From assembly GCF_037042905.1 (NCBI RefSeq), contig NC_087251.1:24740001-24804000 (forward strand): a DNA stretch of 64,000 nt, written 5' to 3'. This DNA is from Lytechinus pictus. Lineage: Eukaryota. A program made the position numbers and the translations under genes. Within the stretch, counting starts at the first letter, position 1, and each line of letters starts with the position of its first letter. Positions 1 to 64,000 of this stretch are shown in pieces. The notes below the pieces were generated by a model that saw only the letters and a program-made list of their open reading frames with translations, did not search any database and was not told where the DNA came from.

Positions 1-884
1 GTTTAATTGTAGCCTGAATTGATTTATCTTTTGGCAACATCAACATTTCTCTTTCATTGGCTATCATTTCCCAAACAAACAATCAATCAAACGAACAAAC
101 AAAACAAAACCCTATAAACAACAACAAAAGCTTGTGATCAGATAGCAGAAAGAGCCGAGTGCTTTCCTGTAAGATTTGGTACAGATTTAAAAAGAAAAAA
201 AAATTGTCATACATTATTTATTCTTTATTCATTCCTTGATTTGATGGGGGGGGGGGGCAACCGACTGCACCCTATCCCCTGATTCTATAACAAAATTAAG
301 AAATTACCCTAATGACCTCAGTGAACAAGGAAGATTTCAGTGTTTCACTGTAGAGGTCAATAAAAAAAGTAGTTTTTTATTTATTTATCTGAGTTGTAAA
401 TAAAGGAGTGGTTATCAGAATGGAGCCCGGAATGGAGAAACATGCACTGTAGAAAATGAGCATCCAGCAGTTCTTCCCTACTTTCAGAAAATAAGAAAGT
501 AAATAGCCGTAAAAAAGGACATACTGAAGCTTTGATTTCGACATGCACAAATCGGAGTAAAATCCGGGAGTAAAATCGCGTGAATGACTAACAAAGTTAT
601 AAAATCGAATCGAAAGAGCCATTGGACGCTAATGAATAGCTAGCACCAATGATTTTAGCAATTTTTTCGACGATTTTGCTGTACCAATATAGTGCTCTTT
701 CCTTTGAAAGAGCTATGTCATTGCATTAGCATGATGATTTGGCTTGGAAGAAGAAGCCACGGAATGTAAAAATCTGAAGAAAAAAATCAATTTCTGATCA
801 CTTGCATCCTTGACATAATTATTAGTAGGGAAGAATCGACGTCATCGCTCATATGACCCCCATCCATGGTAGTACGGTACTACT

Positions 885-1042
885 CAGGGGCCGCGGCCCG
901 GTTTTCAAATATTTGTGGGGGGCTGACCATGTAAAAAATCACAATCATATGGTCATTAGTACGATTTTGTACACAGTTTTGGAAAAAAGTGGGGGGGGGG
1001 GGCTGAAGGCCCCCCCCCCCTCCCCCGCTTCCGCGGCCCCTG
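885..1042. mobile_element. Small hAT-like MITE
   Basis: TIR CAGGGGCCGCGG / CCGCGGCCCCTG; no clear TSD. Confidence 0.55.
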
Positions 1043-1090
1043 CCTATTGCAGGTAGGATGCAAAGCTCACCATCAATTGGTGGTAGAGCT

Positions 1091-1101
1091 GGGGAATCCC
1101 C
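1091..1101. promoter_or_regulatory. Candidate NF-kB site upstream of the TIR-TIR-DD gene
   Basis: GGGGAATCCCC fits GGGRNWYYCC, about 460 bp before the proposed ATG. Motif match only. Confidence 0.4.
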
Positions 1102-1561
1102 CTGTCATTATCCGAATATATGTTGTAAAAAATACCTTAAAATATTTTTGATAATACATCTGGAACAAAATTTAGATACAAAATAATGATTTTTAATGAT
1201 AATAGAATATTGAAAATAGAATTTACTACATATGTATTTTCATTAATGATTAAAAATACACAAAAAACTCATTATTTGCGAAAAAATTGGCAAAAAATAA
1301 TGATGTCACAGGATATCAGGCAGGAGCGATGCGATGTTGTTAGCTGTTCGCATACAAAAATCATTCCGATCATTCTTGCTAGCTTAGACTCCGAGAGAAG
1401 CATTTACTTACACTTTTATATTGTATGTAATTTGTGTTTCAGGGTTCGATTTCCTATAATGTGAATCAAGGACTTATCGACTGAGTAACTGAGAGCATTT
1501 ATGACATATTAATTTTCATTCAGCTGCATGCAACTTGCAACGGCTACGCTACGGTGCATCG

Positions 1562-2731
1562 ATGATGGCGACCAGCAACAGCAACATTTCGAGAGGTGAG
1601 TGAGTGTGCTGCTGCATGCTGTCTGCAGTCTGACGTGACTGAGCTGAGCTGCTTTGTTGTATTCTCCTGTATCCAGTTGTTGTGTACCCCTATCTGGAGT
1701 CTGGACAATCGCTTTCAAACAAAATTTGCACTCAAGTGTTTCTACAACTATAAAAGAACAGTGTTGTTAGGAAATATTTAGACTTTTTATAAAAAGGTTA
1801 CATAAGTCATAACTTCATAAGGCCGAAGCCAACCTGGCCTAAGGGCAAGGCTAAGCTTAGTCTTGAGGACGCAATGATGATGACTTTTAAAATCCTGTCA
1901 TATACTTCTTCATCATTGACGTCTTGAACAGGCCTTCATAGACATGCAAGAGAACGAAGTAAACAAAGATGGATTTCCTTAGGAAATCCATCTTTTCATA
2001 ACAGAATCGCGTGAAATACGTTTATTTTATTAATTTCCACTCATGGGATCAATGCATCTCGCGTGCGAAGGATTCATATGCACATGGTGCACGCGAATTT
2101 TTCACACCCTTTTTACTAAAATGACTATGCCATTGCTTTTAAAATAATGTTTCTAATTGTGCTATGACACTTACCGAACCATATGGATCGTTTCTCTTCT
2201 TCTCTTTGGTGTGTTTTTAAGAAAAAAAAAGCATTTTCTCGTGATCTTCACGTAGATACCGCAGGGTAATCGTGGTTGTAAACTTTTGCTTAAAGAGGGC
2301 GCGCGATGTTATTCACAAGATGTTTGTTTACGGTTCTGCAGCTTGTACTGCTAGCTGCATTTTAGACGCTCAGCATTATTTTCCTCTTTCTGTTTTTTTT
2401 TTTTGCTGTCAAGCGGTATTTTCTATTGTAGCGCCATCAGCGATGATGAAATGTAAAGAGTCGCCTTGAAATGAAGAAAAATTATGTCACATTAATTCGT
2501 TAGTTTGTTTCCTATTTTTTTGCACTTTTTTCTTCTTCATCTATGATCAAAGGTGAATACCTTTTTTTTATATCTGTTCTAAAAGCTGGACATTTTAAAT
2601 ATTTTGTTCAAGTAAATAAATCAACAGGATAGTAATCAAAATGCGATAGAGCTGCCCGAGCTGAAAATTCTGATACAAGGACTTGAAAATAAAACATTCT
2701 GAGCACTTTTTATAACCATGATGAGGAGACC

Positions 2732-2776
<45 letters not shown>

Positions 2777-5700
2777 ATGTATGTATATGAAATAAGCTAA
2801 CACGAAAAAAAGACGTTTTGGGGACTGTTAAATAAGAATTCATGAGTGGGATAGGTAACTATCTATTCTATCCTTGTTCGTTTTCTATTATTATTTGTGT
2901 GTTGTGTTTATTTTTCTTGAAGCACCAAAAGGTGGACATGTCCGCTAAGATATATTAACGAAGTCACCATTATTATCACAAGCTAACGGATCAAAATGCG
3001 AGCGTGAAACGTGAGCTTCTTTTTTTCTTAATTCAGTCTTAACGATACTTTTTCATCATATTTTAAAGGTGAATCTCATGATTCAAAGTGATAAATGCTT
3101 GTCGCACGGGCAGAAATAGCGGGACCAATAGTTATTTTCAATATTCCGAACTGCATTCTGGACGTTGTATAAGCGCCTTTGTATAACAATTAAAAGGGTA
3201 GGCCTATTTACCTTACAAATTATGCAAGCGCTTGGACATTTAAACCTCAACAAATGGACATTTTTAAAATATGAACAACATCATAAATGTCACTTACAAA
3301 AATGATGCCAGCGCGAAGCTCGCGCTTAGAGTTTTTGATATTGATGACAGGACTGTATCTAAATGAAAAATAATGCGAGGGCATTTGCGCTTAAGATTTA
3401 AATTTGGGATTTGAAAAGTCCGACAGATTACCTATACTTTTAAAAGAGGAATGACCTCCAGAATTCAAGCGCGAAGCGCCAGTAGATTTATGTTGAAGTT
3501 TAGACCTAGAACAGGGACGTTGAACCTTTATAATCATGAAAAAGATGGTATTTTTATAAATAAAACATGGGAGTCTAATTTTGTTTTAGTGTTAATATTC
3601 AGATCTTCAAACTTGACATTTTCCTATCCCCTTCATCATCCCCTCTCCTTCTCCCTTTCCCCATTTTCGTTCTCCCTTCTTTTCTTCTCTCCCTTTCCCT
3701 TCCCTTTTTCGCTTTTCCTTTCCCTTCTTTTATTTCCTTTCTCCCTCCCCTACTCTTTTCTCGCTCTTTCCATTTTTCTTTCCCTCTCCCTTCCCCTCTT
3801 CCTTTCTTTTGTTTTCTTTCTATTTTATGGTCTCCTTTTCCCTCTCTCTCCTTTACCTTTCCCCCTCCCCTGATCTGTCTTTCATTGTCTCTCCTTTCCT
3901 TTACCGCCCCCTCCATTCCCTTTCTCGCTTTTTCCTTTCCCTTCTTTTCTTTCCTTTCTCCCTCCCCTACGACTTGAATCGAGAATGTTCGATAGGAAAA
4001 TTTCGCATTCCGATTGTTGTTTGCGTAATTTCCACCGCAGTATGAGGATGACCAAGGACGGATCGAACGAAGTATCCTGGTTGAGATTTGGAGGTAAGCG
4101 ATAAAACACCTTAATAAATAATTTATAATTCCTTTTTCAAATAATACGATCAAGATTAACATAGTGGACAAATATTGAAAGGCTTGGCGTAGTTTAGTCC
4201 CTCACATTCGTGTGATGAATGAAAACGTCAAAATGCACTATGAAATCACATGTGTTGTGCGAGGTTAGTAATACTAACCTCGCATGTTGTGTGAGTGATT
4301 AATTTCTACACCTTCCTACGCCTAATGCTTAGGAAGGTTTTAAAAAATGTTAGATAAAAATGTAAAAAAATAAAGGTTTCTTACCTAACTAATGCCGCGT
4401 AGACCCCTCGATCCACATGTAAACAACAGAAATACAATAGCGTCGACCCTTGAACCGCTTATGTATGACGTACTTCCGGCTAGCAATGCCGTCTTGAGGA
4501 ACAATTTATAGATAAAAATTATCATTTCACAAATACTAAAATTTATGACGTAATTATAAATAATTTTTAGTATTATACTAATTATTTATAATTACGTAAT
4601 AAATTATAGTATTTGTGAAATAATAATTTTTATCTATAAATTGTTCTTCAAGACGGCATTGCTAGCCGGAAGTACGTCAAACATAAGCGGTTCAAGGGTC
4701 GACGCTATTGTATTTCCGTTGTTTACATGTGGATCGAGGGGTCTACGCGGCATCAGTTAGGTAAAAAACCTTTATTTTTTTACATTTTTATCTAACATTT
4801 TTTTAAACCTTCCTACGCATTAGGCGTAGGAAGGTGTAGAAATTAATAAAATAAACGTATTTCATGCGATTCTGTTATGAAAAGATGGATTTCCCTAGCA
4901 AATCCATCTTTGTTTACTTCGTACTCTTACATGTCTATGAAGGCCTGTTCAAGACGTCAATGATGAAGAAGTATATGACAGGATTTTAAAAGTCATCATC
5001 ATTGCGTCCTCAAGACTAGCCTAAGCTAAGCTAAGGTTCAGTTCTGGACGCAGGATCTTCTTCTGTTCCTCTATGTCTAGCTCCTGGTGATAAACAGTGA
5101 CGTCTGAAGAATTGGCGCGGTCCGGGGGAGGAACCTTATAATCAAATTTAAATTCTGCATTACGCAGAGATCAAATATTGATGACGATTTCAATTTTTCA
5201 TAGTTTTTGTTTTAGAGAAAGGCAGGATAGGCCTTAATATTAAGTGTCTGGACACCCGATCCCAATCCGGGGGGGGGGGGGGGGCACTCAAATTATATTT
5301 TGATGGGGGTGTGCCTCACAAAACCCTGAAATGGGGGTCTACCGGTAACTCTAATTAAGGAACTGACTACAAGTAAGGGTGAAGGGTCCTGGGAACTAAA
5401 AATATACCGGGTGGTGTGATAAACGGGGTCTCGAACGGTATCTCACGGTACACGATTGTAGCTCTAGCGCTGTGCATCTGGGTGCCAGCCATTCAAGCGC
5501 CATGGTATAGATAGAGGGAATAAGATGCTGTGCGCATGTGTGCAGCTATACCTTTGTGATGGACAATTTAGGCAGGGCTGGGGAACTGAGATGTTTTGAA
5601 ACATACCGGGGTCTTGTGAGAGGGCTGGACAGCTAATCTGAAAGGAAATTTTGTCATTTGGAGTATGAGGTCTGAAAAAGGGTGTCATCAAAGCGGCACA

Positions 5701-8700
5701 TCCCCTTACCACCAATGTATACGAGTGCCCGCCCACGGGCCCCCATCTTAGGCCTAGATCAAAAGCTTCAGTGTCTGTTTCGTCGGTTGTTCCGCTGGAC
5801 TATGTCTTGCCTCACTTGGAGATAAAAGCAAAAGAAACTGAAAAAGGTTTATTTAATAAACTCCTTCAATAAGTTCAAAGTTATGCGGATTGTTAGTTAT
5901 AAAAAGCTAGCAGGAACTGATCTAGCCGGATTATTGTGCAAAAAATATAGCCCCTAAAATAGTATGTGTCTAATCCGGCTGGATCCGCGCCTGGTTAGCT
6001 AGGCCCTAGTATGAAGGGGGGGCCCCATGACTGCGCACCTAAAAGTTAAGATTTAATTGTCGCGTTGTGGTCCCCTTGAGCCTCTAGAAAACAACCATGC
6101 CTCTTGGACTGGGCATGGGTGACACAGCATGTAAAGGAAGAATTCCCGGGGGTGGGGGGGGGGGGGGGGAGGGCAATCAACTAGACTATGGTATATTGCT
6201 GTGCACATGCATGACCACTGAAGTGAGACCAATAAAATTTTCATAGCAGTTAGATAATTAAATGAGCTTTGTTGTTTTGTATATTTTATTGAGAATGATA
6301 ATATTGTATTAGTTTTTTACACTATTAGATTCCGTAGTGACATCCTTGGGGCTACTCCTCCATATACCTAAACTGCCATTTTCTCAAAAATTTGAAAGTG
6401 GATTTGTTTCATACATGTACTCCCTTCTCTATAAAAAAGATGATCAAACTAGAAGTCAAAAAGAACCCCTCTGCTTGATGATGATAATGAAATATATTAA
6501 AGGAATTAACATCTTTTCTACATTGTCAACTTGTCTTTTCTCTACATTTAGTGTGTCTTATTCATGCGGAGAAGAAAATAAATGATTCCATCCGTGCTGT
6601 AATAAGCGGAGTAGAAGATGAGTTGAAATTGGAAGACCAAGTATCCTACAAACGTCGCTACAAAGAGAGTAAGTTGCAATCATACTACAAGAAGATGAAA
6701 TAAGAAGTACTTTATGCCTTACACTGCAGAGACTCTTTATGTTTTACCTGATACCATATGAGAAGTGCTATAAAAATCATCCCAAAAATTGCCAACTTAA
6801 CCTCACCAACAATTTATTTGATAGAGAATAAAAATCAGACAAGCCTAACACTTACCTAATACTTGATTGAAACTGGATACAAAATTAAATTTAAAAAATC
6901 ACGACTATGAAGTTTCATTAATTTTCACAAACTTTTATATGCATAATATGCATAACATACTAGGCAATGGATAACTTTACATTACATTTTGAATGTTAAT
7001 ATTTCATTTTTTTAATGTAAGGTAAAACTTTATTGACTTCTCATTGAGCTTGTTGAATCACCATTATTGTAAGTTTTGATTCAATCAAGAGTTAAATATT
7101 CATAGCAACTTGAAATAAGTTGTCTGTAAACAAGTTCATAAATTGTAGGTATTGATAAAATGTATGTACATTCAATTTTGCCACAGTATGCAGTTTCTTC
7201 ACTTTATGATAGTACATCATGTCTGAAAAAAAAACCATAAAACTTCTTGCAATGTCCTGCAACTATCCAAGTATTTAATGTGATAATCAGAGCTATAATT
7301 CAATTACTGTAGATATTTTCCAATTTATCATTAAATGTGTTGATTTTTCATTGTGCTTCATGTAGATGTTGGGCTTCTTGCAAAGTTTTTATCATTCAAA
7401 GCTATGGTAAAATTTAAATCATATTGATCTATCATTTTAACATTCCAATCTTACAAAATTACAGACCATAATTTTCCTTGTTTAAGAAATTTTGAATGTT
7501 GCAGTTAATCTAATAGTCTGTTCCTCAAGTTATCTTCAATTTTTTCTTACCAAAGACCCTACAAACATTTAGATTATCTAGCTACATAATATGTGCAGAT
7601 TATGATTTGTATACGTACCTGATTGTTTTCATAACATTCCATACTCGAGAAGTAAATTTATTTTTTTTAAAGAGAGCTAAATAAAAATAATAGTGATAAT
7701 GATGATAATAATGATAATAATAACAATAACAACAACAATAATAATCATGATATTGATGATAGTATATATACCCAGGGGAGCCACTTCAGTATACAAACGT
7801 ATAAAACATGTGACATGTTGATTTAAACTTTCACCATGATGTTTCAATAAATTTAATGCATAATGTGCTTTATAGTATTCTTTCATGTTATATGAAGATG
7901 AATCAACAATTTGAATGTATATACCAACATGTTATTCAGTGAAACACAATTTCTTTCTTTCATAAGGAGATAATGTTGCATCCGAGATTGTAGAGATGAT
8001 GAGAAAGCTTGATGATGATGATCTCCATTGTAAGGCAATCATTTTCCTATCATCACGTCTCTGTGAAGTCATGAAAAATAACAAAGACATTTCCACAGCA
8101 TTCCAAGGTAAGTGTTTGTAATTTATAATTTTTTTTAATGATCGTGGTATTACATGTATGCTCAGAAGCATATAAACATCAGTGGCGACCGCACAGAAGC
8201 GTTGTTAGCGTAACAGAACGCTAACATTAGGGCCAGTCACACCTTTCACGGATGACCACCGCCTAGACGCATTGTTTTCACTAAAAGTAGGCCTACCGGT
8301 ATCGATAAACTCACAGAAGCTTAGCCGAATTCCTAATAATCTAACAATAAAAGGCTTAGCAGAAGCTAACAGTGGCGCTAATGTTAATACAAATCACTAA
8401 CAGTGCCAAGGGCGCCAATAGTGACGATATTAGTGAATAATTTCTCTCTTTAAAACTTGTCTCCCTTTCTTATACCAAGTAATTTAAAATATACTTGACC
8501 GAATTAAAGGGGTATTCTGGGCCCAACAATATATGAATAAATTGAGTAAAATTAGATGAGCAAATCGCTGAAAATTTCAACAAAATCTGAAGAAAAAAAA
8601 ACAAAATTCTTGAATATTAAAAATTAAACTCTGTATTTTGCAACTGATATTACTGAGCAGCATGTGGCCATGAATATGCAATAAATGGAAAGATAATGCC

Positions 8701-11700
8701 ATATCCTCTAGCTCTTTCCCCTTTTTCTGATTTTATTGAAATGAACTCGTAATTGTCTCAAATGTGTGTATGTCGCCCGAGTAACAAAATTATGATCTTT
8801 GAAGCAATATTCTGTGTGGACAAAATTTAAATAAACCTAATTTTGAATGATACAACAGACCCTCATTGCATATTCCTGAAGACATGAATATAAATTTCAC
8901 CGAAATAGGGCCTAATGCAAAATTTTAAGATACCATAATTATTTGTATTCATTTCCAATTTTTATCAATTTGTCAGTGTTTTGTTTGTCTCACTTTACTG
9001 TTCAAACCGTATTATTTTCTTCAGCCTGGAGTACCCCTTTAGGAATAGGTATATAGCGGGGGATGTTGATTAGTGCCAAGATATATGATCCTTTTCAAAG
9101 ATTTTTTTCTTCCAAGATATATCATTTATTTAGGTGTTTGAAGACATTTTTATGAATAGACCCTACATTAGAAAGAAGAACAATAGTTGATGAAATTTAT
9201 CGCATGATAACCATCATTGGCAAATACTATATCATGAGCATGATGAGTGAAGTCTGTGAAGAGCATTTTCAAACAAAAGAAACTGATGAAAAGTGGGATC
9301 GCATTTTTTTTTGTACAGAATCTCCATCGTAATATCATGATAGGCTAATCTTTTTTATCTTTTTGAAGCTTATTCGATATTTTAAAAATTAAATTAGCAA
9401 ATATATATTTACTACCTGCTGCCATTTCATGTTTAAAATGTAATAATTCAATTTTGTAGGCCTATAATATGATAATGAATTACATTCCTTTACCCTTTCC
9501 TAGACAAAATTTTAAACTTGTAGGATGTGCAAATAATCATAACTAAATCCAAGTTAAATCTAGATCACTATGCACAAATTATAGATTTTGCAACAACTTT
9601 CTGTGCGGTAATTCTACCCATGTTGTTAGGAGCTGATTTGTTAATGGATAGTATACAGATTGTGATGTCAAGCGTTGATCTCAGATGTAAATAATGCATT
9701 ATAGCCATCGCGGCGAGATTACCGGTTGTAACAGGGTCCTTTGTTAGCGCGGTGTTAGTGAAATGTTACGCTAACAGCGTAAAGTACGGGGTCTTGGGAA
9801 CTAAATATTTTCCGAGCGGTGTGAAAAACGGGGTCTAGGTAACAGGATCGCGGTAGGTACGGTGCACGCTAGCGCTGTGCATGCGCCAGCCTTGCATGGA
9901 GCGGCTACTAGTTATATGGAGGGAGTTGAGAAGCCGTGCGTACATTTCTTGCATGTAGCGCCCGCGCTTGTTAATTTTGGCAGGGCTGGGGAACTGAGAT
10001 GTCTCGTAATGGGGGCCTTGTGAACGGGGCTGGACGGCTGCTGAACTGAACTTTTGTCATTCTGAGTATCTAGAGAACTGAAAACTAGGTCTGAAAAAGG
10101 AGGGTCATCAAAGCGGCACGTCCCCGTACCACCAATATATGTGAGTGCCCCCCCCCCCCTCGGGAGCTAGTTACTACCAGCAGGCTTAAATTTCTGTAGA
10201 GGGCAATTTACATGTACTGTTTATATGTGCTCCTAACTGGTCTTGGGTTGCTTTCAAACTTGTTTGAGATCAGTTTCCTTAAAATGATCTCAGGTAAGTT
10301 TTATACTCTTATATCAGCATTTTTGCCTCTGAGAACAAGTTCAGTTCTAAAATAATTGTCAAACACTTGGCATTATGTTCATACAGGTTGTCAAGCTTCC
10401 ACAGGTTTTATTGATGTACATGTATACATTATAGCTCTTACCGGTATTTCCTGTCATGAAGCACAAGATCAGAGGTCAATCTTTGACATGGGTTCTTAAA
10501 ATGCTTTCATGGTATACTATACATGTATATTTTACCATGTGTGTATGCAATAATTGCAAAAGATGATTAAGAAATTATTTACATTGAATTCACATTTTGG
10601 AAACATTAATATGTCTGTATCAATTTAATAATAAATGACTTGCTAAATCTGAGAAGAGCTGTGGTTTCAGAACGTTTTCATACAGTTGGAAATGGATGGG
10701 ATTAATGGCCTTATGGTGGGTTCCGGAAGTGTAGAGGAAGTTAACAATACAGGAAATAATTTTGCTTTAAAATTTAAATAGCATTTTTGGTCATAAGAGA
10801 AAAGCTCTCAACTAAGTAATGTACAGACTCCTATTTAAAAAAATATACAAAAGACTTTATGCATAGCAGTCTTTCAAAAATGTGGAGCAAATTGCGATGC
10901 GATACCAGGAAATTATTCCCTGCAATAATTTTCTGATACTCTACTTTACATGAATTTTTGAAGATATTCTGCAATTTCTTTGCCAGAAGTTTTTTTTTTT
11001 TTCAAAGTGGAAAAATCACATGTATTACTAGATGGGGAGGGATCAGTCATTTTGGGCTTCAATATGGTAGGGTTTAGTTCATGAACAGTAATATTAAGGA
11101 TATAGCCTCTATACCTGGTGGGTCTTTCATGAAAGTTGTCAGCACTGACTAAATTGTTAGTGCTGACAATTTCAGTGAAATCCTTGTTTTGACTGGCTGA
11201 AAGGCACTGGCTCTGACTGTTGCTATAGTAACTGTCAGAGAAAGACAACTTGTCACTGCTGACAACTTTCATGAAACAGTCCCTGGATATCCATCTGATG
11301 GCTATTTATCTGGGTATAGAGGTTTTTATTTAATGTGGTTTTTTTTCATGAACCTACCTCTTCACTATACCTGGGACCCGTTGCATAAAACTTTTGTCAT
11401 TTTTAATGTGTAATTTTCAATGGCATTATTTTTTGTTTGCCAGAGTTTTTGTTTATTCGCCAGAGCATTTTTATAGAAAATTTGTATGCAACGGGTCCCA
11501 GATAAGCCTAAAATGACAAATCTCCCATCTGGTTTATTACAAATATTTGAAATTAGAATGAGATTTCATTTAAGTTAGACTGTGGTGTAATATACATGTT
11601 GTATATTGGCTGTTATTACTCAAGCATTTCTTTTTGCTTCTAATTGTAGTTTGCCATTGAATTTTTTTCATTACTTTATCTTATGCTTATTTATTGAATT

Positions 11701-14700
11701 TATGTCTAAATTTTGTTATTGCTCCCCTGCTCTGATTTGTCGGTCACATTGAAATGTACTGTAATGCAGCGCGCGACACTGGCACTGGTCCGACAGTCCC
11801 AGACCAGTAAAAATTGCTGTCGGGCCAGTAACTTTTCAGAAATAGCCAGATATACTGGTCCGACATGACCAGTAAAAAAACATATCAAACTAATATAAAT
11901 GATATATTCTTTAGTAAATAATAAAATGGCTTTGGCACCTTAAAAAATGGTTTTCCAAAATTGATAAATGGTTCTCATGAATAATTTTGCGTGTGTGTAT
12001 GTGTTTACCGTTTATTAGTTGTTGTTTTTTTTTTTTTTTTTGGGGGGCGATAAAGCAATAAAAGACAGCAAAAAAACATGATTTCCTTTATTTTGGGGGA
12101 CCAGTAAATTTTGGTTCGGACCAGTAAAAAATTGAAAAACTGGGTATCTACTGCAATTCTACTGGTCCAACATGAATAGGTTGGACCAGTAGAAAAAAAA
12201 GGTTTAGTGTGGAGCCCTTTTTAATGTCATACTACAAATATGTTTATGTATTTTAGATTTATTTTGACTTTACCATAAATGCAGAAGCTATGCAAAAATA
12301 CATGCAGTTTTAAATTATTTATGAAACATCCTATTCCTTCTGCATCATGTTGTGAAACCAGCCTAAACTGTTTTATTAAATTTAATGGCAATGTTACCTG
12401 GCATTCCTTATCAAAACATGATGACTAATTATCTGACAGTGATCTGTGATTTCATACTTTCATGAAATAAATCGGTGACAATGTCTAAGTTGGTGGCCTG
12501 TTCATGTACAGTACATGTATTCTGAGAAATCAAAGAAAGTGGGGATTTCCACATTCATTGTGAGCTTTCCTCACCAAACTACTTTACATACATGTACATG
12601 TACATGTAGTAACTATTTAGCTACAATTACCATGGGATGGCATGATATGGTTGAGAAACTTGCAAGCTTGTGATTATGTTCATCGCTATAAAATGACTGC
12701 AGAATGTCAAAACGGGATAGCTTGAGTAGCGTTTCCATTGTACTTGAACAGCTTCGTTGAATAGATTCTTAATAGCCTGAAATAGAGTAGAGGTAGGTGA
12801 TTAAAATGATCTTCTAAAATAACAAATATGTATTGATTAAATTTGCAAGGGGTGTGAAATGAACATCTCTCTACCATTAGGGTGATTCTTCTAATGCCAT
12901 TTTTCACAGATTTTTTTTTCAATTTCATTTTCTTAAAATCAGCTTTTTTTTAAAGCAAAGCAGAGTATGATTGTGATATTTAGTCTTGATAAAGTGGATA
13001 TTATTGTGTGACTCTTTGAAATTCAAGAGGTTTCAAGATGAATGCTTAAAAGTTATGCTACACATGAATCTTATTAAAGCATGTACACATACATGTAAGC
13101 TTTATTATTTAATTCATGATTTTGTTTGCATGTCATCTGACAGAGCCGAGTGTCCCTGACCTGTATACTGAACTTGGGTTTCATTAAACTCTGGTGAAGA
13201 GTTGTAGATAGCCAATTGCGACACAAATCTCTAAGACACCGTTCTCACTACCTTCCTAAAACCAGTGTACTGGAAACTAGTTTAGTGAAAATTAGTTTAA
13301 CGTGTAGTGAGAACGGTCAAAGCGATCTTCCAAACCGGTTCAGAAAACCACCTTACGATGTAGGTTTCAAGATCGCTTTGACTCGTTAAACTGGTTTTAG
13401 CGTAAGTGTGGACACAACCGTTCTTCAGGAAGCAATCTTCGCACATTTTGAACGCGCTACTCCACACGACAGGTGTGGAATGCCTACGCTGTGGTTTCGA
13501 ATTTCGCGCGAAACGTGTGACCCCACTGAGAGCGTTTCCATAGCAACAAGATCGCTTTATGTGAAGTGATTTTGAAAACCACTTTAGTGTGGTCAACTGG
13601 GAACGCTAGCAAAGTGATCTTCCAAACTGGTTTCCAGTAAACTAGTTTTAGAAAGCGTAATGAGAATGGCCTCTTACTTTACAGGTTAAGTTTATAAGCT
13701 CATTTGACGCTCAAATATTTTTGTGAATAAAAACCATAGCAAAATATTTCCTTCACCATCCATGATAACATGACGATAAGGTACTGTAAACATATGAAAG
13801 ATACAATTTAAACAACATTTTTGACATTTTCTGTTTCCCATAATTTTAGTTAAATAGTATTCAGGATATGGTATAATGGTGGACCTCTGAGTCAGTACCC
13901 TAAAATATGAATTCATTGTCAAAGTGGTAATTCACTCAATTTGTCATAATCATAATGTACTTCCTTTCAGATCTAGTATTGAAAGACCAAGTCACACCGG
14001 GAAACGATCGTCGTTTGGCACTGTTATGGGACAAAGATTTGACCATATCAGATGCGATTTTCCAAGAAGCTTTCACCATGGCATTTGTAAATCACTTCAA
14101 ATTCAACACTTGTGGAGTAAAGTGCAGAGCAGATCCAAATGACATGAAGTTACCAAGTTTTGTGAATGCTATTGTAAAACAGTGGAAAGGTGAGCTTGTC
14201 ATGGACACTACTGTTATAATGCTTTAATATCCTCAAACTTCTCACAAATAAGTTCTACAATGCCAAAGTGATTTACACTCAGAACTCTAATATTGAACTA
14301 TGACATAACTGTAAATAAGCCTGTAGACAGAAAAGTTATGATTAATGTACTCCAATCTCATAATTTTTTTCTTCATCTTAAACACTTTCTATCAATTAAT
14401 TTATCATCCTATTCTGATATATAAAACCAGCTCCAGTGGATGTACAGTCAGAAGTTTCTTCATCAGGAGTCCCTATGAATGAGGATACTACACTTGATAT
14501 AGATTCAGGTGAGGAAAACAATGGAAAAGGTTCCCTTTTTCAACATACAATAACAAAATTTGTTTAGCAAAACAATGTTGCAGATTAGTGTTCCAGTGCT
14601 CATCAAGTAACTATGCTAGGGACAATAGTAAATGGTATTTGTAGAGTATGCTCCCACAACAATGACATGGTTTGAAGCTCCTATGTTCATTCCTGTGAAA

Positions 14701-17700
14701 TTACATGTTGCTGAAAAATATCAAATTTTAATTTTTTATAAACTTGAAGAACTTTAAATTGTAAAAAGTGAGAAAGTTTGCATGCCTTAAAATTGACTGG
14801 ACTGTTTAAAGTATGAAAGTGTCAAGATAGGTTAGTGTGTCAAATGACAGATGAGTAATATGAGCAGTGCCTAGTCATATGCCACAAATGGAATTAGACA
14901 AAATTATGTATCACAAATTATCCAAAAATTACCCTTGTGATTTTGAACAGGATTAAATGACCAGAAATGTAATAATAATTCTATTTATTAATTGATTCCC
15001 AGTTCATATTGTCCATGGAGGCGACAAGGCAGCCAAGCAAGCAGTAAGAGAAATCAGTAGAGAACTTGAAGATGGATTTCAATTAATGGATCCTACTAAA
15101 TATAAACTCTACAATAGAATCCAAGGTAGGTATCTAAACTTCTATTTTAGGACACTCTTCTCCCCTACTTCGGTAGTCATATCTTAATTCATTTACATCT
15201 CCCATAGGATGTTAAAGAAATATATTTTCATGAACTTTGTGTAGACATGATGAGAATGGATATAATTCATCAGTATTTGGCCCAAAATTAAAGATTTTTG
15301 GGGTTTGCATAACTTTATTATGTTAATATCCAATCACCAATGTGTGGACTGAAACCCTATCCAATAAAAGCACTGATATTGCTTTGCACTTATCTTATTA
15401 CACGATCTTCCAAAAAAAAATGTACCTACCAATTATGGCAAATGTAAAATCGAGTGTACTTGGAATAAATTTGTCTTTCTGTACATTAAATTAACAGTTC
15501 AGTGATTATATTATCCGAATGAAGACCAATAAAAATGAAATTTTAGTGAAGCATGATGATTTACAGTGAAAGAGTTGTTCGTTCAGATCGTACTCTCCCC
15601 GCCCCAGTCCCAACCCACCCCCCTCCCCTCACTGGTTACACCTTCTTATACATTTAACTATCACAATTTGTCTTTCTATCACAAAGACCATCAGATTCCC
15701 GAGGTAGTGATGTCTGAAGTAAAGAGTATCATTGATAACGACGGTCCTAATACACTTGGGGTTGTTACTTGGTGCCAGAGGCTTCTTGATATCTTGCTAC
15801 CATACAAATTTAGAGATAAATTTGAAGGTAAATAATAACACATTTGTTATGGCACAAAAGGGGAATTAATGTTTTTTTTTTACTTTATGATATCTCTTTT
15901 ATTGTCTTTTTCTCCTTTGTTGTCCATTCAAAACTTGAAAATATTGTACTGAATTGTACATGTAGCTCAACTGTGATAGTTTAGTATTAGATATAGACAA
16001 TGTAAAATCAAAGGCTTTGCAGAAGTTATGTGGTGAATGACACACATCTGTGCACTTGAATATTTAGAGTATTCTCTACAATGTTTTTTTCTTAAATTGA
16101 ATAATATAAAAAATTATTGTTTTATTTTCATTGCAAGTAAGCATTATATGCCAATCCTGGTGGGTGTTTCATAAAGCTGTTCGTAAGTTAAGAGCAACTT
16201 TAAGAGCGACTGGTGATCCTTTCTTATGGTAATTGGCAATGGTTTAGCGCGTAAGAAAGGATCACCAGTCGTTCTTAAAGTCGCTCTTAACTTACAAATA
16301 GCTTTATAAAACAGCCCCCAGGTATTTTGCTGACACAATGATACATATACAGATAGTAACAGTAATGATGACAACCTGATAATGTTGATGATCATCATGT
16401 CAACATTATTACAGTGAAAGAGGAAATATAAAAAGAAATGGATAGTAATAGATAATATCTATAATAATTTGATGTGTTTTATTTGTCAGCGTTGATTGTA
16501 GCCACCTCTCAGAAGAGAGTGGTCCACATGTGTCTGGGAGTAAATCGTCATGTGATTGGGAGGCATTTCCCTAAACTGGTTAATCTGGCATTCATTTCTC
16601 TTGAGCGACTTGATGATGGCACCATTGATACAACAGATCTCATCAACCGAGTTAAGCTTGCATTGGGTAAGAGTAAAGTACCATTTCCATGGTTCATTTC
16701 ATAGAGGTGCTGTAGCTTAGTGGATAAGTCACCGGACTTTGAACCCCGAGGTTCCGGGTTTGAATCTCAAAGCAGCCCTCGCGTCCTTTGGCAAGGCATT
16801 TATCTATATTTGCCACTCTCCACCAAGGTGTAGTAAATGGTTACCTGGTTGGAAGATATTCCTTGAATGCTCGAGAGCCCGATAGGTGTAGCCATGTTAA
16901 AGCCGGGGTAATAGTACTGGGATGCAGCGCTTAGAAACATTGTATGAAGCGCTATATAAATATTTTATATTATTATTATTCTTATTTCATGGAATACAAC
17001 TAAATGACTTGAAGTTTCACTATAATTCCTTTATATCAAATTGGGGTATATAACACATATCCACATTGACCATAGCAGTCATTAAATAAGTCTCAAGATA
17101 TTTTCTCTGAAATAACTCCAAGATAATACTAAGCCTGTCATGATGGTAACAAATGGGTCAGAGAATATGTGTATAGTCAAATGATTTGGTCATTTTCATG
17201 TGGAAAATTGATATGAAGTTATTAAAAAAAAAAACCTGAGTTATTCTTAGGCCAGTGCATGGCACTCTAATAAAGTCTAAATACCGGTAAGCACACTTAT
17301 TTAAGTATGTACTTGTAAGTTCTCTTAAACATGACAATGTGGATATAGTACATGATCAGTGAGGGACATATCTTTACATTTTTCACTGCCCTGGATGCCT
17401 AGGGTATGATGATTATGACAACGGAAGAATATTCTCACAAGAATAGTCTTGGAGATACATATCTATAAATTTGAATTGGGTTGAGAAATAGAAGTTTCGT
17501 TTTGATTTTGATCATTCATACAAAAATTTGATTTTTTTACATCCCAGATCAATGCAATGGAAATCTGTCAAGAGAAGAACTAGCTTTTTCCAGTACAGAA
17601 GCCAACCCACCTTCAGCTGGACAATATTCTCGGGCCAGTAACCAGCATGCCATGGATGAACGTAAGATGAGTGAACCCAGTTATCTCTCGTCTCAAGACG

Positions 17701-20353
17701 GCAAGGCACCTACCCAGATGAGGACCAGTCCTGTACATGGTCTAAGCTCTTCCATGGGATTGGTAGGAAACCCTAGTAACCAGAACCAGCAAGGAGGAAG
17801 AGTAGTCCCATCTGCCTGTTCGTCACACAGCAAGGATTCTGCAGGTTATGCTTCAGGTGGGAATCCCAACCCTGGCAATGGTAAACCAGTCCATGCACAA
17901 CCCTCAAGTGGGGGCAGTTCAGGGAACCAGGGCTCGAAGTATGTTGGTGTCAACGGAGGTTCCTGGAATTGCAATGCTCTGCCTGCAGGGTCTTTGGATC
18001 CATCCCAGAGCAAAATGATGATGCAGATGGGAGTCGTTAATCATCAAAGCAGGCCACCACTTACTCCATCTCAGATAGACATCAACCAGGAGGGTCAGCA
18101 AGCTTCGGGACAGTTGCCTTTATCGAGAGACGGTTCATCAGGAGTCTATCATCAAGCTACACCTTCAGAATCATCCTCAGATACTGCCAAGTATCTTGCC
18201 AATGGAGACTCAATGCCTCTCACTTCCATCCATTCCATGCCGTTTGGATCCAAGGAACCTGTGCTGCCACAGAGTGATGCAACCGTAGAATGTCCATCAG
18301 GTTTTAAAGACATGGACCCTAACAGCAACAACAGTCAGTTCCCTAATAATCTATGTGCTCCCTCTAGGAATGGCCAGTACTTGGCAGCAGAGATAGCTCC
18401 AAATATTCGCCCTGCCCCACATGACGACCGTATACAGAGACCTACTGGAAATAAGATCCCCAGAAGAGACAACACAGGAGACATCTCCATGTCTTCTCCT
18501 GAAGCCAGTGCTTCTCCTCACCAAGAATACCCCAGTGGAATCCCTCCTTCAACAGGTTCCGTTGCCTCATATGGAGGTGGCTTTGCATCCTTACAAATGA
18601 TCCCCAATCAGAGCATCATCAGGGACGGACCTGCATCTCTTCCTACAACAACGTCCCTCAACATGCCCGGTCCTGTGTCAAGGCAAGGTAATGCATCATG
18701 TTCTTCAGTAGAGGTTCCATTTGTTCAAGTTGCAGAAGACAACCCACATGATTGTCAATCTCTGAATGGACTCCCCTATGCTACCAATATGAACAGCAAA
18801 GATGCTTTTGAACAAGAGGATTACCAAGGTGAGCACACAATTTTTTTTTGTAATGAAATACTTCTAAAATCCAAGGGAGCATTTGACGAAGGGACTTTTC
18901 GGACGACATATTATCCAACAAGTGTTATTTTATCCGAGTCACCATGGTAACGGTGCTTTACAGTCAATCAAATTCGAGGAAAGTTGTCAGATCTTACAAC
19001 TTATCAGATGAAAAATGTTGATGAAGTGCTCCCCATGAATCTCTCAGAGTATGGCATGTGTATTATTATTAAGAATCAAAATCTATTTCATCAACTGCAT
19101 GGATTTTTTTTTTTTTTTGGGGGGGGGGTGAGGAGGTCATAATTGATTAAACTTTATGTTAACAACTGCACTTATTTTCCCATCAACCCCCCTTTTTTTT
19201 ACAGAGGGTTCTGGTCAGAAATTACCCAACAATGTGATTGGGGCTGAATTCAGATCTCTTCCTCCAACAAGTGCAGGCCGGAGAGTGAGAAATGAGGGTG
19301 CTGTAAATGGTAAGATTCCTCACTATTACCTGTGATTCTGGGGTGTCATTGAAGAATGGAATACAATGTATAGAAAATGTAATTTATTGTCTTTGATCAG
19401 AAAGATAAAGAAGAATAGTGGCAGGAGTGACAGACAGTAATCCTGTGTTTGATAGACTATTGGTGTTCTTCATCATCAGGATGTGACATGCTAGTCTATG
19501 GCATATTGTGTACAAAATGTACAATTATTGTAAATACTGATGGTAAACATTGATTGTATCTTTCTTATTACAGGCTATTTAAAGTTTTACAAGGGCTTTT
19601 GAAAAATCCACTTCCAACTTCAGGAAAATCTATATTTTTAAGACACAAAGGGAGTGATTGATAAAAAATGTGCATAACAACTTCTTTGAGTAATTGATGA
19701 TTTTCTGTCTCTTATTTGGTGTGATACTAATATCATTTTCATGGATTTAAAATAAGACTACCTTAGCTGATATTGAATAAGGATTTTTCAGTCTTTCTGA
19801 ATTAAAGTAATTGAATTTTTAATCCCAAAGTCAATGATGAAATCAAGATGGAGGCTGCAGGATGAAATTTAGTTTTATATCTTATTGCTGATTGCCCCAA
19901 AAGAGATGAAAGTACCTTTTTTTGATGAATGTCTTTAAATGACCTTTGACCTTGCCTCCTTGCATTTCCACAGATGATGAAAGGGTGCATACCTCTCCAG
20001 GTAGGATCAATCATAACCAAGGTTTCCCTATGGAAAACAGCTTTCCTGAGGAGCCTACCAATCCTCCAGATTTCCCTATCAAGGACATGGACTACCGATG
20101 CAGAGAGATGCTGAAGATCATGTTAGATCCTGAGACCAATACGGGCAGTGACTGGAAGGTCTTCGCGTACTTCTTCAAGATGAAGTTTGAGGAAGTTAGG
20201 TACGTCGATTCCCTTCAAAAGAGCTCAACACTCTATCTGTTTAACTGGTTGCATGAGAAGCGACCTGAAATAACCTGCGGGGATTTCAAGAATTGTGCGC
20301 AGATTCATCAACGATTGGATGTCGTCAGAAGGATGAACAAATTCCACTATTGA
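1562..20353 (+). CDS. Multi-exon gene (about 931 aa): tandem TIR-like (BCAP/BANK1-type) domains, disordered linker and C-terminal death domain; candidate innate-immune adaptor
   Basis: Exons 1562-1595, 6552-6668, 7967-8107, 13971-14189, 14431-14508, 15003-15125, 15687-15827, 16490-16666, 17548-18828, 19205-19309 and 19974-20353. All have AG/GT boundaries, all introns are phase 1, and they join into one stop-free 2796-nt frame (MMATSNSNISRVCLIHAEKK...QRLDVVRRMNKFHY*). ORF-track pieces 13955, 15566, 16474, 17652 and 19946 fall in this frame. The first exon is the least certain. Confidence 0.85.
1858..5018. mobile_element. Non-autonomous DNA transposon with about 180-bp TIRs (Mutator-like)
   Basis: 1858-2037 is the reverse complement of about 4839-5018; flanks GGCTAAGCT / GCCTAAGCT form an 8/9 match to a 9-bp TSD; no transposase ORF seen. 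Confidence 0.75.
4298..4847. repeat. Near-perfect 550-bp palindrome (fold-back)
   Basis: Arms of about 275 bp mirror each other around TTAGTAT-T-ATACTAA at about 4574. Confidence 0.9.
5267..5739. mobile_element. Non-autonomous DNA element with GGGGGCACTC...GAGTGCCC ends; partial second copy at about 9785-10165
   Basis: Terminal inverted repeats, plus clear similarity between 5383-5730 and 9789-10150. Confidence 0.6.
8508..9038. mobile_element. TTAA-flanked MITE (Kolobok-like), degenerate
   Basis: TTAA-AGGGGTATTC ... GAGTACCCCT-TTAG. Confidence 0.55.
11114..11502. mobile_element. Two short fold-back MITEs (11114-11287, 11371-11501); similar small MITEs at 16157-16322, 18875-19034, 22374-22718, 26999-27175, 42284-42559, 47854-48070
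   Basis: Each has GG...CC terminal inverted repeats of 15-30 bp, e.g. CTGGGACCCGTTGCATA / TATGCAACGGGTCCCAG and GGGGTGTTGCAAGAAA / TTTCTTGCAACACCCC. Confidence 0.6.
13235..13673. mobile_element. PIF/Harbinger-like MITE
   Basis: About 50-bp imperfect TIRs (GACACCGTTCTCA... / ...TGAGAATGGCCTC) between TAA and TTA. Confidence 0.6.
15003..16666 (+). other. TIR-like domain 2 (three exons)
   Basis: VHIVHGG (betaA), LGVVTWCQRLL (betaC), QKRVVHMCLGV...HFP (recalling BCAP/PIK3AP1 RVVRLLCGV...FFP). Same three-exon layout as domain 1. Confidence 0.65.
16704..16980 (+). mobile_element. tRNA-derived SINE (degenerate)
   Basis: A-box-like TAGCTTAGTGG, B-box-like GGTTTGAATC, body related to the copies at 21992 and 23948, and a (TAT)n tail. 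Confidence 0.7.
20075..20353 (+). other. Death domain, MyD88-DD-like
   Basis: LKIMLDP...DWKVFAYFFKMKFEEVRYV...STLYLFNWL...ITCGDF...QRLDVV matches the death-fold pattern L-x-x-x-L-D/N-P...DWxxLA...T-x-x-L-L-x-x-W...R-x-D-V. Confidence 0.85.
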
Positions 20354-21991
20354 TCAGTAGCTATTTGACATTAGTTTGATGAGTCCATGTTGGATGTAGC
20401 ACAGGAGCAATAAGATGAAAGTGGTCAGTATTCTCTTGTCATTGCTTAAAAAGAATCTTTTGCTGTGGGAAAGACAAAAACAGTCATGAGTTTTGAAGTT
20501 ATTTTCTCTTTAATTGAGGAAATATTTTATAAGTAAGGATTGCTTCTCAGGTGCCTGCACACTCGAGCTATGATGATTAGCTGAAATGTTGGGCTGAATG
20601 TGTGTCTTTGGTTCTATTCATACTCTCTGTGTGCATTACAGGTGACTTCTATTAGAGAGTCAATATCTTTTGGCGTTGGTGATTCCCTAATCTTTCATCA
20701 TTCACCTATATTTCAAAGCATAGCAATCATTCATTGTATTTTCCAATTTTACTTTGAGGCAGTTTCTTTCATATTACAATCTCTTGACCAGATCTGAAAT
20801 TTGTCTGTAATTTATCTTGGACAACACTTTCATGGATTACTTGTTATCTACTCATTCATTTTGTACAGATCATATTCGATCCTGCAGGAACAAAACTGTC
20901 CTCAATGAATTCTTTGCTTACAGTATTAATGTCATAAATATAAAAAAAGTGTGCACACAGAGTACTTGAATGAATTATTAATTTACACTCTTCTAAAGAG
21001 ACTGTTCACACCAATCATTCATGATTACTATAATACTTATTATGCAATCATTCTGTGTATGATTTGATACAGTTTGGAGAAAGAGTAGCCCAGATGAAAT
21101 TCAGTGTGCATTGGCCCATAAGCATATTACCCAGTGGGTTAGTGATTGATAGGAGTCCGAGTTTCATATTTACGTGTTCATTTTTAAAATTTTTTTATTG
21201 CTATTGTGTGAATCCTTGGATGCCTTAAAATTATTGTTAATATAAGAAGGAAACATTCACGGCATTGACTTCATAAATACAACATTGTTCCTTGATTTCC
21301 AAACCGGTGTGTCACTATATATGTGTTGATCAGGGCTATTTTAGTCCTTGGTTCAACCATTCATGAGAAACTAGAATTTGACTGTGGAATTTAGTACCTT
21401 TGACCTTTTAATAGTAAATGTACATAAATAAAGATTATAATAAAAAGGTTTGAAGAAAAAAAAAAAAAAAGACAAAAAATATTGATAATAATGTAGAAAT
21501 GAAATACATTTTAGTACTAAATAATGTGTACATATTGTAGTTTCTTCACATGCAATTCATATATACATATTTGTCCCCCTAGCCGGTAGCAAAGACCACA
21601 GTACCTATCAGAATACAAATTGAAATGTGACCTTGAGAAAAAAATACAACATTTATGACAAGGAGTACAAACTGAAGTCTGCGTTGGTTTAACCCTCTCT
21701 GTTAAATAATTGCAAAGTGATTTTTCTGACTAGATTTCACGGAGATTACATGTATGTGTGGTTTACCTCAATTTTTCTAAAGTTCCAGAGTTTTTATTTA
21801 TAGGCAGACTCTGCTGCTGTATAATGCTTTCAGCTCAAAGCGTTGAATACACATTTTCATTTTGAGGATGCAGTTTTGGATGATATGCAGCTATGCATGA
21901 AATGGTATGAATTTTGCACTCATGGTTGCCTGTAAGAGCAATGTAAACTAAAAAGTAACCGACACTCTTCAGTGTATCTCTCTATCTTGGT

Positions 21992-22262
21992 GGAGCATTG
22001 TGGCCCAGTGGATTAGTATCTTGACTTTGAAACAGAGGGTCATGGGTTTGAATCCCAGCCATGGCTAAATTTCCTTCCGAAAGAAATTGATCCACATCGT
22101 GCTGCACTCAACCCAGATGAGGTAAATTGTTACCTAGCAGGAATCTATTGCTTGAAATGCTTGTGCTGTAAAAGGCTTGTCAAGCTAAAGCCAGGGTAAT
22201 AACATCCAAGTCCCTTTGGAAATCATGTTAAATGGTATGTGATATGCGCCATACAAGAACTA
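21992..22262 (+). mobile_element. tRNA-derived SINE
   Basis: TGGCCCAGTGG...GGTTTGAATCCC head; aligns with 23948-24233. Confidence 0.75.
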
Positions 22263-22952
22263 ATCTTTTCTAATTTACAAGGTTCATTGTAGAATATCAT
22301 AGTTTATATGGAACTTTATGCATGGCACATTTATCATGTGTATATATGTGAAAATATCGCAAAACAAGAATTATAGGTCCGAATTCATAAGGTGGTGTTT
22401 AAAACCATCGGTTGAACCCACGGTTTATGCAGATTTCGTGTATAAATTACGCTTATTTACCCCTCATATTAAAATATGTCCAATGCTGATGTGCGGTTTT
22501 GTCAAAGTGCGCCAAATTGATGTCTGTTGCCGTGGTTATCCGTGCTATTTTATTCATGAGTCCACTGTTTTAAATTAACCAGTCCACTCTCCAAACAGTG
22601 GACTCATGAATAAAATAGCGTACTAAACCATGACAATAGGCGTCAGTTCGGCGCACTGTGACAAAAGCGTGCATCAGCATTGGACATTTTTTAGACACCA
22701 CCTTCATGAAATCGGGCCATAGTATATAACTTTGGATAATTAATTTTGCCTGCCATAGCACTTGATATGTTGTATAGGATCAATCAAAATAAAAATGATA
22801 TTGATGATCATGAGCATCAGCATGTGAAATTGAATTTTTGATTTTTAAAGAAATTTATTCATTTTGTATTCCCCCTTATTTTTTTATTTACTTGATCGTT
22901 ATCCTTTCAATACAACTCTGTTTTATTAGAATGAATTTGGTAATCAGTGAAC

Positions 22953-23300
22953 TAAGGAAGCTTAAAAGTGCCACCCAGATGTTCAGATAATCATCTCGTC
23001 ATGTCAAAAGGTGAGATAAAGATCTCGTCATGTCTGCATCTTGTAAGAAGGATGATCATATGACGTGATCTTAGATATCATGGAGAGATGATCAGATGAC
23101 AAGATCTTGGATCTCATCATGTCTACATCCTGTAGAAGAGATGAGAAGATGTGATCTTAGATCTCGCCATCCTGTGGGAGAGATGATGAGATGACAAGAT
23201 CTTAGATCCAAGATCTTGTCATCTCATCTTTTTCTCTAAGAGATGTAGACATGACAAGATGATTATCTGAACATCTGGGTGGCACTTTTAAGCTTCCATA
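22953..23300. mobile_element. Fold-back MITE with 6-bp TSD (IS3EU-like termini)
   Basis: TSD GTGAAC at 22947-22952 and 23301-23306; about 42-bp TIR TAAGGAAGCTTAAAAGTGCCACCCAGATGTTCAGATAATCAT; internal short repeats. Confidence 0.75.
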
Positions 23301-23947
23301 GTGAACATTATTTTATCTTGTTTGACCAATTTTTACTTTTTACTAACCCCAACTGCATGTATAAGCAGACATAAGTGAAATTGTGAAAATATTGAATTCA
23401 AAACCATGTACATGAATTTTTGCCATGTATTGAGGTTTTTGTTTGTAAATAGCCTAAATGTGGATAAAATTGAGGCAAGTGATGGTGAACTCTGATTGTA
23501 AATACAAATGTATATTTCTTTACCTGTATGAAACTCTACTTTTTAACATTGGAGTAAGAAGCCATTTGCTCAGAGGAAGGAAATTTTTTCTTAAAATTAA
23601 AATTTTCTCATTTTCTTTTTATTTGTTCAGTATAGCTATCGTTTTTATGAACATGTATTTTTGTTAATGCCTAATATGTGAAGAAAAGTTGGGCATTTGT
23701 TATAATTTGTTCTTGTCATTGCTTCTGTGTTTTAATCCCTGCCTTCTTCTGTTCCTTCTTCATTCTTGTTTCTTATTTATCATTATTGAATACAATTTTA
23801 AACATGTGTCGTACACAGATTTTGCCATTTTCCAGTGTGAATTTCATTCATGTATGTGATGTAATCTGCATATTCTATGATATAACATTGTTATGGTAAG
23901 ATACAGCAATCAATTTGAGAAAGAATTTTAATACACTCCTTGCATGT

Positions 23948-24233
23948 GGAGCATTTTGGCCCAGTTGATTAGTCTTCTGACTTTGAAACAGAGGGTCGTG
24001 GGTTCGAATCCCAGCCATGGCGTAATTTCCTTCAGCAAGAAACTCATCCACATTGAGCTGCACTCAACCCAGGTGAGGTGAATGGTTACCCGGTAGGAAG
24101 AAATTTCTTGAATGCTTGAGTTCCTATGCAGCTCAGCTAAAGCCGGGGTAATAATAATAGCAGGGCCCGCTGGGAGGACAGATTTCGGAACTGAAGTGGC
24201 TACCCTGGGTAAATATACCTATATTATTATTAT
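23948..24233 (+). mobile_element. tRNA-derived SINE
   Basis: A box TGGCCCAGTTG, B box GGTTCGAATCCC, TATTAT tail; a reverse-strand tail fragment lies at about 7680-7790. Confidence 0.78.
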
Positions 24234-25783
24234 GTAATGTAATAACAGCATGTCATATTCATTGGTTATCACCATTAGAACACACCTGTATAATTTTGAG
24301 TATTTTATAGATTGCCAGATTTATTTTTGGAAATTAATGCATAGTGATAAGAAAGATATGCAGAACACTATATTTTCAAGTCGGAGAAATGATTACCGGT
24401 ATGTTGCAAGTGATTTGGGTGTGCTTCATAAGTGACTTAAATGTTGCATTTTAAAATAATTGTCTTAATTTCCAACCACTTGACAGTGATGTGATTATTG
24501 TCTAGGATGCATGGTATCTGAATAGTGTGACATTGAAACTTCAATTAATCGCTTTTCACAATGTTAAGTACACAACAAGACGTATGATACGTTTCAGACA
24601 AGAAAAACCTGCCTGGAACATCAGCCAGAACAGGTCATCAAACCCAGACATTTCCTCTCATAAGTATGAAGGCAATGATGCCACAAAAACTTTTTTTTTG
24701 TATTTCAGTGGTTTGGATACCATGTATCAATGACAAACATTCACAGCCAAACTTTGGTAGGAATCGGATCATGAGATGTGGCCGCATGAACGTCTACATG
24801 TAATTAGCCCCATTGAAGTCACTGTAGGTTGGCCTCATTCCAATCCAAGTATCAACCAAGGCAATTGACACTTGATTTCAGTTGGGATACATGTACGTAG
24901 GCATTCATTTTACCTTTGCCTGGCCACCATGAACAATAGGCCTACATATCGAATTTGGTTTGTGGTCATTTTTCACTTGCTAGGATCTGAGAATGGCATA
25001 CTCAAAACCTTGGGATGTTTGGGTAAGCATGAAACCCATCATGAACACAGCCCCATTTATTTACAAAAATGTTGGGTCCATTATTTCATAAATTCAGGAG
25101 TTTGTTGTCATAAAATGTTCGGGTTACGTTTTCATGTATTTGCCTGATGAATTACAGAAGGGGTAATGGACTTAAAAGCCTAACCAACCCTTTCCCATAG
25201 CAATTGCACTTGGTTTCCTTGTTGTCCTTAACTGAATTGAGAAAATGGTCCTTTGACAGGTAATCATGGGGGATGAATTGTTTTGCCATTGGAAAGACCC
25301 ATACCTGTTCTGCTTTAATGGTGGATATTTTTCAGGTTCTCAAAATGATTGTACTATTCAGCAAAGGATAAACTTTAGTGCAGATTTTTTCTTCTCCTAT
25401 AGATTGATACACTACATACCAGATTTTGACTTGTACATTTCCTCATTTAAAATATATTCCACTTTCTTTGATATTGTGACTCTAAATTAACACTCCAGTC
25501 ATCATAATTCAATCCTCATATTAGCCTGTAATACTTGATTCTCATAGCTTTTTCCTTTTAAGTAGGTAGGACAGGTGGAATATTTTAGCCATTCATACCC
25601 AGAAACATTCTGAGTATCATTCTAAGTAATTTTGGAAAATATAGAGAATATATTTCTGCATGTGCAGCTTTGATTTATGTTGATATTTGTCATATATAAT
25701 ACAATGAACTACTGGTTACATACACTTTTGGTACGTGAGATATACATCCATTTCTGTTTGTACTGCCGTTTGTGATGCTAAGG

Positions 25784-25789
25784 AATAAA
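25784..25789 (+). terminator. Candidate polyadenylation signal of the TIR-TIR-DD gene (alternatives at 21427 and 21439)
   Basis: AATAAA followed about 25-60 nt later by a GT/T-rich tract. Confidence 0.35.
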
Positions 25790-28462
25790 ATGTCTCTAAA
25801 TCAAGAATTTATCACTTTTGTATTGTTACTATTTTGTGGTGTAATTTGTGTGTGACAGATTAAGCAAAATTTTAAAGGTAAACTCAACTAGTTGTAAGAA
25901 AGTCTTGAAAATTAAAGGGAATTGCAATCATATCGTGACCTAGTTTAAAGACAAAAATCCACCCAAACAAAAATGATTGACTACAAATAGAAAGATCTAT
26001 TAAGCATTTCATTAAAAAGTGGATGGAGAAAAAGTTAATGGCATTTCAAAGTTTATTATAGCTTCACAAAGCATTTATGCAAATTGGGGAATCGATTCCC
26101 CACACACTATTTCTTTTGAAGCTTAATACATAAAATATTTAAATTTTGCTCCAATTAATGAACAACATGGTGTGCTTCCAACTTGCAATTGTGGAACTCC
26201 CATTTGTGTAACCTATTATGATTCAATCAAGAGGATCTTTATTTTCAAATGTAAATAATGAAATGTTTCATATTTCATATAATAAAATAATTACATAAGT
26301 AGTGTGCCATCATTGGTCCTCTCATTTGCATTAAAACCCAAGACGGCATATCATTTTTTTTTTAAATTAAACAAAACCTGAAAATGTCATAAATTTCTTA
26401 ATTTATATCCAATATTAATGGCATTTCCAGTGTTGTGCTGGTCTAATTATTCTCTTATAAAAACACTTTGTTTTGGGGATGGAAATGACATTTAGGCTAA
26501 GAGAAAATGCCTAGAACTGTTTCACCAGAATATTGCAAATTTTAAAATTCAATAACTTTGTTATCCAATTTTGATCAAATTTTCAGCATTTTGCTCTTTG
26601 AATTTACTCTTTTTATTGAGATATAAATATTTTCAGCCTGGAGCATCCCTTTACAACTAAGTGGGTAATGTTTCATAACTTTGAGAAGGTCATCAATGGG
26701 ACCTTGTTCCCCTCAGTCATTTGGTACTTAATTACCTATTATACATGCAAACACTCGGTCAGTTGTTAGATTCCTTTTTAAAAATTAATTTTGATTCAAT
26801 CTGTGATGATTACCAGAACTTGAAGCCTGGTTTCACTTGAACATGACTAAGTCTCACTAAATCTTTCTAGACGTTTCTGACCAAGAAAAATAAACATTTA
26901 CTTGAAATAGAGTTCCTCTTTTCATGAAACACCACAAGGGTCTTGTGCTGTTTATGGTGACACCATCATCAGTAGAACACCATAATAAAACTGTTCAAGT
27001 GGGTGTTTCATAAAGCTGTTCATGAGTTAAGAGTGACTTTAAGAACGACTGGTGAAACTTTCCTACACACAAAATAATCACCAATGAACATATAATGGTG
27101 AACATCATTTACCACAAGAAAGGATCACCAGTCATTCTTAAAGCCGCTCTTAACTTATATGAAACGAACTCCAGGGGTCAATCAAAATCAAGATTTTAAT
27201 AGTCATTACCAATGATATCATTGTTAGGTAAATTTCATCTTACAGTCCCAGAATTGTAATGTATAATAAAATACCAAGAATCACATCATGTACATATATG
27301 CCTGCAAGAGGTCTAATTATTCTCAGGCTGTAGCTCAGACATTTGTAAACACGTTTTGAAACATAAAATAGTTCAGTCTGTCACAAGACATGAACAGCCT
27401 TACAGATGTGCCAATGATGCTTATAAGTAGGCCTACTTATGAGTGATATGGCTAATAACCTTGTTCGTTCCAAAAAGAGGCATATTTATGACATAAACAA
27501 TATACTGTAGAGATGTGCATGTACAATAGACTAGTATAGTTTTGAATAAACTTATGGCAATTTTGATTTGTTCCAAAACAAACTTTCCTCTTGTATATTC
27601 ATCGACACAGCATCCAAGCAAAATTGAGCATTATTGACAAGTTTAGGAATGGTAAAATAGTAAAGTTGAATATTCATAATCAGGCAACAAATAGTTGATA
27701 TTCCACATTTTACATTCTCTGGATAAAACACAAGCCTTCAATTTCATATTTCTATGATAATTTTTTTGTTTTTTTAATGGAAAAAAATCTCTTTGAAGAG
27801 AGCAAGACATGGTTCATAAAACTGTTTTAGGATAGACACAACAATGTGAGAATTGAATCAGAAATGATGCTTCACAGGATTACTCCTAGAAGATGATGCC
27901 ATAAGCAGCTCTTACTTTAGGAATATATAAATGGCTGTATGATATAACATTGGAATATTTTGACTCCAATGAATCAACAACATTAACTGGGTAAACAATA
28001 CATCACCTCTCACAGTATTCTGACTTTTAAAAATATGTTTCAGATATATAACTCACTAAAAAGAAAATATAAAAACCCAGATATTATTCCCATTTCCAAC
28101 CAAATCAAACTCACAAGAGTCAAAGGGCAGTTTCATACCGGCAATAGAAAAGTGCCATCCACAACCAACTTCCTAATCCATTACAAATGCTTTACATATT
28201 AACCTGAGCTAAAGAAAAATGATATGTGAGTGTTCGATGACAATTATCCATTGAGGGATGTATTTTTTTAAGTTACAAATGGGGATAATCAAATATGTGT
28301 AATTCACTTTGACAATGTACATAAGTAAGACTTGGAGACAACTATGGAATGCTGAATGGAATGATGGTGCATTCCATTGCTACATTATTGAGAATGATTT
28401 TCTTAACATCAACCAAGAAATCTCAAAACTCAAAATGAATTTGATAAGAGGACAGGGAACTA

Positions 28463-31400
28463 TCAGCCTGATTTCAATTGTGATATTCTATCGAGCAGTT
28501 CTTGTAGTTTGGACTCTAATCCCTCAACAGGTTGACTTAGCTCGGCCCATGACGGTGGTGGAATCGTTTCATCATAATGCTCTTTCTGAAAATAAAACAA
28601 GAAAAGTCATACATAAAGAGGAATTTCCTAGAACAGGGATTACATCCCCCTGATGATCTTTGTCAGAAGCTTATTCAAACTCCCCTTTACTAGCCAGTGG
28701 AAGAGCCTACTTGGTTGAGTAACTCCTTAATTTGTTTATGAATAGACCAAACCTGACTGCTAGAGTAGGCAACCCCTCACTGTGTTTGATAGCTATTGTG
28801 TGTGTGCACTGCATAGGGCAATGCAAGCAAATGCTCAGCAGACTGCAGATAAGCAAGCATAGGGTGCAGCAGCACCTTTCAGCAGCTCCTTGGCTGGGAA
28901 AGCCAGCACTTTGGTGCCACGCCTTTGATATTTGGAGTGGCATGTAAGCCAGCAGTGGTTGGTTCACTGGTTGGAATTCAAGGTCCAGACTACGGCCGTT
29001 TTTCTCCATGGTTTATCCACGTCTTTTGACGTTCCGTGTCTCCATGTATCGCCAAAGTTCTCCTCGTTTAGCTACGTCCTACGTCTAGTGACGTTCACGG
29101 CCTCTTCGACGTCTTACGACGTTCTACGATTGCTACGTTATCCACGGGAAAGTCCCGAGATCTAGGTTATCCGGTTTCTTCTAGTTTGGCAAGTTCATCG
29201 CATTCGTGAGTTCATCTTCATATCGTCTTCCGTTCGGCACTGCTCATCCATTTGCGTCTGACACCGGGTGATGAGTGAAGACTTGAGAAACTGAACTTTC
29301 CCCATAATATAAAGTCGGTATATGTATAGTATATACATTGTTTTCATAAACACACACAGAGTTTATGCTCTTTCCTTTGAATAGGAATAGCAGGTCACAA
29401 TACTTAGTTTATTTACATTATACTAATTTGAATTGAGACAGATTGTTCCAAAACTTATTGATACTGGTTTATTGAACTTTATGTTTTGACAGCTTGTGAG
29501 CCTCGATAATGGCAATATTGATATATATAATAAACTCATTTTGATTGAAAGGTACAATTTTATCTTATAGTTTAATTCTTGGGTGGTCAAACAACCTGTT
29601 TAGACTAATAAGTCAAGTTCACATCAAACCCAATGTGACAATTTGGGGGCTTGTCCGAGAAGTTTAGGCCATAACATACCCTGTTGGTTGAATTAATTGG
29701 TATAGGATTTGATTGTTAGATTTGTATAATGTACTGATGAAGATAATCTAGGATTTTCTGTTTGTTTTATTGGTCAACAAACATAAGATTTAATTGGTCG
29801 ATGACATGACCCCTCGCAAAATTTGTGATATGTACTTATGAAAAATTTTCTGTTCAATTTTCAGAATTTAGCCGAAATCCTTCAAGTTCTTTGTGTCAGT
29901 GGGCCAAGGACCATCCAGTGCACCAACACTCCTGCTAGCGACGAGCATGCGCAGCAAGGTCAAGTGCGAGTAAAGGTTTATTTTGGATTGTCGGTGAGTT
30001 GCAAAATTGAATATGTATGAAAATTGTGCCACACAAGTTATCAAACACCCCTATAAGAAATAGTTGATATAGTATATAGTTACTCAATAGTTTTTTGACT
30101 TAGGTAGTGGTAGTTTAAACCTTTAAACATGAGTACTAAGTGGTTTGAGATTGGCAAGGAATTAGGTCTGTCAGGGCCTGAGCTTCTTTCATTTGTAGGA
30201 GAAAGGGAACAATTAGAGCAAGAGGAACGTAGGGCTAATAGAGAAGTTAGGAAAGAGGAAGAAAAAATTCTGGAGATGAAACTTGAATTGGCTCGTGTTC
30301 AAAGCCAGAGTAGGTCTGATAGTATGATTGATAATGGTAATGGAAACGGTCGCAGTTTGGTACCAACCCCGAAACTCCCTCATTTTGTTGAAGGAAAAGA
30401 TAATATGGACGCATATCTCAAAAGGTTTGAGAAGTATGCGAAAGTTCAGTCATGGCCAAGAAGTAGTTGGGCCATTAGTTTAAGTGCACTCTTGCAGGGT
30501 AAGGCACTCGATGTGTATTCAAGACTTCCAGCAGATAAAGCTGAAGATTATGATGCCCTCAAGGAAGCATTGTTGTTAAGGTTTGAACTTACTTGTGACG
30601 ATTTTCGTCAAAAGTTCAGGTATTCCAATCCACAGTCTGGGGAGACCCCCACTCAATTTGTTGTTAGGTTAGAACATTATTTGAGTCGTTGGATTGATCT
30701 GTCAGGTACGCAACGTACATTCGATGGTGTAGTAGAAATGTTGCTCAAGCAACAACTGGTTGAGAGAGGTGGAACCTCTCTAGGTCTTTTTCTGAAGGAA
30801 AGGAAACCTAAGAATATTTCAGAGATGACTAGTCTAGCAGACACATATGTAGAGGCCCATAGTGGTCACTTTGGAATTACCAGGAAAAATAAGAACGATA
30901 ACAAGGGAAAGCCACAAGGTAGTAGGTACCCTCAGTCAGACAGTGAAGCTAAAACAAGTTCGGGGAACTTAAGAAATTCACTTCCTGAACGGAAAAGAAT
31001 TGGTCCGTGTTTCATCTGTAACAAGATGGGGCATTTAGCAGCTAAATGTAACACTAAATTACAAGGTGCAAGTCTAATTTGTAGTACTGATCATTCAAAA
31101 AGTAGTAGCCAAAATCAGAAAAGAGAATCAACTCAGTATGAAACAAATAGTAAAGTGTCAGTTGATAGTAGGTCAGATTCTTGTGCAACTTGTTCGCTTG
31201 TTAGTCCAGATATGGAAGGAAGTGAGACACTTGGACTTTTGTTAATGTCTTTAGTTAGTGAGAAAGATAAGTCAGAGATAGTTAATAGAGATACCTTACA
31301 AAAATCACCGATGATGTGTGCTGCATGTCAGCGTCGTTGGCGTGGTAAGTTGACTGTGGTTGAAGGTAGGATTGGATCACACAAGGTTGATGTTCTTTAT

Positions 31401-34400
31401 GATTCAGGATGTTCCGGTGTTGCGGTTAAGAAAAGTCTTGTGAGGTCAGATCAATTTATTGGTAAATATAGACAATGTGTTTTGATAGATCAGACTCTGC
31501 GTAGGTTTCCTACTGCTAATGTTCATATTAGCTCACCTTTGTTTGTAGGTACAATAGAAGCACTGTGTATAGAGACACCAGTTTTTGATGTTATAATAGG
31601 GGACATTGAAGGTGTCCGTTCCGTGAGTAATCCCCATCCAGATTGGAAAATGGTAATTCAGGGTGACGATATTACTCAAGGTCATGTAAGGAATGTAGAT
31701 TCCAATGGTAACTCTAATTCTGAGGATGAGATAGTTGAAGTTCATGATGATGATATTACTCAAGGTCATGTTAGGAATGTAGATTCCAATGGTAACTCTA
31801 ATTCTGAGGATGAGATAGGTGAAGTTAATTGTGATGATGGTACTAATGTAGGCCTAGCTGTGCAGACAAGGTCTCAGAGTCGAGAAGCTCGACGCCCCCA
31901 GCGGCCCTTGAAAGTTCCATCTCAAATCCCAGATGTTTCTCCTGAAGAAATTAGAAGAGAAACTGCAAAGGATCCTAGTTTGAAGAGAGCGAGAGAAGTC
32001 GCTCAAGTTAGTTTGTCAGATGATGATAGGAAGAACACTTATTTCGTAGTAGATGATGGACTGTTGTACAGAATGTTTCAACCTAAGAATGAGAGAGGTA
32101 ATTCTGTGAAACAATTGGTAGTCCCTCAGGTCTTTAGGAAAGTTATGTTGTCACTTGCTCATGAAGGAATAATGAGTGGGCATCAAGGCATAGGCAAAAC
32201 CACTGAGAAGATTTTAACTTGTTTCTTCTGGCCCGGCATTCATGCCGATGTTACTCGTTTCTGTCGCTCTTGTGACATTTGTCAGCGGACAGTACCAAAG
32301 GGAAGAGTTCCCAAAGTGCCACTTGGCAAAATGCCCGTAATAGATATTCCATTTTTCAGAGTGGCTATTGATATAGTAGGCCCTATCCATCCAATGACTA
32401 CAAAGAAGAACAGGTATATCCTGAGCATTGTTGATTATGCGTCTCGCTATCCAGAGGCAGTCGCATTGCCAAATATCGAAACAACCACTGTAGCTGAGGC
32501 TATGGTTGAAGTGTTTTGTAGGGTAGGAGTTCCTCAGGAAATCCTTACCGATCGTGGTAGTCAGTTCACGTCTGACATGATGAAGGAGGTGAGTAGGTTG
32601 TTGTCAATAAAACAATTGACCACAACACCCTACCACCCCTCTTGTAATGGTTTGGTTGAGCGTTTCAACCAGACCCTAAAGCAAATCTTGAAAAGAGTTT
32701 GTGCGGATCGACCCAATGATTGGGACAGGTACATAGGACCAGTGTTGTTTGCATATAGATCAGCCCCTCAGGCATCCCTTAGGTATTCCCCTTTCGAATT
32801 GATCTATGGTAGGCAGGTTAGAGGTCCCCTAGAAATACTCAAGGACTTATGGAGTGATGAAACTCATGATCCCGAGTTGAAGACTACTTATCAATATGTA
32901 GTCGATCTTAAAGAGAGATTGAAGAGTACTCTAGAAGCTGCTCATGATGAGCTTCGTAAGGCAACGTCTAGAAGTGAAAGGCACTACAATGTTAGGAGTA
33001 GGCAGCGTAAATTTGACCCTGGAGATAAGGTACTTATCCTCCTCCCCACTGATCATAATAAGTTGCTCCTCCAGTGGAAAGGTCCATTTAAGGTTGTACA
33101 CAAACTTGGCGATAATGATTATCGTCTTGATGTTAATGGAAACCACAAGACATTCCATGCAAACCTTTTGAGGAGATATATTGATAGGTTTGACAAAACA
33201 AAGGCAAATTCAGATAGTAGTAGTAGTAATAATCCAGATCCCAATGTTACTGTTGCTGGGTTGTTGGATGTGATTGCCCAGGCCACGATCGTCGACCATG
33301 AAGAGAAAGACGAAGAGGACAATCCATCTCCAACATCAAACCCAATTACTATACAAGTTCAAAGATTGGAAGCGAAAGAGACTGTTGAAGATGTAAAGTT
33401 AGGACCTGACTTAGAAACTAGTCAGCAGCGTCAGTTGAAGAGGATGCTTGGTAGTTATAGAGATGTAATGACTGATTTACCTGGTGAGACTCGGTTAGGT
33501 GAACACTCGATTCGGCTAACGTCTGACGACCCCGTCCGACAGAAGCCATATCCAGTTCCTCATGCCCTCCGTGGCGTAATTGATAATGAAGTTGAGAAGA
33601 TGATTGAGATGGATGTAATAGAAAAGTCTAATTCTCCATATTCATCCCCAAATGTTATTGTCAAGAAGTCAGATGGGAGTAATCGCTTTTGCATAGACTT
33701 TAGGCGGTTGAACCGCGTGACTGTTTTTGATGCTGAGCCCCTTCCAAATACACAAGAAATATTTTCTAGTTTGTCAGGGTCCCGCTTCTTTTCGAAGCTA
33801 GACGACATCTTGATCCACACCCCTACATGGGAAGAGCATCTTGTTATTCTACAAGAATTGCTGAGAAGACTGCGAGCAGCAGGACTGACTGCTCGGCCCA
33901 GTAAATGTCAACTGGGTTGTCAACAAGTAGAGTTTAATGTAATTTAATATTTTACTAGCTAAAGTGAGCTAGTGTTTTTTTTTTAATTATCTTGATCTAA
34001 AGTTTTGTGTTAAAAAAAAAAAAGATTGTCTAATACCATGAAAAGATATTAAGTAGGTAAAGAGAGATTTTATTTGTCTTGTTAGGAATAGAAATATCCG
34101 CATAATAAATCAAGCGTAATTAACTTACTCGATAATTTCTCTTTATAAAAAAAAATGAAAACAAATTTGTTACCAATACCATTGGCATAAATTCAGTAGG
34201 TATTGAAGTGTAATGTTCAGTTATAGTAAGCAAGTATGCATAATATACATAATATATACACATACATGTCTAATAAATACAAGTTTCTTGAACACTGTGA
34301 CAAGTATTAACTATAATTACTAAGACATCTGTATACATGTTTTAAATAGGAATAGATATATATATATACACACATATGCATTGTTGATGATTTTCTTTGA

Positions 34401-37400
34401 AGAAGAAAAAAAAAAAAAACCTCGATCCCAGAAAAGGAGTCGTGTTTAATTTGATTACTGACGATATTGAAACAAAGACAGGAAGTTAATGTTATAGTTG
34501 AAATAAGCTCTTATATTTTGGTTTTTGCAAAATGTGATACATTTTTTTTCAAATAGGGGGTAATTGTCAGAAGCTTATTCAAACTCCCCTTTACTAGCCA
34601 GTGGAAGAGCCTACTTGGTTGAGTAACTCCTTAATTTGTTTATGAATAGACCAAACCTGACTGCTAGAGTAGGCAACCCCTCACTGTGTTTGATAGCTAT
34701 TGTGTGTGTGCACTGCATAGGGCAATGCAAGCAAATGCTCAGCAGACTGCAGATAAGCAAGCATAGGGTGCAGCAGCACCTTTCAGCAGCTCCTTGGCTG
34801 GGAAAGCCAGCACTTTGGTGCCACGCCTTTGATATTTGGAGTGGCATGTAAGCCAGCAGTGGTTGGTTCACTGGTTGGAATTCAAGGTCCAGACTACGGC
34901 CGTTTTTCTCCATGGTTTATCCACGTCTTTTGACGTTCCGTGTCTCCATGTATCGCCAAAGTTCTCCTCGTTTAGCTACGTCCTACGTCTAGTGACGTTC
35001 ACGGCCTCTTCGACGTCTTACGACGTTCTACGATTGCTACGTTATCCACGGGAAAGTCCCGAGATCTAGGTTATCCGGTTTCTTCTAGTTTGGCAAGTTC
35101 ATCGCATTCGCGAGTTCATCTTCATATCGTCTTCCGTTCGGCACTGCTCATCCATTTGCGTCTGACACCGGGTGATGAGTGAAGACTTGAGAAACTGAAC
35201 TTTCCCCATAATATAAAGTCGGTATATGTATAGTATATACATTGTTTTCATAAACACACACAGAGTTTATGCTCTTTCCTTTGAATAGGAATAGCAGGTC
35301 ACAATACTTAGTTTATTTACATTATACTAATTTAAATTGAGACAGATTGTTCCAAAACTTATTGATACTGGTTTATTGAACTTTATGTTTTGACAGCTTG
35401 TGAGCCTCGATAATGGCAATATTGATATATATAATAAACTCATTTTGATTGAAAGGTACAATTTTATCTTATAGTTTAATTCTTGGGTGGTCAAACAACC
35501 TGTTTAGACTAATAAGTCAAGTTCACATCAAACACAATGTGACAATCTTCCTGAAATGATTTTCCTCTGATTTCCTGTTCAAATCAAAGGTAGTAAGTCA
35601 CTTAAACTACCATGGCTTGAACATTTCAGGGAGTGAAGAATAGAGAGTAAATGGGGTATGGCATCCAAGACAGTTATGAATATAATTGCCAATAATTGTA
35701 GGCAAACCTGTATATCAGGACTACCGGAAGATATGCACTGATCGTTATTGGTAGGTGGTCTTCATGGGGCGGTTCCTTTTGGCATATGCTTCAATAAGAC
35801 ACTATGTCCATGGGAAACAGAAAACATGGCCTACAGACAGGTGCTCAATGAGGTGGATTTTAGTGTATGATTCTTTGTTTTCATTCATTCATACATATAC
35901 ATCTTTGAGATGAAAATACATTGAATTGAATAAAATGAATGGGCCTGATATACATGTGTACCCAGCAGGATTGACTGCATATACTAAGCATTAAGGTATT
36001 TAGTGTGCTACTGAATTTAACTAGATAAAAGACTCTCAATAAATACTCGAAATACTTTTCCAATTATCAGCTATTTGAAAAATTGAAAGTAATAGTTCAT
36101 CTCATCCCATCACCAATCATTGATAACAAGTTTTACGAGACAGGGCTCTGATCATACTTAGAATCATAAATTTGAAGAAAAATGAGTGTATTACGAACCT
36201 TGATCTTTGAGATGGTTGATTTGATCATAAGCTTAGCTGATGATAGTAACTGGACAGCCTGTGGATTACTTGTCTTTTGCTTGCTACAGTGCTCATAAGC
36301 TGAACAAAATAAGTAAAGAAAAAATATCATAAATTGAATAGAATCATCGGGTTAAGACCATACACCAATGCAGGGGGGGGGGAATCATTGCTGGTTTGAA
36401 AAAATATATGTACATAATGAATAAAAAGAAACATCATAAAAGGAAAGAATTTTTTTTTTTTCATGCACAACTGACTGGCAAAAAAAATGAAAAAGCTGAA
36501 TATACATGTGATATAAACACTTCAATACACTGACTAAATTTGATATGATCAGGCATCATTCATTCAAAGGGGAGATATCATCAATTATAAAAAGCTGAAT
36601 AAATTCTCAACGTACATGTATAAATGGAAAATAATTATTTGTTTGGGTAAGGATAGTGCTCACAGACAGGGAAAACTCCTTTGGGTGATTAAACTGAACA
36701 GAATGTCAATATAAAATCATAATTTATTTTTTCTTCATCAGGATCAGGTATAAAAGGAACGTTCTTCATGAATTAAACAGTGAAAATATTAAATATGATC
36801 AGAGGCTGGTTGTGGGAACAGATGCATTTAAACATGACAATGTCAATCGCAAGTCCGAAACGTGCACTCCGAATGGTTGAAATTATTCTTCACACAAGCA
36901 TATTTTTAATTGTTGAGTCATAACATTCCTCTGATTCTGTTCTTACCTTCTGCAAGTTCTCGTGTTTGACCTATGACCTCTTTGACCTTGTCAACCTCTT
37001 TGTGCCACTGTTCATCCTGTGTGATTAGTCGATGAGCCCTCTGTAAGCACTGCAGAGCCTGAAAGTTTCATCAACAAAGTTTGAAAATGTTTATTTTCCA
37101 TCACAATTCCTACAATTGTAGGAAGTCATATTGCTTGATACAAAGATTTTTTTTTCCAACTGATTCTGTCAACTGATTCCAAGTTTGCTCATTCTTTTGA
37201 CAATTGACAGGGATTGCCATGGCATTACATGCACTTGTGACTGGCTTCAATGCTCCTTTCATTTGCCTTGGATATTGACTGTGTCCTTTTTTAATTTTCC
37301 ATTAAAAAAGCTGCAATATGAAAATGTGTCCTTTAGAAAGTAGCCTTGCCCTAAAAATATTCAAATATAAGGCCTGACTTGAGATTCACAATGAAATCAC

Positions 37401-40400
37401 AATGGTATAGATGAAAATATAAAATATTTCTTTTTACTTGAAGATATTAACAGATTTGGTTCTTTGAGAAAAATGTATTCCAACAACAAAATGCAGTAAT
37501 GTCAATAGTCTTCTCTTCAGGTTAGTGCTTACAAATTCTCCTCACACTTATCATTGGATTTTATAAGACTAGCATACACACTATGTATACTCAAGCTTCA
37601 TTTGCTAGGAAGCATTCCAGCCATTCACTATAGGACATGCTCATAATGTTGGGCAAACTACAATGCAACTGTCAATACCTGAATGATAATGTCTTATAAA
37701 TATAATACTGCATTATCCAGGATACAAGTGTAGAGATATAAGATCAGTGAAAAATATCCCAAAATCCCAAAAGAAATTATGTTTCTTTACTTGAAAGAAA
37801 ATCTACAGAAAACAATTATTGAAAAGTTCTCTCAAAATGTAGCTTAATTCTTTTGTTTATAGATACGTTATGATTTAGGGCTTCTTGTAAATATAACCTT
37901 GTCCTAATTACTCACTTTGTCATTCTCTACAAGGTTATCTGTCTGGCAACCCCCTAGTAATTTCCCATATAGACTCCACACTATAGGATTAGCCGTCACC
38001 TGTGATGTGATCCTACCAAATAGCTCTAAGATCTTGGGTTTCAGTAAGCCAGCTAGAGAATCATGGGAAAATACACAATAAATTCATTTACTTCTGACAT
38101 TCAAAATATAAGCAATGAAAAACAAGTAATTCTGGGCTACATCCCATTCCAATGTCTAGGCACATAAGGATAATATTAAAGTTCAAATAACATACTGTAA
38201 TTAACATAAATGAAATAATCTGAAAAATAATAGTTATCTTAATATATTTGCAGCATTTTACAATGTTGTATCTGCATGGTTTTACAAACATACACCATAC
38301 ATTTAGAATTACTTTGTACACAAAGACATTTATCGTGTTTGGACCCCCTGTCTGTCTGTCTTTTTGTTTTCATAGTTTACCTGAATAAAATCTGAAATTA
38401 TAATATAGCTTTATGTATCCAAGGACTGATGCCAAGATTCCAGAAAAATAAAACCACAATATGAATCATCAATTAAGCAGCACACAATTGTCTCTGTCTC
38501 ACAAAGGATCTGAAAATGTAAAATCCCTACCCGGTTCACCATGGCGATCCTTCATGTCTTCAAGCACTGCTCTCACCATGACCCCAAGAACCGCTTCATC
38601 AACATACTTCTCCTTTAGGTCAAGGAGACGTCCAAAAGCTCTGATGCTCTCTGCAAACTCACCAATATCAATGCTCACCTAATGGAGGGGGTGAAGAGAA
38701 TATGGGGGGGGGGTGCAATGACAAAAATAAGGTGTGATGAAAACAAGGGATGAAGTGATAGGAAAAGTTACAGTTCAGAGTTTAACACTGATACAAAATA
38801 CATTGCTTTTGTCAATACCCCCTCTCTTTCTTCTTCTCTCCCCCTCTTTCACTCTTTAATTTTGTTTAACATTCTCTCCTTCTCTTTCATCTTCTTTTCT
38901 TCCATTTTCTGAGGAGTGAAGCCATTACATTCCTTGACCAAGTCCAAGACTGTCGGGTTTAAGCTCCCATGGGGAATTGTCATAATGAGATGCTGTTTAT
39001 CATCCAAAGTGAAATGGACTTTTATGCTATATAATTGCTATGTATATTCTTTTCCATTCATCTTATGGTATGAAAAAGTCATAATCTCACGATCACTGAT
39101 CTGTAATGGCCGAAATAAGGCAAAGGAATGTCTTTGATGTGATTTGATGGTACGGCATATTTGGCTTGGTCCTAACTATGCAGGTACTGTATGCTACAAG
39201 TATTTCCATTGCTTTTACATTTGTTATAAAAAAACAAAACAATATCAAACCAATAAGTTTTACAGTCTAACAAGAGGAAACAAAATTTAGGAGCCATCAT
39301 CATCCTCATCTAAGTACCTATTCTTATTCTTTTATCATTTATAAACTTATATACGGCATGTTTCTGAGAATGGACATGTTACATGAGAAAGCACAAGCTG
39401 ATCTGATATAAAGTCCCATATACTTACTCCGAGAAAGTTGTCCCATATTTTCCAGTTTTCATAGTTGCATTTGAGAGCTTCTTGTAAGGTTCTGAAGGCT
39501 TTGGGTCTGTTTTAAAAAAAACATACAAAGTGGTGTTGAACAAAAGTGAGAACACAGAAGCAACAGAGAAAGGGAAAGTTAAAGAAAGTGAGAGAAAAGG
39601 GCAAAGTAAAAAAAAAAGGAGAGACAGAGATGTAAATAGAGAAGGTAATATTTGGGAGTAATATATACAGAGCCAGCCACAAAAGGACAGAAAACCAATC
39701 AAACAGATACATCCATATATAAACCCCATCTTTAGAATGAAAATATAGTAATTAGTACATAGAGCACCTAAGTATGAAACTTCTCTGCAAATCACACTAT
39801 CAAGTTCATTTGCACAACTTTTGATTGATTCATAGTTATGTTGAACTTATGTCCAACAAAACTGTTCTTAGGATACTTCTTACCAGATACAGAAATAACT
39901 GGGAAGAGCTTCAATGATTGATTTATGAAAGAAGGACAGGGAATAAAATAAAACCCCTGAATTACAATTAACAATTCACACATACCTATTATGGGATTGG
40001 GATTCTATGACAGTATAAGCTCTACTTTTTCAGCTATTACAAAACACCTTTTTGATTGGAATACATTGCAAAATTTATGAATAAACAGCACCTTAATAAG
40101 TACAGAACAACAAGTGGAACGCCTCTGGCAGTCTCGCCTGCATTACGCGATTTAATATAGCAGCAGTGCTAACTTTGAAAACTACTATAAAATAATCATT
40201 CACAAAAACACCATTCATATAATGACATAATACCACGTTCATTGACCATAAATGACATTTGAACGGTGACTTAAGACTTGTCTACTACACCCATGTCCAC
40301 ATTTCATTCACTCTATCAATAAACTTTCAAAGTTATGATGGCAATTCAACAATTACCCCAACATGGCCTAAGTTTATTGACCTTAACTGACCTTTGACCT

Positions 40401-43400
40401 TGGTTTTGTGACCTGAAACTCGTACAGGATGTTCAGTGATACTTGATTACTCTTATGTCCAAGTTTTATGAACCAGATCCATAAACTTTCAGAGTTAGGA
40501 TGGAAATTTAACAAATACCCCCAACATGGCCAAAGTTCATTGACCTTAAATGACCATTGACCATGGTCATGTGACCTGAAACTCGCACAGGATATTCAGT
40601 GGTACTTAATTAAACTAATGTCCAAGTTTCATGAACTAGATCCATAAATTTTCAAAGTTATGATGGTAATTCAAAAAATACCCCCAACTTGGCCAAAGTT
40701 CATTGACCCTAAATGACCTTTGACCTTGGTCATGTGACCTGAAACTCAGGCAGGATGTTCACTCATACTTGATTAACCTTATGACCAAGTTTCATGAACT
40801 AGATCCATAAATTTTCAAAGTTATGATAGTAATTCAACAAATACCCCCAACTTGACCAAAGTTCATTGACCCTAAATGACCTTTGACCTTGGTCACGTGA
40901 CCTGAAACTCGAGCACGATGTTCACTAATACTTGATTAACCTTATGCCCAAGTTTCATGAACTAGGTCCATATACTTTCTAAGTTATGATGTCATTTCAA
41001 AAACTTAACCTTCGGTTAAGATTTTGAAAATAATTCTCCCAACATGGTCTAAGTTCATTGACCCTAAATGACCTTTGACCTTGATCATGTGACCTGAAAC
41101 TCGGGCATGATGTTCAGTAATACTTGATTAACCTTATATCCAAGTTTCATGAACTAGGTCCATATACTTTTTAAGTTATGATGTCATTTCAAAAACTTAA
41201 CCTTAGGTTAAGATTTGATGTTGACGCCGCCGCCGCCGTCGGAAAAGCGGCGCCTATAGTCTCGCTCTGCTATGCAGGCGAGACAAAAACTAAGAGATTT
41301 GTGAGATTTTTTAAAGATATTATGTGTAAACAGCGACTGGAAAGTACAGCCCATTGATATCATATAATTTTATTCGCACAGTAAAGGTAAATTCAAGATT
41401 TCATACATTTATTCTGCAATATGTAATTTAAAATTGTGAAAGCTGTGTTATTCCTTGGCCACTTTTCATAAAACTTTACCAAACTTCTTTCAATATTTTT
41501 CAAAGGTATAGAAGCATTTGGATTACAATGTCTATCAGAAATAAAGCTTAAAGATGAAGAAACCAACATGGATGAATAATTACTTGTCATTGAGCCTGAT
41601 GAAGGCTGTTGCGAGATTATTCCAACACTGATAATCCTATAGAAATACAAAAACATACGTCACAAGGAAAGAGTGAGAATGAAAAATAACAAGTAATAAA
41701 CAGATTAGATGTGTTTCCTTGAAAAAAAAAAATAAATACACACACACGCACATTCATCCTGTCACAATGGAATCTTATTTCAGGCCACATTACATAATAC
41801 AAAATAAACATCTAATGTGCTATACATTCAAAACAAGAGCTGAAGGTTGAAAGGTAAACATTTTTCATAGCTTGATCATATAATTTACTATTCAAGAAAT
41901 TGTTGAAAGTGCTAACATTGCGCTAACACAGACCCCGGTTACAATTGGTAATGCAACAGCAATGCCTTATGTCACAGCAACGTGTTATTTACATGTACAT
42001 CATTTGACATCACAATCTGAAAGATGTGACTGGGTCTACTGTTAGTACTCTGTTTAAATAGCGCTACAAACGTTTCTGTGCAGCCGGTACGGAAAAGACT
42101 TGAAAATTAGAACATAAACTTCCACAGCAGTGCCACACATGCATCAAATGAGAATAACTAGCTATCACTCCTCTCTAATCACTTCCTGGTTAAAACTTGA
42201 CCTAGGGCTATATGCATTTTTATTGATAATAATAAGTCAGTTTCTTTCACAACCTTAATGGTTTTTGATATACTAAACAAGACCTGTGCCCCGTCTTACA
42301 AAGAGTTACGATAGATCCAATCAATTGTAACTCTATGGAAATCCATCAGTGTCATAATTTTTTCTACAGGAAATTTGCACAATGTCCTTTGTAAACAAAG
42401 AGAAGCACAGTGAATTTTCAAGAAAACAATGAATACATGAATAAACATCATAGTTAGAAAATATTTTGAAGAAACATGCATAATAGATGTTGACGTTGCT
42501 GGCTGTCCATAGTTGTGATTGATCGGATCAATCGTAACTCTTTGTAAGATAGGGCCCAGGTTGCAGATCATCATGGAATTCATAGTATGTTTATTACTGT
42601 CACTAACGTTAATTATTTGATTACTCACATCTGTTTCAAGCTGTACACATCGACGGTAAGCTTTAATGGCTATCTCATACTTCTCACTCTGGAATGCACA
42701 ATAGCCAAGACTGAACCACGTACTATACTGCATAATAATAACAATAAAATATATGAAACACAAGTTCAAAATATAATGCAACTATTGATCAGTTTGATTT
42801 TGATATTGTATTGAAAAATTAAGGACTATATATCAATTGATGTTATTCAGTCAAGGTAAATTTAAGTATGAACTGTGGATGACAGCATTATAACAACCCT
42901 GTTGTATACTCAAGTGATTTAAAAATGTTGAATATTACCATCAAGTGAGGCATTGGGTGTTAAATGTCGGTCTTGAGTAAATCAGGTAAATGAAATGACC
43001 CCCGCCCCATTTCTGGGAAATGAAAAAATTCTAACCACATTATAATAATCTTGAGATATACTTAAGACATACGCTGCATATATCTAAGCACTGAGAGATC
43101 ATTACTACCCCACTCATTGGTCAACTAAGGTATTGTGGCTGATTTTTACTTTGCCTCGCATCCAACACCAAATTCAACACCATACTTGAAATTAACCAAA
43201 GTCCTTATCAGTTCCGGGTATGCATTGAGCAGTGAAGAATGAACAATAAAGCAAATAATATCACAGCATGAAAATAGAAAAAGAGATAGACTTGCATGAC
43301 AAAAGATAAATTTACGCAGTCCACACATACCTGAAGATAGTTCCTTTCTAATGACAGCTCTAAACACTCTATTGCCTTGGGGAATTCCTCTTCATGAAGA

Positions 43401-46400
43401 TAGAGTGCACCTAGTGAACTCATCGCTCTTGCTGACTTTTGACCAGACACCTCCCATGCCTTCTCGTAATACTTCTTCTCAAGCGTCACATCCCCTAAGA
43501 GGCACCACATGAGGGCGGTCTCCTTCTTAGCCAGCTCATGCTCGATTATGTGGATGGCCTGTACCAATATATTCAAAAGTTAAAGATTCAATGACATATT
43601 ACGAGTAAATCTGTAAAAGTAAGAAATAAGATCTGTGCATCTGTATAGTTTGCGATGCAACTTTGAAGTAACAAGATACCCAAAATCACTCTTGACTGAC
43701 TAATCGTGACATTGTAGCCTGTATCATATTTTACAATATCAAAGAGTGAACTAAATCAATTTTAGAAATGGCATTTAATACACAATGTTTCTTAAAACCC
43801 TCTACTCCTAATGCTTTGGTAAAGTATCAGCAATGTAAATTATAAGTATCATCTAACATTCAAATATTACATAAGAATATTTGTCAGCAGTTACGATTCA
43901 AATTTGGCATCTAGCACCCCTCTATCTCTCTCTTATGTTTTTAGTTTAATTAAAAATAGCCCTTTTAGCACTTGTTTTACATTTCTAATACTTAGGTGTT
44001 AGAAAGCTACATACAAAGAATATATCCTGAAATTTTAAATCTATTCCAAGCTTGAGAAGGGGCATAATATAAACAAGGAAAAAATACACATATATTTTAT
44101 TTTGAATGGGAAACCAATTGAAATTAATTTCAATGTAAAATCTAAAAATTAATGCAATAACACACATTTTAGAAATATATTCTTCACATCATGACCATTT
44201 TATGCCATACACATTCATAAACTAGTAATGAATTGGAATAGTGACATGCACTTTTGGGGAATACAAAAAAAAAAGGCTAGAAAAACTGAAAGACAGAGAG
44301 AGAGAGAGATGGAGATTTGGAAGGAGAGTGAGGGAGAGGGGAAGTCGGAAAAAGAAATGGTAAAAGTGCAAGAAGCATACCTTTTCAGGCTGCTTCATGA
44401 TCTTGTAGCATTTCACCACATCTTCAAACAGCTCTAGTCTGATGTAGACCTCCAAGGCATCACTCACACAGCCTATGCTTACAAGCAATCCTGCTAGCTC
44501 CCCCTTAATATCAAACAAATACATATCAACAATATTAGACGTCTATGAATTGATAGATGGCAGGAGGAACAATCTTTTCATTCTAATGTCCTAATTCATA
44601 AAGGCTTGTTATTATAACAAATGCACAATTTCCATACCAAGTTTACCATCAGCCAATCTGTTATTGCAAATTTGTTATTATAACAAGTTTTCTGAAATAA
44701 GGTCCTTATCAGAGATGACAAGGAAAGTTCTTTGATCATGAAATACTTGTGAAATATACTTGAGAAGAATATTTATTCATTTATTTCCACATATATATGA
44801 AAATCAACAGCAAATTTGTACAAGGCAAATAAAAACAATTAAATGCATGAAATAGATTACATGGATGGATAGATGGACACATCACAGCCAAATATGGATA
44901 AATGTGCATACAGATGGATAGAGACAGAATGAAGCAAGATTAATAAAACAATGCTGGATAAAAACAAAAACAATTTAATTACTGAATTCTATGATGTTTT
45001 TATCCGCTAGTTTGGTAGCCGAAATAATGACACAACAGTTATGATTACATGGTATTGGTAGCGTATATTAATGCGTGTATCAGCTCCATGCATATCACAA
45101 TACATTGTACACATGTACTAGTATCTGCTCATTCTGACTCATAGCAACCACAGTATGGAATGCCATTGGTGCTGCTATTCAGATACTACAAATTCATTTC
45201 TACACAATTAATCATAGGTTATATATATAAATGGTCAATACTATACACAATTCTGTTATACCTCTAATGCCCACTTAGGAGGTAGGTTGACAGCATAGAA
45301 GAGTTTTAATCTCTCTCTTACAGGACAAGTTGTACTCAGAATTTGATCCACCAGAACCTGAACAAAGGATCAATACAAATTACCATTACTCTATATGCTA
45401 CAAATATTGCCTAAATAAGACAGGAAGGTTAAGATAGTATGCTTCCATGTTTTTTATTTCCTTTGTAAGTGGATACAAATATCAAGTCTATGCAATATAA
45501 TCTCATAAGTACTTTACAATCAATGCACACTTATGGCAAGATATTCTGCCCACTTCTTTCATATGAAGTAATTTCACCCTGTCCTGTTGATTTTGTGATT
45601 CACCCTCTCCCTCAAATAAAAGCTTTCATGGGCATCCATTTCTTTCAGTTAAAGCTAATCAATTATAATCATGACATTAATCTGTGTAATGATTTATCAT
45701 TCAAGATATATATGTTCGCATATAAAGTCATGATTTTATAGATTTTTAAGGAAATAAATAAATTAGTATATTATTACGAGTTTTTCCCTTGGTGCCTCTA
45801 TGAAAACATATAGATGGCACATTTGTATGTATATGTCATCATAACAAAAATATATGTTATGGAGCAAAACTTTCGAAAATTATCATTTGTGTTGGTGAAC
45901 CACTTTAAAAATTTATCACTTTCATATTGTGTTCAAAATTTCACGAATTTGTTTTTCTGATTTTTTTCTCCTTTCTTTTTAAACAATTTAAAAACTTTTG
46001 GTTTACACTTTTCTCATATGTCTTTTCTAAAGTCATTGTTATTTTACGAAGATTTTAATAAAACTGCCCCACAGTACCTGCATTTGCATCATAGCACGTT
46101 CCACAGTCCTTCCTTTGTCCTTCTCAAGCAAACATCTGAGTCTCAACGACAGGGTTTGTATTATCCACATCTGCGGTTGTCTCAGCAAACCCTTTCAAAT
46201 CAGATTAAAACAAACTGTCAATAAATGTTCAGATTATTTTAAAAGAATGCAAGCATGCTTGATTGCTTTATGTTTATAAAATGGAAAATATTGCTGTCAT
46301 CTATGTTGGAGTATAAATATGATAAATTTGATATGTCTAGGGCAATGTCATAAAAAATATATCAAATGCAATCTTTACTATTATCGTTAATATCGTATAC

Positions 46401-49395
46401 ATGCATTATTGTAGCTGTTGTTGGTCACAAATTGATTTTATATAGCTTTTTGATAGGAAATCAATATGTTTTCATTCAGGATTGATATACTACTTATTAA
46501 TGTTATTCAACAGATCAAAAGTAAGATGGACAAGGAATATCATTAGGAGACTTCAATAATACAAGAAATATCACTGGTGGGGATTACTGCTTCTGTACTA
46601 CCATGATGGCCTTACACAAGCAATATAGCAGCATTTTTACCATGACAACGCAGTATCCAGTTCAATCCAGTATCGGTATTCAAAACATTGAACAAGTGGA
46701 TCGCCTCTGCAGTCTCACCTGCATTATGCAATTCAATATAACAGCAGTGCTCACTTTGAAAACAACTATTGAATTATCATTCACAAAAGAAAACATTCAT
46801 ATGACAATAAAATATTATCTTAATTGACCCAAAATGACCTTTGACCTGAATCATGTGACCTAAGACTTGTGCAAAATAATCAGTGATACTTAATTACTCT
46901 TATGTCCATGTTTCATGAACTAGATCCATAAAATTTCAAAGTTATGATGGCAATTTTCCAATAAATGCCCCCTACATGGCCACAGTTTGTTGACCTTAAA
47001 TGACCTTGGTCATGTGACCTGATACTCAGGCAGGATTTTCAGTGATATATCATTACCCTTACGTCCAATTTTCATGAACTTAGTCCATGTGCTTTCTATT
47101 AACTTATAATGACATTTCATAAACCCTTTGTTAAGATTTCAATGTTGACGCTGCTGCCTCCGCTCTGCCGTAGGAAAATCGGCGCCTATAGTCTTGCTCT
47201 GCTATGCAGGTGAGACAAAAAACTATGTGTTACACTTCTTCATTCCAACAATGATGTGTGTGCAAAGCCTCATGGGAAGTAGTTTGTGTATTGATGAACC
47301 GACCAACTGCCCTACTGTATTCTTGTAGACCATCTTCAACGAGTATCGTCAGATTCAATTACTACTTACCACTGCATATGACATCAACTCTTCAGACACA
47401 AGTAGATCCTTTGGTCTTGATCGCTTGTGTTCCATACTGTAATCCATTTGAACATTAAAGAAAATAAAAATGCATCTAATTGATGGAACAATTGTACCCC
47501 TGATGTGGATTGCAACAATTATTCCTTTAAGAAAGATTATTACTTAGTTATGGTTGCAAATCTTATCAAATCTGGATATGCAATATTGAGATGACCCATA
47601 CTTCGTCTACATGTATATTAAAATGGGTACAAAAGCACAAGTAAAATGTTTGAAACATTGCTGCTGAAACATTACAAGAATTCATCTATAATTAGATGAC
47701 TGGCCAATTTACATCATCATCCTTATTTTTACATGTACAAAATCGATTAAACATCACAAACAAAATCAAACCTCCAATTAAAAAAAAAGGATTTTTTTAT
47801 ATAAAAAATAACTTATATTATTCATCATCATATAACTTCATAACATCATCTTACGGGGTGTTGCAAGAAAATATTTGCAATCAATTGCAAATATTCTGTT
47901 GCAACTACACAACTGATTTTACGTTAGCTGTAGCAAATCAGATTAAACTTTTCGTTTCAAGGAGCAGATTAGCAATCAATCACTAATTTGCAATTAACTG
48001 CAAGACATATAATTGATTTAGGGACCAAAAATAGACTTGCAATTGAGCGCAAGTTTCTTGCAACACCCCATTAGTAATATTGAAATGAAAATATCCAATA
48101 GACCAGAATGCATTTGATAAAAGCGCCCTCTCAGTAAGCCATCAGGAAACCAATGCAGGTAATATAGAAATTACAAGGGCAGCACAGCAGGTGATATGGG
48201 GACTCAAGGCAAATGAATAGTTGTCTTTGGCTAGCGCAAGGGCTATTTTCTAACGAATAGTGGAGAGAAAATTAATTTATCACAGTATTCATTTCAAAAG
48301 TGAATCATCTTATCTTACCACACCCCAAGGACGATTGCTTGTTCTAGACTCGTTAGAGGAGGGAGACTTCCTTCAGTCTCTTCTTTGAACTTAATGGCAT
48401 TCAATACGGTATCATCATCAAGATTCAAATCCTGGAGTAAAAAAAAATGATTTCACACAAATAATCAGTAAAAGCATTTAATGTGAATAAATCATAGAGC
48501 AGTAGAGGTACAGATATGTCTTCAGTTCAATTCCCCGATCAACACTTTCATTTATCCATTATAATGAGATAAAAATTGAAATTAAGAAGATGCTAGAAAT
48601 TTCATACATAGTGAAAGTGCCTTTTTTTCTCCAAATTTGAAATACATCATAAATGTATCAATATGCATCTGTAAAACACCCTTCAACATCAACAGGTAAC
48701 TCAACCTGTATCATAACCACTATAAGTGTTACCACATATTACAGTACGGTAATCATCATCATCATCATCATCATCAACATCTTCATCATCATCATCATCA
48801 TCACAATAATAATAATAATAATAACAGGCATTTATAAAGCGCTATCTATCTAGAAATAATCTATGACAGGCTCAAGCCATAATTCCCAATTACTAATTTA
48901 GTTTTTCTCTCATTGGCCAATATGTAGCTCTGAAAAAGCTTTTATTTGAACATTTCATCATTGGCCATTTGCCACTAATTACATACCTTCGGCAACCATT
49001 CTGTGGAAGAAGGTAATGATTGTAACGCTGATTCTCTATCTCTTTCATCATCTCTTGTCACTTTAAGAATAAGCTGAGGTTTATCATCAACCTGGAATCG
49101 AGTTCTCTTCCCGAGGGCACCTACAATCATAGCACAAAAGGTTATATACTCCATTATTAAAAAATAAATAACTAAATAAAATAAATCCTTATAATGATAT
49201 CTTTTCTAGAGCTGATTCAAATTTATTTCCTTCTTGCTCTTTAGTAAATAATATGACATATTTTGTGTTATGAAAAAAAATTATGAAGAATATATTTAAA
49301 AGATTCACTTTAAAAACCATAACATTATATTTATGCAAGGACACTTTCACAGAAAAAGGGAAAAATATTTGATTTTTCAAACCTATCCTTAAATC

Positions 49396-49442
<47 letters not shown>

Positions 49443-52400
49443 CTTTTTTGGGGGGAGGGGGGGGGGGCAAATATGAAATATTCACAATGTATTTCTTTCT
49501 CTTCTTCTACTGTCTGGTATCACCATTCAATACAATGTTTTATTGATAAACTCATGAACAAAGTTAAAAACAGACTAGAAATTTGACGTGTCCAAAGGAC
49601 ACAGATGCCCCCGCTTAATGCGATCAGAAATTCATTCAATATGATTAAACTTAATATCGTGCAGAAACCAATATAATTTAGACCTTTGAACCAATTTGCA
49701 TATTTAATGACCTTTGACCTGCGGACTTCGAATTTGAACTTAGCCTGTATTTTGGTGTCATCTACCTACACACCTAATTTTTTTTTAATCTGTTGAATAT
49801 TTAATAAGTTATCATGCGGAAACCTACTCGCATATTTAATGAGCTGTGACCTTTGACCTCCAGACACCGAATTCAAACTTACCCTGTATTTTGGTGTCAT
49901 CTACCTACACACCAAATTTTTTTTAATCTGTTGAATATTTCATAAGTAATCATGCGGAAAACAACACGCATATTTAATGAGCTGTGACCTTTGACCTGTC
50001 GACTCCAAATTCGAACTTAGCCTGTATTTTGGGTGTCATCTACCTACACACCAAAATTTTTTTTAATCCATCAAATATTTTTCAAGTTATTGCGCGGAAA
50101 CCAACTCGCATGTTTAATGAGCTGTGACCTTTGAACCGCGGACTCTGAATTCAAACTTAGCCTGTATTTTGGTGTCATCTCCATTAAATATTTTTCGAGT
50201 TATTGCGCGGAAACCAAGTTGGGGGACGGACGGTTGGACAGGGGCAACGCTTAATGCCCCCTCCGGACTTTGTCTGCGGGGGCATAAAAATGTGAGCACT
50301 GGACAAGACAATAGTATGCATTAATTGTACATATAAAATGACATATAATAAATAAATCATACAAGTTTTATACCTAATTGACACTAAAATTCATTAACAT
50401 TAATTTTTTAAACATTCGTTTCTATATTTACAATCAATTTTAAATTTGTAACTCACCTGTCAGTCCCACTTCTATTCCAGCCAGCTTTTTGGCATTTGCT
50501 ATGCATTCAGTTCCCTTCTTGTATTCATAGTAATAGGTAAAGATATAACTACATTCCAGATGAAACATCAGAGGAATAGAGAAGTCTGGTTCAGGAGACA
50601 TCAGTACCTCATCTTCTTGGACTATTTTACATTAACAAAAATAGAAATAAATCACTACATTGAAACAATATTGCAAATATATAATGCATATTTCACTGAA
50701 CAAGTGTACATTAAATTCCATTCATTTTTTAACAGGAATAATTTGAACAAATCATTTTTTTTCATACTTCTAAATTGTTATATTTTCATACTTCTGCCAG
50801 AAAGTTGCATTTATACCCCTCTCCTTCTTTTTGGAGGGGGGGGGGCGTAGTTATGAGTGTGATAGAAAGTTTTTTAAATAAAAAACATATAAAATAAAAA
50901 AAATCATATTTGTGATATTTCACTCTACATTTTGTGAAATATCATCACAAATAAAATTTGGTTGTTCAGAAGATGAGGGGTTGTCTTTGGAAAGGGTTTC
51001 CAGATGACCTTTATTGTAGAGCATGGTGCAGAGGAATTTGAAGCCCTAAAAAAAAAAAAAAAAATCAGGGTTGATAAATACTCATTGCATTGTAAGTCAA
51101 TATCGTTATTTTCATTGGATTTCCTAAAATAACTGACTGATTTGGCTTCTACATGCAATATCTACAAAAAGTTGATTACTTATTCAAATTCTTTTTATTG
51201 TTAGGCTGGTTCACAAATTTTCAAATAAATTTTCACCAATAGTGCACCATATCCTACAACATCAACTCTACAAATCTGTGCCTCTATTTGCCACTGATGA
51301 AAACACACTTACTTGAATTGATTAATGGTAATATGAGACTGAAGAGTTGAGGTGATCTCTCATCTAAGAGTTGTTGCTGTACCCATAGACATCGTAACCT
51401 CCACCAATCTGCTGTCTAAAAAAAGGCCAAAAAAAAAATCAAGAGAAAGAATTATAAATGATACCTAGAGTACCACAAACCTCAAAATAATCATTGTTTG
51501 TTTTAATTAAATATCACAAAAATTTCAATGTTCATATTTCCAGTAGTTTACTCCAATGAAGATTATACGTAGAGACAATACATAAAAAGGATTGGTTACA
51601 ATTGCACTGTGCTTCAAGTTAAGAAGAAATTATTAAACTATAATTATTTCATTAAGATAATTCAATTAGCAAAGCATTAGGTTTTATGCAAACTAAATGT
51701 TATAATGATAATAATATTGCTCACCTTACAAAGGGCAACATGATCACTGGATTCTATAAAAACACAACGTGCAATAAGAAGTAGTTCCGGCAAGCAAACT
51801 AGAGGATATATTGAACAATCATCAGGACAGAGGGCAGATTTGGCTACGTCCCGTATATCTTCATCCTGTGGAAAGTTTGAAAAAAGACAAGGCAAGAAAA
51901 GGTAATGAATTTTACATCATAAGACATAAATATGTATTTACAGTGTAGATGTATATTTACCCGTTTCTTCTGAAAAATTGAAAGAATTGAAACAAATGGG
52001 TAATGAATCTGAAAGAAATGGTATAATTCATTATTTTCATTTAAGAGGAAAAAATGATTAAATCATTAATACATCAGATGCTGGCTTGCTAGCACGTACA
52101 TGTAATATAAACAATGTCTGTAGTCTTTGGGGAGCATTCCGACAAAAGTTTCATAACTCAATTGGCATGCATACTATATTGGCATTTGTAGCATCCAAAG
52201 GTAGAACACCTTCTCTCTAATTTTTAAGTCCAATTGAGAAATAATACTAGTATAGTACAATACTTTCTATTCTTACAAAACAAAATAAACAGGAAAACTG
52301 TACATTAAATGGGATCACCCTGACGGTTTTAACAAAAGCAGATAAAATAAGCAGCTCTTCTATGTCTTTAGATTAATAAAAACAATATTTGAAATTCTAC

Positions 52401-55400
52401 ATATTAAAAGAACACACATAAACCATAAAGATTTACAAACTATCATAGATCAGGGGGAAACACCATGGGACAAATAACTTGAAACTTTCACTATTCAATT
52501 AATCTATATTTTGCATTTTCGACAAATTAGCCATGCAACAGGGAGACTGGTCGGTTACAGCCCGATAGACCGCGGGTCCGATAGACCGCGGGTCCGATAG
52601 TCCGCGGGTCCGATAGACCGCGGGTCCGATAGACCGCGGGTCCGATAGACCGCGGGTCCGATAGTCCGCGGGTCCGATAGACCGCGGGTCCGATTGTCCG
52701 CGGGTCCGATAGACCGCGGGTCCGATAGACCGCGGGTCCGATAGTCCGCGGGTCCGATAGACCGCGGGTCCGATAGACCGCGGGTCCGATAGTCCGCGGG
52801 TCCGATAGTCCTCGGGTCCGATAGTCCGCGGTGTGTGTAAAATTATGGTCAGGATATAATTAGATCCAATGCCATCAAGAGGTCAAAAGGCCAATGATAC
52901 GAGTCCATGGGGTTCTATAACGATGACCCAAAGGACAATCGCCCCCTGACATCTACTTCAAGGAAAATATTATCCCCATATTTTTATCGTCAGGGACTGT
53001 TACCCCCCCCCCCCGGAAATTTACCCTCTAGACGCCATACGGAGCCTCTAAAATGCCATCGACTTGACGACATGGCGAGATAATTTATAAAAAGTTATAT
53101 GTCAACCTGGCGAGATATTTTATCTTGCCAAGTCGACTTAAATAAGTTACATGTCAACATAGCGATATATCGGGATTCTCGCCGGGACTTGTACACTTCA
53201 TATCTCGCCATGTGGACATATCGACTTGACAAGATAGAATATATCGCTATGTCGAAATAATAAGCGTATTACTTACTTAGGCGGCGGAAGCGGGGGGGGG
53301 GGACCTTTCCCCCCTAAATTTGAGGTGGGGGACGGTCCCCCCTAGATTTTTAGTTGAGAACCTTTTTTTTTGCTTGTCAATTTGTTTTCTACGTCCCCCC
53401 CCTAAATTGAGGTGGACCCCCCCTAAAATCTTTTTGTCCCCCCCTCATTTTGGTTGATAACCTTTTTTTTTTGTCAAAAAATTTTGGTGGTCCTTCCTAT
53501 AAATTTTGGTTGACTTGCTTGTCAAATTTTTAACCTGTGTCCATCCCAAAATTTCAGGTGGACCCCCCTAATTTTGTTTGCCTTCCGCCGCCAATGATTA
53601 ATTAAGACATGGCAAGATGGCATTTTCAAGGCTCCGTACTAGGGGTAATTGTCCGGGGTAATTGTCTGGAGGGTAAATTTCCGGGGGGGGGGGGGGGGGG
53701 TATCAGTCCCCGGCGGTAAAAATATGGGGATAATATTTTCCTTGAAGTAGTTGTCAGGGGGTGATTGCCCCAATTGGGTTATTGTTATAGAACCCAGGCG
53801 CGGATCCAGGATTTCGTGGGGAAGGGGGGGGGGGGCCAAATTTGACCTGATTTTTGGTGCCCATATGTGTACTTTTCGAAAAAAAGCGCCCACTCCCTCC
53901 CGGGAAGGCTAAATTAAGTGCCTTAAATGGATTTTGAATTATCTTATAATCACATTAAAAAAAATAAAGACCACTTTTTCATGTGTTCTTGAAAAAAAAA
54001 ATCCATAAATATATAATGTAATATCAATGGGAGCGCGAAGCACGAGTGATTTTTTTTTTTTTTTTTGGGGGGGGTTCAATTTGGTTTAACTTCTAACCAG
54101 AGTAGGCCCTACTAGAATATTGTGTGAACGGGAGCTGTAGTTTCTGTACTGTTGTGTTAGAATACCCTTCAATAATATTAATGATAACCTCTTGGGAATA
54201 ATGCAATCTCGAAGCAATCGACTAATTCTCCTCATCAGTGGCGTATTTATTCAGCATGGGTGCACGGGGGGGGGGGGGGGGGGGATGGCGAGGGCACCGA
54301 GTTAAACAAAATAAATGAAATGGGGGGGGGGGTACACGTCAAAGAAAATCTGAGATTTCATTCTTAAAAACAAATTGAGGTATCTCACAAGGCCTAAATA
54401 AATAATGAGAACGCGAAGCGCCATCTTTTTTAAAAATATATTTTTAATGTATTATATCCTGCAAGCCTAAGTCAGGGGCGGACCCAGCTTCCGCCAATAG
54501 GGTGAGGGGCCATTTTTTCACCCATATTTTTCCCGATCGGCCGCTCAAAGTTGACTTTTTTTTTGTTTCTTTGAAGGGGTTGTCCCAGTGCCGTAATGAG
54601 CCAACAATTTCGAGGGGGCTCGATATGGTGTATTGCATCAAATTAATAAGAAGTTGCCAGTGAGCGAAGCGAGCAAGCAAATATCCTGACATTTTTATTA
54701 CAAAAATACAAGGTTGTGATAGATTTTGACATAATATTTGGAAAATAATATTTTATTTCATCCTAATCCCTTTCCTTTTCTCTCTATTTTTTCTTAGTCT
54801 TGATTCTCTCTATTTTTTTAACAGTCATTTCCTAGCTTTACTTTATAAGCAACATAAATGTGTAATAATCTCTTAAGCCCTATGTAATCTAAAAATGAAA
54901 AATCTTGTATTTTGTCCTGAAAATTGAACATTTTGGGCAATGTTTGTGAACCTGAACAGGACGCGTATGTAACTAGATAATTACCACGAGCGCGAAGCGC
55001 GAGCAGAAATGTTTAATATTCGTTCTGGCCTGGTCGAAAAGGGACCAGTTAAGGATGTTTTGCAGTTAGCCATTAAGACGATACACATTTCAACGATTAA
55101 ATAATGCGAGCGCGAAGCGCAAGCTGAACAATTTTGATATTCCAACCTAAATAGATGAGATTTCAAATCCCCCAATGGGACATTCGATTCATGTTTGTCA
55201 ATCAGGAAAAAGGATGGGTAATTTTTGGTATCTCCCTACAATAATAATGCGAGCGCAAAGCGCGAGCTGAACATTTTTGATATTCCAACCTAAAAAGATG
55301 AGATTTCAAATCCCCCAATGGGACATTCGATTCATGTTTGTCAATCATGAAAAAGGATGGGTAATTTTTGGTATCTCCCTACAATAATAATGGACATTCT

Positions 55401-58400
55401 TTTGGACATTCTGATTTGAAACTGGATAATTCTAGCACGTTTTGAATAAGATCAAGCTTTGTATCTCAAAAAACATGCGTGCACGTGTTTTAGAGTTAGA
55501 CAGAATCCTGGCAATCTGAATACATTTCATTCTTCATCATAAAAATCAATAATGCGGGCGCAGAGCCCGAGCTGATAATAATATTTGAAATTCCGATATG
55601 AAAAGGGTCAATTTAAGCACTGTTTACAGCACTGTGTATATAGGGAAATTTGATAGCACTATATAAATAATGCGAGCGCGAAGCGGGAGCTGATATTTTA
55701 TTATTTATTTGACCTAGGATCGAGACATTTTAGGCCTAAGGACATTTTGTCATCATATATGAATGATGACTATCTTCTATTTTTTTTCCTAAAACTTGTT
55801 GATATTTATTTCTGAAAAAGGGACAATTTAGTTATTATGAATTCATACAAATCTTATTTCATATTTATTAATCTGTTAAGCCTAATGAGTGTGTGAAATT
55901 TGTTGACAGTGCATGAGGCCTGAAAACTGGATATTTTAAGTATTTTTGTAATCATAAATAGGATTCATTGGTTGATATATTTTTAGCAAATAATGCGAGC
56001 GCAATTTGCGATCCGGAATTTTTTAATGGGGGGATTTAAGTAGTTTGTTATAGAATTAATATATAGGTATACATAACTCACCAATCAAAATGCGAGCGCG
56101 CAGCGCTAGCTCATAGGCCTTTATTATTTTTTTTTACAATCGAGACACCTGAAAAGGTATATTTAGAGAATCTTATAGGAAATATAAAAAGACAATAGGT
56201 AGGCCTACTTGGCAAATAGTGCGAGCGCACAAAAATGTTGCAAATGTTGATTCAAACCATAAAACGGGCATTTTCCAGAGCACTTAAAAACATAAATTGG
56301 TAAATAAAACAAAATAATGAAAGGTCAAGCTGAAAACTTTTATAATGATGAAATGAAAAATACATTTTCAGTTGCCAGGTTAGAATATCAAATATTTTCA
56401 GCTTGTGCTTCTCGTTCGCATAAAAAACTGTAAGGTCGGGATGCGTATATAACTAAACAATGTATTGATGCCAGCGCGAAGCGCGAGCTCAATTTTTTAT
56501 ATACTGACTTAAAGGAGAATGAAACTCTTGGAGCAAGTTAGCTTTTGTGAAAGCAGAAAAATCAAAGAATAAGATCAACAAAAGTTTGAGTAAAATAGGA
56601 CTAGCAATAGAAGAGTTATGAGCATTTGAATGTCGAGATCACTAATGCTATGGAGATCCTCCTATTGGCAATGCGACCAAGATCTATGATGTCACAGATG
56701 AACAACTCTCCCCTTTTGGACACTGAAAATATACCCCAAAACATCTCTTTTTGCTCCATTCTAATCATATGACAAACGATTCATCATAATGTTGTGAAAC
56801 CTCTGTACTTGTCCTCTCATAAAGAGAACACCTCACCTTGTGATAGCTAGACTCTATAAAAGTGAGAATATAAGTGAAATAAGTACTAAAGTAATGAGGG
56901 AGTTGTACGTGTGTGACATCACAGATCTTGGTCGCATTGCCAATTGGAGGATCTACATGGTATTAGTGATCTCGACATTCAAATGCTCATAACTTTCTTA
57001 TTATTCATTCGATCTTCCTCAAACTTTCAACAATATGTTTCTTTGATTTTTCTCTTTGATATGGATTCAGCTGGTTTCAAGGGTTTCATTCTCCTTTAAG
57101 AAGGACTAAGGTATAATTCCTATTCTAATTGCTTGTCCTTTTTCTCTTCCTTTTTTCTGTTTCTTACCCCTTTTTTGCGCCACCATGGGGGGGGGGCAAA
57201 ATCTTTGCCCCCTGGATCGGCCTATGTATGTTGAAAAACACTAACACGTGGGATTGAAGCAGAGGATGAATACCTCGTTAATCAAATATTGCGAGCGCGT
57301 AGCGCGAGCTGAATTTGATAATAACCCTTTTTTGTGACCCTGAACAGTGTATCTTTCTCGCTAAACAGACTTAAAACTCGAAAACATTGTTTTTTCTGTT
57401 ATCGTAAAAACGGGATATTTTAATTCAGCCGCATTAATTTAAGTTTTTTGGGCAGGACATATATTTCACTATAAACAGGCAATACGAGAAATGTTGCACC
57501 CCCGGTCGAAAATGAATTTGCATGAAGCCCCCTATTAAAGTTCAAGGTCAATTTGGCGCCCTCGGTTGAACCTAAACTTGGCGCCCCCATGTGAAATATA
57601 ACTTTGTCCTCCCTCCCCCTCTCTGAAACATATATTTGACGCATTATGGTCAAAATTCAAATTAGCGCTCCCCAAGTTCGAACATCAATTTGGTGCCCCG
57701 CTAGATCGAACATCAATTCAGCGCCCCATAGTTCGAACGTCATTTTGGCGCCATCAAATCGACGTCCAGGTCAACATCTCCCTCTTCCGTTTCCCATCTC
57801 CTTTTCTTTCTTTTTTCTTTCTCTTATCCTCATTCCCCTTCCTTCCTTTCTCTTTCTTTCCCCCTCTTCTTTCCCCCCTTTTCTTCTCTTTCCCCCATCT
57901 TTTCTTTCCCCCTTTTCTTCTCTTTTTCTGTCTTTTCTTTCCCTCTTTTCCTCTCTCTCTTTTCTCGTTTTTCCTCTCTTCCCCCTTACTCTCTCTTTTT
58001 TCTTCTCTTTTCCTCTCTTCTTCTCTCTCTCTCTCTCTTTTCTTATCTTTCTTCCCATCTTCCTCTCTCTTTAAATATTATTCTCTTCCTCTTTTTTTCT
58101 TCTTCTTTTCCCCCTTTTCCTTATTCTGTTCTTTTCTTTCTTTTCCCTCTTCCACTTTTTTCTCTTTCCCCCTTTACTTCTCCCTTTTTCTTTTTCTTTC
58201 CTTTCCCTCTTTTTTCTCTTTTAATCTTTTTTTCTTCTCTCCCTCCCCTTCCTCCCTCTCTCTCTCTTTCTTCTCTACTTTTCCCCTCTTCCTCTCTCTC
58301 TCTTTTTTCTTATCTTTCTTCCCATCTTCTTCTCTATTTAAATATTCTTCTCTTCCTTCCTCTTTTTTTCTTCTTCTTTTTCCTCCTTTTCCTTTCTCCT

Positions 58401-60208
58401 TTCTTTTCTTCTCTTCCTTTTCCTTCCTCTTTTTTTACTCTTCTTTCCCCTTTTCTTCTCCATTTTTTTCTTTGTCTTTCCTTTCCCCTTTTTCTTATCT
58501 TTTTTTCTTCTCTTCCTTTCTCCTTCTTACTCTCTTTTCTATTCTCTTCTTTTCCCATCTTCCTCTTTTTTTATTCTCTCCCTTTTCCCCTCTTCCCCCT
58601 CTTTTTTGAGCTGGGGGTGGGGGGGGGGTGAGGCAGTTCCCCCTCGGCCCCCCCCATGGATCCGCACCTGATAGAACCCCATGGCTTCGTATCATTTGAC
58701 CTTTGGACCTCTCGATGACATTTGATATATCTGATCATAATTTTACACACACTGCGGACTATCGGACCCGCGGTCTATCGGACCCGCGGTCTAACGGACC
58801 CGCGGTCTATCGGACCCGCGGTCTATCGGGATGTCCCCGACTGGTCAACTAGTCTATGGAATAAAATATCAGGGAGGTTATTTACCTCCCCATTGAGAAG
58901 GTATATTCTCTACCAACAGTACATGATCATATCAATAATCAGAGTACCAGCAAAAAAAAATTCTTATTTAAATTTGTGATTTACCTTCTGCAGAATATGA
59001 AGATTTTCTAGACGATGAATCACAGGTTTGCCCGTCAATGGTCCAGTCCAATTATTTTGAACAAACAGCTGCAAACTTGAGATACCCACGCATGCTACTA
59101 AGAACTGCCTGCAAGTTTGAATAAAAAGTAAGGGCATGTACTTGAATGAATTCAGTCTATTCCGAAATATCAAACATCGGAAATCACTAAAGGTTCAAAT
59201 AAAACCCCCTGAGAGATAAGGAACTATCATTTTTCATGTTTAATGGGTTACTCCATTCATTGGTTTTAATAGCAAGTTAAATCATCAAAACAGAAATGAT
59301 TACCGATTTTTTTTTAATGGAAAACCACTCAGACATAGCACCTTACAGTTTGCATTGTTTATAAAGACAGTGAATTAGACTGTGTCCAAATGAGTGTGTT
59401 GATCCTGTAACAAGCCATCTTTCATTAGCTTTTCTGTTCCAAGAAGGGATGGATCAATGTTATTGAAAATAAGAATAAAAATGATTCTGACAAAATGAGA
59501 GGTACTTTGTCTCTTCCTAGTGTAGAATCATCAGTACCTAAACTGCTAATACAAAAAAGAAGTCATTCACTATCTAAAAAAGGCAACAAAAAATCAGTTT
59601 ACTAAGTCTGAGAGTGACTAGTTGGTAGACGGGGTGGGTGGCCCATGGCAGTGGCTTGTGAGACAGAGAGATCATGCCTGAATGGCACAAAGGCAACCTT
59701 TACCCTAATCACTGCAGATAATTTGGTAAATAACCAACTCCTTGACCTTAAAAAGCTCTGAACTTTCCTGTCTGACCCAAAAGACTGTGATTAAGATTGA
59801 ATTTTCAGCTAAATAATTCATGATTGTAAATTCAGGACAAAACTAACATATTGCTTTAAAACATGGTTTGGCTCCTTATGAGAGTTGTCCTTACAATAAC
59901 TTTTTTTTTTATAAGGGAGAGATTTATTGTATATATATGTATGAATAAATGCATTATTTAAGATACATTTAAAAGAAACTGTGGATTATATCATTAGCCT
60001 AATCATTGATGTAGTATCTGGGTATTAACAAACCTGAAAACTTTTTCCCTCGGCTGTTCAAGTTGTCCCACAAAATCTGTGACATTTCTTGAAATCTGCT
60101 GTGTAACATCTTGGTGGGGAGTTCTGGCTAGGATCTGACCAGTGATGACTGAAGTAATCACCTGTTCGTAATCGCCAGTCAATAATGATAACAGGAACTT
60201 ACTTACTT
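28463..60208 (-). CDS. TTC27: Tetratricopeptide repeat protein 27, 5'-partial (about 811 aa recovered)
   Basis: 20 exons with consistent splice phases: 60208-60034, 59108-58985, 51865-51725, 51415-51313, 50621-50457, 49120-48987, 48431-48319, 47436-47370, 46191-46078, 45357-45262, 44503-44381, 43558-43331, 42727-42629, 41636-41584, 39506-39428, 38678-38531, 38052-37916, 37058-36947, 36299-36199, 28585-28463 (stop). Hallmark TTC27/Emw1 motifs: [76 protein letters not shown]. Confidence 0.93.
28661..29640 (+). repeat. 5' LTR
   Basis: TGTCAG...GTGACA; near-identical to 34565-35544 (I see only three substitutions by eye). Confidence 0.96.
29644..29660 (+). promoter_or_regulatory. Primer-binding site, tRNA-Pro type
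   Basis: TGGGGGCTTGTCCGAGA 3 nt after the 5' LTR; two mismatches to the canonical PBS-Pro TGGGGGCTCGTCCGGGA. Confidence 0.8.
30129..33947 (+). CDS. Gag-Pol polyprotein (1272 aa): SCAN-like capsid, CCHC knuckle, aspartic protease, integrase, then deleted/truncated RT; no RNase H
   Basis: [22 protein letters not shown]-x6-H...C-x2-C; DIVGP / TDRGSQF / NGLVERFN (DDE); WKGPF; RT N-terminus SPYSSP...[10 protein letters not shown]...FFSKLD joined directly to DILIH; stop shortly after KC...VEF. Confidence 0.93.
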   Translation: MSTKWFEIGKELGLSGPELLSFVGEREQLEQEERRANREVRKEEEKILEMKLELARVQSQSRSDSMIDNGNGNGRSLVPTPKLPHFVEGKDNMDAYLKRFEKYAKVQSWPRSSWAISLSALLQGKALDVYSRLPADKAEDYDALKEALLLRFELTCDDFRQKFRYSNPQSGETPTQFVVRLEHYLSRWIDLSGTQRTFDGVVEMLLKQQLVERGGTSLGLFLKERKPKNISEMTSLADTYVEAHSGHFGITRKNKNDNKGKPQGSRYPQSDSEAKTSSGNLRNSLPERKRIGPCFICNKMGHLAAKCNTKLQGASLICSTDHSKSSSQNQKRESTQYETNSKVSVDSRSDSCATCSLVSPDMEGSETLGLLLMSLVSEKDKSEIVNRDTLQKSPMMCAACQRRWRGKLTVVEGRIGSHKVDVLYDSGCSGVAVKKSLVRSDQFIGKYRQCVLIDQTLRRFPTANVHISSPLFVGTIEALCIETPVFDVIIGDIEGVRSVSNPHPDWKMVIQGDDITQGHVRNVDSNGNSNSEDEIVEVHDDDITQGHVRNVDSNGNSNSEDEIGEVNCDDGTNVGLAVQTRSQSREARRPQRPLKVPSQIPDVSPEEIRRETAKDPSLKRAREVAQVSLSDDDRKNTYFVVDDGLLYRMFQPKNERGNSVKQLVVPQVFRKVMLSLAHEGIMSGHQGIGKTTEKILTCFFWPGIHADVTRFCRSCDICQRTVPKGRVPKVPLGKMPVIDIPFFRVAIDIVGPIHPMTTKKNRYILSIVDYASRYPEAVALPNIETTTVAEAMVEVFCRVGVPQEILTDRGSQFTSDMMKEVSRLLSIKQLTTTPYHPSCNGLVERFNQTLKQILKRVCADRPNDWDRYIGPVLFAYRSAPQASLRYSPFELIYGRQVRGPLEILKDLWSDETHDPELKTTYQYVVDLKERLKSTLEAAHDELRKATSRSERHYNVRSRQRKFDPGDKVLILLPTDHNKLLLQWKGPFKVVHKLGDNDYRLDVNGNHKTFHANLLRRYIDRFDKTKANSDSSSSNNPDPNVTVAGLLDVIAQATIVDHEEKDEEDNPSPTSNPITIQVQRLEAKETVEDVKLGPDLETSQQRQLKRMLGSYRDVMTDLPGETRLGEHSIRLTSDDPVRQKPYPVPHALRGVIDNEVEKMIEMDVIEKSNSPYSSPNVIVKKSDGSNRFCIDFRRLNRVTVFDAEPLPNTQEIFSSLSGSRFFSKLDDILIHTPTWEEHLVILQELLRRLRAAGLTARPSKCQLGCQQVEFNVI
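34551..34560 (+). promoter_or_regulatory. Polypurine tract
   Basis: AAATAGGGGG 4 nt upstream of the 3' LTR. Confidence 0.65.
34565..35544 (+). repeat. 3' LTR
   Basis: Direct repeat of 28661-29640, preceded by the purine tract AAATAGGGGG. Confidence 0.96.
40109..41289 (-). mobile_element. HINE/DINE-1-like (non-autonomous Helentron-like) element with about 163-bp internal tandem repeats
   Basis: Subterminal inverted motif GTCTCGCCTGCAT / ATGCAGGCGAGAC, (GCC)n microsatellite, five repeats of a TGACCTTTGACCTTGG-containing unit, T-run at the insertion end. Confidence 0.7.
46691..47222 (-). mobile_element. Shorter copy of the same HINE-like family
   Basis: Same termini (AACAAGTGGA...TATGCAGGTGAGACAAAAA) with about two internal units. 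Confidence 0.7.
49574..50290 (-). mobile_element. Second HINE/DINE-like family with about 139-bp tandem units
   Basis: Minus strand begins TTTTTATGCCCCCGCAG...GGGGGCATTAAG with a (CCGT)n stretch; four internal repeats; matching TGCCCCCGC near the other end. Confidence 0.65.
52562..52830. repeat. 16-bp minisatellite, about 17 copies
   Basis: (CCGATAGWCCGCGGGT)n with no spacers. Confidence 0.95.
56513..57095. mobile_element. TTAA-flanked fold-back MITE (Kolobok-like)
   Basis: TTAA-AGGAGAATGAAAC ... GTTTCATTCTCCT-TTAA with long imperfect arms. Confidence 0.8.
57775..58610. repeat. CT-rich low-complexity tract (another at about 3620-3970)
   Basis: Almost pure polypyrimidine with internal duplication; it explains spurious F/L/S/P-rich and K/R/E/G-rich ORFs. 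Confidence 0.9.
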
Positions 60209-60583
60209 CTGCAATGAAAATAGGAACATTTATCAATACAAATCGATGTTTGAATGCTTAACAATGTTTTACATGAATTGAGTTTTTATTAACTTTTTAT
60301 AGATCAATATGAAAAATCCAAAGGAAAAAAAAGCAGCAGCATTAACTCTCTTGCTTCATAATCCTGATCAAACTGCTTATGTTTTGCATGGATACCTGTT
60401 TAAAATTAAGCATTTTGCTTTATTTTGTAACATTGGCCAATTAATAATTAGATATCTACAATTATATGTGATATATCTAATTTGGATTAGAATACAATAG
60501 TGTTTAACACATGCTAATTGGTGTCATGAACATAATACTATGCTTGGTAGGATTTCTGGATTAATAGAGCAGATCTTTCTTAA

Positions 60584-61164
60584 AGGGCAAGTCCATCCAC
60601 CAAAAATGTTGATTTTAATCAATAGAGAAAAATCAAACAAGTATAACGCAGAAAATTTCATCAAAATCGGATGTAAAATAAGAAAGTTAGAACAATTTAA
60701 AATTTTGCTTATTTTTCACAAAACAGTTATATGCACAAGTCAATGACATGCAGATGAGAGAGTTGATGATGTCCCTCACTCACTATTTCTTTTGTATTTT
60801 GTTTGAATTAATAAATATTTTAATTTTTACAGATGTGACATAATTCCAACTTGATTGAACCATAAAATGTTAAAACAATGTTAATACCACATGTTCAGGG
60901 AGGAATAAAACTTTGTTTCACAGAACAGGGAGAAAATTAAAATATTTCATAATAGAATACAAAAGAAGTGAATGATGTCATCAGTCCCCTCATTTGCATA
61001 CCGACCAGGATGTGAATATAACTGTTTTGTGAAATTAAGCGAAACTTTAAAATGTCATAACTTCCTTATTTTACATCCTACTTTGATGAATTTTTCAGTG
61101 CTATTTCTTGTTGGATTTTTCTCTTTTTATTCAAATCAAATTTTTGCTGGGGTGGACTTGTCCT
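60584..61164. mobile_element. TTAA-flanked MITE (Kolobok-like); decayed relative at about 25945-26495
   Basis: TTAA-AGGGCAAGTCCA ... TGGACTTGTCCT-TTAA. Confidence 0.75.
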
Positions 61165-62349
61165 TTAAGACCAAGAAGTAAAGCAAGTCATGTGGATGGT
61201 GATAAAATACAAATTATTGATATTTTTTACACCTTTTAGTTTTCAATAATTGGAGCTTGAATGATAACCATGTTTTCAGCCTTATTCTAGGAAGAAACAA
61301 AATATTTACTTGAGCTGGGTTGGTCCTGTCCCGTGTTCCTGTTAACTTTTTTTTAGATAACTAGCACTAGCATGGAAATATTAATTTTGATTGGCTGCTG
61401 AACACAATTCCCATGGTTGTTACAATAACGGCAAATTCATCAAAATAGATTAATAAGTTTTTATGCAATGGGACCCTAATTTCAATGTGTGTTTTATTTG
61501 TGATTTCTTTTTTTTTCAATTACATGCATGCCTTACCCGTGTAACTTTGTTCTAGGTGTTTACTGGAGTGGATTTCATTTTTATGATTATTATTTTTCTC
61601 TTTGAATTCAGATCAACTTATATTTGAAGGTTGTTCCATTGTTTCTGAAATGATCACTATGATGACCTTGAAAGGAGAAGACCTCACTTCCCCTAAAAAA
61701 ATGATTTGAATAAGAGATAGAGCAAACAAGCCCCCCCCCCCCCAAAAAAAAAAAAATAAATAAATAAATAAAAAATAATGATTTTGGCGTCATTTCATAG
61801 AAATCTGAAATCAAAGAAAGTTATAGCATTTTGAAATTTCCCTTAATTATTCACCAAAAAGATATGCAAATTACATGTACATAGTAATGAAATTTTCACT
61901 CAGCCACTATTTCCTTTATTATGATTATTTTATGATTAACATTACACGTCCATGTTTCAATATTGAGGATTTATTTGTCTTCATCAAATCATATAACAAT
62001 ACATTCAACCATGGCAATGGCAATTCCACATGTCCAGAAAGCTATATGTACGCTACAAACCAAACTTTGTTTCAGATTCTATCATGTTACATGTACATGT
62101 ACATATACACATGGCTGGAGAAAAATCTTTGAAAATACAAACCACCCTGCCTAACTAAGTCAAATCTTTTGGACTACAGAATCAGAAATCTGTTTGACTT
62201 AGAAGAGGTATAACACATAACTTTTGTGAATAATTTGGTTTAAAGGCGATTATTCGTCTAATGGAAGGTCGACGATTGACTTAATCAGAGTTACCTGTAC
62301 TTAATATTAATACATTGACATAGCGAAAGCGGGTGGACGAACTTTAGAC

Positions 62350-63780
62350 ATTGGTTCCCTTAGGTTTTTGGAAGTTTTGGTACTTTGTGAAATTCCTATA
62401 CGAAATTTAAAAATTAACTTAAGATGTCACAACTTTTTAGTTATTTCATTATAAATTTATATCTGGCCATGCGTTTTGAGTTGGGCCCATTTCCGTTACA
62501 ACTCAAATTTTCCTCCAAAATCACACTGTTTCATACAATTGCATTTTTTTCTTATGTTTGACATCCTATACCCATAAAGTATATATATTCTGAAAGGGAA
62601 TTGTCTGAGGAATTCAAAAATGCAATCAGAAAAGGCATAGGGTAATGTCATAAAAAGTTAAAGGTCAAAATATGTGAAAAACTGTGAAAACATATACTTC
62701 CCAATAAATCTTAAAATCAGAAAAACTTTACACCCTATATGAAAATAACATGCATATTTCAACTCTTTAGAGTGAGGCCTTTCCAATGATATATAACTTG
62801 TTAGGGATAACTTTTACCAAAATAATTTTAAGCGATCATCTTTTAAGACAAAATTTTACATCACAATTTTTCGGGTAAATATGTAACAATACTTGATTTA
62901 CCCCAAAAATATTATGTAGTCTTGCCTGTAGTTGCATAAATACAGTTTGCAAACACTAACCAGTATATTATAATATATTTACTGTGGTTATTATGAATAA
63001 AAAATTATTTTATTTGACTCAAATCGTGGGATTTGTCATCTCTTGGCTCAAAGATCAGTGGACCAAAGGTTGACAACTGAGAGTCAGGTTTAACATAAAT
63101 ATAGAAAAGATATGAATGCACAATGAAAACTTCTCATAACTGGTTTAGCTTAAACTTAGTGTGAACAAAAACAACTAACATGTTATAAATAAATCCATTT
63201 ATCTATCACCTGGCAAAAATACTTTGATTATGTTATTTTATAGTGTTATACATGTGGGCATTTTCACGGTAACTGACATTACATGGCACAATGTTTTCAC
63301 ACCTTTCATTGTGTGTATCTCTAAAACAACAAATGATGGGAGTTTGCTTTTGATAGAGTTAATAAAGTGAACCTTGCTGTATACTCTGATACTAAGTTTT
63401 TCTATGTAACCACATTTTTTTACGCATCAGCAAGCAAAAATGTGTCGGTAACTGACATTACGAAAAAGGACATGCAATTTTAGGGTGTTCATTGAAATTG
63501 AAATATCTCATGTCCCTGAGTAGATAGAGTAATAATTTGAATATGTAAATATACCTCCGTTACTAGGTTAAGATGTGTCAAAATATTAGACAATTAGTTT
63601 TTGTCTTTTGAGGGCTATGATAATTTTTCCGCAACCATGCTGGTAACTGACATTACGGTAACTGACATTACACTTAATTTGCCATAGAGATAACACATGG
63701 AAGTCAAATGTGTGGAATCATTGCATTGTATCTTCTGTGCAGTGCTTCACATGAAAGTGAGCTTGGTGTGGAAGTATACC
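62350..63780. mobile_element. Probable DNA-transposon-derived segment
   Basis: GGTAACTGACATTAC recurs four times (about 63268, 63447, 63642, 63657), like a subterminal repeat; ends not defined. Confidence 0.35.
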
Positions 63781-64000
63781 CGAGTTTCTAGGAACATTTC
63801 AATGAATTTTATTTTTCTTTTTCTTAATTCCATTCTTTGATTTGAACATTTTTATCAAATTTGTCAGTAACTGACAATGCACATTGACATTTACCAGTGC
63901 TATATTATTTTCAAAGGCATAATTTTCTTGGTACTTATATGTGAGGCTTTTTAAAATCATAAAAGTTTCATAATAATTCACATTTTTAATTATCAAAAGA

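Follow-up and report, generated by a model that had tools for sequence, protein, structure and literature searches.

LOC129265360 of Lytechinus pictus encodes a candidate innate-immune adaptor with two predicted TIR-like domains, a long linker and a terminal death domain

We found that LOC129265360 of Lytechinus pictus, an expressed gene in the 64-kb stretch of DNA analysed here (the window), encodes a protein with two TIR-like domains, a long linker and a C-terminal death domain. We infer that the product, found only in echinoderms and a hemichordate, is most likely a so far undescribed adaptor in innate-immune signalling. More specifically, we give an even chance to the reading that it is a cytosolic scaffold lacking any enzymatic domain, in which two divergent TIR-fold domains, a disordered linker and a MyD88/Pelle-type death domain would together serve an adaptor role. 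The order TIR-TIR-linker-death domain had been proposed in an earlier note on this DNA, and in silico it held up, on fold models for the TIR-like domains and on a profile and a model for the death domain. NCBI lists the gene as "uncharacterized protein LOC129265360", and our literature search found no paper on it. The expectation that annotation would easily miss it was wrong for the gene itself, which NCBI has, and right for the N-terminal domains, which had gone unrecognised. Sea urchins have among the largest innate-immune receptor repertoires and few recognised adaptors. If our reading is correct, a conserved, single-copy, expressed adaptor would represent an extra signalling node in the ambulacrarian Toll/IL-1/IL-17 network. 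Were the TIR assignment wrong, the gene would still encode an uncharacterised death-domain scaffold.

The N-terminal part of the protein is built from two related halves, encoded on the + strand by exons 2 to 8. In TIR-like domain 1, exon 2 (6552..6668) supplies strands A and B together with helix A, exon 3 (7967..8107) the middle, and exon 4 (13971..14189) the end, with an invariant KQW. Exon 5 (14431..14508) encodes an interdomain linker of low model confidence. The second domain begins in exon 6 (15003..15125) with VHIVHGG, continues through exon 7 (15687..15827), which covers its middle and an invariant WC, and ends in exon 8 (16490..16666). The two halves had been described as internally related, and they are an internal tandem duplication. 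HHalign matched half 1 to half 2 with a probability of 94% (E 1.2e-7), BLASTP pairs reached 1.3e-9, and the intron positions coincide between the repeats, exactly at codons 18/203 and 104/291 and within one residue at 57/244, all in phase 1. Together with the phase-1 introns found throughout the gene, this duplicated three-exon module makes a clean case of adaptor assembly by exon duplication and shuffling.

An AlphaFold2 model of the N-terminus, built on an 8-sequence alignment, reached a pLDDT of 79 and contained two alpha/beta (flavodoxin-like) domains. Their borders, at residues 7-170 and 194-345 of the 931-aa form, agree with those drawn earlier (11-170 and 197-345), and pLDDT falls below 50 in the linker of exon 5, at residues 178-196. 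When Foldseek's best 1000 chains were re-scored with VIA, ranks 1-11 among the best 50 were all TIR domains (Z 11.0-8.0), with the first non-TIR at rank 12 (Z 8.0). The best structural matches were bacterial TIRs of 9-13% identity, namely TcpB/BtpA (Z 11.0 on domain 2, rmsd 3.3-3.5, 126-129 residues aligned), PdTIR (Z 10.9), BtTir (10.9) and AbTir (10.3). The BCAP TIR (PIK3AP1, PDB 5for) aligned to domain 2 over 129/134 residues with Z 9.5, rmsd 3.7 and 16% identity. All six single-domain matches to domain 1 among these 50 were TIRs, as were the small single-domain chains of the Foldseek list (length 128-163, probability 1.00). A wide structural search against 48,161 representatives again placed TIRs at ranks 1-3, with TIR/SEFIR-family proteins filling about 11 of the 50 matches listed; here PdTIR aligned to domain 1 over 135/136 residues (Z 10.2), and a prokaryotic SEFIR scored below the TIRs (Z 8.2). 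The ESM Atlas gave no usable match. By these models, both halves appear most similar in fold to solved TIR domains, with other flavodoxin-like folds within about 2 Z. The suggestion that the repeats adopt a TIR fold was thus supported in silico, the best structural matches of the model being TIRs and including the BCAP TIR.

At the sequence level, support is sub-threshold. Pfam searches at E up to 10 placed no family on the N-terminus of any of three full proteins, Pfam runs on single exons detected nothing for this region either, and genome scans with TIR (PF01582), TIR_3 (PF18567) and SEFIR (PF08357) did not match LOC129265360. HHalign was used to compare domain 1 with 30 TLR TIRs from the L. 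pictus genome. The best comparison (P 2.4e-4, probability 44%) was below significance; the parts aligned in register were strand A, the region of the BB loop, and strand C. Reversed-sequence controls gave P 0.13-0.85 in all six comparisons. With four sequences per domain the probability against TLR TIRs was 1-2%, and it rose with 8- and 5-sequence alignments while staying sub-threshold. The HHalign comparison with BCAP was also weak (P 0.0029), in register over strands C-D with a common G-V-(E/N)-R, and that of domain 1 with two IL-17R SEFIRs was out of register (P 0.004). When the profile of the N-terminus was searched against PDB sequences, the only match was a peroxiredoxin at chance level (E 0.38), which we rejected. 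Since no TIR-family HMM matches and the profile-profile scores are below significance, TIR homology rests on the predicted fold. Published surveys, as described in passages of PMC2575513 and PMC5457136, count adaptors through HMM-detectable TIR domains, to which this protein is invisible.

The canonical TIR box motifs appear recognisable at best in part. In the alignments, the strand A motif V-x-[LI]-[IV]-H lines up with box 1 of the TLR TIRs, the stretch Y-K-R/K-Y-K-L-Y with their box 2 region, and strand C with its counterpart. K-Q-W closes domain 1 at the place expected of the box 3 F-W, and there is no conserved P-G pair. In the family alignments, the position that holds the catalytic Glu in NADase TIRs shows no conserved acidic residue, which makes an enzymatic role unlikely.

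These same data bear on whether the N-terminal domains might be some other flavodoxin-like module, resembling vWA, receiver or B12-binding domains, in a death-domain scaffold of another pathway, for example apoptosis or NF-kB processing. We regard this as unlikely. The wide search did return vWA (Z 9.1), B12-binding (8.9) and receiver domains (8.0-8.4) about 1-2 Z below the best TIR, and such a module would fit the missing TIR HMM match and the sub-threshold HHalign scores. However, TIRs hold the top ranks among the matches listed in both structural searches, they are the best match for each domain independently, and the TIR targets are covered almost whole. Moreover, TIR gave the sole sequence signal that rose above the controls, and its register is correct.

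The death domain lies in exon 11 (19974..20353, + strand), which encodes the last linker residues, the domain itself at about 20045-20350 and the stop codon. It is divergent yet recognisable at the profile level. The Pfam PF00531 gathering score is 22.6 bits, and LOC129265360 falls short of it at 13.0, as do orthologues at 13.1 and 18.2. A PF00531 match is on record, precomputed, for the Diadema orthologue. A six-sequence profile searched against the PDB found FADD (E 6.9e-4), RIPK1 (9e-4), ankyrin-2 (0.003) and MyD88 (0.005), and its 20 best matches were all death-domain proteins, while a 4-sequence full-length profile had MyD88 as its sole PDB match. Of 30 Pfam-Death exons in the L. pictus genome, the family death-domain HMM also finds 16 at E < 0.01. 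We count the domain as a member of the death-domain superfamily. The predicted model has six helices (pLDDT 87.3, pTM 0.79), and death domains fill the first 14 VIA ranks (Z 12.9-9.0). Chain 1d2z_A, from the Pelle-Tube complex, was the top match (Z 12.9, rmsd 2.2, 92 residues aligned), MyD88 scored Z 12.7 and 12.2 at 21% identity, and MyD88 was also the top Foldseek match (TM 0.72-0.75). A terminal death domain, as originally read, is thus upheld by profile matches, six-helix model and structural matches alike, and the predicted fold is closest to the Pelle and MyD88 type. A complex prediction with four death-domain copies, run without an alignment or controls, gave no verdict (score 0.00), which we count neither for nor against.

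Between these regions lies a linker of 495 residues (351-845 of the 937-aa form), which matches the roughly 500 aa of S/P/G/Q/N-rich sequence noticed before: S makes up 14.7%, P 10.7%, G 9.7%, N 8.3%, A 6.9% and Q 6.7%. Most of it is encoded by exon 9 (17548..18828, + strand), 427 aa of S/P/G/N-rich and presumably disordered sequence with short conserved islands, and its end by exon 10 (19205..19309, + strand). We also scanned the linker for TRAF6, TRAF2 and RHIM-like motifs, and none of the sites is shared by all six proteins. Three of four echinoids have a TRAF2-like S-x-[QE]-E at one aligned spot, where L. pictus has S-S-Q-D; in the starfish and the acorn worm, P-x-E-S-L-D comes after the last TIR-like domain; and V-Q-V-A is RHIM-like in just two of the six proteins. 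We draw no conclusion from these motifs. The highest 19-residue Kyte-Doolittle mean is 0.89, so the protein has no transmembrane segment, as had been claimed.

We found relatives only in sea urchins, one starfish and one acorn worm (Ptychodera flava), so the orthologues sought in echinoderms and hemichordates do exist. Four echinoids and the starfish keep the full architecture, while the acorn worm protein has one TIR-like domain and a death domain. When the protein was searched against its own genome, all ten matches were its own exons, with no paralogue, and the gene is therefore single-copy.

Among known adaptors, the protein resembles MyD88 in being cytosolic, without an enzymatic domain, and in combining a TIR-fold module with a death domain. 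MyD88 is ordered death domain, intermediate segment, TIR, whereas the order in LOC129265360 is reversed; it has two TIR-like domains rather than one, neither detected by a Pfam TIR model, and a 495-aa disordered linker in place of the short intermediate segment. We rejected MyD88 orthology on the reversed order and the non-canonical TIR-like domains. BCAP/PIK3AP1 and BANK1 likewise have an N-terminal cryptic TIR (TIR_3) that ordinary TIR models miss, but LOC129265360 lacks their DBB and ankyrin repeats by Pfam, and BCAP has no death domain. The BCAP/BANK1/Dof family was rejected as well, PF18567 and PF14545 both being absent in three of three proteins, and the L. pictus BCAP orthologue, which has both, lies on another chromosome (contig C18). 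With the BCAP orthologue elsewhere and the order the reverse of that of MyD88, the possibility that this is simply an orthologue of a characterised adaptor falls away. The likeness in the death domain extends to Pelle and Tube of the Drosophila Toll pathway, the first a kinase and the second a protein with repeats, but both lack a TIR-like domain.

If the protein is an adaptor, the cytoplasmic TIR-type tails of activated receptors, or other TIR adaptors, might serve its TIR-like domains as docking sites or as partners in co-oligomerisation. The death domains would be clustered in this way and could then draw in death-domain partners, IRAK/Pelle-like kinases or MyD88, to form a Myddosome-like assembly, and conserved linker motifs may bind further factors. 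Alternatively, the protein could damp signalling as a decoy, sequestering or rerouting TIR and death-domain partners with no NF-kB activation. BCAP, SARM and short MyD88 forms sequester or reroute in this manner in vertebrates. A damping role would agree with the BCAP cryptic TIR being the closest animal TIR by structure, BCAP being a negative regulator of TLR signalling, and with the far divergence of the N-terminal domains from signalling TIRs. However, the death domain is nearest the activating Pelle/MyD88 type, and no sequence feature tells activation from inhibition. We consider a damping role improbable.

A further hypothesis is that the protein is the adaptor of echinoderm IL-17 receptors, replacing the absent Act1/CIKS and equivalent in function to ancestral CIKS, with the parts permuted. 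On this view the receptor SEFIR tails would be bound by its TIR/SEFIR-superfamily domains, and IRAK/Pelle would be recruited by its MyD88/Pelle-like death domain, with a long motif-bearing middle region in between. According to passages of PMC5457136 and PMC11087794, Act1 has not turned up in any echinoderm genome even though IL-17 signalling is functional there, and the gene is a candidate answer to the published question of how echinoderm IL-17 receptors signal without it. According to PMC11087794, ancestral CIKS consists of a death domain, a long middle region and a SEFIR domain; its death domain is related to those of MyD88 and IRAK and binds Pelle/IRAK4, and CIKS is single-copy in most species. 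LOC129265360 has the same three kinds of part, is likewise single-copy, and sits in a genome with only two SEFIR loci above cut-off. On the other hand, its order is opposite to that of CIKS, and its model is nearer TIR (Z 11.0) than SEFIR (Z 8.2), with no SEFIR HMM match and no U-box by Pfam. The family also occurs in the hemichordate P. flava, whereas Act1 is described as readily detectable in hemichordates in a passage of PMC5457136. We think this role quite doubtful, and still favour the broader reading of a TIR-fold and death-domain adaptor.

Finally, LOC129265360 is a real, expressed gene. Eleven exons on the + strand join into a single 931-aa frame of 2796 nt with one terminal stop, beginning with exon 1 (1562..1595; MMATSNSNISR plus 1 nt, with a GTGAGT donor in phase 1), and all ten introns are GT..AG and in phase 1. 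The RNA evidence consists of spliced contigs and raw RNA runs bearing the same species label. In run X1, a single contig at depth 41 carries all ten junctions; for record 1 of this run (4365 nt), the listed pieces map to exons 1, 2, 3, 9 and 11, with no other letters. All ten junctions in run X20, and nine of the ten in X19, also have support from raw stranded RNA reads (3-13 per junction). The first mate is always on the - strand, which means that the RNA derives from the + strand. The junction 1595>6552 is present in contigs of runs X1 and X15 and in 4 (X19) and 3 (X20) raw reads. The earlier note's joining of 11 exons was exactly reconstructed, and its proposed check by RNA gave all ten junctions on one contig and raw reads at each. 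We accordingly rejected a fusion of two genes; an annotation artefact, with 5' exons and death-domain exon taken from different genes, is almost certainly false given that contig, the raw reads and the same architecture annotated or assembled in five other species.

The 931-aa form equals the 937-aa NCBI isoform X1 from residue 12 on, the two differing in their first exons. The alternative first coding exon (4042..4093, + strand) rebuilds the 937-aa protein exactly; its junction was absent among the 15 splice joints listed (there are 72 further joints). Rfam had no matches within the window. The transcript reaches upstream of window position 1400, and its 3' UTR continues past 20500. The alternative first exon is flanked by inverted repeats.

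LOC129265360 is a single expressed gene whose protein is internally duplicated and ends in a death domain. In a protein search (3 hits, 28 candidates), the last open frame of the 931-aa model proposed in the earlier note matched the C-terminal end of the gene's NCBI protein, P0001 (isoform X1, 937 aa, annotated as uncharacterized), at 100% identity. When P0001 was aligned to the window, only one solution emerged, with eleven coding exons and introns that are all GT..AG and all phase 1. The sole difference between the two models is the first exon, which in the earlier model lies at window 1562-1595 (+ strand) and encodes MMATSNSNISR plus one base, ending at a GTGAGT donor in phase 1, and in P0001 is replaced by an alternative exon at 4042-4093 (+). 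Joining the exons from 1562-1595 onward produced a frame of 2796 nt and 931 aa with a single stop at its end, exactly the eleven-exon frame that had been proposed.

We checked the junctions by aligning contigs from two sets and raw reads from two RNA-seq runs, all with the same species label, to window 1400-20500. A single contig of run X1, at a depth of 41, shows all ten junctions, 1595>6552 among them; the listed pieces of the 4365-nt record of this run match exons 1, 2, 3, 9 and 11 with zero mismatches. Among the raw reads, run X20 supports 10/10 junctions and run X19 supports 9/10, with 3-13 reads each; 14508>15003 has zero raw reads in X19. In every junction read the first mate maps to the - strand, the orientation that a stranded library gives for a + strand RNA. 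All ten junctions are thereby confirmed, so a single transcript joins the 5' exons to the death-domain exon.

None of the 15 joints listed (72 further joints exist) starts from the alternative first exon at 4093. Just downstream of this exon, at window 4298-4847, lies an inverted repeat of 268 nt (14-nt loop, 96% complementary), and a second inverted pair with 191-nt arms (1850-2040 and 4836-5026, 95%) flanks it on both sides. The first exon of NCBI isoform X1 may sit inside a foldback or transposon-like element. In the raw RNA runs, window 5222-6495 of intron 1 has a both-strand depth higher than that of the exons, and loose ends of G/C homopolymer are numerous at 5267-5284 and 6148-6173. For window 16051-16687 of intron 7, the depths of the contig runs add up to thousands. 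Both regions look like dispersed repeats rather than parts of the gene.

The two N-terminal domains had been described as internally related, and they are homologous (HHalign probability 94%, E 1.2e-7). Each repeat contains three introns at equivalent codons and in the same phase, two pairs matching exactly (codons 18/203 and 104/291) and the third to within one residue (57/244). This correspondence of position and phase indicates tandem duplication of a three-exon module. With all ten introns in phase 1, the equivalent repeat introns delimit a symmetrical 1-1 exon set, a type linked to exon duplication and shuffling.

The nature of these domains was approached mainly through predicted structure. 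No Pfam family matches them, and a PDB sequence search was blank. An AlphaFold2 model from an 8-sequence alignment (mean pLDDT 79) contains two alpha/beta domains, residues 13-176 (domain 1) and 200-351 (domain 2), with a low-confidence loop between them. The Foldseek list for this model is dominated by large two-lobed proteins; among small single-domain chains (target length 128-163) it contains only TIRs, TcpB/BtpA and PdTIR, with probability 1.00 and TM on target of 0.52-0.64. When VIA-align was run against 48,161 PDB representatives, TIRs occupied ranks 1-3. PdTIR aligned to domain 1 with Z 10.2 and rmsd 3.3 over 135/136 residues, AbTir aligned to domain 2 with Z 9.9, and PDB 5for (“Cryptic TIR”), which is PIK3AP1/BCAP, scored Z 9.5 at 16% identity. 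About 11 of the best 50 matches listed are TIR/SEFIR-family proteins, although for Cat1 the aligned domain may not be its TIR/SEFIR part; other folds follow close behind the TIRs, with Z of 9.1 for vWA, 8.9 for B12-binding and 8.0-8.4 for receiver domains. When Foldseek's best 1000 chains were realigned, the eleven top ranks all went to TIRs (Z 11.0 to 8.0), and a non-TIR first appeared at rank 12.

In profile-profile comparisons, which stayed below significance, domain 1 aligned with 30 TLR TIRs from the same genome at a probability of 44% and P of 2.4e-4, in register at strand A, the BB-loop region and strand C. Domain 2 aligned with nine echinoderm BCAP TIR_3 sequences over strands C-D (probability 11%, P 0.0029). 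The corresponding P values against the genome's two IL-17R SEFIRs were 0.004 and 0.066, and those of six reversed-sequence controls were 0.13-0.85. We read the N-terminal domains as very divergent TIR-fold domains, and, mainly on the strength of the predicted structure, true TIR homology is probable. The TIR assignment of the earlier note thus holds as far as the top structural matches of the model go, the BCAP TIR among them, and finds no counterpart in Pfam. In the family alignments, no acidic residue is conserved at what we take to be the position of the catalytic Glu of NADase TIRs, and for this reason a scaffold role appears more likely than an enzymatic one.

The C-terminus is a genuine death domain, as had been proposed. 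The exon alone scores 13 bits, below the Pfam cut-off of 22.6. A six-sequence profile matches FADD (6.9e-4), RIPK1 (9e-4), ankyrin-2 (0.003) and MyD88 (0.005), and its best 20 matches are without exception death-domain proteins. At E < 0.01 the family HMM in turn recognises 16/30 of the Pfam-Death exons in this genome. Six helices are modelled (pLDDT 87); the top Foldseek match is MyD88 (TM 0.72-0.75, 21-22% identity), and VIA returned only death domains at ranks 1-14, including 1d2z_A from the Pelle-Tube complex (Z 12.9), MyD88 (12.7 and 12.2), ankyrin-G (11.4) and FADD (9.9). In these modelled comparisons death domains of the Toll pathway come closest, leading by roughly one Z unit. No segment of the protein approaches transmembrane-level hydrophobicity, in agreement with the earlier note.

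Between these domains, the predicted long linker is present at residues 351-845, is rich in S, P, G and N, and has no Pfam match. Short islands such as G-N-P-x-N-Q-N, Q-R-P and S-E-P are invariant among four echinoids; no known short motif in the linker is conserved in all six family members. Just past the last TIR-like domain, the starfish (P0008, 351-362) and acorn worm (P0010, 201-212) relatives have in common R-E-P...P-x-E-S-L-D-P-T, a fit to the P-x-E-x-x-acidic pattern of TRAF6 type; at the aligned place echinoids have S-E-P-x-x-L-x-S-[QE]-[ED]-G.

A word-seeded search with residues 18-350 (2577 candidates) found four echinoid proteins, from L. pictus, S. purpuratus (LOC756105), a Logan transcript and Diadema antillarum. 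With a 4-sequence N-terminal profile, HMMER was run exhaustively over 1.84 billion representatives and returned 9 proteins at E <= 0.001, comprising echinoids, four short fragments, Patiria miniata and Ptychodera flava. The starfish protein (834 aa) has two N-domains, a linker and a death domain; that of the acorn worm (524 aa) has one N-domain, a linker and a death domain. The orthologue search suggested in the earlier note was therefore productive in echinoderms and a hemichordate, with nothing significant outside Ambulacraria in the HMMER search. Within the L. pictus genome the gene is single-copy, 10/10 matches of the protein being its own exons.

We propose that the two predicted TIR-fold domains would dock on receptor tails of TIR type or on adaptors, and that the death domains, once clustered, would seed a Myddosome-like assembly containing IRAK/Pelle-type kinases or MyD88. 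The protein could equally damp TIR/death-domain signalling rather than drive it. That it serves instead as the echinoderm IL-17 receptor adaptor in place of Act1/CIKS we consider improbable. According to Buckley et al. (PMC5457136), an Act1 homologue is absent from every echinoderm genome, yet IL-17 signalling works. Six-frame scans of the L. pictus genome found only two SEFIR loci above cut-off, 33 TIR matches, one TIR_3 (BCAP) locus and, at E <= 0.01, at least 108 Death-domain matches, counts consistent with the literature, in which sea urchins are reported to have two IL-17 receptors and to lack Act1. Ancestral CIKS, according to PMC11087794, consists of a death domain that binds Pelle and IRAK4, a long middle region and a SEFIR, the same three kinds of part as LOC129265360 in the opposite order. 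However, Buckley et al. also report that Act1 is easy to find in hemichordates, where it would coexist with this family, and the predicted fold is closer to TIR than to SEFIR.

Identity with a characterised adaptor, which the earlier note had doubted, was rejected for MyD88 (reversed domain order, non-canonical TIR-like domains), BCAP (LOC129265360 lacks a DBB domain, and the true L. pictus BCAP orthologue is on contig C18) and Act1/CIKS (no match to the SEFIR HMM). No literature was found under four locus or protein identifiers or pairing “N-terminal TIR” with “C-terminal death domain”, and broader searches gave no relevant result. Because TIR/death-domain shuffling is well known in invertebrates, as PMC2575513 describes, the architecture is a variation on an established theme.

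Rfam had no match in the window. Downstream of the gene, an insertion resembling an LTR retroelement occupies window 30114-33944 (+). Its open frame runs for 1277 aa without interruption and encodes the zinc-binding and core domains of an integrase, part of a reverse transcriptase, an SH3 of Tf2 type and a SCAN-like (gag-type) domain. At 42299-43579 (-), two open frames that contain tetratricopeptide repeats are probably exons of an opposite-strand neighbour gene, and, like the retroelement frame, are unrelated to LOC129265360.
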